A DNA stretch of 64,000 nt from Malacoraja senta (taxonomy: Eukaryota). Each line of letters starts with the position of its first letter. Within the stretch, counting starts at the first letter, position 1. Location: positions 10,976,001 through 11,040,000 of the forward strand of contig CM075988.1 in the NCBI GenBank assembly GCA_038087875.1. The letters run 5' to 3'. A program made the position numbers and the translations under genes. Positions 1 to 64,000 of this stretch are shown here, in pieces. The notes beneath the pieces were generated by a model that saw only the letters and a program-made list of their open reading frames with translations, made no database searches and had not been told where the DNA came from.

Positions 1-2252
1 TCCTGCACCTAGCCTGTCCAATCCCTTAAGAATTTTATATGTTTCCATAAGATCAACTCTCATCCTTCTAAATTCCAGAGAATAGAAGCCCAGTCGACTC
101 ATTCTTTCATCATATGTCTGTCTCGCCATGCCGGGAATTAACCTGGCGAACCTACGCTGCACTCCCTCAATAGCAATAATGTCCCTCTTCAAATTAGGAG
201 ACCAAAATTGCACAGAATACTCCAGGTGCAGTCACACCAGGGGCCTGTACAACTGCAGTAGGCCTCCTTGCTTCTAAACTTAAATCCTCTTGCAATGAAG
301 GCCAACATGCCATTAGCTTTCTTCACTGTCTGTTGTACCTGCATACTTACTTTCAGTGACTGATGTACAAGCACACCCAGGTCTTGGTGCACCTCTACTT
401 TTCCTAATCTGACACCATTCAGATAATAATCTCCCTACCTGTTCTAGCCACCAAAGTGGATAACCTCATGTTTATCCACATTATACTGCATCTGCCCATT
501 CACCCAACCTATCCAAGTCACCCTGCAGCCTCATGGCATTCTTACCGCAGCTCCCACAGCCACCCAGCTTTGTGTCATCCGCAAACTTGGAGATATCACA
601 TTTATTTCCCTTGTCTAAATCGTTAATGTATAATGTAAATAACTGGGGTCCCAGCACCGAGCCTTGTGGCACCCCACTAGTCACTGCCTCCCATTCTGAA
701 GAGGATCAGTTAATTCCTACTCTTTGCTTCCTATCTGCCAACCAGTTCTCTATATATGTCAATACCCTACCCCCAATGCCATGTGCTCTAATTTTGCAAA
801 CTAATCTCTTGAGTGGGAACTTGTCAAAGGCTTTTTTGAAGTCCAGATACACCACATCCACTGGCTCTCCCTTATCCATTCTACTTGGTACATCCTCAAA
901 AAATTCCAGAAGATTAGTCAAGCATGATTTCCCTTCATAAATCCATGCTGACTTTGACCGATCCTGTCACTGCTTTCCAAATGCGCTGCTATAACATCTT
1001 CCCCACTACCGATGTAAGGCTAACTGGTCTATAATTCCCTGTTTTCTCTCTCCCTCCTTTCTTACAAAGTGGAGTTACATTGGCTACCATCCAGTCCACA
1101 GGAACTGATCCAGAGTCGAGAGAACATTGGAAAATGATCACCAATGCATCCACGATTTCTACAGCCACATCCTTGAGTACTGTGGGATGCAGACCAATAG
1201 GCCCTGGTGATATATCTGCCTTCAGTCCCAACTGTTTACCTAACACAATTTCCTGACTAATATGGATTCCCTTCAGTTCCTCCCTCCCACTAGATCCTCG
1301 GTCCCCAAGTATTTCTGGGAGATTGTTTAGGTCTTCCTTAATGAAGACTGAACCAAAGTACTCGTTTAACTGTTCTGCCATTTCCTTGTTTCCCATTCTA
1401 AATTCACCTGTCTCTGATTGTAAGAGATCTACATTTGTCTTAACTAATCTTTTCCTTTTTACATATCTGAACAAGCTTTTAGAGTCAGTTTTTATATTCC
1501 CAGCTCTTTTTTCCCCCTACTAATTAACCCCTTTGTCTTCCTCTGTTGTGTTCTAAATTTCACCCAGTCCTCCGGTTTGCTGCTTCCTCTGGCCAATTTA
1601 TATGCCTTTTCCTTGGATTTAACACTATCCTTGATTTCCCTCATTGACACAGTTGAGCCGCCTTCCCTGTTTTAATTTTTTTTCGCCAGACAGGATTGAA
1701 CAATTTTTGGAGTTCATCCTTTAAATCTTTGCAATTGCATCTCCACTGTCAACCCTTTTAAGTATAATTTGCCAATTATCCTAGCTAATTCCCATCTCAT
1801 ACCTTCAAAGTCTCCTTTCTTTAAGTTCAGGACCCTGGTCTCAGAATTAACTGTGTCACTCTCCATCCTCATGTAGAATTCCACTATATTATGGTAATTG
1901 TTGCCCAAGGGGCTTTGCACAACAAGATCGCTAACTAATCCTTCCTCATTACACAATACCCAGTCTAGGATGGCCTGTGCTTTAGTCAGTTCTTCTACAT
2001 ACTAGTTTTTTTTTAAATCCCGTGTTCATTCCAGGAAATCCTCCTCCTCAGCACTGCTACCAATTTGGTTGGCCCAATCTATATGCAGATTAATGTCACC
2101 CATGGTAACCGCTGTACCTTTGCTACATGCATCCCTAATTTCCTGCTTGATGCTGTCCCCAACCTCCCTACTGCTGCTTGGTGGTTTGTATACAACTCCA
2201 ACAGGCGTTTTCTGCCCATGGTTGTTTCACAGTTCTACCTATACCGATTCGA
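1..2252 (-). mobile_element. Decayed CR1-clade LINE ORF2 (endonuclease C-terminal part, linker and RT), running off the window start
   Basis: Broken minus-strand ORFs give GVPQGSVLGPQLFTLYINDL..KFADD (481-684), VDVVYLDFKKAFDK (706-921) and KTGNYRPVSLTSVVGK (989-1474). An APE-like MGDINLHIDW motif lies near 2070-2105. Multiple stops and frameshifts. Confidence 0.95.
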
Positions 2253-2679
2253 CATTAATATATTTATTCTTCAAGTTTCATGCCATGTGCCTAACTGACC
2301 AATATTATATGCATTCATCGATATTGCATCAGTGGATGTTACAGATACAAAATGGTATAAACTCGCTTTGTATTATTTAGGTAGCTCCAAATTATGCAAT
2401 TTTGTGTCTCCATAAACTTCCGTGTACCACGGTATTGTATTTAAAATATCATCTCATTTCACTTTTTTGAGGGAGCCTTTGAAATTTTTGTCATCTTCCA
2501 CGAGATAGCTATTCCTGTGTTGATCTTTCCACACGCACGATTCCACTTTCTCAATAATCTCTGTTTATGCAACATCACCAAAGGGCATTTGTTTTCTGAG
2601 TTCAACACTTGTCCATTGATGCAAAGGCTTCTGCTAGTTTTCCCTGTTTCCCTTTCTTGGGACTAACACGAAGATTAGA

Positions 2680-3105
2680 TACAGAGAACATAGAACAGTA
2701 CGGCATAGGAAGAGGCCCTTTGGCCCGCAAGGTTCGTGCCGACCAGGATGCCAATTTGAACTAATCTGATCGACCTGTACGTAGCATAGCTTCAAAGTGA
2801 CAGGGGCAAAGATTAGAGGCGATATGTGGAATACGTTTTCTTACACAAAGTGGCGAGTGCCTGGAATGTGCTGCCAGGAGTGGTGGTTGAAGCAGATACG
2901 TTAGTGGCATTTAGTAGACTCTTGGATATATAACAAATGGAGGGATATGGATTTTGTGCAGGCAGATACGAGTTGGTCTTGGCATCAGTCAGCACAGACA
3001 ATTGTGGGACGAAGGGTCCATTCCTGTGCTGAACTGTTACCTGTTCTATCTTTGTGATCCATATGCTTCCATTCCTTGCATATCCATGTATCTATCCAAA
3101 TGCTG
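2680..3105. mobile_element. CR1/HER1 3' tail (minus) interrupted by a plus-strand CR1 3' fragment (~2783-3050)
   Basis: Minus tail begins agaacatagaacagtac..ggccc. The plus fragment contains ttacacaaagtggcgagtgcctggaatgtgctgccagg and ends ..cctgtgctgaactgtt. The minus copy resumes at ~3050. Confidence 0.7.
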
Positions 3106-3548
3106 CCGAGTTGCCAGTGTTTTAATTTTATATTTGTATTCACCCGTAGGCAGGCTGCAGCTACAACTTGTGCTGCATCTGCACAATTAAACCCTTCTGT
3201 GTGTCCGTTGATGCAGATCCTCACACAATTCAGTCTATTAACCTTTCCGTAATTTCTTCAAATTTACATGCCCTGACTATATATATAAAAAGGCCCACTT
3301 CTTGCCTCGCGTTTTGGAATTTTTGACCTTTGAATACAATGATAGAACATGATATTGGATTGAGGTGTGCATTGATTACTTCCAGTTATTACATTTAGCC
3401 TTGCTTATTTCCCAGCTGTTGAGAACAAGGAACACGGGACAGTACAGCACAAGAACAGGCCCTTCAGCCCACACTGTATTCTGTACATTATCCCAAGTTA
3501 GACTAACCCATATGCCTTCATTTCCTGTACATCTCTCTGCCTATCTTT

Positions 3549-3782
3549 AAGTTTAGTTTAGAGATACAGCTTTGGACCACCAAGTCCGCACCCGCCAGCG
3601 ATCCCCGCACACTAACGCTATCCTACACACACTGGAGACAATTTACAATTTTACCAAAGCCAATTAACCTGCAAACCTGTACGTCTTTGGACTGTGGGAG
3701 GAAACCGATGATCTCGGAGAAAACCCACGCAGGTCACGAGGAGAATGTACAAACTCCCAACAGGCAGCACCCATAGTCAAAC
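3549..3782 (-). mobile_element. V-SINE (HE1-like), 5'-truncated
   Basis: gtttagtttagagatacagc tail and V-domain aattaacctgcaaacctgtacgtctttggactgtgggaggaaacc, matching the other copies in the window. Confidence 0.85.
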
Positions 3783-4110
3783 CTATGCTGTTGACGAGCA
3801 TCTTAAACACCACTCTCATATCCACTTTCACATCCAACCCTAGCTGTGCATTTCCAGCACCTACCATCCTCTGTGTAAATAAGAAAACTTGCCCCTGGTG
3901 GAACTTCTCATCTCCTGTCCTGAATGGCTGACAGCTTATTTTAAAACTCTCTCTTTCGATTTAGAACTCCGGCAAGAGGAAGCATCAATTATGTATCTAC
4001 TCTTTCACATCCTGTAAGATTTTCTGAATCGCTCATTATTCTAAATTCAGATTTGCTTACTGAATGCTACCCGCACAACAAACCCATCAATGCAGAAATC
4101 ATTGGGGTGA

Positions 4111-4307
4111 GAAACAAAAGGACACAGTGTTGGGGGAGGTCAGGCAACCTGGAGAACATGGATAAACGATGTTTTGGGTCAGGAACTTGCTCGACTCGCA
4201 ACGTCACCTGTCCATGTCCTTCAGAGATGATGCCTGACCTGCTGAGTTACTTCAGCACTTTGTGTCCTTCTGTGTATTAACCAATATCTGCAGCTCCTTG
4301 TTTCTGC
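4111..4307. mobile_element. Penelope-terminal-repeat-derived hairpin element (old copy)
   Basis: Arms gacacagtgttggg..caggca / tgcctgacctgctgagttacttcagcactttgtgtc. Degenerate flanking repeat aatcattggggtga / aatcagtcaggtga. Confidence 0.7.
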
Positions 4308-4919
4308 AATCAGTCAGGTGAACCTTTGCTGCACTTGTGCTGCTGCAAGATCTCTGAGACAGAGGGGTCACACTCGCACACTATAATCCATGTGCTGTCT
4401 CTACCACCCTCAATCTTTCCAGTCTTGTACTCAAATCCTCTTGTATGCAAGGAAGAAAATTAGGAAGGCAAATGAACCTGCCCCTTGGACCTATTTTATA
4501 TGCTTCATGATGTACTGATTCTTTAGCCTTCATGCCTTGTGGTGCTGAGTGATACATTGTGTATTCATTACAATGATTATAGAGCATAAATGAGTGATAC
4601 AGTACACTAAGTACAATGTAATGTACTTAGGCCGACAATACTCAATCTTACCACAACATAACACAATAATATAACTAACTCAAACCTATTATCTGTTGGG
4701 ATGCTTCCAACTCTGAGAGCAAGTATATTATGCCGACGTTGCAGCAGTTCCTTATCTTCCACTCTACCCAAATTCAGAATAGTGACAGGCTAAAGGCAAT
4801 GAGGTCATCTGTTCCACAAATGGCAGATGCTCGTTATTCCAAAATGAAATTTTAGCCACGTCCAGGAACACATCTATTGAAATCATTTGCAGGTGACGCC
4901 TCATTTCAGCACTTGGACT

Positions 4920-5278
4920 ATAAGACCAGAAGATGTAGAGGCAGAATTAGGCCATTTGGCCCATCGAGTCACTTCTGTCATTCAATCATTGCTAATCATT
5001 TTTTTCCCCTCACAATCTCATTCTCCTACCTTCTCTCCATAACCTTTGACGCCCTTTCTGATCAAGAATCTGACAATCTCTGCTTTTGAAAACACCCATT
5101 GACTTGGCTTCCACAGCAGTCTGTGGCAATAAATTCCACAGAGACATTGCCCTCGAGCTAAAGAAATTCCTCCTCCTCTCCAATCTAAAGGCATGTCCTT
5201 TTATTTTGAGGCTGTTCCCTTTGGTCCTAGACTCTCCCACTACTGCAAACATCCTCTCCACATCCACTCTATCCGGGC
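4920..5278 (-). mobile_element. CR1 3' fragment
   Basis: ORF 5010-5315 reads DRVDVERMFAVVGESRTKG..RRNFFSSRAMSLWNLLPQ, the CR1 ORF2 C-terminus, followed by the 3' UTR. Confidence 0.9.
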
Positions 5279-5814
5279 CAATGGAGGCCATTGATTGGAT
5301 TGGCAGACTGTGCACATGAATATGACACCTCTCATGTCATGTAACAGAGACGAGAAGCTTCATCGAACTGCTGTTGAAGTGTAGACCTCGCCTCTCCGTA
5401 GTTTTTCTTAACTCTCAAAATTTGTTTCATCTAAGTTATAGGTGCCAGAATAAGGTCATCAATGCTCCAATGCTGTAGTGGCTCTCATGGGACAGGAGAA
5501 TTCTGTGTGCTGCTTGAAATAGAGTTGTCACTTTGGTGATGCGAGTGACTGCTTTAGACATGCTAGTGATATTTGACAAATGTATCAAGCAGCCCTGACA
5601 AAAAAGATCAGTGGGCCTCGAAGGGAAAAATGATTCATCCCTTGCACCACCCACTGAGTATTGCCCCTTTGATCCTTTTAAATCTTTCTACTCACTTTAA
5701 ACTCACTTTGACTTCCCTACCTTGCAGAAATGACTGTGGCTCTACACTTTACCTATGCCTCTCATGGTTTTATAAACCTCCTAGAAGGACATCCTTCATC
5801 AACCTTAATACTGT

Positions 5815-6610
5815 AGGACTGACGAACATGCTGGAAACACTTGGCAGGTCAGGCAGCATCTGCGGAAAGAGACGATCGATGTTTTGAGGTTGAAGATCCT
5901 TGTTAGAACCAGGAAAGAGATAAGTCATTTTTTTAAGATGCAGGGATGGTGGGGAAGTTTAAATGGGAACAGAGTGCAGCTGTGATGAGCAGTTGAATGT
6001 ATCCAGTTGATAGGTGAATGAGTACAGTGAGAGATAATACAAACCAAGGAACAAAAATAGCTGAGAATAGAGGGCAGTAAGAAGGAGAGAGGTAAGAAAG
6101 AATAAATAAATGCAAAAACAATAAAATACAGAGCTATGGGAGGTGCCCAGTAGTTAATTGAAAGAGTAATACTGGACAAGTGGATGAATTGCAGCAGAAC
6201 TGACCATTCCGATACAGAGAAAAAGAATTGCCTGAATATCTTAAATTTAATGGAAGCTGGAAAATTTCAGACAGAAGGTGAGGCGATGTTCCTCAAGTTG
6301 GACTTTGTCAGAATAAATGAGATCACAGACTGGTTGGAATGGGACTATGATGGAGAATAATGTGGTGGGCAACAGGGAATTTGGGACAGCCCTGGTGGAT
6401 GGAATGTAGGTCACCCAAGGTCTCCAAAATGATCACTTAATATGTTTGATTTCTTCAGCATGAAAGAGCACCAAATGTGGTTGTGAACACGAACTTGAAG
6501 CATCAAGTGTGACACAGCCTCACTGAGGTGGTGGGGAATCAGTGGGTAAAAGGACTGGTGTTGCACGTCCTGAAGATGCATGGGGAAAGTACTATCAGTA
6601 TGTGGAATGA
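5815..6610 (-). mobile_element. Old, decayed Penelope-like element fragment
   Basis: Terminal-repeat motif atgctggaaacacttggcaggtcaggcagcatctg, then a purine-rich spacer, then weak similarity to the GIY-YIG region of the 13441 element (gttcctcaagtt.., tgttgcacgtcctgaagatgcatggggaaagtac). Confidence 0.6.
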
Positions 6611-6663
6611 TTGGTACAGATGGTAAGAGAGACCAGGGAATCAACTGATTCGCATCAGCAAGT

Positions 6664-6925
6664 GTGGCACAGTGGTGCAGCGGTAGAGCTGCTGCTTTAC
6701 AGTGCCAGTGACCCAGGTTCGATCCTGACGACGGGAGCTGCCTGTATCGAATTTGCATCCGCGTGGGTTTTCTCTGGATGCTCCGGTTTCCTTCTAAACT
6801 CCAAAGACGTCGAGGTTTGTAGGTTAATTGGCTTCTGTAAAATTGTAAATTGTCCCTAACGTGTCGAATAGTGTTAGTATATGGGGTGATCAACTAGCCC
6901 ATGCAGATTCGGTGGGTCGAAGTCT
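6664..6925 (+). mobile_element. V-SINE (HE1-like) with tRNA-derived head
   Basis: Pol III A box TGGTGCAGCGG (6673-6683) and B box GGTTCGATCC (6716-6725), followed by the V-domain. Confidence 0.9.
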
Positions 6926-7529
6926 AAATATCATCTTTCTTTCCCAGTGTTATGAAAGATCTTCAATCTTAAACACTATTTGTTTTCTTTCCACGGGTGC
7001 TGCCTGACTTGCTGAGCGTTTCCTGCATTTTCAATTTCCATTTCGGATGTCCAGCTCTGCATGTTTTATTTAATTGAAATACTGGAAGACAAACCCATCC
7101 AATAAGCAAAAAAAGACACAAAGTGCTGGAGTAACTCAACCGGACGGGCAACATCTCTGGAACATGCTGCCTGACCAGTTGAGTTACTCCATTACATTTT
7201 GTGTTTTTTCCAAACCAGCATCTGCAGTTCCTTTGGTTTGTTTATTTTCTCCCACAAACTGATTCACAATTTTATTTTTTGGTTTCTGTTACCTATAGTT
7301 TAAAACACATCTTTAAATAGTGCCTTTGCATCTGTGCTTTGAGAAATAAATAGAATGATCACAAGGGCAAAGGGAGCACAACCAATTTATTTCCAAGTTT
7401 ATGAGAACTTACGTTGGGTTGCTAATTTTGGACTCCATTGAAGAGTTGTGTTCTTCAAGGACATGGATGCAACTTCTCAAACTGACACAACTAGTTGGTT
7501 CCTACATTTTGTTCCTGAGGAACAGTGCT

Positions 7530-8200
7530 CTGCAGACATAATGTAGTTAGTGGAGCTGCTGTCTCACAGTTCCATTGATCTTGCTTTAATCCTGGCTTCT
7601 GCTGCTGTCTGTCTGGAGCTTGCTGCTTCCCCGTGACCACGTGGGTTTCCTCCAGGTGCTCCGGTTTCCTTGACATCACAATGATGTGCAAGATGGATGA
7701 TTAATTGGCCTCTGTAAATTGCCCCATTGTGTGTTGGTGAGTGGCAGAATCTGCAGGAGAACTGATGGCAATGTGGGTGAGAATTAAATAAGACGGCACA
7801 GTGATGCAGCAGTTGAGTTGTTGCCTTAAAGCACCAGAGGCCCGGGTTCGATCCTGGCTACGGGTGCTGTCTGTACGGGGTTTGTAGGTTCTCCCCGTGA
7901 CCTGCCTGGGCTTTCTCCGAGAACTTCTCACACTCCAAAGACGTACAGGTTTGTAAGTTAATTGGCTTGGTATAAATGTAAAAATTGTCCCTGGTGTAGT
8001 GGACAATGTTAATGTGCGGGGTTTGCTGGTCGGTGCAGACTCAGTGGGCTGAAGGGCCTTTTTCCGCGCTGTATCGTTAAACTAAAAATCCAATAAAATA
8101 GGCAATGGTAGGATTACGGTCAAAGTAGATGCTTGATGATCATTGCAGACTCGGTGGGACAAAAGGACCATTTCCATGCTGTCTCTCTCGATGTCTCCAT
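7530..8200 (+). mobile_element. Older V-SINE with a younger full-length V-SINE (~7793-8085) nested in it
   Basis: Two V-domains. The inner copy has ggttcgatcc and a taaactaaa tail. The outer tail gactcggtgggacaaaaggaccatttccatgctgt resumes at ~8145. Confidence 0.8.
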
Positions 8201-8734
8201 GCAAGTGGGTGAGAGGGATCAATAATTATCATGGTTGATGTGCTCTGACATACTTAACTATTCAGGTGGACTGAGAAGGAACTGAAGACTTTTCACAAGT
8301 GTAGTGCTTTTCACATTGCCTATTTTGCAGAAGGCAATTTCAGTGGTTTATTTATCATCATGTGTTTCCAGTACAGTGAAATACTTCTCCTGCATACAAC
8401 TCAGCAAGACCACCCCCACATGTGAACACAATCCCACGGTTAGAACAGAATGTACCGAACAACCCACTGAGTCTGCATGCAAGAGTTGCCATTTTGGCGA
8501 CATTTTACAGACCCAGGTACGGCTGGCTACAAAGGCCTCTTGCAGCCGTCGCCACCTTTCCAGTCATGCTGTGAACTGTTGTCCCCTCTTTGCACGGGCC
8601 TCTTCAGCCCTTGTACCCCAGGGGGCACCTCCCACAGCCAACCTTGAGGGCTCAGAAGCTGAGACACCCTCCGGCTCGTCTTACCAGGGCTCACCCCATT
8701 TTAACACCACCTCTCTGAACTGCATCAGATTCAA

Positions 8735-9005
8735 AAGGTAAAAGTTCTGCACAGGAAAATGTTCCACAAATCCAAGAGGCAGATGATCTAAATAAGGATT
8801 TTATTTGTGATGCATGAGGGATTACTGTTGGCCAGGTGATCATAAACGTCTCCAATGCTTTATTGATTTGGAGGGAAAAAAAGTAAGTTGACATCTTATC
8901 GACATGAAGGTAGTATGGCACTATTTCGATACTGTGCACAGGTGTCATCTAAATGAGTTGAGTGGGAGCCCTTCTATAGGGAATGATAACAAATGAGGTG
9001 AGCCT
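8735..9005 (-). mobile_element. Decayed Deu-domain SINE (SacSINE1/AmnSINE1-like)
   Basis: gagggattactgttggccagg and gcactatttcgatactgtgcacaggtgtca resemble the reverse complement of the Deu-SINE body as I recall it. Highly diverged. Confidence 0.4.
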
Positions 9006-9619
9006 CACTCCTTGATAAAATGCAAAGGAGAAATGTACGGGAGCACAGGGCAGTGTTGATTCACTAAGGTTTGATTGGGGCTCACAGTGCACCAGCAATT
9101 AAAACAATGTCTTGGAGAGCAGGCACGTAAACGGGTCAGAATTCACTAGCAAAATAATATCGGCTAATTGGGCACATTGCTATTATTGCACATAAAAATA
9201 AACTTGACATGTTGCAGTGAGGAAGAGATGCCCTGCAAATTGTGAAACACTACAAAATGTTGGGTGCCTCACAGCGAGCTTCACCTTTTACCCTCCTGCG
9301 AATGGAAAAGAATTGGATGATATCCACAGCAAGTATAAATCAGTCAGAAATTCATGACACGAGCACTGTTATAATATTCCAGCAATGCCAGTCATCCTTG
9401 GGGACAATACCAAAGGAATTGTCAGGATTCTGAACCTTGCAGATTTTTATGTGTTGCAGCATTTTTTGTTGGGCTTTAAAATTCTTCACTTTTTTTTCCC
9501 TCTGAAAACAATCGGTGGGTTTTGCAGTTGGTAGTAAATTTTTGTGTCCGGGTTGGCCTGTTTCCGTCTGCTCTGTTTCTTCCTTAATCCTGGCTTCTCA
9601 TTTAACAAGCGAGAAGTCT

Positions 9620-10075
9620 TGAGCACCACACAGAGTGCTGCAGTAACTCGGGGACTGTCTGCAGAGGGCATGGAGTGATGTTTCCATTGGGACTCTTCAG
9701 ATTGATTGCAGTTGCAGGGGGGGGGGAGGAAAGGAAAGCTTGAAAAGGACCGGGAGTGGGACACAGCCCAGCAAGTAATAGATGGATACAGGTTGGGGGG
9801 GGGGGGGGGAGGGTAAAGAGATCTGTTTGATTAGCAAGTGCTTGGGCAAAATGCTAGAGATCAAAAAAAGGCAAAAGGATGTTGGATAAGGAGAGAAAAG
9901 GAGTGAACTGTAAAGCCAGAGATAGGGATATTGGTAGAAGGAGATAGGGGGGAAAATTGCTTCAAAGTGGGGTGGAGTGGAAGGGAACAGGGGCAGAAAT
10001 TGTTATACACTGGGGTGGAATGGGGAGCACAGGAAAGAAACTAGAAGGAGGTGGACAATTCAATCTTCATAATAG
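9620..10075 (-). mobile_element. Penelope-like 3' terminal fragment
   Basis: acacagagtgctgcagtaactc..tgtttcc..ctcttcaga terminal repeat followed by the G/A-rich spacer seen downstream of the PLE ORFs. Confidence 0.6.
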
Positions 10076-10256
10076 AAGTCTTGGTGTGTTGGTTCGTGCC
10101 TTGATCTGACTTCTAATTTTGTTGTGTCAGACAAGATGCCCATTAGGTTTCCCCATACTTCTACCAATCGGGCACAATTATCCCCATTTATCTTTGAGCC
10201 TTTCGGTCTCTGACCTGAATCACCATTGCATCAAATCCCAGAACCTTCCACCTGGT

Positions 10257-10790
10257 AACATAGAAACATAGAAACATAGAAAATAGGTGCAGGAGTAGGC
10301 CATTCGGCCCTTCGAGCCTGCACCGCCATTTGATATGATCATGGCTGATCATCCAACTCAGTATCCCATCCCTGCCTTCTCTCCATACCCCCTGATCCCT
10401 TTAGCCACAAGGGCCACATCTAACTCCCTCTTAAATATAGCCAATGAACTGGCCTCAACTACCTTCTGTGGCAGAGAATTCCAGAGATTCACCACTCTCT
10501 GTGTAAAAAATGATTTCCTCATCTCGGTCCTAAAAGTCTTCCCTCTTAAACTGTGACCCCTAGTTCTGGACTTCCCCAACATCGGGAATAGTCTTCCTGC
10601 ATCTAGCCTATCCAACCCCTTAAGAATTTTGTAAGTTTCTATAAGATCCCCCTCAGTCTTCTGAATTCCAACATGTACAAGCCAAGTCTATCCAGTCTTT
10701 CCTCATGTGAAAGTCCTGCCATCCCAGGAATCAGTCTGGTGAACCTTCTCTGTACTCCCTCTATGGCAAGAATGTCTTTCCCCAGATTCC
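10257..10790 (-). mobile_element. Young CR1 3' fragment, same subfamily as 43509-45207
   Basis: (catagaaa)n tail. ORF 10358-10615 ends FFTQRVVNLWNSLPQKVVEASSLAIFKRELDVALVAKGIRGYGEKAG. Near-identical to 43509-44045. Confidence 0.95.
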
Positions 10791-11297
10791 TCCATGAGTT
10801 TCCCTTAAACATGTGAGCTGCCTCAGTTTAAGAAAATGCCTATTAAATGAAGTGTATTCTCATGTAAAAATGGCTGGGAACTTAATAGTGACCTTGCTTC
10901 TTGGTGTCCCTATAACTTGGAAATTGTTTTTTAAACTTGAGTGTTTTTATTCTAATGATGACAGTGTCAATTTCCAAAGTGCCTGAGATTTTCTTGTCCA
11001 TCATCTATACTTCACTTTTGTAAAACATTGAGGCATATGACACAATTTTGTGTTTCTTTTACAGTTTCTTTTTAGAAGGCATGTCAATCTTGGAACTTGT
11101 CTGAAAATAACCAGTGTGATACAGCTGTGCAGGCTGTAATTTAATTCTTTATTGGCGAGAAGATGTTCACAGAATTATTAAAGGGTAGGAATTGATTTGA
11201 AGGTTTAATCTTGTTCTTAGACCTTTTTTTGCTGATATGCATTTGCATAAAATTGAGTGAGGCCCATTTCACAAGTTCTTGTAAAAAAAAAGCTTCA

Positions 11298-11980
11298 ATA
11301 TTGAGTATCGGCGTTGGGAGGTCATGTTGCAGTTGTATAAGATGTTGGTAAGGCCGCATTTAGAGTTTTGAGTTCAGTTCTGGGCACCATGTTGTTGGGA
11401 AAGATGTTGTCAAGCTGGAAAGATTACAGTGAAGATTTACGAGGATGTTGCAGGGACGAGAGGGTCTGACCTACAGGGAGAGGTTGATTAGGCTGGGTCT
11501 CTATTCCTTGGTGGACAAGGGGATGAGGGGTGATTTTATAGGGGGTGTATAAAATCATGAGAGGAATAGATCGGGTGGATGTACCAGATTAGGTGAATTG
11601 CAGCCCAGAGGATGTAGGTTTAAGGTGAAGGAGAAAAGAATTAATAGGAATCTGAGGAGTAACTTTTTCACACAAAGGGTGGTGGGGGTATGGAACAAGC
11701 TGCAGGAGGAGCTAATTGAGGCAGGGACTACCCCAGCATTTACGAAACAGACAGGTACATGGATAGGACAGGTTTGGAGGGATATGGATCAAACGGGGGC
11801 AGGTGAGGCTAGTGTAGCTGGGACAATCTGAAGAAGGGTTTCGACCTGAAATGTTGCCTATTTCCTTCGCTCCATAGATGCTGCCTTACCCGCTGAGTTT
11901 TTTCTACCAGCAGCTGGGACATGTTGGCCGGTGTGGGCAAGTTGGTTCGAAGGGCCTGTTTCCACACTGTATCACTCTAT
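11298..11980 (+). mobile_element. CR1/HER1-type LINE 3' fragment
   Basis: ORF 11598-11831 reads NLRSNFFTQRVVGVWNKL. Ends in gaagggcctgtttccacactgtatcactctat, the tail shared with the V-SINEs. Confidence 0.9.
11826..11911 (+). mobile_element. 86-bp hammerhead-motif/Penelope-tail insertion inside the CR1 tail
   Basis: Exact 10-bp flanking repeat AGCTGGGACA (11816-11825 / 11912-11921). The insert starts 2 nt before CTGAAGA (11828) and has GAAA at 11848-11851. Confidence 0.85.
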
Positions 11981-13501
11981 AATAAAAAGATATACCTTAT
12001 CAGATTGTTGAAGTTGATATAAAAGTGGACACTACATTTATATACAATGTCAAAACTAAATTGCTGAACAGCATTTTTTCAGGTGTGCTGTTTGTCACTA
12101 TTTTAAAATCTAAAGTTACGAACCTGATTGGTACGACGCTCTCTGAGAAAAAGGTGTTGCAATTTTAGGATGTTTTATTATAATTGACTGATTATAGGCG
12201 CAAGTTTGCAAATATAAGGTTGCAAACTGGAACTTTAACTGCTGGACGCTGAGACACCAATCAGGCATTTGACATTATGCTGGCCCACTTGACCTGCCAT
12301 GAATATATGCGTTTATCACTTCTCATTCTTTTCCCAAATAATATGCATGGGTGAAAGAAAGACTTAAATAGGCAGGCAGTGGGTAGCATTTCTTGTCAGG
12401 TTGATATAATCTCTGCTTTTCCTGTTCCCACAATGCTTTTCTAGGATTTGTTGCTGAAGATTTAAAATGTATGTGAAGAGGATAAACATAGTCCAGCTGC
12501 GACCAGCGTTAGTTAATGTTGAGACTCTGGGTTCGCAAGTAAAAAATTAATTAGCAACATTTCCATGGCTTCTCCCATATTCCCAAAGGTTGGAAAGCTG
12601 CTGACAGTATGGCGGAAAAGATGGATGGTTGGGTTATTTGTGGAGAAGACAATTATTGCAGATTTTAAAAAAATAAACAAAATGCTGGAGTAACTCAGCT
12701 GGTCAGGCAGCATCCCTGGAGAACATGGATATTGCAGATTAAGCATCGTCTAAGCATATCCATTGCTCTAATAATATTTAAGCAGGTTAACTTGGCAAAT
12801 ATTACAGTTTTGAAGTTTATAATCGGCTGACAGGATTGTCATTGCCACCTTTTAGAACAGCTTTCTTCTGGCTATCATTTCACTTTCTAAAAGATAAGAA
12901 TGTAATTAAATTCAACAATTACCTATTTGTTTGCATCTCCCAAAATGATAGATTATCATAAGCCCCACTGTTGGCAGTAAGGAACTCGAGCAATGTAAAT
13001 TGAAGTTATTTTGTCCTTGGTTACCAATATGAAAGTTCGATTTGTTTAGAATAATTAAAAATGCTGAACATTGCTTTGGTTGTTTGATTACATCAGGCAA
13101 TTGAAAGCAGTTTGAAGAAGAGACCTGACCTGAAATGTCATCTATCCATCCCCCCCCACACAGATGCCATCTGACTTGCTGAGTTACTCCAGCACTTTGC
13201 GTCTTGCTCAAGATTCCAGCATCTGCAGTTCCCCATGTCTCAATTGAAGATAATATACTGAGATTTGCAAAGTTCATAGACTAGGTATAAATTCATGTAT
13301 TACACCTGTATGTATGGACAAATGAAGCACTGTAAAAGACAACATTTCAAATGTTCCATCTTTTCTGGAGAAGACTTTGTTCAGGTCGGAAGGACTCGCC
13401 AGTGATCAGGCCTTCCATCCAGATGATCAAATCTCACATGGTACACAAAAATGCTGGAGAAACTCAGCGGGTGCAGCAGCATCTATGGAGCGAAGGAAAT
13501 A

Positions 13502-13535
13502 GGTAACGTTTCGGGCCGAAACCCTTCTTCAGACT
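13502..13535 (-). ncRNA. Minimal type-I hammerhead ribozyme motif in the Penelope 3' terminal repeat
   Basis: Minus strand reads agtCUGAAGA-A-GGGU(UUCG)GCCC-GAAA-CGUU-acc. It lies in the same sense as the PLE ORF and downstream of it. Confidence 0.8.
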
Positions 13536-13648
13536 GATAGGGGGTGGGGAGAAGAAAGGAAAAAAGGAAAAGGAGGAGGAGGAGCCCGAGGGTTGGGGGA
13601 GGGGAGGAGACAACCAGATGGCTGATGAAGGGGAGGGGACAGCCAGGG

Positions 13649-14818
13649 CTAGCAGAATTGGGAGAATTCAACGTTCAGGCCACCAGGGTGTAGACTGCCC
13701 AAGCGGAATATGAGGTGCATTTCCTCCAATTTACGGTGTTGCTCGCTGTGGCCATGGAGGAGACCCAGGACAGAGAGGTCAGATACGGAATGGGAGGGGG
13801 AGTTGAAGTGCTGAGCCACCGGGAGTTCAGGTTGGTTATTGCGGACCGACCGGAGGTGTTCGGCGAAACGATCGCCAAGCCTCCGCTTGGTCTCACCGAT
13901 GTAGATCAGCTGGCATCTAGAGCAGCGAATGCAATAGATGAGGTTGGAGGAGATGCAGGTGAACCTCTGTCGCACCTGGAACGACTGCTTGGGTCCTGGA
14001 ATGGAGTGGAGGGGGGAAGTGAAGGGACAAGTGTTGCATCTCTTGCGGTTGCAAGGGAAAGTACCAGGGGAGGGGGTGGTATGGGAGGGAAGGGAAGAAT
14101 TGACAAGGGAGTTACGGAGGGAGCGGTCTTTGCGGAAGGCAGACATAGGGGGAGATGGGAAGATGTGGCGAGTGGTGGGGTCACGTTGGAGGTGGCGAAA
14201 CTGACGGAGGATCACTTGTTGTATGTGACGGCTGGTGGGGTGAAAGGTGAGGACTAGGGGGACTCTGCCTTTGTTGTGAGTGGGGGGATGGGGAGAGAGA
14301 GCAGTGTTGCGGGGTATGGCAGAGACCCTGGTGCGAGCCTCATCTATGGTGGAGGAGGGGAACCCCCGTTCCCTGAAGAATGAGGACATTTCAGATGCCC
14401 TGGTGTGGAACGCCTCATCCTGGGAGCAGATGCGGCGTAGACGGAGGAATTGGGAGTGGGGGATGGAGTCCTTACAGGAAGCAGGGTGGGAAGAAGTGTA
14501 GTCCAGATAGCCATGGGAGTCGGTAGGTTTGTAGTGGATGTCGGTAAGGAGTCTATCACCTGCGATGGAGATAGTGAGGTCAAGGAATGGTAGGGAAGTG
14601 TCGGAAATGGTCCAGGTGTATTTAAGTGCCGGATGGAAGTTGGTGGTGAAGCGGATGAAGTCAGTCAGTTGTGTGTGGGTGCAGGATGTGGCACCAAAAC
14701 AATCATCGATGTAGCGGAGGTAGAGGTCGGGGATGGGGCCCTGGTACGCATTGAACAGGGATTGTTCTACGTACCCGACAAAGAGGCAGGCGTAGCTGGG
14801 GCCCATGCGTGTGCCCAT
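13649..14818 (-). CDS. Penelope-like reverse transcriptase (C-terminal part) + GIY-YIG endonuclease, partial
   Basis: MGTRMGPSYACLFVG, YLRYIDD, LPFLD, Cys linker CNRKRCNTC, and GIY-YIG LIYCIRCSRCQLIYIGETKRRLGDRFAEH. The frame stays open upstream to the truncation point (..NNFSFDSSHFLQIQGVA). Confidence 0.92.
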   Translation of the reverse strand: MGTRMGPSYACLFVGYVEQSLFNAYQGPIPDLYLRYIDDCFGATSCTHTQLTDFIRFTTNFHPALKYTWTISDTSLPFLDLTISIAGDRLLTDIHYKPTDSHGYLDYTSSHPASCKDSIPHSQFLRLRRICSQDEAFHTRASEMSSFFRERGFPSSTIDEARTRVSAIPRNTALSPHPPTHNKGRVPLVLTFHPTSRHIQQVILRQFRHLQRDPTTRHIFPSPPMSAFRKDRSLRNSLVNSSLPSHTTPSPGTFPCNRKRCNTCPFTSPLHSIPGPKQSFQVRQRFTCISSNLIYCIRCSRCQLIYIGETKRRLGDRFAEHLRSVRNNQPELPVAQHFNSPSHSVSDLSVLGLLHGHSEQHRKLEEMHLIFRLGSLHPGGLNVEFSQFC

Positions 14819-15270
14819 AGCTACGCCTTGTATTTGGAGGAAATGGGAGGAGTCGAATGAAAAGTTATTAAGTGTAAGTACCAGCTCCGCTAGGCGGAGG
14901 AGGGTGTCAGTGGCCGGGTATAGATTGCTTCTCCGGTCTCACATGATGTTCAATGACATGAGCTGTGCCAAGCTCAGCCAAGTTATGCCATCAAAAGATA
15001 AAAGCTGAGGAAAGTCTCAGCAAAGGGGAAATGATTTCATTCTGGATGGCTGGACATACGTGCAGGGATATAATTATCAGTGTTCGGAAGAATGGATGAA
15101 CTGCCAGTTTCCTCTCAAACATTAGTTTGATGTCTCTGCACCATCTGTTCCAGCCTATATATCCACTCAGCCATCCACTCTGGTTTATTGTGACGTACTG
15201 CAATCATTATTTACAGATGATGTACAAGGTTTACTTTCTGCATAAAATACTCGGATATCAACTAAGATCA

Positions 15271-15573
15271 TGGCAGCATGGTGGCGCAGCGCTAGAGTTG
15301 CTGCTTTCTCGTGCCAGAGACCCGGGTTCGATCCTGACTACTGGTGCTTGTCTGCCCACAGTTTGTACATTCTCCCCGTGACCTGTGGGTTCTCCCCGGG
15401 ATCCCTGTTTTCCTCCCACACTCCAAAGAGTCTGTAGGCTAATTGGCTCTGTATAATTATAAATTGTCCCTAGTGTGGAGTATAGTGTACGTGTATGGGA
15501 TCGCTGATTGGCATGGACTCAGTGGGTCGAAGGGCCTGTTTTAATGCTGTATCTCGAAACTAAACTAAACTAA
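15271..15573 (+). mobile_element. Full-length V-SINE (HE1-like)
   Basis: tggcgcagcg A box, gggttcgatcc B box, V-domain, and (taaac)n tail. Confidence 0.92.
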
Positions 15574-15934
15574 TAAAATTACTAAAACAAGAGAATCAAT
15601 TCAGACTTCAGGCTAACCTCCACAAAAGTTAAAATGCTTTGTAAGCTTCAACTACAACTTCAACTTGTCAGCAGTCAAGTTCAGACCAGATAAAAGATCT
15701 GGAACAGATCGCATAGCACTCTATTTTCCAGTGGCTGAACTTCAACATCAAAGCTACTTTTTGACCTGATCTCCATATCCCTTGAAATCTTTGGAAAAAT
15801 CCACATGTTAGTGGATTCATCTGAATTTTCTTGATGATTAAATATATTTTTGATGCTTGATGCAGAAAATTCCAAAGATTTCCTGTTCTCTCCAAATAAA
15901 TGTTTGAGCTTAATCATATTCGCTATGTCGACGA

Positions 15935-16450
15935 ATACTCTTGAACTTATGCAGATGTATGGTAGGGAGCACATTGACTAGTTGCATCACGGCTTGGTTC
16001 AGTAAATTGAACGCCCAGGAATGAGGATTACAAAATGTGACGGACACTGCCCAGTCCATCGTGGATACTGACCTCCGCACCTTAGAAGGGATCTATAGCA
16101 GGCACTGCCTCAAAAGGGCATGCAGCATCATCAAGGATCCACAACGACCCAGCCACACTTTCATTTTGCTCCTGCCATTAGTAAGATGGTGTAGGAGTCT
16201 GAAACCCATGATCTCCAGGTTCAGGAACAGCATCTTCCCAATAGCCATCATACTCTTGAACACTACATACACCAACTAAACTATGAGTTACAAACTGTCT
16301 AGATTGCACTAGGGACGTTAGGCTTTTTTTGCTAGTATTTTTTTAATTTATTGAATTGTTTTGTTATGTTATCCGAGTACTCTGTTTATAGACCAATTCT
16401 ATCACTGGAAGTAAGAATTTCATTTTTCTGCTTTCAGTACATGACAAATA
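15935..16450 (+). mobile_element. Rex1/Babar-clade LINE 3' fragment, decayed
   Basis: ORF 16037-16279 reads TAQSIVDTDLRTLEGIYSRHCLKRACSIIKDP..SRFRNSIFPIAIILLN. Confidence 0.8.
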
Positions 16451-16869
16451 CTCTTTACTCTTCTCTGCTTCCAATAATTCATTGATGGAAGGAGATTATT
16501 GCTGTGATATACTTGAGTTGTTGGCACAATTCTCCATTTTAGTATAGCTTTTGATTAGCTTCACTTTTCTGCACTTTTTTAATCCAGTTTCTCTCTGTGA
16601 ATCACATTTTTTGAAATCATTATTTGTGTGGGTTGGAAGCAAGTCTGGAATTTATTGCTCGATCCTAATAGCTCTACAATTTCTCAGTGAAGCCTAGGAA
16701 ATCACACAGCTCTTGCACAGAAAGACTGGACAAAGTCACCAGAATTCATTCTGTGAAGGACATAAATAAGCCCAGCCATCTTGAAAAGAAAGCCCATTCA
16801 GAAATGCCATGTTTATTGTTCCTGTTTCATTTTTTTTTTCTAAATGATACATTTTTCTTATTTTTTGTG

Positions 16870-17168
16870 TAGTTTAGTTAGACTACAGCGTGGTAACAGG
16901 CTCCTCGGCCCACTGAATCCGCACCGACCAGTGAACCGCGCACATTAACACTATCCTACACACTAGGGACAATTTACACTTATACCAAGCCAATTAACCT
17001 ACAAACCTGTACGTCTTTGGAGTGTGGGAGGAAACTGAAGATCTCGGAGAAAACCCACACAGGTCGCAGGAAAAACATACGAACTCTGTACAGACAAGCA
17101 CCAGTAGTCAGGATTGAACCCGGGTCTTCAGTGCCGTAAGGCTGCAACCCTACCTCTGCGCCACCGTA
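16870..17168 (-). mobile_element. Full-length V-SINE
   Basis: Reverse of the 15271 copy, with ggattgaacccgggtc (B box) and ctgcgccaccgt (head). Confidence 0.92.
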
Positions 17169-17417
17169 ACTGCTCTATTTAATGTTCAGTCATGGCCATA
17201 TTGATGGTTGGGGCAGGACTGAGGACTTTAAAGGTCCCATTTTTATCTGATCTTATGGCTGTGGAATCGGAGGCCCACAGCTCTGGGTGTTCATCCAATA
17301 ATTTAGCCAAAACATAACTGTACCCATGGCATCCACCATCCTTTCAAATAATGTGCTGTATTAAAATTCATTGTCTTGAATCATTATCCAATCTTGACAA
17401 TTACTTAATCATCATTC

Positions 17418-18130
17418 ATAGATACATAGACAATAGGTGCAGGAGTAGGCCATTTGACCCTTCGAGCCAGCTCCGCCATTCAATGTAACCATGGCTGATT
17501 ATCCACAAACAGTACCCCGTTCCTGCCTCCCCCCCCCCACCTCCTCCATAACCCTTGATTCTGCTAGCCCCAAGAGCTCCATCTAACTCTCTTTTGAATG
17601 CATCAAGTGAATCGGCCTCCACTGCCTTCTGAGGCAGAGAATTCCACAAATTCACAACTTTTTTTTTTCTCATCTCAGTTTTAAATGGCCTACCCATTAT
17701 GCTTAAACTGTGGCCCCTGGTTCTGGACTCTCCCAACATCGGGAACATGTTTCCTGCATCTAGCATGTGCAATCCTTTAATAATTTTATATTTTTCCATA
17801 AGATATCCTCTCATCCTCAATTCCAGTGAATACAAGCCCAGTCGTTCCATTCTTTCATCATATGACAGTCCCGCCATCCCAGGAATTAACCTCGTGAACC
17901 TACACTGCACTCTCTCAGTAGCAAGAATGTCCTTCCTCAAATTAGGAGACCAAAACTGCACACAACACTCCAGGTGTGGTCTCACCAGGGCCCTGTACAA
18001 CTGCAGAAGCACCCCTTTGCTCCTATACTCAACTCCTCTCATTATGAAGCCAACATGCCATTAGCTTTCTTCACTGCCTGTTTTACCTGAATGCTTACTT
18101 TCAGTGACTGATGTACAAGGACACCCTTGC
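17418..18130 (-). mobile_element. CR1 3' fragment
   Basis: ORF 17416-18042 reads VLLQLYRALVRPHLECCVQFWSP..NLWNSLPQKAVEA. Confidence 0.93.
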
Positions 18131-19404
18131 ATCTCCTTAAATACTTGATGAAAGAGCAGCAAATAGAAATGGTGATGCAACATCACAACTTGTAGACATG
18201 AGAAACTGCAGAGCTAGAATCTTGAGCAAAACACACATTGCTGGAGAAGCTCAACGGATCAGTCAGTTGAGAAAAATGGACAGACTATGTTTCAGGTTGG
18301 GTCCCTTCTGCAGACTGAAGAAGAGCCCTGTACTTTATTTATCCTATACTTTCCCACCTGTAGAGTGTATCCAACAATTTCTGTATTTTCTTTCAATTAT
18401 AAATTAGCAATAAAAATAGAAAAATCTTGGATCTGAAATGTTGACTGTTTCTCTTACTGTGGATGCTGCCTTATTTATTGAGTGTTTCCAGCATTTTCTC
18501 TTATTTCAGAATTCCTGCACATTCAGTTTTTTTTTAATTAAAAAAAAAAATCCAGTCTTTGATATCCTTGCTAATATCCTGGATGTTTCCTTTGATTTTT
18601 CATCTGCTGCTATGCCCACTCTTGAAATTGACCTTCCAATGTTGATGCTTAAATTAAGCTTTCCTTGAAATGATGGTGACATTTTTATATTCAGTTGAGT
18701 TCGCTGTCATGTACTTGTATTGCTGTGAAGTTGGTCAATACATTGTTTGATGCAATATCCTTTATCTTCACAAATAATATAAATTGGTTGATTCTTAAAA
18801 TGAAAACTTGTGTGCAAGTTTAAACATGACAGTTCTTTCACCAGTATTAAAATTGGCTTCCCATGGGATTATTGCATCAATATGTCTCAGGATTCTGTGA
18901 TATTGGATTCTACTATAATTGACATTTTTATCACTTCATGTTTACACCTTGGACTGAATAGAACTATCATAATGTCACTCCCATAAACAAAGTGAGATTC
19001 TGATCAAAGTAATGAGTCAGATTAGAATCCACAAAAAATATATTAAGTACATTTGAATAAATAGGCGCATCCAACTCGTCAAATGTTAATAAGTTTTGTT
19101 GTGCATAAATATCTCTAATACTTGACCTTGTTAATAATTTCTTCCCCAAAAATATTAACTACTTTTCACTTAAATTTCTAGGATGATTGGGTAAGGTGGT
19201 TAGTAACTTGCAACCTTATTGATATGATTGTAAACAGTTGTCTTTAGGTCTCCAGTCTTACCTTGCTGTCTGTTATTGACACAATCTCAGATCTTTCCCT
19301 CTGTTATTGGGAATTGTTTAGTCCAGCGACTGGTAGATGTGTTGTACTGAAATTCCACCACTGCCTCTCCACGTGTGTATTTGTCTTTGGGGGGATGAGG
19401 GGGA

Positions 19405-19870
19405 GACACAGTGCTGGAGGGTCTCAGTGGGCCAGGCAGCATCTCTAGAGGACATGAACAGGTCATAGAATCGTAGAAAATAGGTGCATGAGAAGGCCAT
19501 TTGGCCCTTCGAGCCAGCACCGCCATTCATTGTGATCATGGCTGATTGCCCCCAATCAATAACCCATGCCTGCCTTCTCCCCATATCCCTTGATTCCACT
19601 AGCCCCTAGAGCTCTATCTAACTCTCTCTTAAATCCATCCAGTGATTTGGCCTCCACTGCCCTCTGTGGCAGGGAATTCCACAAATTCCCTGCCACAGGG
19701 TCCTGTTTTGGGTCAGGACCGTTCTTCAGACTTTTACTGTCTTTGCTTTCCCAACCTGAACCAAGGCCTAGTCATGTCCTCCAGAGATGCTACCTGACCT
19801 GACCCTTCGAGTTACTCCACCACTTTGTGTCATATTTTGTAAACCAGCATCTGTAGTCCCTTGTGTCTAT
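19405..19870. mobile_element. Penelope-derived hairpin element interrupted by a CR1 3' tail (~19464-19692, minus)
   Basis: Left arm gacacagtgctggag..cagcatctct. The CR1 tail runs catagaatcgtagaaaataggtgca..ggaattccacaaattc. The element resumes at tgttttgggtcaggaccgttcttcagac, and the right arm follows. Confidence 0.75.
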
Positions 19871-20639
19871 ATTTGCCTTGCCCATGTTTGGAGGTCCTGG
19901 CTCCTGACCTTTCAGATGCTGGACTCAAATTCCTGCATAGCTGCAGAAGAACATCCGTTCTCCTGTTCTCAAATACTCTTCCACTGAAGCCCAACACAGC
20001 AAAATAAAGCATCAACTAGTATGAAAAGGGAAAGTTACCTTTTTTCCCTCCCCCTTAAACACGTACACTGCAATCTTCATTGAAATCACTGGGATTTTGC
20101 ATAGTGTGACAGATCAGATCTGCTGCTGGTTCTGAGAGCCAGCCTCCTCAGTGCATTGCAATCTGGGCTCCATTCCACTCGATTAGTGGAACATACCGTT
20201 AGATTTTGCCTTCCAAATTAATTTTCACATTCAGAACAGCAGGCAAGAAACTAACGAAGTCCAGTTTGACAGAACTGAGAAAAGTTACTTTTTTTACTGA
20301 CATTACAATTTTTCTTAATAAAAAGGACAAGATTGCAAATCTTCCCTGATTTATTCCTGCACCCTCCCCCCCCGGAGGCCTGATGGGTTTGGAACTGATA
20401 TTTGGAAGGTTAAACATTCAAGCTTGCCCTTGTTAACATGTGTGCCCAATGCAGAGTTCACACTTGATGTGTCGTGACTCACTGAACCGCAGTGTAACAA
20501 AGGTAACTTGTCTCCTAGATGGAAATGAACTTGCTAATCAAGTTGAAGCTTGATGGTTTTTAGACACAAACCTTTTGTGTTCATGTCATGAATGACTGGA
20601 TCCCAGTTGCAATATTGCATTGTTGTTGTGAACTTAATA

Positions 20640-20998
20640 ACTTACAGAATAGTGAAAGGCTTGGGTGTGGAGAGGATGTTTCCACTAGTGGGAGAGTCTA
20701 GGACTGGAGGTTATAGCCTCAGAATTAAAGGAAGGAGATGAGGAAGAATTTATTTGGTCAGAGGGTGGTGAATCTGTGCGATTCTTTGCCACAGAAGGCT
20801 GCGGAGGCCAAGTCAATGGATATTTTTAAGGCAGAGATAGATAGATTGTTGATTAGTACAGGTGTCGGGGATTATGGGGAGATGGCAGGAGAATGGATCT
20901 GGAGGGAGAGATCGATCAGCCATGAGCGAATGGGGGAGTCGACTTGATGGGCCGAATGTCCTAATTCTGCTCATATCACTTGTGACCTTATGACCTTG
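20640..20998 (+). mobile_element. CR1 3' fragment
   Basis: ORF 20738-20947 reads MRKNLFGQRVVNLCDSLPQKAAEA. Tail is (tgacctta)n. Confidence 0.85.
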
Positions 20999-22129
20999 TA
21001 ATAGCGCACAGAATTCTAACCTTAAGTTTGTAATTGAATCCTTTATTTAACTCCAATGAATACGGTAATACTCGTCAATATTATATTGTGGATGGGGTGG
21101 GGGGGAGGGAGGGTGTTAAAACACATTAAAAGTTGGATTCAGGAACCTGTCCCTGGTTGAACAGAATCTATAGTGTGAATGGGCTGGGCCACATATATAA
21201 TTGTGCTTGTAGCTTTTTTTTAAAGTAATGAGTTGTTTTTTTGCTACAGCATTAGCCAGCTGTTGTTTCAACATTATTTTTGAACCTGCATGTGACTATA
21301 TATATTCTTGAATTTAGTAATGATTCCACAGGATTATGACGTACAAGTCAACACCTCTGATTTCCCTCTTCTAATTTGTACATATTATTGGGAAGTAAAA
21401 TTATCGTTAACTGTTCATGGGCAATTCTGGAACTTGATTCCGTGGTGTTGGTGTGAGCTGCTGTGGATATTAAAGTGTTTCCAGAGACTATTATTGGTGG
21501 GGTGAGGGATAATAAACTCTAAGAATCGACATATAGAGACCAGGTAGTTTTCAATGATATGATGAAAACAAATTCCGTGACTTCAGAACCTTGATGCTCG
21601 CCATCTCCAAAATTTTCTGGTGAGAAATTTTGGCTAAATATGTGGAATAGGTTTTATTATGTTTCATTATTTGACGGGTTTCATTATTCTTCTAAGCATA
21701 TGGCATTGAAAACCCCGAGCCAACTCAGTAAAGGACAAATCATCCAGGACTAAGGACTTATCTCAAGCAGTTCTTCACAAAGCTATGTCGGAGCAAATGG
21801 CTGATTTGTTTTTATTTAACTCTGATAATTAAAAACATGTTTTTTCATATATGTATTAAATTATTTTCTAATGTTGTGATAGGCATCTGACTTGTGCCAC
21901 AATCTCAGCTGGTAAAATTTGAAGTGAAAATATAAAAAGCTGTGCATGTTTAGCAGCCAGGCAGCATCTGTGGAGTGAAAAATGCAGTTATTGTTTCTGG
22001 TCAAAGTTAAATATTTTAAAGTACAGAGAAGGAGGAGGGGTGGAGAGAACGAGGAAATAATTTGATGGAGAGATCGAGAGAGGCAAGGGATGATATTGGT
22101 GGTGAAAGAATCATCTGTTCACAGCATGC

Positions 22130-22308
22130 CTTTTCCTTTTCTCTCTTCTTTTCCCCATCCCCGCCTCTATTTTGCAGTCTGAAGAAGGGTTCCGAACTGA
22201 AACATCACCTATTCCTTTTCTCCAGAGATGCTGCATAACCCGTTGAGATAGTCCAGCATTTTGTGCCTATCTTCAGTATAAACCAGCATCTGCAGTTCCT
22301 TCCTGCGT
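22130..22308 (+). mobile_element. Penelope terminal-repeat fragment with hammerhead-like core
   Basis: cagtCTGAAGAagggttccgaactGAAAcatcacc at 22175-22209, then tccagagatgctgc..ccagcatctgcagttcc. Confidence 0.7.
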
Positions 22309-23294
22309 ATCCTCTCACAGCTAATCTGTCCAGAGCAGATGTAAATGAGTGTAGAAATCATGTGTTAGCCTGATCAAGTGGGAAAAAAATTATTTTTATC
22401 CTTGAGCAGAAAACAAATCACATGGGATTATAAATGTAATCCACTAATTTTTCGACAGTGTTCCACTAACTTTGGGATTGAATAACTCGAGGATTAAAAT
22501 GGTAAATGGGATACTGGACAAGATCTGGACAGATGTACCACCCTGGATGGTGTACAACTTAATGACCATTGTTGGTGCTGCACTTGTTCCGGCAAGTGCA
22601 GACCACTAAAGACATCGACCATTATCGATATTAATGAACATTTTTTTAAATTCCATAGTTATCATGGGGTTTGAACACAAACCTTTGAATTGCAGTCCAG
22701 AATTACCAACCCAGGAATTTAACTAATGAGCCACCATTATGCCCTTAGGAATAGGTTGCCTGGCAAGGTGCTGGAGGAGGATTCAATTGTGGCTTTCAAA
22801 AGCTGTGAAGATCTTCTGGAGAGGCAGCACAGATTGTAGTTGGCAATCTATGATTCAATACTTAAATGTGCAATTCTTCTGCTGCTAATACTGTCCTTGG
22901 AGTTCCTTTGGAATACAGCTTTGCCAAGTGTTTAGAAATAAGTTTTGAGATTCTATTAGCAACATTTGAGGGCAAGTTGTTGAGGCTATGAACAAATTGC
23001 TGTCTGTTCACGGAAAAATACCAGATGAAGCCCCTTCGCTGCATGGCAATTGAATTGCTTGAAATAACTTTCTAATAAGTTATTTTATTCAAGATCCTGG
23101 TGGGATCTGTTCTCAACAGTGGCATTTATTTTCATTTATTGCTATTTTTTTGTTAAATAAATCTTACTATAAAGCTGTACTGAGAAGATAAGATAGTAGT
23201 CCCAGTTGACACCTGCTGCTTTGAATCTTGCATATCACAGGCACAGTGAGAATAAATGTAGATATTTGTCTGGATTTTACAAGATGTACAAAGG

Positions 23295-23600
23295 ATAATA
23301 ATAATAATAATAATAATAAGTTTATTTATATAGCACATTTTCCAATTGAATTAAATCAAAAGCCAAAGTGCTTTACAGTTAACTAACCATACAAATAATA
23401 AAAAGAGATAGAAAAAAATGACAACACACTATAAGAGATTTTACACAAACACGAACATCCCCCCACAGTAGAATCTACACTCTCCACTGTGAGGGACGGC
23501 ATTAAAATGTCCAGTCCTCCTCCTCCTCCTAGTCCACCCGAGGTCGGGGCCAGTCTGAGGCCACTGCAGCCAGCCTCCGCAACGGATGTTGGTAACTGGA
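23295..23600 (-). mobile_element. LINE/SINE 3' end with (TTA)n tail (L2-like)
   Basis: (ata)8 followed by tttatttatatagcacattt..caaagtgctttaca, then a GC-rich body. Confidence 0.55.
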
Positions 23601-23873
23601 GATATTTTTTTTTAAATGTAGTCCTTGTTATTGGAATTGCATTCACTCTGAGTCTGGATTGACCGTGAAATAAGTAGTAATCTCTCGGAAAGCGCTCTCC
23701 TTAACTGCTGAGCAGTGACACGTGAAATGCTTAAAAAGCCTTTGTGTTATTAGTTAATACAATGCTATGGATACTTATGCTAATTATGACTGATGTGAAT
23801 TCAAACCATTTGCATTGGGAACTGAGGTTGCTGTGAGCTCAGGGTAACATTGTGTGATAATATTGACAAATAA

Positions 23874-24053
23874 AGGGCCTGTCCCACTTGGGCGACATTT
23901 ACGTGTCATGACGCACACGTGATGCGCGCATGGTGCATGGTGACATAGGCAGTGACGCACGGTCGCACGCGGTGCCCCAGGATTTTGGGATTCACAAAAT
24001 CTTCGCCCGCCACCTGCGTGACGCGCAAATGAGGCCCAAGTGGGACAGGCCCT
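23874..24053. mobile_element. PIF/Harbinger-like MITE, 180 bp
   Basis: Perfect 19-bp TIR AGGGCCTGTCCCACTTGGG / CCCAAGTGGGACAGGCCCT, flanked by TAA and TTA. Confidence 0.85.
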
Positions 24054-24526
24054 TTAATGTCCACATCTTTTTAAAGAAGTTTAGACATAGATCCTTATGT
24101 GATCAAAGAGTTCAGAACAAGATATTCTTGGGATTGCAGGCACATTACGAATCATCGACCATTGTAGTCTATTTTGCATGCATTTCTCTTTTTGATTTTG
24201 TTTTTATTCATTATGTATTTGCTTCCACTGAAAATTCAGCACAGTTGAAGTCTAGAATCTGGTCAGAACTGTATGATTATGCAACAGAGAGCATAATATG
24301 AACTTTGTTTTATGTAATGTTTATTTCAGATGCTGATGGTTGTCATTACTTAGACCCTATTTATATGTGTACACATACAGCAAGTCCATAAAATATCAGT
24401 TTTCTATAAAATTTGCAGTTAGCTGACAGTTTGACTGTGGGGGTGAAGTGAAAGCACAAAATTCGATAAATTCACTTGAAGAAGGTTGCTCGTTAGTCAC
24501 AAGTTCCATAAACTGTTGAATTATTG

Positions 24527-25566
24527 TAGCAATGTTACAAAATTTGAGATTTAAAAAATAAAGTCTGCAATTTATCCCATCAGATAAAGCATAAAAAGAA
24601 GTTTAATTTGACACCTAATTCACTTTCATATCTTCAGTATTAAAGAAGTTTTGGCCATTTTCATACTCGGAAATTAGCATCTTGTTCCCTATTGCTTTTA
24701 CATTGACTTAACACAAAAGCTGTGATCGAGGACAGTCAAAAGCCCATAACTTTCTTAAAAATTAAGATAACTGAAAGAAATTTTCAGTTATTATAGATTG
24801 AAGCATTCTGAAACAAATATGAAACAATCTTACTTAGAAGACATGAAAGTAAAGCATATAATTAGTTAGTTATCTAATTGTAGCTAATTACAAAATTCAA
24901 TTACTAGATCTAAACATCTATCAATTTCTTAAGAATAGATTAACATTTTTAAATAGCCTAAGTGTCCAAATAACATTCACACAATAATTCACAATATAAC
25001 ATAATTTTTAAATCTCATTTTCATGAATTTACAGGCCAAATGGAAGGAATTGAATGTTTAATACCTGTAAATTAATGGGCATTTAAATCATCTTGTGAGT
25101 GAGGATTTCTGGAACGCGATCTTTTGGAACGTTCATTTGCGGTGAATTTTACCCCGTATTGGCATGAAAAATACTGCTGTTAATTCGGGGAATAAAATCA
25201 CCGTGTCGCATGAAAAATTGTGAATTAAAGGCTTCTTAAGAAGCACTTTTATACATTTAAAGAAACCACTTTCGTTTACCTGTCCCGTGTGTGAAATCCG
25301 TCCCCGTTATCGGCGTTGACGCTTCAGGAGCTGCTTTTAAAATTACTCCAGCGCTGACATTGACGATTTAATAAAAATAAAAAATTCACAAAATGCCCCT
25401 AGGAACGATTTGTCAGCCAACGCTTGTACTCCAACGAAATATAATTCAGGACAAGGTAGGAGAAACCGTGTTTTAACCCCGCCCCCCCCTTAAAGGCGCC
25501 AAAATCGCACACACGGCCAGTGGCAGAATTACAGCGCGACTGAAGGTAAGTTTTGTAACATACCTA
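24527..25566. mobile_element. Non-autonomous TIR DNA transposon (hAT-like), ~1040 bp
   Basis: TIRs TAGCAATGTTACAAAA / TTTTGTAACATACCTA (14/16). Direct repeat ATTATTG at 24520-24526 and 25567-25573. No ORF. Confidence 0.8.
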
Positions 25567-28094
25567 ATTATTGCTGCACTGAAGGTCATTTGCCCCATTC
25601 TCATTGCCCTCAGTGAATGAGCACAGCCCATATGGTGAAGATATACACAGTCCTCTTGGGTGAAATATTCTGCGATTATTGTCCCAATAATAATGAAGGA
25701 ATAGCAATATATTTTGAACTATGGATGGCTTCGGATTTAGATTAAACTTTTCGGTGATGTCCTTCTGAAATGCCTGTTATTCTTGTCTTTGGAATACAAT
25801 TGATATTCAAAATCAATGATATATGAGTTTTCAGCAAAGATCAAAGTTTTAGTTATTGCCATTTAGATGAAGATTGCAAGTTAAATAATCCAATACACAA
25901 ACCTCCAGTTAAACACATGGAAATCTAAGCCATGGACATCGATGTTGTCCCAGGTAATGAGAGACCAGGTTATCATATCTGGCAAAACTTTAAATTTAGG
26001 TTTTAGGTGAGTTTCTAGCAAAAGCATGATTTAACCCAATAGTCTGATAAATAAATTATTGCTATGATTTAAATGTATTTATAGGCGACCTTTGACATTG
26101 CTGATATTGGAGTTAGCAGCTGCTAGCTACCTGAAGAGATTCCTTTGAACACATACTGGGCCTAGGCAAGCAGAATGCTCCCTGATTTCTGGCCCTCATG
26201 CAAGTCTTTAGTCTTCGCCTGCTGCTCAACCTGTCATGGATAGATGGATAGATAGTTGTTGTCACATATGCAATTAAACATTACACATTTAAATTCATTC
26301 TGCATGTAATAATGCTGGAGCTACCATGGGTGGTGCAATTTTATCAAGTTCAAAGTCTGGATTCCCACATGTTTGTTCTACCGGAGCGGCTCCCGATCTC
26401 CTCAGACGCCCACGACCTGCTCGGTCTGCGAACTGTAGCCCCTCTCTCCTCCTCGTCGGCCATCTTGTGTCCGGGGGGCAACCTCCTGCAGCCAACCTAA
26501 AGATGCTGGAGGCATTACCCTGGTTCTTGGCATTACCCTTGGTATTACCAAGGTCCTACTGGCCCTTGCTCATCACGGCCCTTGCTCACTAACTTTAGCG
26601 TGCCTTGTCACAGACCATGTCCTTCCCCAGTCAGTTGCTGCCTGAGGCTGAAAAACTTAAGTCCATTTGTCGAAGTGACATTTGGTGAGCCATTTTATTT
26701 ACAGCTTTTGTTTTTTGATTTGCCCCCGACCCCCTTCCCAAATTAACGTTGCAAAGTCCAATCGTATTTTTTAAAAATCATTAAGTAACGTCAGAAATAT
26801 TGCTGCAAAAAATAGTTACGGTGTTCTTAGAGATGAAAACATAATTGGCAGGAATTACATTCAAAAACAGCTATTACTAAGTTTTAATGTACTTTGGGAC
26901 CAGCAAACTGATCTGATATAAAAATAACTCGTCAGTTTGCACGGTTGTTCTTCATGTTAATAAATAACCTCCATACTGAAAGATTGTAGTGCTGGTACGA
27001 CCATTACGTTTTAGAAACATAGAAACATAGAAAATAGGTGCAGGAGTAGGAGTAGGCCATTTGGCCCATCGAGTCAGCCAATATGATCATGGCAGATCAT
27101 CCAAAATATGACCCTGTTTTTTCTTGAAATCTGATTATCTGGAATAGCTTATTATTGAATATTACAACTCTTATGTGCTCTGGCAGACAAGCAATGAAGT
27201 AGTGGTTGTTTATAAAATGATATTTTGTGGCAAAAACCCTTGTCAAAAATTAAACTGCATAATAGATTATTGCAAAACAGTGTGACCTAAATTCGAGGCC
27301 AATGACTTGAATTTTCTTTGACTGAAGGATGGCTTTTTATCTGTTTTTAATTCACGTTGCTTCATATTTATTATTGAATTCTGTGGCCCAGGTAGGAAAT
27401 GAATGCACTTCATTCAATAAGGTATCTCTCTCTGAGGGAAAGGTCATGGAAGTGATTATCCAGATAAATCAGTGTTTACTTGCGACAGAATCTGCTGACA
27501 GTGTGGTGCAGCGAATTGTGGAGGTTATTGCCATTCATTAAACATGGAGTTTATTCTTCCATGGTTTATTATTGCACATATGGTGGCAATAATTGCCTGC
27601 CCTCTGAAGGGTGAGGTTTGAGGGGGGATTAAATAGCAGGGAGGTAGGAAGCTGCCTTCTGGACAACATTTGCAACACAATGTGCGGCCTTTCAATATTT
27701 TTTAATCATAATCATAATTTATTAGCCAAGTATGATTTGCAACATACGAGGAATTTGGTTTGCGATGCAGTCATATTATTATATAGAACAACTTATTAAA
27801 TTTAAGTAAAATTTCCTGGTGACTGCGAGCAGCTTGTGCTGCTCAAGAGGTAAAACTGGGCAGAGCTGCATTTTGATCCCTGGTCATATGGCTTTTTAAA
27901 ACATGTTTTAATCCAGAGATACCATCAACTAACAAATCTGAAAATTAAAGTTTGATTTCTCAGAATCTTGAGTTGATATTTTTCTTCCGAACGTTGCCCC
28001 TTGTTTTATTGTGTTTGTTGCCTTCTTTTGGATACAGTTGGGTTAAAGGAATGAGAATCGGTGAGATATGCATATCTGTTTTCATTGGTCTTCA

Positions 28095-28320
28095 GGTTCA
28101 GTTTAGAGATAGTGTGTGGAAACTGGCCCTTCTGCCCATCGAGACTGCGCTGACCAATTACCACCCGTTCATACTAGTTTTGTGTTATCCCTTTTTCTCC
28201 CTACATACGAAAAGTAATTTATTGAGACCAATTAACCTGCATGTCTTTGGGATGCAGGAGGAAAGCGGAGCTCCTGGAGGAAACCCACGCGGTCACAGGG
28301 AGAACGGACAAACTCGACAC
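28095..28320 (-). mobile_element. V-SINE fragment
   Basis: gttcagtttagagatag tail and caattaacctgcatgtctttgggatgcaggaggaaa V-domain. Confidence 0.75.
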
Positions 28321-28778
28321 AAACAGAAAAATGTCTCAACGATTTTATATTTAGTGCTTAGGCCTGTTCTGAGTATGAAATGGTGGAGTTATTTGCTGCA
28401 CAATATCTTGATTAGTTATTCTGCCTTGTTGCTTCAGCTTTTTAAAACGTTTGTTTGTTATTGACTTTTCCTTTTTATAATTGGGTATGAGTAAAATAAC
28501 CTCTCTTTGTTGAAAGTAGTTTCATCAAGGTCGAAACCTTGCTGCCATTTGTAGTGTTGAAGAGCTGATGTGTATAAAAAAATATTTGAAGGCACTGTTT
28601 GAGTTTGCAAAAACACAAGGAAGTGTTGATGAAAATGTTCCCTAAATTAGCTACTGAGCCCGCAGGTTTGACTTGCTATTTGTAATTTGAAGGTTGCTTT
28701 ATTGTGGACTCCTAACCCACTACAGAAAGTGCACATGTAGCCTACAGTGATGGTCAAAGCAGCACTAAAGACCTGCTG

Positions 28779-28990
28779 ATAGACACAAAATACTGGAGTA
28801 ACTCAGCGGGACAGGCAGCATCTCTGGAGAAAAGGAATGGGTGATGTTTCGGGTCAAGACCGTTCTTCTTGTCTCGACCCGAAACGTCACCCATCCCTTC
28901 TCTCCAGAGATGCTGCCTGTCCCGCTGAGTTACTCCAGCGTTTTGTGTCTATCTTCAGTTTAAACCAGCATCTGCAGTTCCTTCTCACAC
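28779..28990. mobile_element. Penelope-derived hairpin element
   Basis: ~80-bp inverted arms (tagacacaaaatactggagtaactcagcgggacaggcagcatctctggaga.. / ..tctccagagatgctgcctgtcccgctgagttactccagcgttttgtgtcta). Degenerate flanking repeat actaaagacctgctg / acgaaaggcttgccg. Confidence 0.85.
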
Positions 28991-29139
28991 ACGAAAGGCT
29001 TGCCGCATTGTTAACACCGTCTTTTGAATGAAATGTGCAACTGAACCTCTGGCTTGCGAGATCGGGTGCGGGATAAGATCCATCGGCAATATTTGAATAA
29101 ATACAAAGCGTTATTCCATTAACCTCATCTTCTGCATCC

Positions 29140-29640
29140 AGTGTTCCTGATATCACCTCCTTTCCATCGGCGAGACCAAGTGTAGAGTCAGCATTAGTTT
29201 TGCCAACCGTTTGCTAACCGTTTGAACTCCTCTTCACATTCCCACACTGACCTTTCTGTCCTGGGCCACGTCCAGTGTCAAAGTGAGGGCACATGTAAAC
29301 TGGAGGAACAACACCTCGTATTCTGATAGGTAGCTTACAACTTAACTATATGAACATTGGATTCTCTACTTTTAGCCAACTAACCTAGCAAAAAAACAAC
29401 TCCTCCCCCCCACCTCCCCTTTTCACGCTCTCTTCCCTGTCCCACTTAGATTTGCACCCATTTATCTCCTTTATCTTTTCCCATTCCTTTGGTTTCACAC
29501 TTCTATCCTTATCTCGCTTCTTTTGTCTTTTCATCTTTCCAGCCATCTGCCCATCAGAAAAACAACATATCTGTATCCACCTATCACTCACCAGTCTTTG
29601 TTCTGCCCCTTCTCACTTCAAGTTTTCTCCCCCCCCCACT
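29140..29640 (+). mobile_element. Decayed Penelope GIY-YIG/3' fragment
   Basis: catcggcgagaccaagtgtaga (IGETKCR) and aaactggaggaacaacacctcgtattc (KLEEQHLVF), followed by a pyrimidine-rich spacer. Confidence 0.75.
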
Positions 29641-30049
29641 TCGCACTTGTTCTGAACTGAGTTATCAACCACATAATAATGGTTGCGCCTCAATTTCATT
29701 GCAAAGCTCTCAGCAGTATCCCACAGAGGCTTAATCAGTCATCTTAGGATGCACAGAACTAGAGGAAAAGACCTTGACCACAAGGACTGTCCAAGAAAGA
29801 CAGTTGCAAGAAGTTCTATGAATGCGTTTATTCATGTGAATGTTGTAATTAGTCAGTAAAAAAGACCGTCTGAATTGCTTTTAAGCATCCTGATAGTTTT
29901 TGAGAAAAATTTAGTTGTTGCCCAACGAAAACAGACATACTCTATCAATTAGCCTACAACAAGCTTTCTGCTTTCCTTGATTCACCTGATACATATTTGG
30001 TACTGTAAGCCAATTTTTGAATTTCTTTTAAATAATTTCTTTCAATTTT

Positions 30050-30810
30050 AGTATAACATTTTGGGACGTCAAACTCGGGCAGGACCTACACTGTGAACAG
30101 TAGGGCCCTACTGAGTGTTGTCGAGCAGAGGGATCTTGAAGTTCAAGAGAATAGTTCCCTGAAAGTGGCATCACAGTTTTGTAGGGTAGTAGAGAAGGTT
30201 TTTGGCACACGGACGTTCATCAGTCAGTGAATTGAGTATAGAAGTTGGGACTTTATGCTACAGTTGTACAATACGTTGGTGTGGTTGCATTTGGAGTATT
30301 GTTTTCAGTTGTAGTCACCCTCCTAGAGGACGATTCCATTAAGATGGAAAGAGTGCAGAGAGGAGTTTTGAGTTTTCTAAAATTATCAGAGAATAGATAG
30401 GCTGAATGCACAAAGTTGTTCTCACAGAGGAGGGGAGCAAATAACTGGAGGATAATAAAAAGGTACTGCAGAAGATGGTTCATACCAAAGATAGACACAA
30501 AATGTTGGAGTAACTCAGCGGGTCAGGCAGCATCTCTGGAGGCATACATTTGGGGTGATACATTTGATAGCTACCTGAGAGGTGACTTTTTCGCACAGGA
30601 GGTGTTGGGTATATGGAATGAGCTGCCAGAGGTAGTAGTTGAGGCCGGTATAATAGCAACATTTAAAATAAATTTGGAGAGGTACATGGATAACAAAGGG
30701 TTTAGAGGGATATGGGGTAAATGATACTTCCTTAAATGCAGCACCTTGGTCGGCATGGGAGAGTTGGGCCAAAGGGCCTGTTTCCGTGCAGTATGACTCT
30801 AACTCTATCA
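30050..30810 (+). mobile_element. Decayed CR1/HER1 fragment containing a Penelope half-repeat (~30460-30540)
   Basis: LRGDFFAQEVLGIWNELPEVVVEAG in ORF 30416-30724. Tail gggccaaagggcctgtttccgtgcagtatgactcta. Confidence 0.8.
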
Positions 30811-31535
30811 CTGTAAACATGAATATTTTGTTTACTTTACAATTTATGAAATCATCTGAGGAAAACAAATAATTTTTACTCGTTTGAAAGTTTACCCAAG
30901 ATTCTGTACCCAGCTTCTATCTTTTATATTAAACACAATATTAATCCCATCTGTTCCAGTGTAGTTCGTTACAGCAATTAAGCAGAATTGTAAAATCTGT
31001 GACAAGATTAAACAAATTTGCATCTTTCCTCCTTTGCAATGATTTTTATGACTGTAATAAAAAATGTTGTTTAAATAATTTATTTCTGTATTTTCTGTGG
31101 AGCCTCTGCTCCTTTTAAAGCTGAATAATGATATATCCTTTGCATAAAAGGGAAATCTTTGTTTGCTTTATTTGATGGTATTATTTGTTGTTTCACACAT
31201 GTATGAAGGTGGATACAGTTCTCCAACTGTTGATGTATCGAAATGTCTCAGTAGCTACGTTCTGAACTGCACAGCTGTTTTTGGCACAGCAGGAGAATGG
31301 TTTCCAGGGATAGTTTCTTCTTCTTTCAAACAATGTCACGATTGTTATGGGCTTTATGATGAAAAGAATTACAAGAACATGGATTATTTTCTGAGATTTA
31401 TAATGGCAAAATTGATTTGCTTGTTTTTATACTTCTGCGTTTTGAATTTAAATGATCATTATCCTAATGTTTTATAACACAGCCCAAGCATTTCATGTTG
31501 GCTCACTACAAATAGAATTGTTGAATAGCTTATGT

Positions 31536-31876
31536 TATAGGAACAGAATTAGGCCATTTGGCCCATCAAGTCGACTCCGCCATTCAATCATGGCTGATCT
31601 ATCTTTCCTTCTCAACCCCATTTTTCCTGCCTTCTCCCCATAACCCCTGACATCCAAACTAATCGAGAATCTGTCAATCTCCACCTTAAAAATATCCATT
31701 GACGGCCTCCACAGCCTTCTGTGGCAATGAGTTCCGCAGATTCACCACCTAAAGACTAAAGAAATTCCTCCTCATCTCCATTCTAAAGGTATGTCCTTTT
31801 ATTCTGAGGGTATGGTCTCTAGTCCTAGACACCCCCACTAGTGAAAACATCCTCTCCACATCCACTCTATCCAGGC
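31536..31876 (-). mobile_element. CR1 3' fragment
   Basis: Same subfamily as 4920-5278 (aattaggccatttggcccatc..catccactctatcc). Confidence 0.85.
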
Positions 31877-32227
31877 ATGACAATATTGCTCTGACATTAT
31901 TGCACTGTTGTACACATGCCTACATGGTTTAGGGGGATGCATTTAACCATTGTATGCTCTGTTAACTGTGCATCATTTTGAGGCACATTGGCAGTAGAAA
32001 GATATTGCACTAATTGGATGGTCAGATGTTTTTGTTAAACCCTTGTATTGCAAAGGGTGATTAACTGGGCTGAGTTGCTTCAGGTTACTGTCTTCTCAGT
32101 ATTCTATCTCCAGGTTTAATGTTCAAACTGAGCAAATACTTATTTGAAATTTGAGGTTCTCACACCCTGCAAGGTTACACTGTGCTGCAAATATTTAGGG
32201 CCATCGTTTCCAGTTGCTATTGACTAA

Positions 32228-32525
32228 AGGGCCTGTCCCACTATACGAGTTTACCCAAGAGCTCTCCCGAGTTAAAAACAAAAAATCGAACTCGTGGTAA
32301 GTACGTAGCGGGTACGTCGGAGCTCGGGACGTCTCTTAGTGGCTCGTAACACTAACGGCAGGTACTCGGGAAACGCAGTAAGCTCGTGAAGTTTATTCAA
32401 CAGTGTGAAAAATGTCCACGAGAGCCCCGAGTACCTACGAACGGCTATTACCATAATTCTCCAAGTTCGAATCAGGGGAAACTAGGGAGAACGCTTGAAT
32501 TACCTCGTACAGTGGGACAGGCCCT
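32228..32525. mobile_element. PIF/Harbinger-like MITE, ~298 bp
   Basis: TIR AGGGCCTGTCCCACTATACGAG / CTCGTACAGTGGGACAGGCCCT (1 mismatch), flanked by TAA and TTA. Confidence 0.85.
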
Positions 32526-34904
32526 TTAGCATTTTCAATGTTGCAGGTAATGGACCATTGATCTACCCATTGTCCAATTCATTCTGTCTTTCGGCTGTGT
32601 TTCCATTGCTGCTCGTCATTCAGATGGGGAGTTAATTGCTCTGTTAAGAGTCTTCTCATTAAAAGAGAAACTAACATCGCTTTTGATCCTCTTCAGATGG
32701 CCATTAATAGAAATGCGAAACCAAAGAGCATGTATTTGTTGATAAGATAAATGCTGGCTGACATGATAGTATCCTCCATGGAGTCATTTATCAATTGATC
32801 AAATATGCCCAACAGAACAGTGCTTGGGTAAGTAACTTGTGACTGGCTCAATGGTTCAAAGTTTTCAGTGCAACTCATTTAACTATCACCTTCATTTAGA
32901 ATTGACTGCCGTTTATATAATCCCTTGAAGTCACATGAGGATAACTTGTAATTGTATAATGTCTTTCCTACATGCCCTAAGCCACTTTATTAAATGTTTT
33001 TTCTCAACCTCGTCGTGTATGCACAGCAAGTTCACATAAATGCAGTGTGAAACAACCAAATGTCTTGATTGCAGTAATACCACACAGATGCTAAATAAAA
33101 CTCCTTTCAATAAAGAACATGGTTAAGTACAGCACAGGAAGAGGCCCTTCAGCCCACATTTCGGAGTCGGACATTGAGCCGAGATAAATTAATCTCATCA
33201 TGTGATTCGTATCCCTCCATCCCATTATGCTTGGGCAAAGAGTGAAACATCTCTCGCTATACTGGTCTATTTTCATTCCTTCAAATCACAAGGAACAAAA
33301 AACACATTGGGTCATGTTAACACATTACTGAGAAAGAAAATATTGCTAACAGGTTGGACTACACATTACTTCAGAAGTTTAAGCCTGATGTTCAGCAATG
33401 TTTCTGTGTAACAGGATAAGATGCAATGTTTCCACAAGCACTTGTTTCAATGGACTACCATATTTTCCAAGTGGTGACAAAATGAAAATATTATTTATAT
33501 TTCCAGAGGTAAAAAAATTATTGTGATTAACGTTAATGGTTAAGACCGACATTCACCAGCGAGGTTCAGCATGTACAATAAATAAGACGTGCCAATCCTT
33601 TTCATTTGTATTCTGACTTGATTTGTTTCCAAATCGTAACCTTTTTTGACATCACTTCGGCAAAAATGAATACACTCCACATTTAAATGGTTTCTATTGC
33701 AATTTTTGATTGCAATTTTCAAGCCTAATATCTCACTGATGTTGACGGCTTGGGAGTGATTACCTTTTAGTGACATTTAATCTTGGCACTAGTCCATTGG
33801 ATGGTTGACATTGTAATCTGCAACCTGGAAAAAGGAGTCTATATTAGACAGCTTGCCAATAAATTGAAAATTAGTGCCTCTTTGATTTTCATTCTGCAAT
33901 AAATGTCACTGACACATTTATAAAATCATATTTATTAAGCATATTAAAGACACTAGAACACGCAGGAACAGTTCGGCAAAGCCAGACTGCACATTGAAGC
34001 CTGTCCTTCTAATCTCCTCAACTTTCCATAGATTTTGATTTCCACAAGTTTTTGTGTCACTTTTCTCCCCAGAAGCTTTTATTTAACTGTGAATAAAAAC
34101 AGTTCTGTCCTTTATTGTAGTTTGGTCAGCTCATGGTGGCGTGTCTGTTACAAGTGTATGTCAATTAACAAAAATTCGAACTAGACATATCTCAATGGCG
34201 TTGCTGTCTTATTGTCTAGAGGTAATATCCTATGGATATGATATTAAATAGCGACTCGGTTAGATATTTCTGTATGCTTGTGATTTTTCATGCCTTGTAT
34301 TCATTCACTTCATTTGTTGTTTGTTGGACTTTGTATGGCATTTGCTGACATGTTATTTTTTGCCAATGCTGCAAAACTGAATTCCCAAGTGGGTCTATTG
34401 TCTGGGAATACTTTGAGGCATCTTGATATCTGATAGCGCCCAACAAAGTCATTCCTCTTGTGCTTTTACTCTTTCACGTACAAAATGTGTATGACACTGG
34501 GCGGCAGGAAGCATTTAAGAAATGGATAGCTGAGTCAAATGGTCTTTGTCAATCTACATATGTCTTATGACCTTGTTCTTCCAAGCTAACAAAAAGGAGG
34601 AACATGCATCAGCATAGATCTGATTGTTCATCTGAACTGTGGGACCTTTGGGGGGGGGGGGGGTTGTCAGCCCTGGTTTATTTACACTCTAAATCATTAA
34701 TTTTAGATGAAATGCATTCTGAAGGAAGTAATGAGGCAATACATTGCTCTGTTCTGCCTCTTTCTTTCATTTTATTGAATTTATTTTTGTCAGCATTGGA
34801 ATTAAACATTAGTCTTCTCTCTAGATGATGGACCCTGAACATGTATCACCTTTTACCATTAATACATTCCTTCACAACAATTCCTGGCTCCAAAGACTTT
34901 TGAT

Positions 34905-35222
34905 CTGGCAAGTGATAGGTGGATACAGATGAAAAAAGTATTGATAGGCATATGGGTGGACAAAGGCCAGAGAAGAAAAACAAAGAAGTGTAAGATAAGG
35001 ATGGAAGAGGTGCAGATACCTTTTCTATCCTTTTCCTCACCAGGCTTTATCCTGCCCCTCCTCTCTTCCTGCTATCTTTCTCCCCCACCACAATCAGACT
35101 GACGAAGGTTCCTGAACCAAAACATCACCTGTCCATGTTCTCAAGAGATGCCGCCTGACCCTCTGAGTTACTCCAGCACTTTGTATCTTTTATGTAAACC
35201 AGCATCTGCAGTTCCGTGTGTC
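34905..35222. mobile_element. Penelope terminal-repeat fragment with inverted 5' part
   Basis: A purine-rich segment switches to pyrimidine-rich at ~35018, then ctgacgaaggttcctgaaccaaaacatcacc..ccagcatctgcagttc. Confidence 0.6.
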
Positions 35223-35488
35223 AGCCTGCAAGCTGCTCATCTGCACGACTAGACTGAAAGCTTGGCCACGTGTAACGGCAACCTAGATGTGTTTGTCATT
35301 TCAAAACTCTGTACCTAAGCAAAAATGTCAGTGTAACAGCATTGAGAGCTTGAAGGTTTTCGGTGTGACTATAAATTTTGCAATAAGATAATTCTTCAAA
35401 CCACTTGGTCTTTCATCTAGTGTCTATCATGTAGCAGGATCTTAACTCCTCGAGTGTCTTTGCGACAGTGGACTATGACATATAGCAC

Positions 35489-36037
35489 AATAGACCATAG
35501 GTGCAGGAGTAGGCCATTTGGCCCTTCGAGCCAGCACTGCCATTCAATGTGATCATGGCTGATCATCCACAATCAGTACCCCGTTCCTGCCTTCTCCCCA
35601 TATCCCCTGACTCCACTATTTTTAAGAGCCCTATCTAGCTCTCTCTTGAAAGCATCCAGAGAACCTGCCCTCTGAGGCAGAGAATTCCACAGAATCCCCC
35701 CACCCTCTGTGATAAAAATAGTTTCCTTGTCTCCGTTCTAAATGGCTTACTCCTATTCTTAAACTGGTTCTGGACTCCCCCAACATCGGGAACATGTTTC
35801 CTGCCTCTAGCATGTCCAAGCCCTTAACAATCTTATATGTTTCAATGAGATACCCTCTCATCCTTCTAAACTCCAGAGTGTACAAGCCCAGCTGCTCCAT
35901 TCTCTCAGCATATGACAGTCCCGCCATCCCGGGAATTAACTTTGTATACCTACGCTGCACTCCCTCAATAGCAAGAATGTCCTTCCTCAAATTAGGGGAC
36001 CAAAACTGCACACAATACTCCAGGTGTGGTCTCACTG
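35489..36037 (-). mobile_element. CR1 3' fragment
   Basis: ORF 35631-36116 contains VRPHLEYCVQFWSPNLRKDILAIEGVQRR. Confidence 0.92.
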
Positions 36038-36196
36038 GATCACGATCTGGATCATTTTCATGATGCATTAGCTGTAAGATGTAGTCACCTCCTTTAACCC
36101 TTTTGGAGACTTGCACACCACATGCAGTATCTCCTCACAATAATATTGTGATTTGGTATCCAATGCAGATTGAAAAAAAGCCATTCATCTTGTCAA

Positions 36197-36447
36197 AAGA
36201 CACAAAGTGCAGGAGCAACTCAGTTGGGCAGGCTACGTCTCTGGAGAACTTGGAGAGCTGATATTTTAGGTCGAGACTGAAGGAGTCTTCAGATTTTATG
36301 GTCCGAATGAGCCTGAAGAATGGTCTCAACCTGAAACATCAGCCGAGATCTATGTTCTCCAGAGATGCTGTCTGACTTGCTGAGTTCCTCCAGCACGTTG
36401 TGTTGTATTTTGTGCACTAACCAGCATCTGCAGTTCTTTGTTTCTAC
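36197..36447. mobile_element. Penelope-derived hairpin element retaining CTGAAGA..GAAA (36313-36336)
   Basis: Inverted arms. Degenerate flanking repeat cattcatcttgtcaa / cattaatttcatcaa. Confidence 0.75.
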
Positions 36448-37987
36448 ATTAATTTCATCAACCCATTTCTCACTGAATTCAGATGTTTAACATCCAAACT
36501 GAATTAAGCATTTTGGATTTTTTTTAAAAAGCCAATTATGGGGAATGTTTTTTTTCTAGAATATCTGACCTTGCAGCGATGCATTATCTGATAATTCAGT
36601 CTGGTACTGCTCAGATTGATGTATGGGGGAAGGCTTAGAACGATTCAGCGGCTAATGGCTGTTCAGATTTATCTGATTCAATGTTCAAAATGACATTTCA
36701 GTCACTGATATCAGTTTCTAAGAAACTAATTACAAATCTTCCTATTCATAAATAGTCAAGTTTAGTGATGCTTATCTCAACAATACCACAATCATGTTTT
36801 CAGAAGATATATTCACCACATACTGTATAATCAGGCTGGTCGAGAGGCTAACTGATTTTCACTTTTAGTTTGATGATGCAACAAATCTAATTTATCAATG
36901 TAATGAAAATTCAAACAATGGCTTTTCAGTAAACCAATTGCCAGTGACAAATTAACCTGAGCTAGTGAACCGATTTGTTGTGTTCTTTGGGAGTAAACTT
37001 GATAAGCTATTATCTGTCAACCCTTTCCACAAACCAGTAATCTCTCATTGAAACTAATCAGAAGTACCGTATGTCCTTGTTACAGCCTTTACATTTGTCA
37101 TTGGGCTAAATAAGGCTTTCCCCAAAGCACATTTCCCTTTCTGTAAGCTGTGCTGTCACAGTCCTTCCTACACTGCAAAAAGGGCAGCTCGCATCACCTC
37201 TATTAGGCCAATGTATTATTATTATTATTATTATTGTGGATTTACTCAGTGTATAATAAACTGCATGTACTAAAATGTGTAAGAGTCCCTGTACAGGATT
37301 AGTGAGGATATTTCTGTGTTATCTTGTCCCTTTAATGTCACCAGCTCAATGCTTCCTAACTCGAGAACATTGCATAAATGGCCTTTATAAATAGCATCTT
37401 TTGTTTCAACCGTATAATTTGATACTGTCTCTTTATAAACCAAATAAAGTCTCCAAGCATTGAATTCAAATTCATCATGCATGTAGTCAGTTTGAGCCAA
37501 ATTTAGCATTTTGTTTTCCGTCTAATAATTTAAGGTTTAATTTTGTGTGGCCTTTAAATTGGATGATATGTATGTTATCAGTTTAATTGGCATAAATTCA
37601 CTAAATTTGTAGGAATATTAATCTAAGCAATACATTTTAGGTGACATATTATTTTGCAAAGATGTTTACTGGTTTCAATGATTTGTCTTCCAATGGTGAC
37701 TTAATATGCCTCCATTATTCTTGTTTAATTGTCTGAATCGTGCTGCCTGATGGTGTGTAATCCCAACGGGAACCATCAACTTGCAGCTGTGCTCATGTTA
37801 GGACATCTCGGACTATCACTGGGGTGAACGTGAATGTCAGCAGCTGATGTCTAATCGCCCACTGGTCTCCGTGAGCTTGGCTACAGAGCAGACTGAAGGG
37901 ACTTTGCATCTGGCCGCATGCTTCATGTCAGGGAAAAGTAATCAGCCATTGGTCACCAGCCCATTGGAAAATGGTCATTGTTTCATG

Positions 37988-38267
37988 GTTTAGGTTTAGG
38001 GATACTGCGCGGTAACAGGCCTTTCGGCTCTGCCAACCAACCATACTAACAAAATGCTGCCCCGCACACACAACAATTTACAATTTTACCAAAGCCAATT
38101 AACCTACAAATCTGTACATCTTTGGAGTGTGGGAGGAAACTGGAGCACCCTGAGAAAGCCCATGCAGGTCACGGAGAATGTACAAACCATGTAATGACAG
38201 CACCCATAGTCAGGATTGAACCTGGGTATCTGGCGCTGTAAGGCAGCAACTCTACAGCTGCACCACG
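37988..38267 (-). mobile_element. V-SINE
   Basis: V-domain plus ggattgaacctgggta B box and cagctgcaccacg head. Confidence 0.85.
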
Positions 38268-38610
38268 TTTTAATGTGTTTTTTAAATTTTTATTTATTTA
38301 TTACTTTAACATATTTTTGAAAACACTGAAAAACAATTAGAATATATTAACTCTCTATCAGAGTTATTTAAATCATGTCTAGAAAGTGTATGATAGTTAG
38401 CTAGTTGCCAAAAGCTACTGGGGAGTTCTGGTGTGGCCTCATGTTCTGGTACTTGAGGTCTTGTGTTAGCTTAGAGTAGGAGGTGGGATACACTGCACCA
38501 CTCCCTCCACCTCTCCCTCCACAACCATTTACACAGTAAGTAGGGGCAGATAATGATTGCAGGCTAGAAATCCAGGAAACTAGCTGGGTCCAGGAAAATG
38601 AAATCAGTAA

Positions 38611-39052
38611 AGGGCCTGTCCCACGAGCATGCGGCAGAGCGCACCAAACGGAAGCGGGGCCGGGCGGAGGTCGAGTGATCCCCGTACAGGGCCGGTCCCA
38701 CCAGCATGCGGCAAGCGCGACCAAAACCGGAAGCGGGGGCCGAGTGAGTGACGTGAAGTTCGAGCGAAGTCCACGCGTGATGTACGGCATCAAGACGCTG
38801 CGTACGGCGTCGAGACGCTGCGCACGCCCGTCGAGGCGGTGCGTACGGCGTCGAGGCGGCTGCGGGCTGGCAGGCCGTTGCCACGCGAATTTTTGAACAC
38901 TGTCAGTGTTTCGGAGCCCCGCGTGATGTCGGGACCAGCTCCGCACAACTCCATACGTCTCCGGCGATCGAAGTGGGACCGGCCCCGCGAGGCCGTACGG
39001 CTCAAGCGACCATGTTAGGTCGCGCTTGCCACATGCTCGTGGGACAGGCCCT
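38611..39052. mobile_element. PIF/Harbinger-like MITE, 442 bp, GC-rich, next to an old CR1 3' fragment (~39056-39345)
   Basis: TIR AGGGCCTGTCCCACGAGCATG / CATGCTCGTGGGACAGGCCCT. TAA target duplication at 38608-38610 and 39053-39055. Confidence 0.9.
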
Positions 39053-39824
39053 TAAGCCTCTTGATGGTAGGGGGCAAAGAGTAATGGTGAGAGGAAGGAG
39101 TTTCAAACACCATTTTAGACCAAAGTCTTTGTTGCACAAAGTGATTGATATCTGGAACTCATTGCCAGAGAAGTGGTGGAGTTGATACAATCATTATGTT
39201 TAATAAGCGTTTCGATGGGGTCTTGTATCGGCAATGTATAGAAGGTTGCATGAAAAGTGGATCAGTGTGGATGGGCAAACATTTGGTATGGACATAGTGG
39301 GCTGAAGGACCGATTTCTGTGTGCTATCCAACTTTATGACTGTATAGCATAATCTCGGTGACTGGTTTATCATAAATTGATAGTTAACTCTCAAGCAGTT
39401 ATTTAATCCAGTTTTGTTAAAGTATGCAATGACCCACTTTTGTATTTAAACATATGAAACTGTTTGCGCATGAAATAAATATAACGGAAGCTGATAAATT
39501 CATGGACATTAGATTCAAGCATATAATACACTCAGCAACCCAGTCAGAAAAGTAGAAACCAAAGATCCTTCAAGGCCGATGCTGCCTGACCTGCTGGACA
39601 TTTCCAGTATTTTCTGGTTCTTGTTTTCAGAATTACAAGATTTAGCAGTTTCTTTGATTTCCACAATTTATTTTGCAGCACAAGTCAATCTTAAGATAAA
39701 TTTTATGTTGCTCCCTGACTTTCCAGTAGGGATCATTATGTTTAATTGACACGTAATACAGTAAAACTCTGAAAGTGCAGAACTCCTGGTGAGTTGACAT
39801 CTGGCTCACCGTGTAATGTTCGCT

Positions 39825-40240
39825 GCACTCCCCGTTCATCTACTCTGGCCTCAGTTCCCAACCAATCCTTTAACCTGCCCAGGCCCTGATTCTTATGATC
39901 TCCATTCAGCACCTTTGGTCTTGGTTCTCATGTTTTCATCCATTGATGAAACATGGGCTCTTGTTCCTATTCAACTACTGGGGCCCAGTTCCCAAGCTCC
40001 CCCTTAATTTGCCAAGGCCCTGACTCCCCTGTTCCCAATTCACCAGCTGTGGTCTTGGTTCCCATGTTCCACAACCATTTGTAGGAGCTCCAGTTCCCAT
40101 GCACCCTGTACACTCACCAGGACCCCAATTCCCTCACTCCCTATTCACCAGCATCCCATTTTGTGCATTCATCAACCTATTTGCTTGTCCTCAGTTCCTT
40201 TGTTCCTTTTGAACTTACCTGGTTTCCCACACTCTCTTTG
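39825..40240. repeat. Degenerate C/T-rich minisatellite with a ~134-bp period
   Basis: ggtcttggtt recurs at 39917 and 40051. cagttccca..ggccctga blocks repeat at ~39852 and ~39986. Confidence 0.6.
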
Positions 40241-41732
40241 AACTTTGCATTCACTGGGGGAAACCCCCCCATTATTCTCCTGTGTAACATGTGAGAAAAT
40301 AGTAAGTTAAATGTGGGTGGGAGCTTTGGGGAAAAAAAAATATATAAATAGGAAAATCTAATTGTCCATCACCACCAGAGATCTGAGCATGCTGCATTAC
40401 TGTAAACTACCATTAACATGAGAACCATGGTTAGGTACATCAGCTGTTCGAGTTGACGCCTCCATTTACTGGACTTGAAGCTTATCTACGCTTCACAGTT
40501 CAGTTTCAGTCAGTTTAGTTTATTGTCACGTGTGCCGAGGTACAGTGAAAAGCTTTTGTTGTGTGCTAACCAGTCAGCGGAAAAACAATACATGATTACA
40601 ATCGAACCATTTACAGTGTATAGATACATGATCAGGGAATAACATTAAGTGCAAAGTAAAGCCTGATCAAAGGTAGTCCGAGGGTCACTAATGAGGTGGA
40701 TAGTAGTTCAGGACTGCTTTCTAGTTTAGCCTCTTTATTTCCTTCATGCCAAACCTAACAAAGACTGTCTCTCTCGGTCCTGAAAGCTACAATTATTATG
40801 AGGACTATGAACATTTAACTGCAGATTTGGTTTAGTTCCATGGTTCAGAAGTACATATTAATTAACATGGATGAAAGCCTTTTATTCTAGCTATCAAAAT
40901 CAAGACTATATTAAAACATACAGCAGACGAATCAGCACTTGAAAAGCAAAATGAGTTGTCCTATCCGCCAACACCTTCAGCAATGATGTTAGTTTTAATT
41001 CCGGCAGTTGGGTGTCGACAGTAAACAGTCTTTATTATATTTTTCAGGATGTTGACCTCTGAACTTTCATCCAAGCTGGTTTTGATATTTCCAGCAGGCT
41101 TTGATATCTCCAGCATTTGCAGATTCTCTCTTGCTGTTTTGGGCATATTTCAGACACTGTTAAAGTTCAGTGGTTAAGAGGTTTAGTGAAACGCCACGGG
41201 AGCATTTCCTCTGTATGCGGGTTGTAGCTAAACTGTAAACCTCTTTGTTCTAAATAGCTCTGCAGTTTCACTTTGAGCATCACTCAGAAGAAATCTATTT
41301 CCATTGTGCACTGAAAGCATGCACTCTTCAGTGACACTGGATGAAAGACTGCAAAGGGGACAATGACAGGGTCATAATGTCCAAGTCTTCTGTGATGGGT
41401 ATAAGAGCAGCATCTTTCATAGCATAGGAGTCTAAAGTGGATGAATGTTCACCAGGTTACTGACATTATTAATTGTTCACTTTGTTCACTGGACAAACTT
41501 TCTCTGCTGAATGATGTCACTGCTGAAAATAAAATACCTTTTATCAAGAAGAAATGTTACCATTCTTGAGATTCTCTTTAAAGTCTTTTGAAGTGTGTTG
41601 TCATTATCATTACTTCGTGTGCCTTTTCTGGACTTCAAACAAGCTCATAAGTGCCAGGATAATGGACTATAAACATATATTGTTGTTCAAATGAAACGCA
41701 ACTTTTTCAGTTCAAAACCTTCACTGTAAAAT

Positions 41733-42820
41733 CTCCATCGCAGGTGATAGACTACTGACCGACATCTACTATAAATCCACTGACTCCCATGACTATCTGG
41801 ACTACACTTCTTCCCACCCTGCTTCCTGTAAGGACTCCATCCCCTACTCCCAATTTCTCGGTCTACGCCTCATCTGCACCCAGGATGAGGTGTTCCACAC
41901 CAGGGCATAGGAGATGTCCTCATTCTGCAGGGAATTGGTGTTCCCCACTTCTACTATAGATGAGGCTCTCACCAGGGTCTCTTCTATACCACGTAACTCT
42001 GCTCTCACTCCCCATCCCCCCCACTCGTAACAAAGGCAGAGTCCCCCTTGTCCTCACCTTCCACCCTACCAGCCATCACATACAACAAATAATCCTCCAA
42101 CATTTTCGCCACCTCCAACGGGATCCCACCACTGGCCACATCTTCCCATCTCCTCTCTGCTTTCTGCAGAGACCACCCCCTCCGTAACTCCCTGGTCAAT
42201 TTGTCCCTTCCCACCCAAACCACCCCCTCTCCTGGCACTTTCCCTTGCAACTGCAGGAAATGCTATACTTGTCGCTTTACCTCCCCCCTTGACTCCATTC
42301 AAGGACCCAAGCAGTCTTTCCAGGTGTGGCAGAGGTTCACCTGCACCTCCTCCAACCTCATCCATCGCAGCTGCTCTACATCGGTGAGACTAAGCAGAGG
42401 CTTGGCGATTGCTTCCCCCAACACCTCCACTCGGTTTGCAATAACCAACTTGATCTCGGGGTGGCTCAGCACTTCAACTCTCCCTCCCATTTCAAATCCG
42501 ACCTTTCTGTCCTGGGCCTCCTCCATGGCCAGAGTGAGGCCCACCGTAAATTGGAGGAGCAGCACCTCATATTTCGCTTGGGCAGTGTGCACCCTAGTGG
42601 TATGAACATTGACTTCTCTAATTTCAGGTAGTCTCTGCTTTCTCCTACCTGTCCCAGCTCTCCCTCCGCCCACTGTCTCCGCCTCTTCCTTTCCTCTTCC
42701 CGCCCCCCCCCCCACCCTCACATCAGTCTGAAGAAGGGTCTCGACCCGAAACCTCGCCTATTTCCTTCGCTCCATAGATGCTGCCTCACCCGCTGAGTTT
42801 CTCCAGCATTTTTGTCTACC
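41733..42820 (+). mobile_element. Penelope-like element, 5'-truncated, with frameshifts
   Basis: Homologous to 13441-14936 (RNKGRVPLVLTFHPTS, YIGETKQRLGD, KLEEQHLIFRLG). Flanking repeat GTAAAAT (41726-41732 / 42821-42827). Hammerhead core at 42728-42755. Confidence 0.92.
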
Positions 42821-43109
42821 GTAAAATTTGTAGCGCCTTGTAAAGATTTATAGCTTCTGCATGCGGATACAAAGAACTGCAGATACTGGATTACAAAAAA
42901 AGAGACAAAGTGCCAGAGTAATTCAATGGGTCATGCATCATCTCTGGAGAACATGAATAGGTGATGTTTCACATCAGAAGCATCCCACCAAAAACATCAC
43001 CTATCCATGTACTCCAGAGATGTTGTTTAACCCATGAGTTATTCTTGCACTTTGCAGCTAGAGAACTGTTTATTGTGATCAGAAGTATTTTTTGTAATTT
43101 GAACTAGTT

Positions 43110-43405
43110 TACTTTAAGTTTAAGGACCCAGTTAGTCCACACCGACCATCGACCATCTGTTTGCACTAGATCAGTGTTTTATATTCTCATCCATTCCCTG
43201 CACAATGGGGAGCAATCTACCGAGGCCAATTAACCTTCCAACCCACATGCCTTCAAGATGTGGGAGGAAACCGTTAGCACCCAGCTGAAACGCACGCAGT
43301 CACAGGGAAAACGGGTAAACTCCACACAGACAGCAGCCAAGGTCAAGATTGAATCTGTATTTGTGGTGCTGTGAGGAAGTGACTCGACCAGTTGTGCCAC
43401 TGTGC
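43110..43405 (-). mobile_element. Older V-SINE
   Basis: ggccaattaacc..tgtgggaggaaacc V-domain and tgtgccactgtgc head. Confidence 0.75.
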
Positions 43406-43508
43406 AGTCCTTGGCTGCAGATTTTAGCCTGAAGCTTCATATTGCTTTTTTCGCATGCACTTTAAATAAGAAAACTGGTTATCAATGTTTTTTGTTAAAC
43501 TTCATTAT

Positions 43509-45207
43509 AGAAACATAGAAACATAGAAATTAGGTGCAGGAGTAGGCCATTCGGCCCTTCGAGCCTGCACCGCCATTCAATATGGTCATGGCTGATCATC
43601 CAACTCAGTATCCCGTACCTGCCTTCTCTCCATACCCTCTGATCCCTTTAGCCACAAGGGCCACATCTAGCTCCCTCTTAAATATAGCCAATGAACTGGC
43701 CTCGACTACCCTCTGTGGCAGAGAGTTCCAGAGATTCACCACTCTCTGTGTGAAAAAAGTTCTTCTCATCTCGGTTTTAAAGGATTTCCCCCTTATCCTT
43801 AAGCTGTGACCCCTTGTCCTGGACTTCCCCAACATCGGGAGCAATCTTCCTGCATCTAGCCTGTCCAACCCCTTAAGAATTTTGTAAGTTTCTATAAGAT
43901 CCCCTCTCAATCTCCTAAATTCTAGTGAGTATAAACCAAGTCTATCCAGTCTTTCTTCATAAGACAGTCCTGACATCCCAGGAATCAGTCTGGTGAACCT
44001 TCTCTGCACTCCCTCTATGGCAATAATGTCCTTCCTCAGATTTGGAGACCAAAACTGTACGCAATACTCCAGGTGTGGTCTCACCAAGACCCTGTACAAC
44101 TGCAGTAGAACCTCCCTGCTCCTATACTCAAATCCTTTTGCTATGAAAGCTAACATACCATTCGCTTTCTTCACTGCCTGCTGCACCTGCATGCCTACTT
44201 TCAATGACTGGTGTACCATGACACCCAGGTCTCGCTGCATCTCCCCTTTTCCTAGTCGGCCACCATTTAGAAAATAGTCTGCTTTCCTGTTTTTGCCACC
44301 AAAATGGATAACCTCACATTTATCCACATTATACTGCATCTGCCAAACATTTGCCCACTCACCCAGCCTATCCAAGTCACCTTGCAGTCTCCTAGCATCC
44401 TCCTCACAGCTAACACTGCCCCCCAGCTTAGTGTCATCCGCAAACTTGGAGATATTGCCTTCAATTCCCTCATCCAGGTCATTAATATATATTGTAAATA
44501 GCTGGGGTCCCAGCACTGAGCCTTGCGGTACCCCACTAGTCACTGCCTGCCATTGTGAAAAGGACCCGTTTACTCCTACTCTTTGCTTCCTGTTTGCCAG
44601 CCAGTTCTCTATCCACATCAATACTGAACCCCCAATGCCATGTGCTTTAAGTTTGTATACTAATCTCTTATGTGGGACCTTGTCGAAAGCCTTCTGGAAG
44701 TCCAGATACACCACATCCACTGGTTCTCCCCTATCCACGCTACTAGTTACATCCTCGAAAAATTCTATAAGATTCGTCAGACATGATTTACCTTTCGTAA
44801 ATCCATGCTGACTTTGTCCAATGATTTCACCACTTTCCAAATGTGCTGCTATCCCATCTTTAATAACCGACTCTAGCAGTTTCCCCACTACCGATGTTAG
44901 ACTAACTGGTCTGTAATTCCCCGTTTTCTCTCTCCCTCCCTTCTTAAAAAGTGGGGTTACGTTTGCTACCCGCCAATCCTCAGGAACTACTCCAGAATCT
45001 AAAGAATTTTGAAAGATTATTACTAATGCATCCACTATTTCTGGAGCTACTTCCTTAAGTACTCTGGGATGCAGCCTATCTGGCCCTGGGGATTTATCGG
45101 CCTTTAATCCATTCAATTTACCCAACACCACTTCCCGACTAACCTGGATTTCACTCAATTCCTCCAACTCCTTTGACCCGCGGTCCCCTGCTATTTCCGG
45201 CAGATTA
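43509..45207 (-). mobile_element. Young 5'-truncated CR1 LINE with an open RT frame
   Basis: (catagaaa)n 3' tail at 43509-43529. The frame is stop-free through GNYRPVSLTS, YLDFQKAFDK, GVPQGSVLGP, KFADD and the C-terminus. Confidence 0.97.
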
Positions 45208-45461
45208 TATATAAAGAACACATTCATATGGAAGGGTCTTGAACAGAAACGTTGACTTCCATTGTCTTCCACAGATGCTGACTGACCCATTGAATTCCCA
45301 TAGCATAGACGCAAAATGCTGGAGTAACTCAGCGGGACAGGCAGCGTCTCTGGAGAGAAGGAATGGTTGACTTTTCGGGTCGAGACATTTCTTCCAACCC
45401 AAAACGTCACCCATTCCTTCTCTCCAGAGATGCTTCCTGTCCCGCTGAGATACTCCAGCAT
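43605..45461 (-). CDS. CR1 ORF2 reverse transcriptase without endonuclease; the N-terminal ~85 codons are non-CR1 flank
   Basis: 618-aa ORF. CR1 similarity starts at about NLPEIAGDRG (~45207). Confidence 0.8.
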   Translation of the reverse strand: MLEYLSGTGSISGEKEWVTFWVGRNVSTRKVNHSFSPETLPVPLSYSSILRLCYGNSMGQSASVEDNGSQRFCSRPFHMNVFFIYNLPEIAGDRGSKELEELSEIQVSREVVLGKLNGLKADKSPGPDRLHPRVLKEVAPEIVDALVIIFQNSLDSGVVPEDWRVANVTPLFKKGGREKTGNYRPVSLTSVVGKLLESVIKDGIAAHLESGEIIGQSQHGFTKGKSCLTNLIEFFEDVTSSVDRGEPVDVVYLDFQKAFDKVPHKRLVYKLKAHGIGGSVLMWIENWLANRKQRVGVNGSFSQWQAVTSGVPQGSVLGPQLFTIYINDLDEGIEGNISKFADDTKLGGSVSCEEDARRLQGDLDRLGEWANVWQMQYNVDKCEVIHFGGKNRKADYFLNGGRLGKGEMQRDLGVMVHQSLKVGMQVQQAVKKANGMLAFIAKGFEYRSREVLLQLYRVLVRPHLEYCVQFWSPNLRKDIIAIEGVQRRFTRLIPGMSGLSYEERLDRLGLYSLEFRRLRGDLIETYKILKGLDRLDAGRLLPMLGKSRTRGHSLRIRGKSFKTEMRRTFFTQRVVNLWNSLPQRVVEASSLAIFKRELDVALVAKGIRGYGEKAGTGY

Positions 45462-46155
45462 TTTGTGTCAATCTCAGATTCAGATTCAGATTCAACTTTA
45501 TTGTCATTGTGCAGTGTACAGTACAGAGACAACGAAATGCAGTTAGCATCTCCCTAGAAGAGCGACATAAATATGAGCAGTAAATATATAAATCTAATAA
45601 TCCTGGTGGGAGGATTGTCCGGGGGGGGGGTGGGGGGGGGGGGTGATTGGCAGTCACCGAGATACAGTGTTGAGTAGTGTAACCGCCGCAGGGAAGAAGC
45701 TGTTCCTGGACCTGCTGGTCCGGCAACGGAGAGACCTGTAGTGCCTCCCGGATGGTAGGAGGGTAAACAGTCTGTGGTTGGGGTGAGAGCAGTCCTTGGC
45801 GATGCTGAGCGCCCTTCGCAGACATCACTTGCTTTGGACAGACTCAATGGTGGGGAGTGAGGAACCGGTGATGCGTTGGGCAATTTTCACCACCCTCTGC
45901 AGTGCTTTCCGGTCGGAGACAGAGCAGTTGCCATAACATACTGTGATGCAGTTGGTAAGGATGCTCTCGATGGTGCAGCGGTAGAAGTTCACCAGAATCT
46001 GAGGAGACAGATGGACCTTCTTTAGTCTCCTCAGGAAGAAGAGACGCTGGTGAGCCTTCTTGACCAGAGTTGAGGTATTGTTGGTCCAAGAGAGGTCATC
46101 GGAGATGCTGGTTCAATCTTTGATTGAAACCAGCATCTGCAGTTCCTTCCTACAC
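45306..46155. mobile_element. Penelope-derived hairpin element split by a Rex1/Babar insertion
   Basis: Hairpin at 45306-45470, with its tail resuming at 46120-46155. Degenerate flanking repeat gaattcccatagca / gaattcctcgagca. Confidence 0.75.
45475..46112 (-). mobile_element. Rex1/Babar-clade LINE 3' fragment
   Basis: Minus strand translates ISDDLSWTNNTSTLVKKAHQRLFFLRRLKK..FYRCTIESILTNCITV..RKALQRVVK..NSFFPAAVTLLN. (TGAATC)n tail. Flanking repeat TCAATCT (45468-45474 / 46113-46119). Confidence 0.9.
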
Positions 46156-48109
46156 AGAATTCCTCGAGCAGTCTGTTTTTTGCTCAGACTCCAGCATCTA
46201 CAGCTTGTGTCTTCCTATCTGGCTTGTTTGTGCTCTATATGAATAATATTTCATTTAATCTGGTGCTAAGTCCATGCAAAGGTCCTTTGAGTTAAGCTTG
46301 TTTCCAGTTAGTGCTAAAGAAAACAGTGACCAACGATCCAGTTTTACCATTGTGCACTCTTGCGAAAATTCATCTTGAGAAACAATGCAATTAGCTTTGT
46401 ATCATGCACCCTCACATGATCCATGATGAGAAGTATTATTATTTTAATTGCTTTCATAGGTGTCCTAATTTTCTAACTTTCTGCTAGATTCTGGTAGACC
46501 TTGGAAGTCTGATTTTTTTTTTTCCACAGCGGATTATCATATTGATTTTTGTTTTTTTGCAAGCGTGGTTTTTGTTTACATGAGTATGAACTGACTTGGA
46601 GAAACAGATGCTGAGGTCTCACTTACTTCCGCAGTGTGCTTTAATTCACAACATGCAAGTATCATTGATGATGAAAACATTTTCAGTTCAATCCCTCAAT
46701 TTCCTTAAGGAGGTGACGGTGAATCATCTTCTGGAACAGTTGAAACACAAGTCACAGAGTCCACAGAAGAGAAACAGGCTCTTCAGCCCAAACTGCCCAC
46801 ACCGACCAACATGTCCCATCTAAACTAGTCCCACCTACCCGCTTTTGGCCCATATCCATCTCGCCCTGTCCTATCCATGTACCTGTCTAAATGTCTTAAA
46901 TGTTGCGATGATACCTTTCTCAACTACCTCCTCCGGCAGCTTGTTCCATACACCCACCACCCTATGTGTGTAAAAAAAAAAGGTACCCCTTAGGCTGTTT
47001 AGCCCAGGTCAAGTACTTCTGAATGCTACTTTCATCCATCAATGATGAAAGAACGACAATATATTCTCAAGTCCAGGTGCCGTGTGGCTTGGAGAATATG
47101 AACGTTGTTGTGTTTCATGTTTAATTGCCCGTGTTATTTTAGATGATCATGGCCACAAATTAGGGAGTTAGCAGGTTACTGCATTTTGCAGATGGTGCTC
47201 ATTAAGTCTACTGCACTGCAATTTTGTAGTGTCACAATCAGGAAGACTGCTTGGTCCTTGGAGTGTTGTTGAAGATGCAGTTGTTCAGACAAGTGGAGAG
47301 AATTCCATTACAATCCTCCAATAAGCGTGGTGGCAAGATTAACAAACACAAGGTGTTAAAAGTAGACCATGGTCGACCTGTGTCGGAATGTTTTATATTT
47401 CTCGTCATTGTTTCTTCTCCCCCTTCTGTGGTGGGGTAGACTGAGACTGACCCACACCCCTCCCCCCACCACCCTCTCCCCACCCCCTCCCTCCTCCCCA
47501 ATCTTTGCACATCCCCAATCCTTTCCACCCATCACTTTAATTTCATGTTTCATGTATTTTGTGTTTTTTATGACTGGGATAAATAAAGTTCTATCGTATT
47601 GTTCTTTCATTTTCTCATGTTAGTTTATTCCAGTTCTCAAAAATACTATCCATCGCATTTCTCCACTCGTTCGCTCGTGTGTCAGATGATGTAGCTCGCT
47701 GTTGGCTTCTGTCGTTGTCCAACATGTTGACAGAATTGGTCACCCGACCTGTCACAGAGTGCATCGTGTCGTCGTTTCCGGGGATCGCCACGAGGAGGCT
47801 TCTGTCATGATCCCCATTTCTCCACTTATTTCCCGTAACCTGCTTCACTTGCCTGCACATCAATTCTTGATTCTTCCACAAATCTTTTAGGACGTAGGAG
47901 GAAATCGGAGCATCCCAGGGTAAAACCTGTGCCGTCAGAGAGAGAATGCGCAAACTCGGATAGTACTGATGATCAGGATCCAACTTGGGTCAGTGGCGCT
48001 GTGAGGGAACGTCACTGCCATCTGCAACACTGCTCTGCACAATGGCACTTAACTACATGTGGTCCTGGTTTTTGTTACATTCAGGCAGAGACTGTGTCAT
48101 GATCTGGTT

Positions 48110-48207
48110 ATAGACACAAAATGCTGGAGTAACTCAACGGGTCAGGCAGCATCTCTGGAGGAAAGGAATATGTGACGTTTTGGCTCGAGAGCTTACTGCA
48201 TTCTGAA
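48110..48207 (-). mobile_element. Penelope terminal half-repeat insertion
   Basis: tagacacaaaatgctggagtaactc..gacgtttt. Flanking repeat tgtgtcatgatctggtt / tgcgtcataatctagct (13/17). Confidence 0.7.
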
Positions 48208-49383
48208 TGCGTCATAATCTAGCTGCCACATTATCTGCGGCTGATTTTGAATTTGACATGACTGAGATGTTAAATGTCATAATATTTTGAGTTGAGTGTT
48301 ATCTTTGTTACGATAAGTCATCTTATAATAATGTCCAAAAGGAAGTAAAATTGAAGCCGTTCAAATGTAACAACCCTAATTAGATTATTTGGAGGAAAAA
48401 AAATGGGTGTTTAAAAATACTGCAGCAGGACATTTAACAAACCTAATGTTTGCAAGACATCCATGGGGAGTACAGTGGGTCAAAGAATATTGATTTATTT
48501 TGAAATATATTATCCCTGGAGTGTTTGTTTAATAAGTTTTATGACCTGAGGAGGTATTTTTGCATGTGATTAATTGGCTATTTCAGTAACTCTTTTTGAT
48601 CATCGCATTTCATTCCACGTTATTTTTGAATTCCACGTTAAAATCCTCTACTTTATCCCACAAAAGCAGCACGCTTTAAAATCACAAAAATGAATGTTGG
48701 ATGAACATTTTGCCAAATGAATTATAATAGCTGAAATTAATATTCCATTTATAATCTGGGGAGCTGCCACCTTGGTCTGAATTATGTATTGAATCTGTCT
48801 CCAGAATGGTGTTTGTTGCAAAATAAATTTTAAGCTATGTTCCATCAAAGATGCAGATAACCTATTTTGTCACATCAGGGAATCCAGCGCATGACTGGCA
48901 TAATATTAAAATTGGAACCGGTGAAGTTAGCATGGTATTACAAAGCTTTTTCTCCAATAAACACTCAAGGGAATCTGAAACTTATTCTTTCAAAATGCAC
49001 CAAATGCAGTCAATTGAAAATGTTAATACCTGAGAGATTTTTGCCAGATGAAGTTTATAAGGGATAAATATTGGGCAGAGATGCCGTTCATATGGTAAGC
49101 TGGAATGTACTTGAATTAAGCCTCTTTGGCTGATGTGTCTTTTGCTTGTGGCTTTGACAGTGAATTATTTAGTTTTGACTCTGTGATGATTGTTTTCGCT
49201 GGATTAAAAATTGTGACCTTTATAAATTTCCACATTTTCCTGTGGAAAAACTAAGCACAGCATTAAAGTGAAATCCCAAGTACTGTACCTGAACTAGTCT
49301 TTATTTTTTTGGATAAGACATTAAGCTATTAAACCTTTAGACTTCAGTTGACTTTGGGGTGGCAGGCATAAAACTTTGAGATA

Positions 49384-49586
49384 GACATGAAATGCTGGAG
49401 TAACTAAGTGGGTCATGTAACATTGCTGTAGAACATGGATAGGTGACGTTTCGCATTGGGACCCTTCTTCATATCGAACCAAAACGTCACCTATCCATTT
49501 TCTTCAGAGATGCTGCCTGACCCACTGAGTTACTCCAGCATTTTGTCTATGGCATTAACCAGCATCTGCAGTTCCTTGTTATTACA
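49384..49586. mobile_element. Penelope-derived hairpin element
   Basis: Inverted arms around aggtgacgtt..aacgtcacct. 16-bp flanking repeat ATAAAACTTTGAGATA / ATAAAACATTGAGATA (49368-49383 / 49587-49602). Confidence 0.85.
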
Positions 49587-49639
49587 ATAAAACATTGAGA
49601 TACTGATGAAGGGTTAGCAAAGATATTTTGATTGATCAT

Positions 49640-49945
49640 AAAATTATGTAGTTAAAATGATGCGAGGCATAGATAGAGGAGGCAGTAAGAACGATTTTCC
49701 GAGGGTGGAAATGTCCAAGACGAGGGCATAGCTTGAGGGTGAGGGTGGCAAAGCTTCAAGGAAATGTGCAGTACACATTTTTACACAGCGTGGAACACCC
49801 TACCAGGAGTGCTGGCGAAGGCAGATGCAATAACAGCTTTTAGTTTGGCACATGGATATGGAGGAATATAGCGCATGTGCAGGTAGAGGCGATTAGTGTA
49901 ACTTGACATGTTTGGCACAGACATTGTGAGCTGTTCTATGTTCCA
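49640..49945 (+). mobile_element. Decayed CR1/HER1 3' fragment
   Basis: aaaatgatgcgaggcatagatag..ttttacacag..tgttctatgttc tail. Confidence 0.7.
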
Positions 49946-51627
49946 TGTCATCCGGGGAAGATTTACAACTCAAAGAAAACATCTGGGGGAAAAAACACTC
50001 TTCTTTGGTCCAATCCTTATGGTGAAGAGTTTGTCTGCTGTGCTTGCTTGCAATACAACTCTATTTGCCAATGCTTCAGACATACTGTATGGACTATGAG
50101 GCTCTTTCAGGCAATGCAAGTTGACAAATGATACAGTTGATTAGAAAGAGAAGCAGTATTAGGCTACACGCCCCTCTGATCCTGCTTCACTAACTCACTG
50201 AAATCATGTCTGATCCTGTGCCTCATCCACTTTTCATCTGAACACCACATCTTCTGCAAATTCATTGATCCGTGCCCTCAATGTACTCTTTCAGCAGCAC
50301 ATGTTGAGAAGAATTGCAAGGATTTATAACTACTGAACAAAATATTCTTCTTTCTTTGTACCTTAGCATGAGAATGTGCCTCTGAATTATAAAAGTATGA
50401 CAATAACTTTTTTTTAATGCCTTGTACTTTTAATTAAGATTTTATTCCTCGGAAAGTGCGTTACAAGGCACTGAATCTTCAAATATCTAATTTCATGGTA
50501 ATAGTTTTGTTGCATCAAAATAAAATGCCAAGTAATTGCCCTTTGACAAAGGCCGTGGCTGAACTGTTTCCCCTCAATCAAATGAAACATGTGGGAAGGA
50601 GCAGATCATTGAATACTGATGCACCATGAAATGTGAAGTTTTATTGTCTATTCTACACAGGCTGTAGAAATGTCTTTGCCCCAGTTGATTTAACATTTCA
50701 CTTTTTGAGATATCGAGGACATTCACACTTGAATCATCACAATAATGCTGGAATTCTATAAAACCACTCGAGCAGTGCCTTCTGCAAAAAAAAAAAAAAA
50801 ACTTTGTGTCATTGCTCATAATGGCATCGTACTGTAATCTGCCCATTACTTTGTTCTCACCATATCTGATGTGCAATATAGAGGAATCTCTTGCAGTTCT
50901 GTGAAGTTACGTGAACCATGCCAAGCGTGGGGTGGGGTAACGCATAACATTTGGTTTCGTCACAAAACATGCAAGTGCGTTGGTTTTTGTTGAGTACTTA
51001 CCTTTATTTAAGTTGAGATGCAACAGACTGCAAATGGTTGAACCTTGAGAATGCAACAAACTGCTGGAGGAACTCAGAGAGACGGGTATCATCTGCGGAA
51101 GGCAATGGGCAGGCGATGTTTAGGGACAGGACCTTCCTCCGTCAGTCTGAAGAACGGGTTCCAACACAAAATGTCTTCTGTCCATTTCCCGCCACAGATC
51201 CTGCCCGACCCATTGAGTTTCTCCAGCTGCTGGTATTTTGCTGTCTATTAAAGCCATTGATATTGTTTTTGGGGTGTGATTTTTTTAAAATTATTTTTTT
51301 CCCCCCAACTGCACAATGGTTGTATGTACACAGTCTTCTTGAGGGAAAAGTCCAAATACTTTGTAGAAGACCACAGTCAAGATTGGAAAGGATCTGTGAT
51401 AAATGGGCTGTGGGTTAGATCGTAATGCAGGGCACAAAGTGGGGAGCCTTCTGACATTCAGACATTTCCATACCACCATCTATATGAATGGAACTTTTGG
51501 CCACAAGCCGTTTCTGGCTTATTGGGTGAATATAAAAGATCATGTTAACAATGCTGTAAAAATGCAGTTATCCAGCATGTGCTAAGCATGACCAGCATTA
51601 GTTAATTATATACCTTGTTTAATTAGT

Positions 51628-51930
51628 GTTTGTTCAGTTTAGTTTAGAGATGCAGCGCAGAAACAGGCCCTTCAGCCCATCGAGTCCACGACAGCCAGCA
51701 ATCGCCATACACTAGCACTATCCCGTACACTAAGGACAATTTACAATTTTACCAAAGCCAATTAACCTACAAACCTATACGTCTTTGGAATGTGGGAGGA
51801 AACTGGAGCACCCGGAGAAAATCCATGCGGACACAGGGAGAATGTACAAATTCCAAACAGGGCACCCATAGTCAGGATCGTACCTGGATCTATGGCGCTG
51901 TAAGGCAGAACATCTACCACTGTGCCACAC
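51628..51930 (-). mobile_element. Full-length V-SINE
   Basis: (gttta)n tail, V-domain, and head ctaccactgtgccac. Confidence 0.9.
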
Positions 51931-52046
51931 CGGATTTGCTTTCTTTTCTGTTGGCCTAACTCCTCCCTCCATACTTCCTCTCCATTGTGATGGTTGCTGC
52001 TTCTAAAAGTGCTCACAACATGAAAAAACCAATGAGCTGTGCGGTA

Positions 52047-52092
52047 AGAGAGAGATAGAGAGATAGAGAGATAGAGAGATAGAGAGAGAGAG
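52047..52092. repeat. (AG)n/(AGAGAT)n microsatellite
   Basis: Read directly from the sequence. Confidence 0.9.
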
Positions 52093-54357
52093 TGGGAGAT
52101 AGGAGTGACAGGAAAACACTGCATTCACATAGAACATTTTCCTCTGGTCTTGCCCCTCCCTCGACCCTACCACAGCCAGATTGAGAGAACATGTCTGATT
52201 GGGAAATTGACAAATAACCAGACACTCATGAAGATGATCAGGTGAGATTTCTCTGGTGTCCTCATCAAGTTCTATCCTCATTCAACACTTACAACTTGCT
52301 TGTCTGGTTGTTGCAAAGTTGGTGCCTCTGATTCCTGTAACTCAGCTCTCACATTTCCTACATTCACAAACTGACTGCGGGATGTTTTGGAGTACGAAAA
52401 GGTCAGGACAGGTACAATATAAATGTGATTATTTCCATCAATTGGCACCTCACTTGCTGCGAAGCTTGTTGGTTGCCTATGTTCTGAGCATCCAGAAGCA
52501 GCAATCATCAGATGAACAGTGTTCTATTGACAATTGTGGAACTCACCAGGGATCAGAGCTTCAGACCATTAAGATCCATGACAAATGTTTTGTTGTCTAT
52601 CCCATCACAAATACATGCTTTGGAACCATCAGAGGGTGGTTGGCTCGACTAGGGTTCATCCAGACACCTTAATGTTCCCTCATCTCTCATTCAGAACACT
52701 ATCTGCAGCCTCCACACCAACGGCACCCGTGTTGAGGATCGAGCTCGGGTCTCCGGCCATGTGAGACAGCAGTTCTAGAACTGTGCCACTGACTTTCCAC
52801 ATGCAATGGTTCAACCCACCTAATGTGGTATAAACTGAGGTAACACTCTGAAAGCAGAAATAACCCTATAGCAACTGGTCCTACAGAAATCACAGACCAA
52901 CAAACCCATCAAAGAAATGTTGCCGATCGCCCAATTTGTGGGTGTTTAGGGAAGAAAAATGCATTTTCTTTTGCCTTAAGGCAGACATTATTCTGAGCAA
53001 TCCGAGCCTTGAAGCAAAAAGGAACGATCTATAGATATTGGCATTCTGAAACTAAAAGAATAGCCTTGAATCACTTAACCGGTCATTGGGTATATTTGAG
53101 GTTGATGGCAATTGCACGCTGACAGAGCAGCTGTCTCAAATATTAAATCATCTCTTCTCTCCGTGTGCATCAACATGTTTCTGCCATTCTGCTTCCCAAA
53201 GTCTTTAGAATTCTTTACAAGCTAAAAAGCATAAACCATTTCCATTGCCGGAAGGCCAGGGAACCGGAGGTGCCAGTTAAGATATTAGTTAAAAGCAACT
53301 AACGGTATCAAGTTTGTTAATGCGGTGAATTATGTTGTGAAATTGAGTGCCTGTAAGGGTAGAAGGAGCAGATTCAATCCAAGTGCGAAGGAAATAACTT
53401 AAGAATTGAAACATTGTAGGAATGTGTACAAATAGGTGCAAAAATCATACATTGGTTTATTGTCATCTACCAAGGTACGGTGAAAAGTTTTTAGTTGTGT
53501 GCTAACCAGTGAGCGGAAAGACTCTACATGATTACAATCGAGCTGTCCACAGTGTATAGATACATGATGTAGGTAATCACGTTTAGTGCAAGATAAAGTC
53601 CAGTATGCAGTGCAATACTTCCTCTCTTTCAGAAGTAATGCTTCATATAGTGAGGTAGATTTATCTGTGAGTGAAGGGACTGAGTACAACTCGGCATGGA
53701 CCGCCAAGGGAACATTGTGCAATCAGAACTGCATCCATGGATCAGATTGAGGTTTGGCCAGGGATCTGGCTTCAATCTCCATGTTTTTTTAAATTAACAA
53801 AAATGACTTTGAGTTTGGAGTTTACCCTTGAAGTGTTCTGATCTTGCTGCACTTTTTGATTCCTCAACGGACTGCTCTAACTTGCACTGAGCAGTTTTCA
53901 ACCTCCTGCAGGTTTTCACGTGCTAATTCATCCAAAAATATAACAGCCACAAAGTCATTTGTGGGTTGCGTATCATCGCTGGACACTTGGTGATCTCTGT
54001 TTCAGACACTGAGCTGAGTGCTATGATTTATAATTGATCAAAGTGCATTAACTATGCCCAGAAATGCTGATCACGCTCATTTTCAGTCATTTGTTTTCAG
54101 ATAAATGTGATGTTTAAAAACTTTGCAAGATTGATTTCTCATACCAGCACTCCTAAAATGTTTGTCTAAATAGTCTATGATGATCCATTGTACATTCCAG
54201 TAAACATTCTAATTTAAGTGGACATTATACCGTGAACCTGGCTACATTTAACTGTAAGCCATAGGACACATGACGCTGCGAGTCGGCTGCCTCGCCTGCA
54301 GTGGGTTCATTGTTTCGACATTTTTTGTTTTTTTTATTATGTCCAAAAGTATGTTTA

Positions 54358-55083
54358 TGGGCCTGTCCCACTTAGGTGGCTTTTTAGGTGACTGCAGGAG
54401 ACTATGCAGTCGCCACATGGTCGCCACATGTTCGCGGGTGTTTGCCGCGTAGTCGCCTTCATGGTCGTGAAGGGTTCCCACATTCTGGGAACTGGTCGCG
54501 GCCTCATTATGGTCGCCGCAGCGTTTTCAACATGTTGAAAAATTAGCGGCGACCAGAATGAAGCCGCCATGGAGAGTAGCGAGAATTCTCGTGCCGTAGG
54601 TGGGTCGCCAGGAGGTCGAAGTTTCTCGTAGGTTGTAGCCGGTGCTGACCGGTGAATTTCATTGGCTTATTGGGAAAATAAACGTAAGCAGTAGTTTTTA
54701 GAACCAAGGATAATGTTAATGTCTACCGGGCTTCACAACCGTGTATCTCTGGCTTCCTAAAAGTTGTCTCCACTCCTTCTCCCTCCTCCCCCCTCTTTTA
54801 AAGGACTTACCATAAACAGTGCTTTAGCCATCTTAATTATAGCGCCAACCTTCCTCTTCATTGCGGTGTGTGTCTGCATTACCTAACCTTGGCTTTGCAC
54901 TGTGTGAATTTCACTCGGACAGCGCTCCTCCTGCTTGCCCTGTCGCCCGCCTGCATAACGGGCTGGTGAAGGAAGCGATGTGTGTGTGTGTTCGACTCTG
55001 ACAGTCGCCATTCCAGTTGCCCGTTTTTCAGGTTGACGGTCGCTGGCAGTCGCCTGAAAAATCGCCTAAGTGGGACAGGCCGA
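54358..55083. mobile_element. PIF/Harbinger-like MITE, 726 bp
   Basis: TIR TGGGCCTGTCCCACTTAGG / CCTAAGTGGGACAGGCCGA. TTA duplication at 54355-54357 and 55084-55086. Perfect internal palindrome TTTTCAACATGTTGAAAA (54524-54541). Confidence 0.9.
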
Positions 55084-55086
55084 TTA

Positions 55087-55935
55087 GTGTTTCTCTGTAT
55101 GTCTTGTGTGGGGGTGGGGGCAATAGGGGGAAACCTTGTTTTCAGGCACCTACCCCAATGGAGATGCAACTTTCTTCCTTGTCGCTTCTTTGCCTCCCTC
55201 CTCGCGGCCTTGCAGCTGGTTTGTTGCGGCCTTTCCCGGAGTTGGGCCCAGAACTTCAGCTGCGGCGCAGCGGGGACTTTAACATCACGGAGCGGGGCGT
55301 CCCCTTGCTGGGGGTCACCGGAGAAGCGCTCCGGCCACTGGCCTGCGGCCTACAACATCTTGGAGCCTTGGTCTGTGGAGCTTCTGGTGGCAGACGTGGA
55401 GTGGGCCTTCCATCGTGGAGCGGGCGATCCCTTGCCGGAGAAGAGCTCCGTCCGCCGGCCTGTGGCCTACAACATCTTGAAGCCGCGGTCTTTGGAGCTT
55501 CTGGTGGCAGGCGTGGAGTGGGCCTTCCATCGTGAAGCGGGCGATCCCTGGCCGGAGAAGAGACCGCTGGCCTGTGGCCTACAACATCTTGAAGCCGCAG
55601 TCTACGGTAAGGAGGTGGCCGATTTGGGAGCTCCGGGCCGCGGGTTGTGCTCGACCTGTCCCGACGTCGGCATTCCGACAATCCCAACCAGAGGGCTTGA
55701 ACATCGGGCCTTCCATAGCGGCGACTATGGAGGGTCACGGCCCCGACCATGGGTGAACAAGGAAGGAGGTGGACTGTCTCAATTGTATTGCCTTCCACCA
55801 CAGTGAAGAATGCTGTAGTGGATGTCAGTGTTGAATTATGTTGTGTATTGTGTCCTTTTTTAATTGTAACGTTGCATGGTAAATTCATTTTCACTGCACC
55901 TTATGGTGTATGTGACAAATACATTTGAACCTTTG
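55087..55935 (+). mobile_element. GC-rich non-coding repeat with internal 117-bp tandem units and a Rex1-like 3' tail; probable 5' part at ~54260-54357
   Basis: ccggagaag recurs at 55318, 55435 and 55552. 3' end ttttcactgcaccttatggtgtatgtgacaaat. Confidence 0.6.
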
Positions 55936-56794
55936 AGCAGAATTAGGCCATTCAGGCCATTGAGTCTACTCTGCCATTAGAACATGGCTGTTCTATTTTT
56001 CTCTCTCAACCCCATTCTCCCGCCTTTTTCCCCATAATCTTTGCTGCCCTTCCTAATCAAGAACCTATCAATCTCCTCTCATTACATTTTTTTTCCCCAT
56101 TAAATTCTATTGAAGCTATTTTATCAATGTTTTAGTTGTATGAAAACATGTGGAAGAAAGCTCGCTATTTTTGCTTGTTTGAGACTGAACCGCATCCTGT
56201 ATTTAGAATTTTAAACATGCCACGAGCAAGTTAAGATAATAATCCTTGACTCATTGGAAGTATTCTCATTTTGCTGCGTTATGATAAAGATTCAATCTAC
56301 TTTTCTTGAGATAGCACACAGCTCCAGGCATTGTCTTTGCAGAGCGATAAGGAGCTTTCATAATTGATGTTTTTGAAAACTGATTATTGCTTTCCAATGA
56401 AGACAGCTGGCAGATGAAAAAAAAACCTTGTCAGATATTTCTGGCTGTATTTCCTGGTGCAGAAGAAGGTTCTGTCAATTTATTAACTGCTACACATTTG
56501 GTGCCTTGGGTACATTTTTTGTCCCTCTGCCACATAAATTTTGAACCCTGCGTGCAAAGCTTACTGTATCTCCTGGTCTGACATTTCAAATTTCAGCAGA
56601 AAGATTGCTGGAAGCAACTAACAACTGCTGGTTGTATGAAGGGTGAGGTATGAGAAGATGCCATCTCAGGGCACTTTTGCTACATTAAAACATCAAGCAA
56701 AATGGGGCCAGAATATACTTTAATTCAAGCTGAATGGTGTTTTCTAGATGTGGGTTTGCTTATCAGCCATGGGAATTAAAATCAAATGTTCTGG

Positions 56795-57752
56795 TTGGTT
56801 GTTTATTATTATTGTCACCTGTACTGCGATACAGTGAAAAGCTTTTGTTTCTGTGCTATCCAGTCAAAAAAGGACAATACATGAATGCAATAAAGCCGCC
56901 CACAGTGCAAAGATAGAGGATAAAGAGTACAACATTTAGTGCATAGATATAACATTAATTAAAGAAAGTTCAAAGGTCTCCAATGATGTAGATTGGAGGT
57001 CAGCACCACACTCGAGCTGATGAGAGGACTGTTCAGTTGCCTGATCACAGCAGGGAAGAAATTGTTCCTGAATCTGCAGGTATGTTTTCATACTTCTGTG
57101 TATCTCCTACCTGATGGGATAGGGGAGAAGAGGGAGTGACCAGAGTGAGACTTGTCCTTGATAATGCTGGCAAGTTTTCTGAGGCAACGAAGTGTAGATG
57201 GAGTTGATGGAAGGGAGTTTGGTTTGTGTAGTGGTCTGTGCTATGGAGGTTAGTGATCTCCCTGTGGCTCAACACTTCAACTCCCCCTCCCATTCCTTTC
57301 TGTCCTGGGCCTCCTCCATGGCCAAAGTGAGCACCACCGGAAATTGGAGGAGCAGCACCTCATATTCCGCTTGGGCAGTCTGCACCCCACCAGCTAGAAC
57401 ATTGACTTCTCCAATTTCCGGTAGCTCTTGCTGTCTCCTCCCTTTCTCAGCTCTCCCTCAGCCCTCTGGCTCCTCATCTTCCTTTCTTCTTCCCACCCCC
57501 CCCACCCTGCATCAGTCTGAAGAAGGGTTTCGGCCCAAAACGTTGCCTATTTCCTTCGCTCCATAGATGCTGTCGCACCCGCTGAGTTTCTCCAGCATTT
57601 TTGTCTACCATGCATCTGAATACGATGCTTTCTCTGGCGCATTTGTAGAAGTTGGATGAGAGTTGTTGGAGACATGCCAAACTTCCTAAGTCTTCCAAGG
57701 AAGTAGAGGTGTTGGTGTGCTTTCTTCACCATAGTGTTAATATAGTTTGACA
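56795..57752 (-). mobile_element. Rex1/Babar-like fragment with a nested plus-strand Penelope 3' fragment (~57248-57610)
   Basis: Minus ORF 57547-57822 reads MVKKAHQHLYFLGRLRKFGMSP. The insert has DLPVAQHFNSPSH and a terminal repeat with CTGAAGA at 57517. Confidence 0.8.
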
Positions 57753-57769
57753 TGTGTTCTGTTGGTATT

Positions 57770-59300
57770 GATTTATTATTGTTATGCCTACCAAGATGGA
57801 ATGCAAAATTTTCATTTTGCATGCTATCCAGGTAAATTATTCATTCTGATTGCAGTCAAACTATGCAGAATATATTGTTGCAACTATAAAGCAAGTGCAT
57901 GTGAAAGGAAAAGTCCAAGTGCCGCAGTGAAGTAGACTTGGGAATTCATCCTTGGCGCATGAGTTGAGTTCAAAGGTCTGATAACAGCAGGAAAAGAGCT
58001 GTTCTTGAAACTGGTGCTGTTTTCAAACCTTTGTATCTTCTGCTGGATGGGAGAGGGGAGAAGAAAGAATGCCCATGGTGTGAACAGTCTTTGATTATTT
58101 TTGTTGTTTTCTTGAGGGAGCCTGAAGTATAGATGAAGTCATCAGGAAGGAGGCTGGTTTGATGATGAACTGAGCTATATCCACAACTCTATAGTTTCTG
58201 GCAGTCTTGGACAGAGCAGTTGCCATACCAATCTATGATGCATCTCTATAGGATGCTTTCTGTGGTGCATCTGTAAAAATTGGCAAGAGTCATTGGAGGG
58301 GTTTGTGTTCTTTCCAGGCCTTAGTGTCCATGTATTTGGTCCGGGGCAAATTGTTGGTGATGCTCACACCTCAGAGCTTGAAACTCTAAATCATCTCCAC
58401 CTCTGCACCAGTGATGCAACTAGGAGATAGACTCCACCCTACTTTCTGAAATCATGGAAGAAGGGTCTCGACCAGAAACGTCACCCATTCCTTCTCTCTG
58501 GCGGTACTGCCTGTCCCGCTGAGTTACTCCAGCTTTTTGTGTTATCTTCAAGTTCTTCTTTCTTGCTAACATCCAGGGAGAGTTTGTTGCCTCCGTCCTG
58601 TACTCTGTCCCTGTACATGGTTTGAGATCCGGCTCTTTACAGTGGTGTCTTTTTCACACAGAGAGTTGTGAGTCTGTGGAATTTTCTGCCTCAGAGGGCA
58701 GTGGAGACCAGTTATCTGGATACTTTCAAGAGAGAGCTTGATAGGGCTCTTAAAGACAGCAGAGTCAGGGGATATGGGGAGAAGGCAGCAATGGGGTACT
58801 GATTGTGGACGATCAGACATGATCACATTGAATGGCAGTGCTGGCTCGAAGGGCCGAATGACCTACTCCTGCACCTATTGTCTATTGTCACCTGCAAACT
58901 TATAAATGGAAGATAGACACAAAAAGCTGGATTAAGTTAGGAGAGAAGGAATCTGAAGAAGGGTCTCGACCCGAAACGTCACCCATTCCTTCTCATCAGA
59001 GATGCTGCCTGGCCCACTGAGTTACTCCAGCTTTTTAAACCAGCATCTGCAATTCCTTCCTACACACCCTATAAATCGAGTTGGCTGTATCGTCGTTAGT
59101 GTGCAGAGAGTAAGGCAAGGGGCTGAGAACACAGCGTTACAGGGCATCTGTGTTGGGTATTATTGTGGAGGCTGTTTTGTTGCTTATCCTTAATGATTGT
59201 GATCTATGGACCAGGAAGTCAAGGATATAATTGCAGAGGGGGTTGCAGTGTTCTGCATCCAGGAGTTTTAAGATGTATTTTGATTTAAATCTATGTTGAA
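57770..59300 (-). mobile_element. Rex1/Babar-like LINE fragment carrying three later insertions
   Basis: Minus strand reads CVLSPLPYSLHTND..SIYKFAGD across 58886-59150. Inserts are a Penelope half-repeat (~58456-58550), a plus-strand CR1 tail (~58640-58888) and a hairpin element (~58911-59066). Confidence 0.7.
58953..58983 (+). ncRNA. Minimal type-I hammerhead ribozyme motif, most canonical copy in the window
   Basis: CUGAAGA(58953-58959)-A-GGGU(CUCG)ACCC-GAAA(58973-58976)-C-GUC(58978-58980). Predicted cleavage is after C58980. Confidence 0.8.
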
Positions 59301-60119
59301 GACGAGCCGAAAGGCATAATTATTATTTTTTCTTTCCTCTACCTTTATCCAGTCGCGCACAAACTGTAACTAAAATTGCATTCCTTAATTAACAGCCATA
59401 CATTTGTTCAGACTATATTTGGAGCCAAGGTCATTGGTGAATTATGTCTCAGTGCTGCTCCATATGGTGTATATACCTGCCGAACCAGTGGTGTCTCCAC
59501 CTTTAGTCTGTCAGAAGTATTTTTGACGCACATTTTGAGTTATGAAGTCATTCTGTAGGCTATATTGTAAAAGTCTTGGCATGCATGGACTAGCTGCTCT
59601 TTCTCACAAAGAAAGTATATCCTAAGGCAACGTAGCCTGTGTGTTGTCAAATATAGTTTACCAAGTAGAATGTGGATGACTGATCGGTTAGTTGATACGG
59701 TTGGTACTTATTCTGGCTCAGTGAGAGGTCGGATAAACAAAATATGATTATTGTCCATCTTTACAAACTGCCTCTCCAATAAAATGGAAATGTATTAAGT
59801 TTGGTTAAATCATTTACATGTTGTTTTCTCAAATCAAAAGTACAGTATGGTATTGCTCAGCCTAAGAATCTTGGCATGCCTTTTTTGCACAGTTTGCCTT
59901 TCATGATCTTGAAGAACTTGTGTTCCAAAGTGCCCCGATCCATCACGACACTTCAGATCTCAGTGGACTGCCTCCATTATAAGAGGGTCAACATATGAAC
60001 TTAATGGAAAATGGTGCCAGTTCCGTATGATATTTGATCTCCTTTGAATAGGACAAAATAAAGAGGACCTAATCGATAGACATCATTGGGGAAAATCTTC
60101 TAATATTTGGAGTCACAGC

Positions 60120-60780
60120 TTGTACATAGAAGGACAATTGATGATGGAGGCTAGTCATCCCAACTGTAGAATGTGGCTGCATGACTACCTCGGGGCATCA
60201 TTCCCGCTCCAACCATCTTCAGCTGCTTCATTAATGATCTTTATTTGATTATAAGATCACAAGTGGGAAAGATTGCTGATGATTGTGTCAAGTTCAGTCC
60301 TATTTGTGACATTGAAATGTCTGCATGCAGCCAATTGTACACACATTGAGCATGAGACAATGTTCAGGTGCGAGTGGATAAGTGACATTTAACATTTGCA
60401 TCACACGCATCCAAAGCAACAAACATCTCTCACAAGATAGAGCAAGGCCATTTAACCATGATATTATTGTCAACAAGTTACGCACAACCAACATCCTGGT
60501 TCTTGCCATTGACCATAAACTCAACTGGACTAGGAACAATAATGGAACAATGATAGAGTGTTACAGCTACAGAGAAAGTGCAGCTAAAAAATAGGGCTGC
60601 ATTGAGGAAGATTGGGAATATATCCTGAGCATATGAAACATCCTTTCAAATGTGTAATAAAAGTGGGTAAGAACCACCTTCACTGAAAAGGGAGTGAGTT
60701 CATGGAATGCACTAATGGACAGAGTGGTTGAAACTGCATGCTTGATTGCATACAAGATGTGCCCCACTTGATCCAAATGA
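60120..60780 (+). mobile_element. Old CR1/L2-group LINE RT fragment
   Basis: 60195-60290 translates as IIPAPTIFSCFINDLYLIIRSQVGKIADDC. Heavily decayed. Confidence 0.7.
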
Positions 60781-60795
60781 GCACTTGGATTGTAA

Positions 60796-61385
60796 AAAAG
60801 AACTGCCGATGCTGGTTTAAACTGAAGATAGACACGAAAAGCTGGAGTAACTCAGTGGGACAGGCCGCATCTCTGTTGAGAAGGAATGGGTGATGTTTCG
60901 GGTCGAGACCCTTCTTCAGACTGGTTAGGGATAAGGGAAACGAGAGATATAGACGATGATATGGAGAGATAATGAATGAAAGATATGCAAAAAAGTAACA
61001 ATGATAAAGGAAACAGGCCATTGTAAACTGTAGGGTGAAAACGAGAAGCTAGTGCAACTTGGGTGGGGGGTGGGGGGGGGCGATAGAGAGAGGGAATGCC
61101 GGGACTACCTGAAGTGAGAGAAATCAATATTCATACCACTAGGCTGTAAGCTGCCCAAGCGAAATATGAGATGTTATTCCTCCAATTTGCATTTAGCCTC
61201 ACTCTGACAATGGTGGAGACTGAGGACAGAAAGGTCTGTAGGAAGGGGAAGGATAATTAAAGTGTCCAGCAACAGGGAGATCAGGTTGGTTCAGGCGGGC
61301 TGAGCGAAGGTGATCCACAAAACGATCGTCCAGTCTGCGTTTGATCTCGCCGATGTACAGAGTCCATATCTTGAACAACGGACAC
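60796..61385 (-). mobile_element. Penelope-like 3' fragment with terminal repeat and hammerhead motif (60892-60919)
   Basis: ORF 61199-61432 reads LYIGEIKRRLDDRFVDHLRS..PDLPVAGHFN. Minus strand has CUGAAGAAGGGUCUCGACCCGAAACAUC. Confidence 0.88.
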
Positions 61386-61424
61386 AAACCAATTGATACG
61401 TTTAATAGGGAAGGTTTCCGACTG

Positions 61425-61587
61425 ATAGACACAAAAAGTTAGAATAACTCAGCTGGTCAGAAGAAGGGTCTCGACCCGAAACGTTACCTATTTCTTTTCT
61501 CCAGGATGCTGTCTGACCCGCTGAGTTATTCCAGCTTTTTGTGTTTATCTTTGGTTTAAACCAGCATCTGCAGTTCATTCCTCCACA
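61425..61587. mobile_element. Internally deleted Penelope-derived hairpin element
   Basis: Flanked by AAGGTTTCCGACTG (61411-61424) and AAGGTTTCCAACTG (61589-61602). Confidence 0.8.
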
Positions 61588-61604
61588 TAAGGTTTCCAAC
61601 TGTT

Positions 61605-61836
61605 AAAGAAGGAACTGCAGATGCTGGAAAATCGAAGGTACACAAAAATGCTGGAGAAACTCAGCGGGTGCAGCAGCATCTATGGAGCGAAGGAAATAGG
61701 TAACGTTTCGGGCCGAAACCCTTCTTCAACCCTTCCCTTCAGTTTGAAGAAGGGTTTCGACCCGAAACGTTACCTATTTCCTTCGCTCCATAGATGCTGC
61801 TGCACCCGCTGAGTTTCTCCAGCATTTTTGTGTACC
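61605..61836. mobile_element. Very young Penelope-derived hairpin element
   Basis: 94-bp inverted arms (61636-61729 / 61744-61837, 1 mismatch). Exact 17-bp flanking repeat TAAGGTTTCCAACTGTT (61588-61604 / 61837-61853). Confidence 0.92.
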
Positions 61837-64000
61837 TAAGGTTTCCAACTGTTTGGCTTGGATAAGTCTGGGTGAATAGCATGTTTCCTGCTGTATGTAT
61901 GGATTCTATGCCTGTGGTGGCTGGAGGTCAGTTATCCCAGCTCGAGAAAAGCACTTGGAGTTCTTCGGGGCAATGTCCTCTTCCTAATTATCTTAATTTG
62001 TGGCCTGCCAAAAACCTACAGGTAAAATATAAAATCATTGAATGCAGCAAAAGTCTTGTATCTCCCTCAAACTAATTTTACCTTTTTGAAATATTTGACT
62101 TAAACTTGATTAATATTTAATCAAACATAACAGTGGAGTAAAATGATTACTTTCTGTTTGATTGCAAGGACGATTGATGGTAACGGTGAACAGAATTCAT
62201 CAGGAAAGATTTAATATCAAAGTACATCTTTTTTTCCTTGGGTAACTTTACCTTTCTTGGTACAAATTGTCACTGCAGTTTGGATTGGTGCAGTGAAGGA
62301 ACATCATGTACCATAATTACGTTGATTAAGGCAGATCTGTCATGCTTAAGTACGGTGATAGTTTTACTGTTTTAAGACCACAGAAAATTGCACATACAGC
62401 CAATGACCGATGGTCTGTTGGGAGTTGTCAGTATCTCAGCAGAAACCGATTTGATGAACTTGCGGTGACTTTGCAGTATTAACAAAGCTGAGCTGACTCT
62501 TTGAAGTGAGAAAAGGGACCAACTGAGCTCTGCATTCCGTATCCCACTAGGTCATGCATGCAACTGATAGCAACACAGAACGCTGCCCTTTACGAACTTT
62601 ATACATATTTCCTTTGGGCAGCTTATAACCCTGTGGGCTTGATTTCTCTGATTTCAAGTAACCACTGTATTCCCCCTCCGCCCCTCTCTGCCCCTCCCCC
62701 CACCCTAGTAGTCCTACTAGTTCTCATCCATATAACCCTTCGTTATCACCTCTTCCACAGCCAGCTATGGACCATTGTGGGCTCTACCTTTCCTTGGTCA
62801 TCGGTGCCGCCTCTGAACATGCAAACTCTGCGCAGACAGTACTGGTGATCAGGATCGAACCCAGGTCTCTGGTGCTGAGAGGCAGCAGCTCGACTAACTG
62901 CTCCATTGGTCCTCAAGGTTGGTTGGCCATTGGCAGATGTGCCGAGATAGTTTTGTTTTATGCACTATCCATTCAAGCTATACCGTACAATCGAGGAATA
63001 CACGTTCAACAGGCAGAGCAAAGTGAAAAATAACCAGTGTAGAATGTAGTGCTGCACCATTACTGTGTTACAGAGAAAGGGAAGTTAAGAAAAACCTGCA
63101 AGGGCTGCAATAAGGTTGGTTCATGGGCAACCTTGTATGCATTCATGGTCACCATCTCCTTGTGTACCACATACTTGCTGGTCATTTCAATCTATCATCT
63201 TCACCATGTTGTTCCTAATCCTTGGTTCTCCCACAATCTTCCCACAGCAGCTTCACGCCAAAGCTCTCAGCCAATACAATGTCTGTAGATGCTTTGGTTT
63301 TGTGACTTACCAATTCAAGGAGGTGAAGAACTGCTCCCAGTCAGGTGTTTGTGCTGAAAATGGTCACCTCTCGAGTAAAGTACAGTGGTTGTACTTTCAA
63401 CATGCTGAGGTCATGATGATGGACATAATTCATATAGGTACCCTGTTACTTTATAGAGAGCAGAAATTAATTACTATAGTCTTATTTGCACTTCACTTGC
63501 TCGAAGAAGCCTTGAGAATGCAATCAATAAAGGGCGGAACAAAATTACAGTCTCCTTATTGAACTGCTTGTTGTCGATGGCATTTAGCAATTTCCGTTCC
63601 TCATTTGGATCCATAACTGTTGCCCAAAACAAGTCGGGGAGCCAATTAACACAATTCTCAATCGAATGCAACATTTAATGTTTGCATAAGCTGTGTCTTG
63701 TCGCAAGAAATATATACAGTTCATCTCTGCATCATTTAGGAATGGCTTTTAGATGAAAGCAAAACCGCCTTCGTGCTCCTTACATCTATTTCATTTAATT
63801 CAATTTTAAGAATGCTATTGTGCTTCAACTTTGAAGCAATCAGGTGCCTGGTTATCGGCAGCTCCCAGCACATTTATTTTGGCAGCGTTGCATCTTTTTT
63901 CACACTGCTCCTGTTTAACTTGGAATTGATGCTGCTTTTTTCAGTTTGCATACTCATTCCTTGGCACGGTGTGATTCATAGGGAATCCTTCATAGTTTTG

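Follow-up and report, generated by a model that had tools for sequence, protein, structure and literature searches.

A minimal type I hammerhead ribozyme (HHR) core lies in the pLTR of a Neptune-type Penelope-like element (PLE) at 13505..13532, on the minus strand of a 64,000-nucleotide stretch of Malacoraja senta DNA (GCA_038087875.1, contig CM075988.1; hereafter the window). The motif is a hammerhead by ancestry and anatomy, with self-cleavage predicted from its sequence, and the ends of the many insertions of this end repeat speak for uncut RNA as the template for copying. This focal copy is the only intact ribozyme in its native context in the window, and it sits behind an open RT/EN frame.

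Read on the minus strand from 13532 to 13505, the 28-nt motif consists of CUGAAGA, A, GGGU, UUCG, GCCC, GAAA, CGU and U, and was recognized both with a motif descriptor and by comparison with the published consensus. C3 falls at 13532 and H17 at 13505, where the initial annotation had placed the hammerhead. The segment from C3 to A9 (13532-13526) is followed by a bulged A (13525), a 4-bp stem II (13524-13521 with 13516-13513) capped by the UUCG loop, G12 to A15.1 (13512-13509) and the palindrome ACGU (13509-13506), to which stem III is indeed cut down, as had been proposed, in the focal copy and the majority. The GUU triplet ends at 13505, with the predicted cut between 13505 and 13504, and the remaining pLTR extends ~64 nt beyond it (13441..13504), the focal copy ending without the optional tail. 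Against C3-U4-G5-A6-N7-G8-A9, G12-A13-A14-A15.1 and U16.1-H17, this copy has no core changes. The extra A after A9, which was said to be tolerated in natural hammerheads such as that of CChMVd, is part of the consensus in PMC4209133, and the CChMVd case is confirmed by a review (PMC3705267).

A descriptor free of stem I matched the window 6 times, and 5 of these matches are family copies; 200 dinucleotide shuffles gave 0.12 matches on average and 2 at most. The Rfam hammerhead models, named at the outset beside the descriptor as a means of recognizing the motif, had no match in the window or in 13400-13700, even at E<=10, presumably because stems I and III are nearly absent. The exact 28-mer pattern was found in 0 stretches of the viral contigs and in 0 of the prokaryote genomes.

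The focal HHR begins 116 nt past the stop of an open frame (13649..14938, minus strand) that is truncated at its 5' end and encodes 429 aa: a C-terminal RT (YIDD), the linker CX4CX2C and a GIY-YIG domain in which CCHH is present; the match to the GIY-YIG domain (E=4e-4) was below the cut-off. The frame has 145 longer relatives (identity up to 55%), and in a comparison of 5 sequences the CCHH residues C339, C342, H361 and H377 are invariant, as are the linker cysteines C296, C301 and C304, which fit CX2-5CxxC. An RT followed by a C-terminal GIY-YIG with CCHH defines EN+ PLEs, and the CX2-5CxxC linker marks both Neptune and Nematis (PMC8557442), so that the linker motif does not separate the two; the tie to Neptune is indirect, through the HHR motif of an Acropora Neptune in related loci. 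The whole insertion (13441-14936) is bounded by TSDs of 9 bp at 13432-13440 and 14937-14945, and the family shows the EN+ PLE traits of 5' truncation, inverted pLTR, TSD and an optional 30-40 bp tail at one end. With RT, CX4CX2C and GIY-YIG upstream and all the consensus features of PMC4209133 in place, the assignment of the motif to a minimal type I HHR in a PLE pLTR held up.

An HMM search found 44 end-repeat copies in the window (23 on the plus and 21 on the minus strand; 7.4% of the window), where more than 10 had been claimed. All 11 sites named earlier are copies of the repeat, with the coordinate 61458 off by one base, and of the seven listed as the best copies two (13532 and 58953) match the full pattern and five do not: the ACGU palindrome is lost at 60919, 22179, 36313 and 42728, and the 11828 copy carries U-for-C changes. 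The core is unchanged in 8 of 21 complete-core copies; three of these also keep a 4-bp stem II and pairable 15.2/16.2, and among the three the native stem I is retained only at 13532. The bulged A between 9 and 10.1 is present in 22/22 window copies. The palindrome is often lost through CpG decay (C kept in 18/23 and G in 13/23 window copies), and within the window stem II has changed chiefly by wobble or CpG decay, two-sided changes being seen once at 35099 and once at 19729.

Individual insertions differ in age and form. A young head-to-head pLTR pair at 61588..61853, with arms 97-100% identical to the focal copy, is joined at the HHR and has a 17-bp TSD; its tail is on one arm only and C3U is found in both arms of this youngest inverted pair, so a C3U template was mobilised. 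A second ORF-bearing truncated copy, 82% identical (41731..42830, plus strand), has its HHR at 42728 with the palindrome broken. In the short inverted insertion at 58900..59075, the arm at 58953 (plus strand) has a perfect core and has lost the native 5' stem I strand. A solo short copy (11826..11911, plus strand; 10-bp TSD) starts ~2 nt before C3, and its target is what we take to be a CR1-type 3' end. The stretch 61411-61853 comprises two successive inverted Penelope inserts, and the young pair's 17-bp TSD is similar to the sequence flanking the older pair on the left, with 9 bp matching exactly, a shared flank word that suggests re-insertion at the same target. We also observed an odd palindrome, TCAG-T-CTGA, at the motif's 5' edge (13529-13537, 18309-18317, 51143-51151); two head-to-head junctions coincide with it, and it may give microhomology joining two cDNAs. 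An older, more divergent subfamily of the end repeat occurs at 5821-5901, 6954-7063, 18430-18522 and 21956-22004, its 6954 copy having a different stem II (AGAU/AUCU-like) and a decayed core.

Comparison with distant families bears on the ancestry of the motif. A search for relatives of the ORF yielded 80 distant loci, of which 36/80 have a descriptor match, including distant Neptune elements of ~40-53% protein identity to the window element. Their commonest motif, CUGACGA A GGGC UAAC GCUC GAAA CGUC at ~106 nt past the ORF, is the Acropora digitifera Neptune HHR of Fig. S3 in PMC4209133; since the distant matches nearly all belong to one family, they count as a single comparison. Between the window majority and this family, 11/11 core positions agree, with 5/8 in stem II, 0/4 in the loop and 13/40 in the 3' flank (ungapped), while N7 differs and the stem I pair 2.2-1.2 changes from G-C to C-G. 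Across 19 sequences (16 window copies and 3 distant loci) stem II is paired in 90.8% of cells, and the G10.1-C11.1 pair is G-C in 13/19 and G.U in 4/19. In the same sequences 79.7% of all cells pair, a figure inflated by relatedness, and lies above 500/500 shuffles and above slid controls of at most 52.6%. The excess conservation of the core over its flanks that a ribozyme reading had implied was found in 23 window copies (214/228 vs 996/1172 non-CpG cells; base-matched p=0.012), with some ascertainment, as the seed alignment included the core.

Stem I, which the initial annotation did not mention, is the weakest part of the anatomy. In the focal copy it has only 2 bp (13503..13534; G13534-U13533 with A13504-C13503), and in the family it reads U-A or U.G, then G-C, then an A.C mismatch; the third pair is unpaired in 13/19 sequences, pair 2.2-1.2 covaries with the distant loci, and ~60% of mapped reads have G at position 1.1 (13504), making the first pair U.G. 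Published helix I lengths are 2-6 bp, with 2 bp in D. virilis and Culex (PMC4209133). For the focal monomer, the predicted probabilities of stem I and stem II are ~0 and the purine-rich core pairs with neighbouring pyrimidine runs, whereas in the distant family the predicted probability of stem II is 0.94-0.99. The active dimer of the focal copy came to -6.5 vs -29.8 kcal/mol for the best dimer, and that of the distant-family control to -12.3 vs -29.7 for the minimum (secondary-structure energies, tertiary contacts ignored); as the active dimer lies far above the best one in both families, activity cannot be judged from these energies. Dimer cleavage of Penelope hammerheads has reportedly been treated by Lunse, Weinberg and Breaker (RNA Biol). 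According to PMC4209133, minimal HHRs show no activity as monomers and little as dimers.

Insert ends bear on what was copied. Numbered from C3, with the predicted cut at +28/+29, the cut site lies inside 35 of the 44 copies; of the other nine, one has its start at +25..+33, seven begin further downstream and one ends before reaching it. In 12 head-to-head pairs, 20/24 arms start from -9 to +21 of C3 and 0 at +27..+31; one further arm, which has an internal deletion, starts near +33 by eye. The 3' ends fall at ~+93 or at +123..+129, that is, ~65 or 100 nt beyond the cut, and in 8/12 pairs the alignment has one arm reaching +123..+129 and its partner stopping at +94 or before; of the remaining pairs, 3 have the tail motif on a single arm and 1 lacks it. 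Inverted pLTRs with a one-sided tail were already known (PMC8557442, PMC3846280).

Reads mapped to 13400-14300 came from 3 RNA runs from related species and one contig set, perhaps from the source of the window itself (4/24 runs). We found no pile-up of read starts or ends at the cut site, or at any other place in this region, in the 3 RNA runs, a weak test, as these runs went through poly(A)/oligo-dT selection, decayed copies overwhelm them and our pile-up rule requires a fifth of the local depth. X24 RNA depth was ~9,500 over the HHR, ~40 just upstream and 120-1,300 over the ORF, a profile in which short copies dominate and divergence of the upstream tract explains part of the drop. From 13440, 4661 X24 reads run on into the tail; loose ends mark the tail at that position as well as heterogeneous 5' junctions at 13534-13535 (1070 and 1445 X24 reads, respectively). 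The latter cannot be taken as a sign of splicing, because the DNA contigs have a similar share at 13534 (149 vs 166 at 13537). A 96-bp head-to-tail joint, from 13535 to 13440, was seen in 7 X24 reads and 2 X15 contigs and is possibly a retrozyme-like array elsewhere in those genomes. The initial annotation had held that self-cleavage defines the transcript ends. That view is not supported: insert ends avoid the cut site, the RNA runs lack a pile-up there (the weak test above), and the HHR of an anole element is dispensable in vitro (PMC11167929).

At its 5' edge the motif adjoins a candidate 3' splice site, a polypyrimidine tract (13534..13592, minus strand; 91% C/T) that ends in CAG directly before U2.1. 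All four ORF-attached copies examined (4/4) have such a tract (77-91% pyrimidine) and CAG directly before U2.1, with a GTAG donor-like site at the ORF end in 3/4. We observed candidate GT..AG introns at 42629-42727, 57421-57516 and 60920-61108 (99, 95 and 188 nt), which start within the last ORF codons and include the stop, so that their removal leaves the frame open into the HHR; in the 42728 copy the 99-nt candidate runs from the stop codon to U2.1. In D. virilis Penelope, the 3' end of a proven intron lies at 491, with C3 at 496 (PMC4209133, PMC2377424). From these sequence features we infer splicing at the 5' edge of the HHR. A donor-to-acceptor joint was absent among the RNA joints listed, and the reference copy lacks the donor. 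The idea that splicing would lengthen stem I was rejected, since CAG is likewise the end of the candidate 5' exon, and the predicted stem I probability is 0 in 3/3 copies; in the spliced form, the predicted stem II improves in 1/3 copies.

On the observed anatomy, conservation and insert ends, we favour a reading that we consider reasonably probable: the hammerhead is a family trait of a Neptune-type PLE, selected in the active lineage and conditional, and is not required for insertion; its cleavage is predicted, and its dependence on a dimer or a protein is our deduction. A lone HHR would misfold because stem I has 2 bp, stem III needs a partner and the purine core pairs with flanking pyrimidine runs. 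Cutting after GUU/GUC would take place only in a dimer of two pLTRs, probably helped by the element's protein, and would be slow or late and not set the ends of the RNA being copied. The RT would prime internally at two sites ~65 and 100 nt past the cut (the pLTR end and the tail end), pass through the uncut HHR and often halt at its 5' edge, and such stops would account for the numerous copies of 90-130 bp, solo or head to head, of which almost all would then decay neutrally.

Inserts that span the cut could alternatively come from cut, re-ligated circular RNA. In this scheme, proposed in PMC4209133, a read-through transcript would be cut by two pLTR HHRs into a unit RNA that is circularised and copied past the junction; cleavage would define the RNA ends, as the initial annotation had it, with re-ligation masking them in the inserts. 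Core conservation, which implies selection on catalysis, speaks for it, and so does the 96-bp joint of the X24 reads and X15 contigs; this tandem joint, however, sits at the pLTR ends and not at the cut, and exists in DNA. The lack of an RNA pile-up at the cut site counts against the scheme as far as that weak test goes, as do HHR mutants of the anole element, which still insert in vitro (PMC11167929), and most inserts stop at most 40 nt upstream of the cut, which run-off from cut RNA cannot do. We regard a circular template as unlikely.

It is distinctly unlikely that the HHR is catalytically dead in the window lineage, its sequence being kept for protein binding, as a splice acceptor, for coding in the next unit or by descent only. 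Against it, the subfamilies in the window conserve the catalytic positions more than the flanks, and motifs with a 2-bp helix I are published for D. virilis and Culex; a D. virilis construct with helix III extended cleaved at a low level (PMC4209133). Consistent with a dead ribozyme are the 2-bp stem I with its frequent U.G first pair, the C3U template mobilised in the youngest inverted pair and the proliferation of entire PLE clades that lack HHRs (PMC8557442). Chance resemblance within a repeated sequence would fit the missing Rfam hammerhead match, a fold z-score of 0.25 and the non-independence of copies of one repeat, but is highly improbable given that core and place are common to elements of ~40-53% protein identity, with covariation, and that every feature of the PMC4209133 consensus is matched.

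Extending the preferred reading of a conditional hammerhead, we tentatively put forward a more specific proposal, itself doubtful, in which the HHR would act as a switch that is normally off, fused to a 3' splice site where pLTR-initiated RNA has its 5' edge, and the abundant 90-130 bp HHR-headed inserts would be run-off cDNAs, internally primed on an uncut RNA template, whose head-to-head joining comes from priming at both of the nicked strands. If so, the short inserts would be a genome-wide record of in vivo PLE RT start and stop sites, uncut RNA would be the natural template, and strong splice acceptors would be scattered through the host genome.

A second ribozyme pattern in the window shows another arrangement. 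An HDV-like (CPEB3-type) ribozyme with a complete pattern (47815-47730, minus strand; P1 7 bp, P2 7 bp, P3, P1.1, P4, J4/2 cytosine) scored 34.7 bits with Rfam CPEB3 against a gathering threshold of 35 (E=1.8e-5), and the pattern occurred at 1 site in the window and at 0 in 10 shuffles. It heads a ~150-bp insert (within 47656-47826) that has a 12-bp TSD and its 5' end at G1; unlike the hammerhead copies of the window, this insert starts where cleavage is predicted. In all probability it derives from a LINE of RTE, Ingi or Vingi type, as a short non-autonomous form (PMC5786205). On shark HDV-like ribozymes, the only paper found concerned R2. Elsewhere, a 620-codon open frame at 43605-45467 (minus strand; RVT_1 E=2.6e-33) belongs to a LINE whose 5' side is interrupted by an inverted Penelope pair, and which is presumably CR1-type. 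Further fragments lie at 464-1516, 10358-10687, 17416-18060 and 35631-36134. The segment 54879-55900 is GC-rich (51%) and has ~90-bp internal repeats; each of its strands carries long open frames that overlap.

Motifs of this class have been published since 2014, so finding one here was expected: minimal HHRs (min-HHRs) were reported in fish Xena, Poseidon and Neptune, with thousands of copies in coelacanth and Xenopus (PMC4209133). We found no paper on the Neptune family of the window, although the text of Lunse et al. and the supplements of Li et al. might include it, and none of the motifs in Fig. S3 of PMC4209133 is named as coming from a cartilaginous fish. What this locus adds is a high-copy vertebrate Neptune family whose insert ends bear on the role of Penelope hammerheads. 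Like the metazoan PLE min-HHRs (Cervera and de la Pena 2014, PMC4209133), of which the nearest example listed is that of the Acropora digitifera Neptune, the window motif has CUGANGA, a bulge before G10.1, G10.1-C11.1 and GAAA-CGU-H, lies in a pLTR, and has a 4-bp stem II, a 4-nt loop and palindromic 15.2-16.2; unlike them, it has a stem I of 2 bp where 3-5 are usual. With Penelope of D. virilis (PMC4209133, PMC2377424) it shares the 2-bp helix I and the inverted pLTR with tail, and a 3' splice site adjoining helix I was shown there and is a candidate here; the D. virilis motif differs in a 2-nt palindromic insertion in helix III and in a longer, bulged stem II.

One chondrichthyan genome is reported to contain retrozymes (Li, Clavereau and Pollet 2026, bioRxiv 10.64898/2026.07.22.740005). 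The short copies of the window resemble such non-LTR retrozymes in carrying a type I HHR in short non-coding pLTR-related units; retrozymes, however, are tandem arrays with an HHR in each unit, whereas the window copies are solo or head-to-head with TSDs, and no head-to-tail neighbours occur among the 44. The closest functional parallel is PAc, the Poseidon of Anolis carolinensis (Frangieh et al. 2024, PMC11167929), the one PLE tested in vitro in this respect. There cleavage by the HHR requires protein, HHR mutants remain able to insert and the template is uncut RNA (in vitro); the RT initiates internally at both tail ends, and no RNA-seq ends fall at the cut (PMC11167929). The window element differs in that it has a Neptune/Nematis linker and is known from sequence, whereas PAc is of the Poseidon clade and had its activity tested. 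In both, the HHR lies in the pLTR, RNA ends at the cut were not seen, and two 3' end points bound a 30-40 nt tail downstream of the cut (PMC11167929), so that the insert ends described here agree with the in vitro work on this one lizard element, in which uncut RNA is copied.

Follow-up and report, generated by a model that had tools for sequence, protein, structure and literature searches.

Penelope-like elements (PLEs) leave insertions of a recurrent form. As described in the accessible text of the papers concerned, such an insertion contains an inverted, 5′-truncated copy and a tail of 30–40 bp that is often present at one end only, and in the rotifer examples it is flanked by target site duplications (TSDs) of 8–10 bp (PMC3846280, PMC8557442); the same pattern of inverted copy, tail and TSD is also found in PMC8969392. 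The formation of the inverted repeat and of the tail is still called undefined in PMC8557442. The protein of an anole PLE, Poseidon_Ac (PAc) of Anolis, cuts and extends both target strands, starts reverse transcription at two internal sites, one at either edge of the tail, requires RNA downstream of these sites and can dispense with hammerhead cleavage; inverted products and a one-tail rule are absent from the model in the accessible parts of that paper (Frangieh 2024, PMC11167929).

Non-autonomous PLE derivatives are also known (PMC8557442; bioRxiv 10.64898/2026.07.22.740005). Non-LTR retrozymes are short, non-coding and pLTR-derived, with a type I minimal hammerhead ancestry, and their units, each with its own hammerhead, follow one another head to tail in tandem (bioRxiv 10.64898/2026.07.22.740005; PMC4209133, as far as their accessible text goes). 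In the accessible part of PMC4209133, a spliceosomal intron of the D. virilis Penelope element is reported to end at the hammerhead, and hammerhead pairs on opposite strands, 100–700 bp apart, are reported from Schistosoma. In the literature, which was covered in part and with few subscription papers, we found neither ORF-less PLE hairpins in cartilaginous fish nor twin priming for PLEs, and the accessible part of PMC6155905 adds nothing on sharks.

The locus compared here with these systems is a 232-bp insert at 61605–61836 of the window, i.e., the whole 64-kb stretch of DNA that was analysed. It is confirmed as a real insertion and is bracketed by an exact 17-bp direct repeat (61588–61604 and 61837–61853) that scores 17, against a best score of 8.5 among 130 controls with mismatched flanks. 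Its arms, 61636–61728 and 61745–61837, are identical at 92 of 93 positions (1/93 mismatch), and its left arm (61637–61728) is identical at 92 of 92 positions to 13440–13531 of an ORF-bearing PLE. An earlier note on this DNA had reported the 232-bp insert, its near-perfect inverted arms, the match to 13441–13531 and the exact 17-bp duplication, all of which are borne out. The parts of the insert and its flanks, with the strand where one applies, are the following.

61588–61604: left TSD of 17 bp, its final 4 nt common with the tail end, hence 13–17 bp
61605–61635, minus strand: PLE tail on this arm only; matches other tails of the window, absent at 13441 and 61836
61636–61728, minus strand: tailed pLTR arm, 5′-truncated at U4 of the hammerhead core; 92/92 to 13440–13531
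61729–61744: junction of 16 nt, unique among the hairpins of the window; crossed by 0 of 32 listed contig pieces (61729–61740)
61745–61836, plus strand: tail-less pLTR arm with T at C3; differs from the left arm only at 61760
61837–61853: right TSD; the flank contigs of organisms B and C (see below) start to fit exactly here

The insert is asymmetric, a feature overlooked in the earlier note: only the left arm carries the PLE tail (61605–61635), 31 nt by which it outruns both the right arm and the 13441 copy. Loose contig ends accumulate at 61601 in all four runs described below, which gives a family tail of about 35 nt. Its last 4 nt overlap the left TSD at its end, so that the true TSD is 13–17 bp, and a microhomology at the priming site is possible. 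The junction can be read either as upstream sequence rich in pyrimidines or as a repeat of the end of the left arm produced by slippage, and both states of the single inter-arm difference at 61760 are present among other copies of the window.

Three PLE copies with coding sequence, the first of the likely parent subfamily, are the following.

13441–14936, minus strand: young 5′-truncated PLE, likely parent subfamily; 429 open codons (RT with YIDD, CX4CxxC linker, GIY-YIG), 3′ UTR, pLTR, core at 13532, no tail, 9-bp TSD
41725–42820, plus strand: second truncated PLE with ORF, tail-less; 7-bp flanking repeat
60791–61372, minus strand: PLE 3′ fragment of an older subfamily with ORF end, UTR, pLTR and tail

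In the last of these, the ORF end is followed by a tail, showing that a tail can also lie behind an ORF. The GIY-YIG match of the parent (E=4e-4) lies just below the Pfam cut-off; longer relatives of its ORF, with up to 55% identity over 99%, contain an RT and often a GIY-YIG domain. The CX4CxxC linker stands at residue 296 of the 429-aa fragment. A CX2-5CxxC linker between RT and EN is given for the Neptune and Nematis clades, and not for Penelope/Poseidon, in the accessible text of PMC8557442, and would by its sequence mark the parent as a PLE of Neptune or Nematis type, whereas the in vitro work on PAc concerns an element of the Penelope/Poseidon clade (PMC11167929). Read through pLTR and tail, one frame stays open for 23 codons, like that described in rotifer PLEs; a comparison by eye of this putatively coding frame with the N-termini of 10 relatives gave no clear match. 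With its RT and GIY-YIG parent, inverted copy and one tail, the focal hairpin is an insertion of the EN+ PLE kind. The hairpins of the window, of which it is one, share the head-to-head arrangement, the single tail, the variable TSD and the pLTR hammerhead motif with the inverted-pLTR insertions described in the accessible text of Arkhipova 2013 (PMC3846280) and Craig 2021 (PMC8557442). They differ from these in that both copies are of pLTR length, no ORF lies between the copies, and the TSDs measure 13–17 bp rather than 8–10 bp.

The focal insert is one of twelve two-armed hairpins of the window (4111, 7110, 19405, 28778, 36197, 42871, 45305, 49379, 51060, 58910, 61425 and 61605). The earlier note had listed 12 other sites as related hairpins or half-hairpins; 11 of these are two-armed, and 48110 is a single arm. 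The eleven are given below, with arm starts counted from C3 of the core in the order tail-less/tailed.

4111–4306: old hairpin, TSD 11/14
7109–7240: old hairpin without recoverable TSD, its junction lying downstream of the hammerhead
19404–19866: old hairpin, split by another repeat (~19463–19690), no TSD recovered
28778–28990: hairpin, tail-less arm extending further 5′ (+2/+10), TSD 11/14
36197–36447: old hairpin, weak TSD (p=0.09)
42867–43057: old hairpin, tail on the left side, no TSD recovered
45305–46158: hairpin, +2/+16, tail pushed to 46113–46158 by other sequence, TSD 11/14
49380–49586: hairpin, +1/about +15, TSD 15/16
51021–51245: old hairpin, tail on the left side, arms overlapping at a near-palindrome just upstream of the hammerhead core
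58910–59066: hairpin, tail-less arm very short, tailed arm with intact hammerhead core, TSD 9/10 or longer
61425–61587: older hairpin, 37-nt tail-less arm and tailed arm, TSD 61411–61424 / 61589–61602; present in organisms B and C

All twelve are head-to-head, with a 5′-truncated inverted copy, and each has one tailed and one tail-less arm; their tails measure 31–35 nt, within the published 30–40 bp. The TSDs were assessed by a boundary-anchored permutation against 130 mismatched flank pairs, which replaced a looser search with a high background (46 of 300 random pairs scored at least 8). By this test, seven of the twelve hairpins have a TSD at empirical p<0.05 (4111, 28778, 45305, 49379, 58910, 61425 and 61605), 36197 reaches p=0.09, and four old hairpins have no recoverable TSD. 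The 15/16 flanking repeat that the earlier note had given as an example is recovered at 49380–49586.

Two insertions into or beside the element's own repeats were observed. The TSD of the young focal hairpin (61588–61604 and 61837–61853) falls on the right-hand TSD of the older 61425 hairpin, whose left copy is at 61411–61424; apparently, the same target position was cut twice, directly beside an existing tail. With copies so dense, the double hit could be due to chance; alternatively, the endonuclease could favour DNA next to a tail. The 45305 hairpin is nested in an older pLTR arm (45231–45300 and 46158–46200), again an insertion into the element's own repeat. Other repeats of the window include a family of MITE-like appearance whose terminal inverted repeats are symmetric and whose ends are rich in T/A (23871–24056, 32224–32529, 38608–39055 and 54359). 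A LINE RT frame, which is presumably CR1-like, lies on the minus strand at 43605–45467 (620 open codons; Pfam RVT_1, E=3e-33) and has many fragments elsewhere in the window. Another abundant interspersed repeat of 200–300 bp, which we take to be SINE-like, is found at 3547–3779, 6666–6920, 7783–8099, 15280–15579, 16858–17183, 38073–38266 and 51623–51928.

The junctions differ in all twelve hairpins, including 28778 and 45305, which belong to the same subfamily. Besides the arm starts given above, those of 19405 are −3/about +12, those of 61425 +56/−2, those of 51060 −5/−5, and those of the focal insert +1/+1 with a 16-nt filler; the 5′ ends were taken from alignment, with those of 7110, 36197, 58910 and 61605 set by eye. 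Among these hairpins, the longer arm bears the tail in some cases and the shorter arm in others. Differing junctions in old copies could in part postdate insertion, since the centres of DNA palindromes erode. A nearest-neighbour comparison of the arms of old copies placed the own partner first in three of nine cases and tied in two more, and is uninformative for those copies.

Hairpins occur at about 1 per 5 kb (12 in 64 kb), and the window holds 40 pLTR-like segments spanning 3,518 bp (~5.5%) versus 5 ORF fragments. Single arms with TSDs are found at 11827, 12669 and 13130, and ORF-bearing stubs at 13441, 42820, 57609 and 60794, in addition to the fragment 29115–29323. Hairpins, TSD-flanked single arms and ORF-bearing stubs form a continuum. 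Tandem arrays are absent, and the arm patterns gave 0 matches in viral contigs and metagenome contigs. For 60900–63000, no RNA data set was listed, which carries no information on expression.

The one-tail anatomy recurs in a related PLE family. From 156 metagenome loci with relatives of the ORF, the best 80, which come mostly from one assembly, were considered, and 35 of these have a hammerhead-like motif; the related family has 43–65% amino acid identity to the parent ORF in the best segments. In the dominant family, most of the 70 3′ ends belong to one of two groups that lie ~55 nt apart; the tail is ~55 nt. Thirteen loci hold both ends head-to-head, and the two that are cut by contig ends were left out. 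The 11 resolvable insertions, which surround ORF-bearing copies, all have exactly one tail, and 10 of them have TSDs of 10–21 bp by script (L041 has 13 bp by eye). Their inverted arms range from ~100 to ~590 bp, and two end 2 nt before C3, like arms of the window. Five have the tail on the longer, ORF-bearing arm and six on the shorter inverted arm, which means that neither arm is in every case copied from the other. Across 9 loci, the arms of one insertion have 10 shared departures from the family majority, whereas 4.25 are expected across loci, suggesting that both arms come from one source lineage. Taken with the 12 hairpins of the window, mixed pairs of a tailed and a tail-less arm make up 23 of 23, for which p is ~1e-7 under an independent 50:50 choice. 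L003, L006, L012, L070, L072 and L073 are clean, young PLE insertions of invertebrate type, with inverted arm, 55-nt tail and 10–21-bp TSD, and make a good reference set for the anatomy of PLE integration.

Contigs from four runs, X1 and X2 (organism A), X3 (organism B) and X4 (organism C), were aligned to 61320–62040; X1 and X2 belong to one study, possibly of the same source as the window, and are thus not independent. The right-flank contig of X1 and X2 enters the arm with no mismatch and reaches 61816 and 61815, respectively. That of X3 and X4 fits from exactly 61837, with the 23 preceding letters unaligned. These contig break points, next to another repeat, hint that the focal insert is missing from the two related organisms B and C, as it appears to be. 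The contigs of X3 and X4 cross the junction of the older 61425 hairpin, which shows that this hairpin predates the split. Young-subfamily variants are commoner in organism A, in which the window base at 61701 accounts for ~17–32% of the depth, versus 3–6% in B and C.

Summed arm depth is 1e6–1e7, versus a flank depth of 2–23; in the loop bin 61720–61744, depth mixes arm and loop positions. The best 15 joints reach a depth of 582 at most, with 1,419 further joints, and no hairpin junction dominates in the four runs, counting being incomplete in three of them. After 61728, 95–140 contigs in each of three runs carry element sequence instead of the focal loop, and contigs ending at 61728 continue for ~7 nt in element sequence and then diverge. 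A joint of 61670 to 61794 has a depth of 492 in X2, well above single-copy, and a joint of 61670 to 61792 has depths of 158, 12 and 316 in X2, X3 and X4, respectively. A minor amplified hairpin lineage, a microhomology hot spot or a passenger in another repeat are possible origins of these multi-copy joints, and joints of old to young elements can arise by chance at this copy density. In addition, a joint of 61456 to 61609 on opposite strands connects a tail end to a pLTR start in 10–19 contigs per run at low depth; these appear to be minimal head-to-tail pairs, a retrozyme-like arrangement.

The earlier note had called the hairpins hammerhead-bearing, which overstates the case. The window has five complete hammerhead cores, and CUGAnGA plus GAAA are kept in only 2 of the 24 hairpin arms; C3 is missing from both focal arms, the left being cut at U4 and the right having T. 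The predicted hammerhead at 13532 has the core, an extra base before stem II, a G-C first pair and a palindromic CG, matching features of the minimal type I hammerhead in the accessible text of PMC4209133, and a stem I of only ~2 bp. Rfam at gathering threshold gave 0 matches in the window, and unconstrained folding did not yield the hammerhead fold. The 5′ ends of 20 of the 24 arms fall between about −7 and +22 of the core, most of them in the sequence just upstream of it (13532–13560 on the minus strand, and equivalents), and the single arms at 11827, 13130, 48110 and 58457 also end within ~25 nt of the core. This clustering at the hammerhead boundary is more than random truncation explains. 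RNA 5′-end run-off, a splice-acceptor-like boundary and RT stalling are candidate causes. The boundary resembles both an initiator-like motif and a pyrimidine tract plus AG.

Twelve hairpins of this genome were read as sequence. Each consists of two head-to-head, 5′-truncated PLE 3′ ends, one of them tailed, and was probably built at the insertion, with no hairpin master. That the hairpins arise de novo at each insertion is likely. A GIY-YIG endonuclease would nick both target strands ~13–17 nt apart. Each 3′-OH would then prime a cDNA, with the tail-end start site used for one and the tail-less start site for the other, the template of both probably being RNA from one source copy. Both cDNAs would stop early, mostly near the 5′ boundary of the hammerhead, and their ends would be joined via microhomology or a short filler and then repaired. 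One long cDNA would give the familiar ORF-bearing PLE with inverted pLTR, and two short ones a hairpin. Hairpin copies would be dead on arrival: if the family behaves like PAc, they lack the downstream RNA that PAc needs and would not move further. L1 elements provide a precedent in twin priming, in which a nick in the second strand primes a second cDNA and yields an inversion within one TSD; the internal site of the second priming varies, and there is no overlap of the arms. In contrast, the arms here would start at two fixed sites 31–55 nt apart and duplicate the same sequence.

Given de novo formation, two primings are somewhat favoured over a snap-back at integration with trimming, in which the first cDNA or an antisense RNA folds at a small palindrome and primes itself, the endonuclease then trimming one tail. 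Self-priming on an antisense template is proposed in the accessible discussion of PMC3846280, and an EN-mediated resolution for the tail in that of PMC8557442; private variants are common to the arms of one insertion, and some junctions lie at palindromes or overlaps (51060, 61425). However, without trimming, snap-back predicts a tail that is always on the same (longer or shorter) arm, whereas the related family has a split of 5 versus 6 and both polarities occur in the window. Both ends are, moreover, RT start sites in vitro in the accessible text of PMC11167929, and the focal arms differ at 61760, with both states in other window copies, which counts weakly against self-copying. We regard snap-back as rather unlikely. 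A short template, with reverse transcription of a 5′ mRNA leader, or of a transcribed solo pLTR plus tail, running off the RNA 5′ end near the hammerhead, is doubtful but a little less so; in the solo-pLTR case, the replicating unit would be a SINE-like single-arm RNA rather than a hairpin. The clustered 5′ ends of the 24 arms and of several single arms, the ~7 nt of element sequence beyond 61728 before contigs diverge, the presumed initiator-like motif and the excess of pLTR segments over ORF fragments all fit it. There are, however, long templates as well, since the tailed copies 22177, 35101 and 60794 reach the 3′ UTR or ORF; the boundary can also be taken for a pyrimidine tract plus AG, the RT could simply stall at structure, and the young arms are identical to the ORF-bearing copy.

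The headline of the earlier note was a self-propagating, non-autonomous SINE- or retrozyme-like family, with hairpins copied as units by the PLE enzyme. Such a family would account for the abundance (12 in 64 kb), for the similar sizes of 28778, 45305 and 49379, and for the few arm-to-arm joints at multi-copy contig depth, and known non-autonomous PLE derivatives are a precedent. It is nevertheless very unlikely, because all junctions differ, even within a subfamily, no joint dominates (counting incomplete in three of four runs), the core is usually cut off and tandem arrays are absent. Moreover, the same one-tail inverted anatomy surrounds ORF-bearing related copies and is already published for PLEs. 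The hairpins resemble non-LTR retrozymes in being short, non-coding and pLTR-derived, with a type I minimal hammerhead ancestry, but do not fit their definition: they are head-to-head with the core in 2 of 24 arms, whereas the units of a retrozyme repeat head to tail, each with a complete hammerhead (bioRxiv 10.64898/2026.07.22.740005, accessible text); nor, with twelve different junctions and no dominant joint in the incomplete counts, do they look like a SINE-like master family. A MITE moved by a DNA transposase, suggested by the short, non-coding form and the inverted arms, is refuted for practical purposes. The ends are asymmetric, with a tail on one side instead of symmetric termini, the TSDs, instead of being short and fixed, are long and differ from copy to copy in length and sequence, the arms equal the 3′ end of a retroelement, and the separate inverted-repeat family with symmetric termini shows what looks MITE-like in this window. 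Derivation from the PLE terminal repeat, and target-primed retrotransposition instead of a MITE in view of the long variable TSDs, had both been put forward in the earlier note and are supported; its fallback, a very frequent abortive integration product formed independently at each site, fits the twelve different junctions.

The hairpins of two head-to-head PLE 3′ ends are thus best read as the shortest form of the published PLE insertion pattern, abundant and ordinary, and as probably formed anew at each site. For annotation, it matters that pLTR stubs, which make up ~5.5% of the window, can pass for MITEs or SINEs. For the mechanism, the one-tail rule, which holds in 23 of 23 cases whether the tailed arm is the longer or the shorter, sets a tight limit that could be tested in the existing in vitro system; together with the clustering of 5′ ends, it constrains the mechanism of PLE integration. 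Tentatively, and with less than even confidence, we suggest that PLE inversion may be an obligately asymmetric twin priming, in which one enzyme dimer uses the tail-end site on one strand and the tail-less site on the other with a single RNA, that priming may occur in a short 5′ mRNA leader with both cDNAs running off the 5′ end, and that the minimal product of such priming may be preserved in this genome in a vast number of fossil copies. If true, asymmetric twin priming would account in a single model for the inverted pLTR, for the tail on one side only and for the surplus of solo pLTRs.
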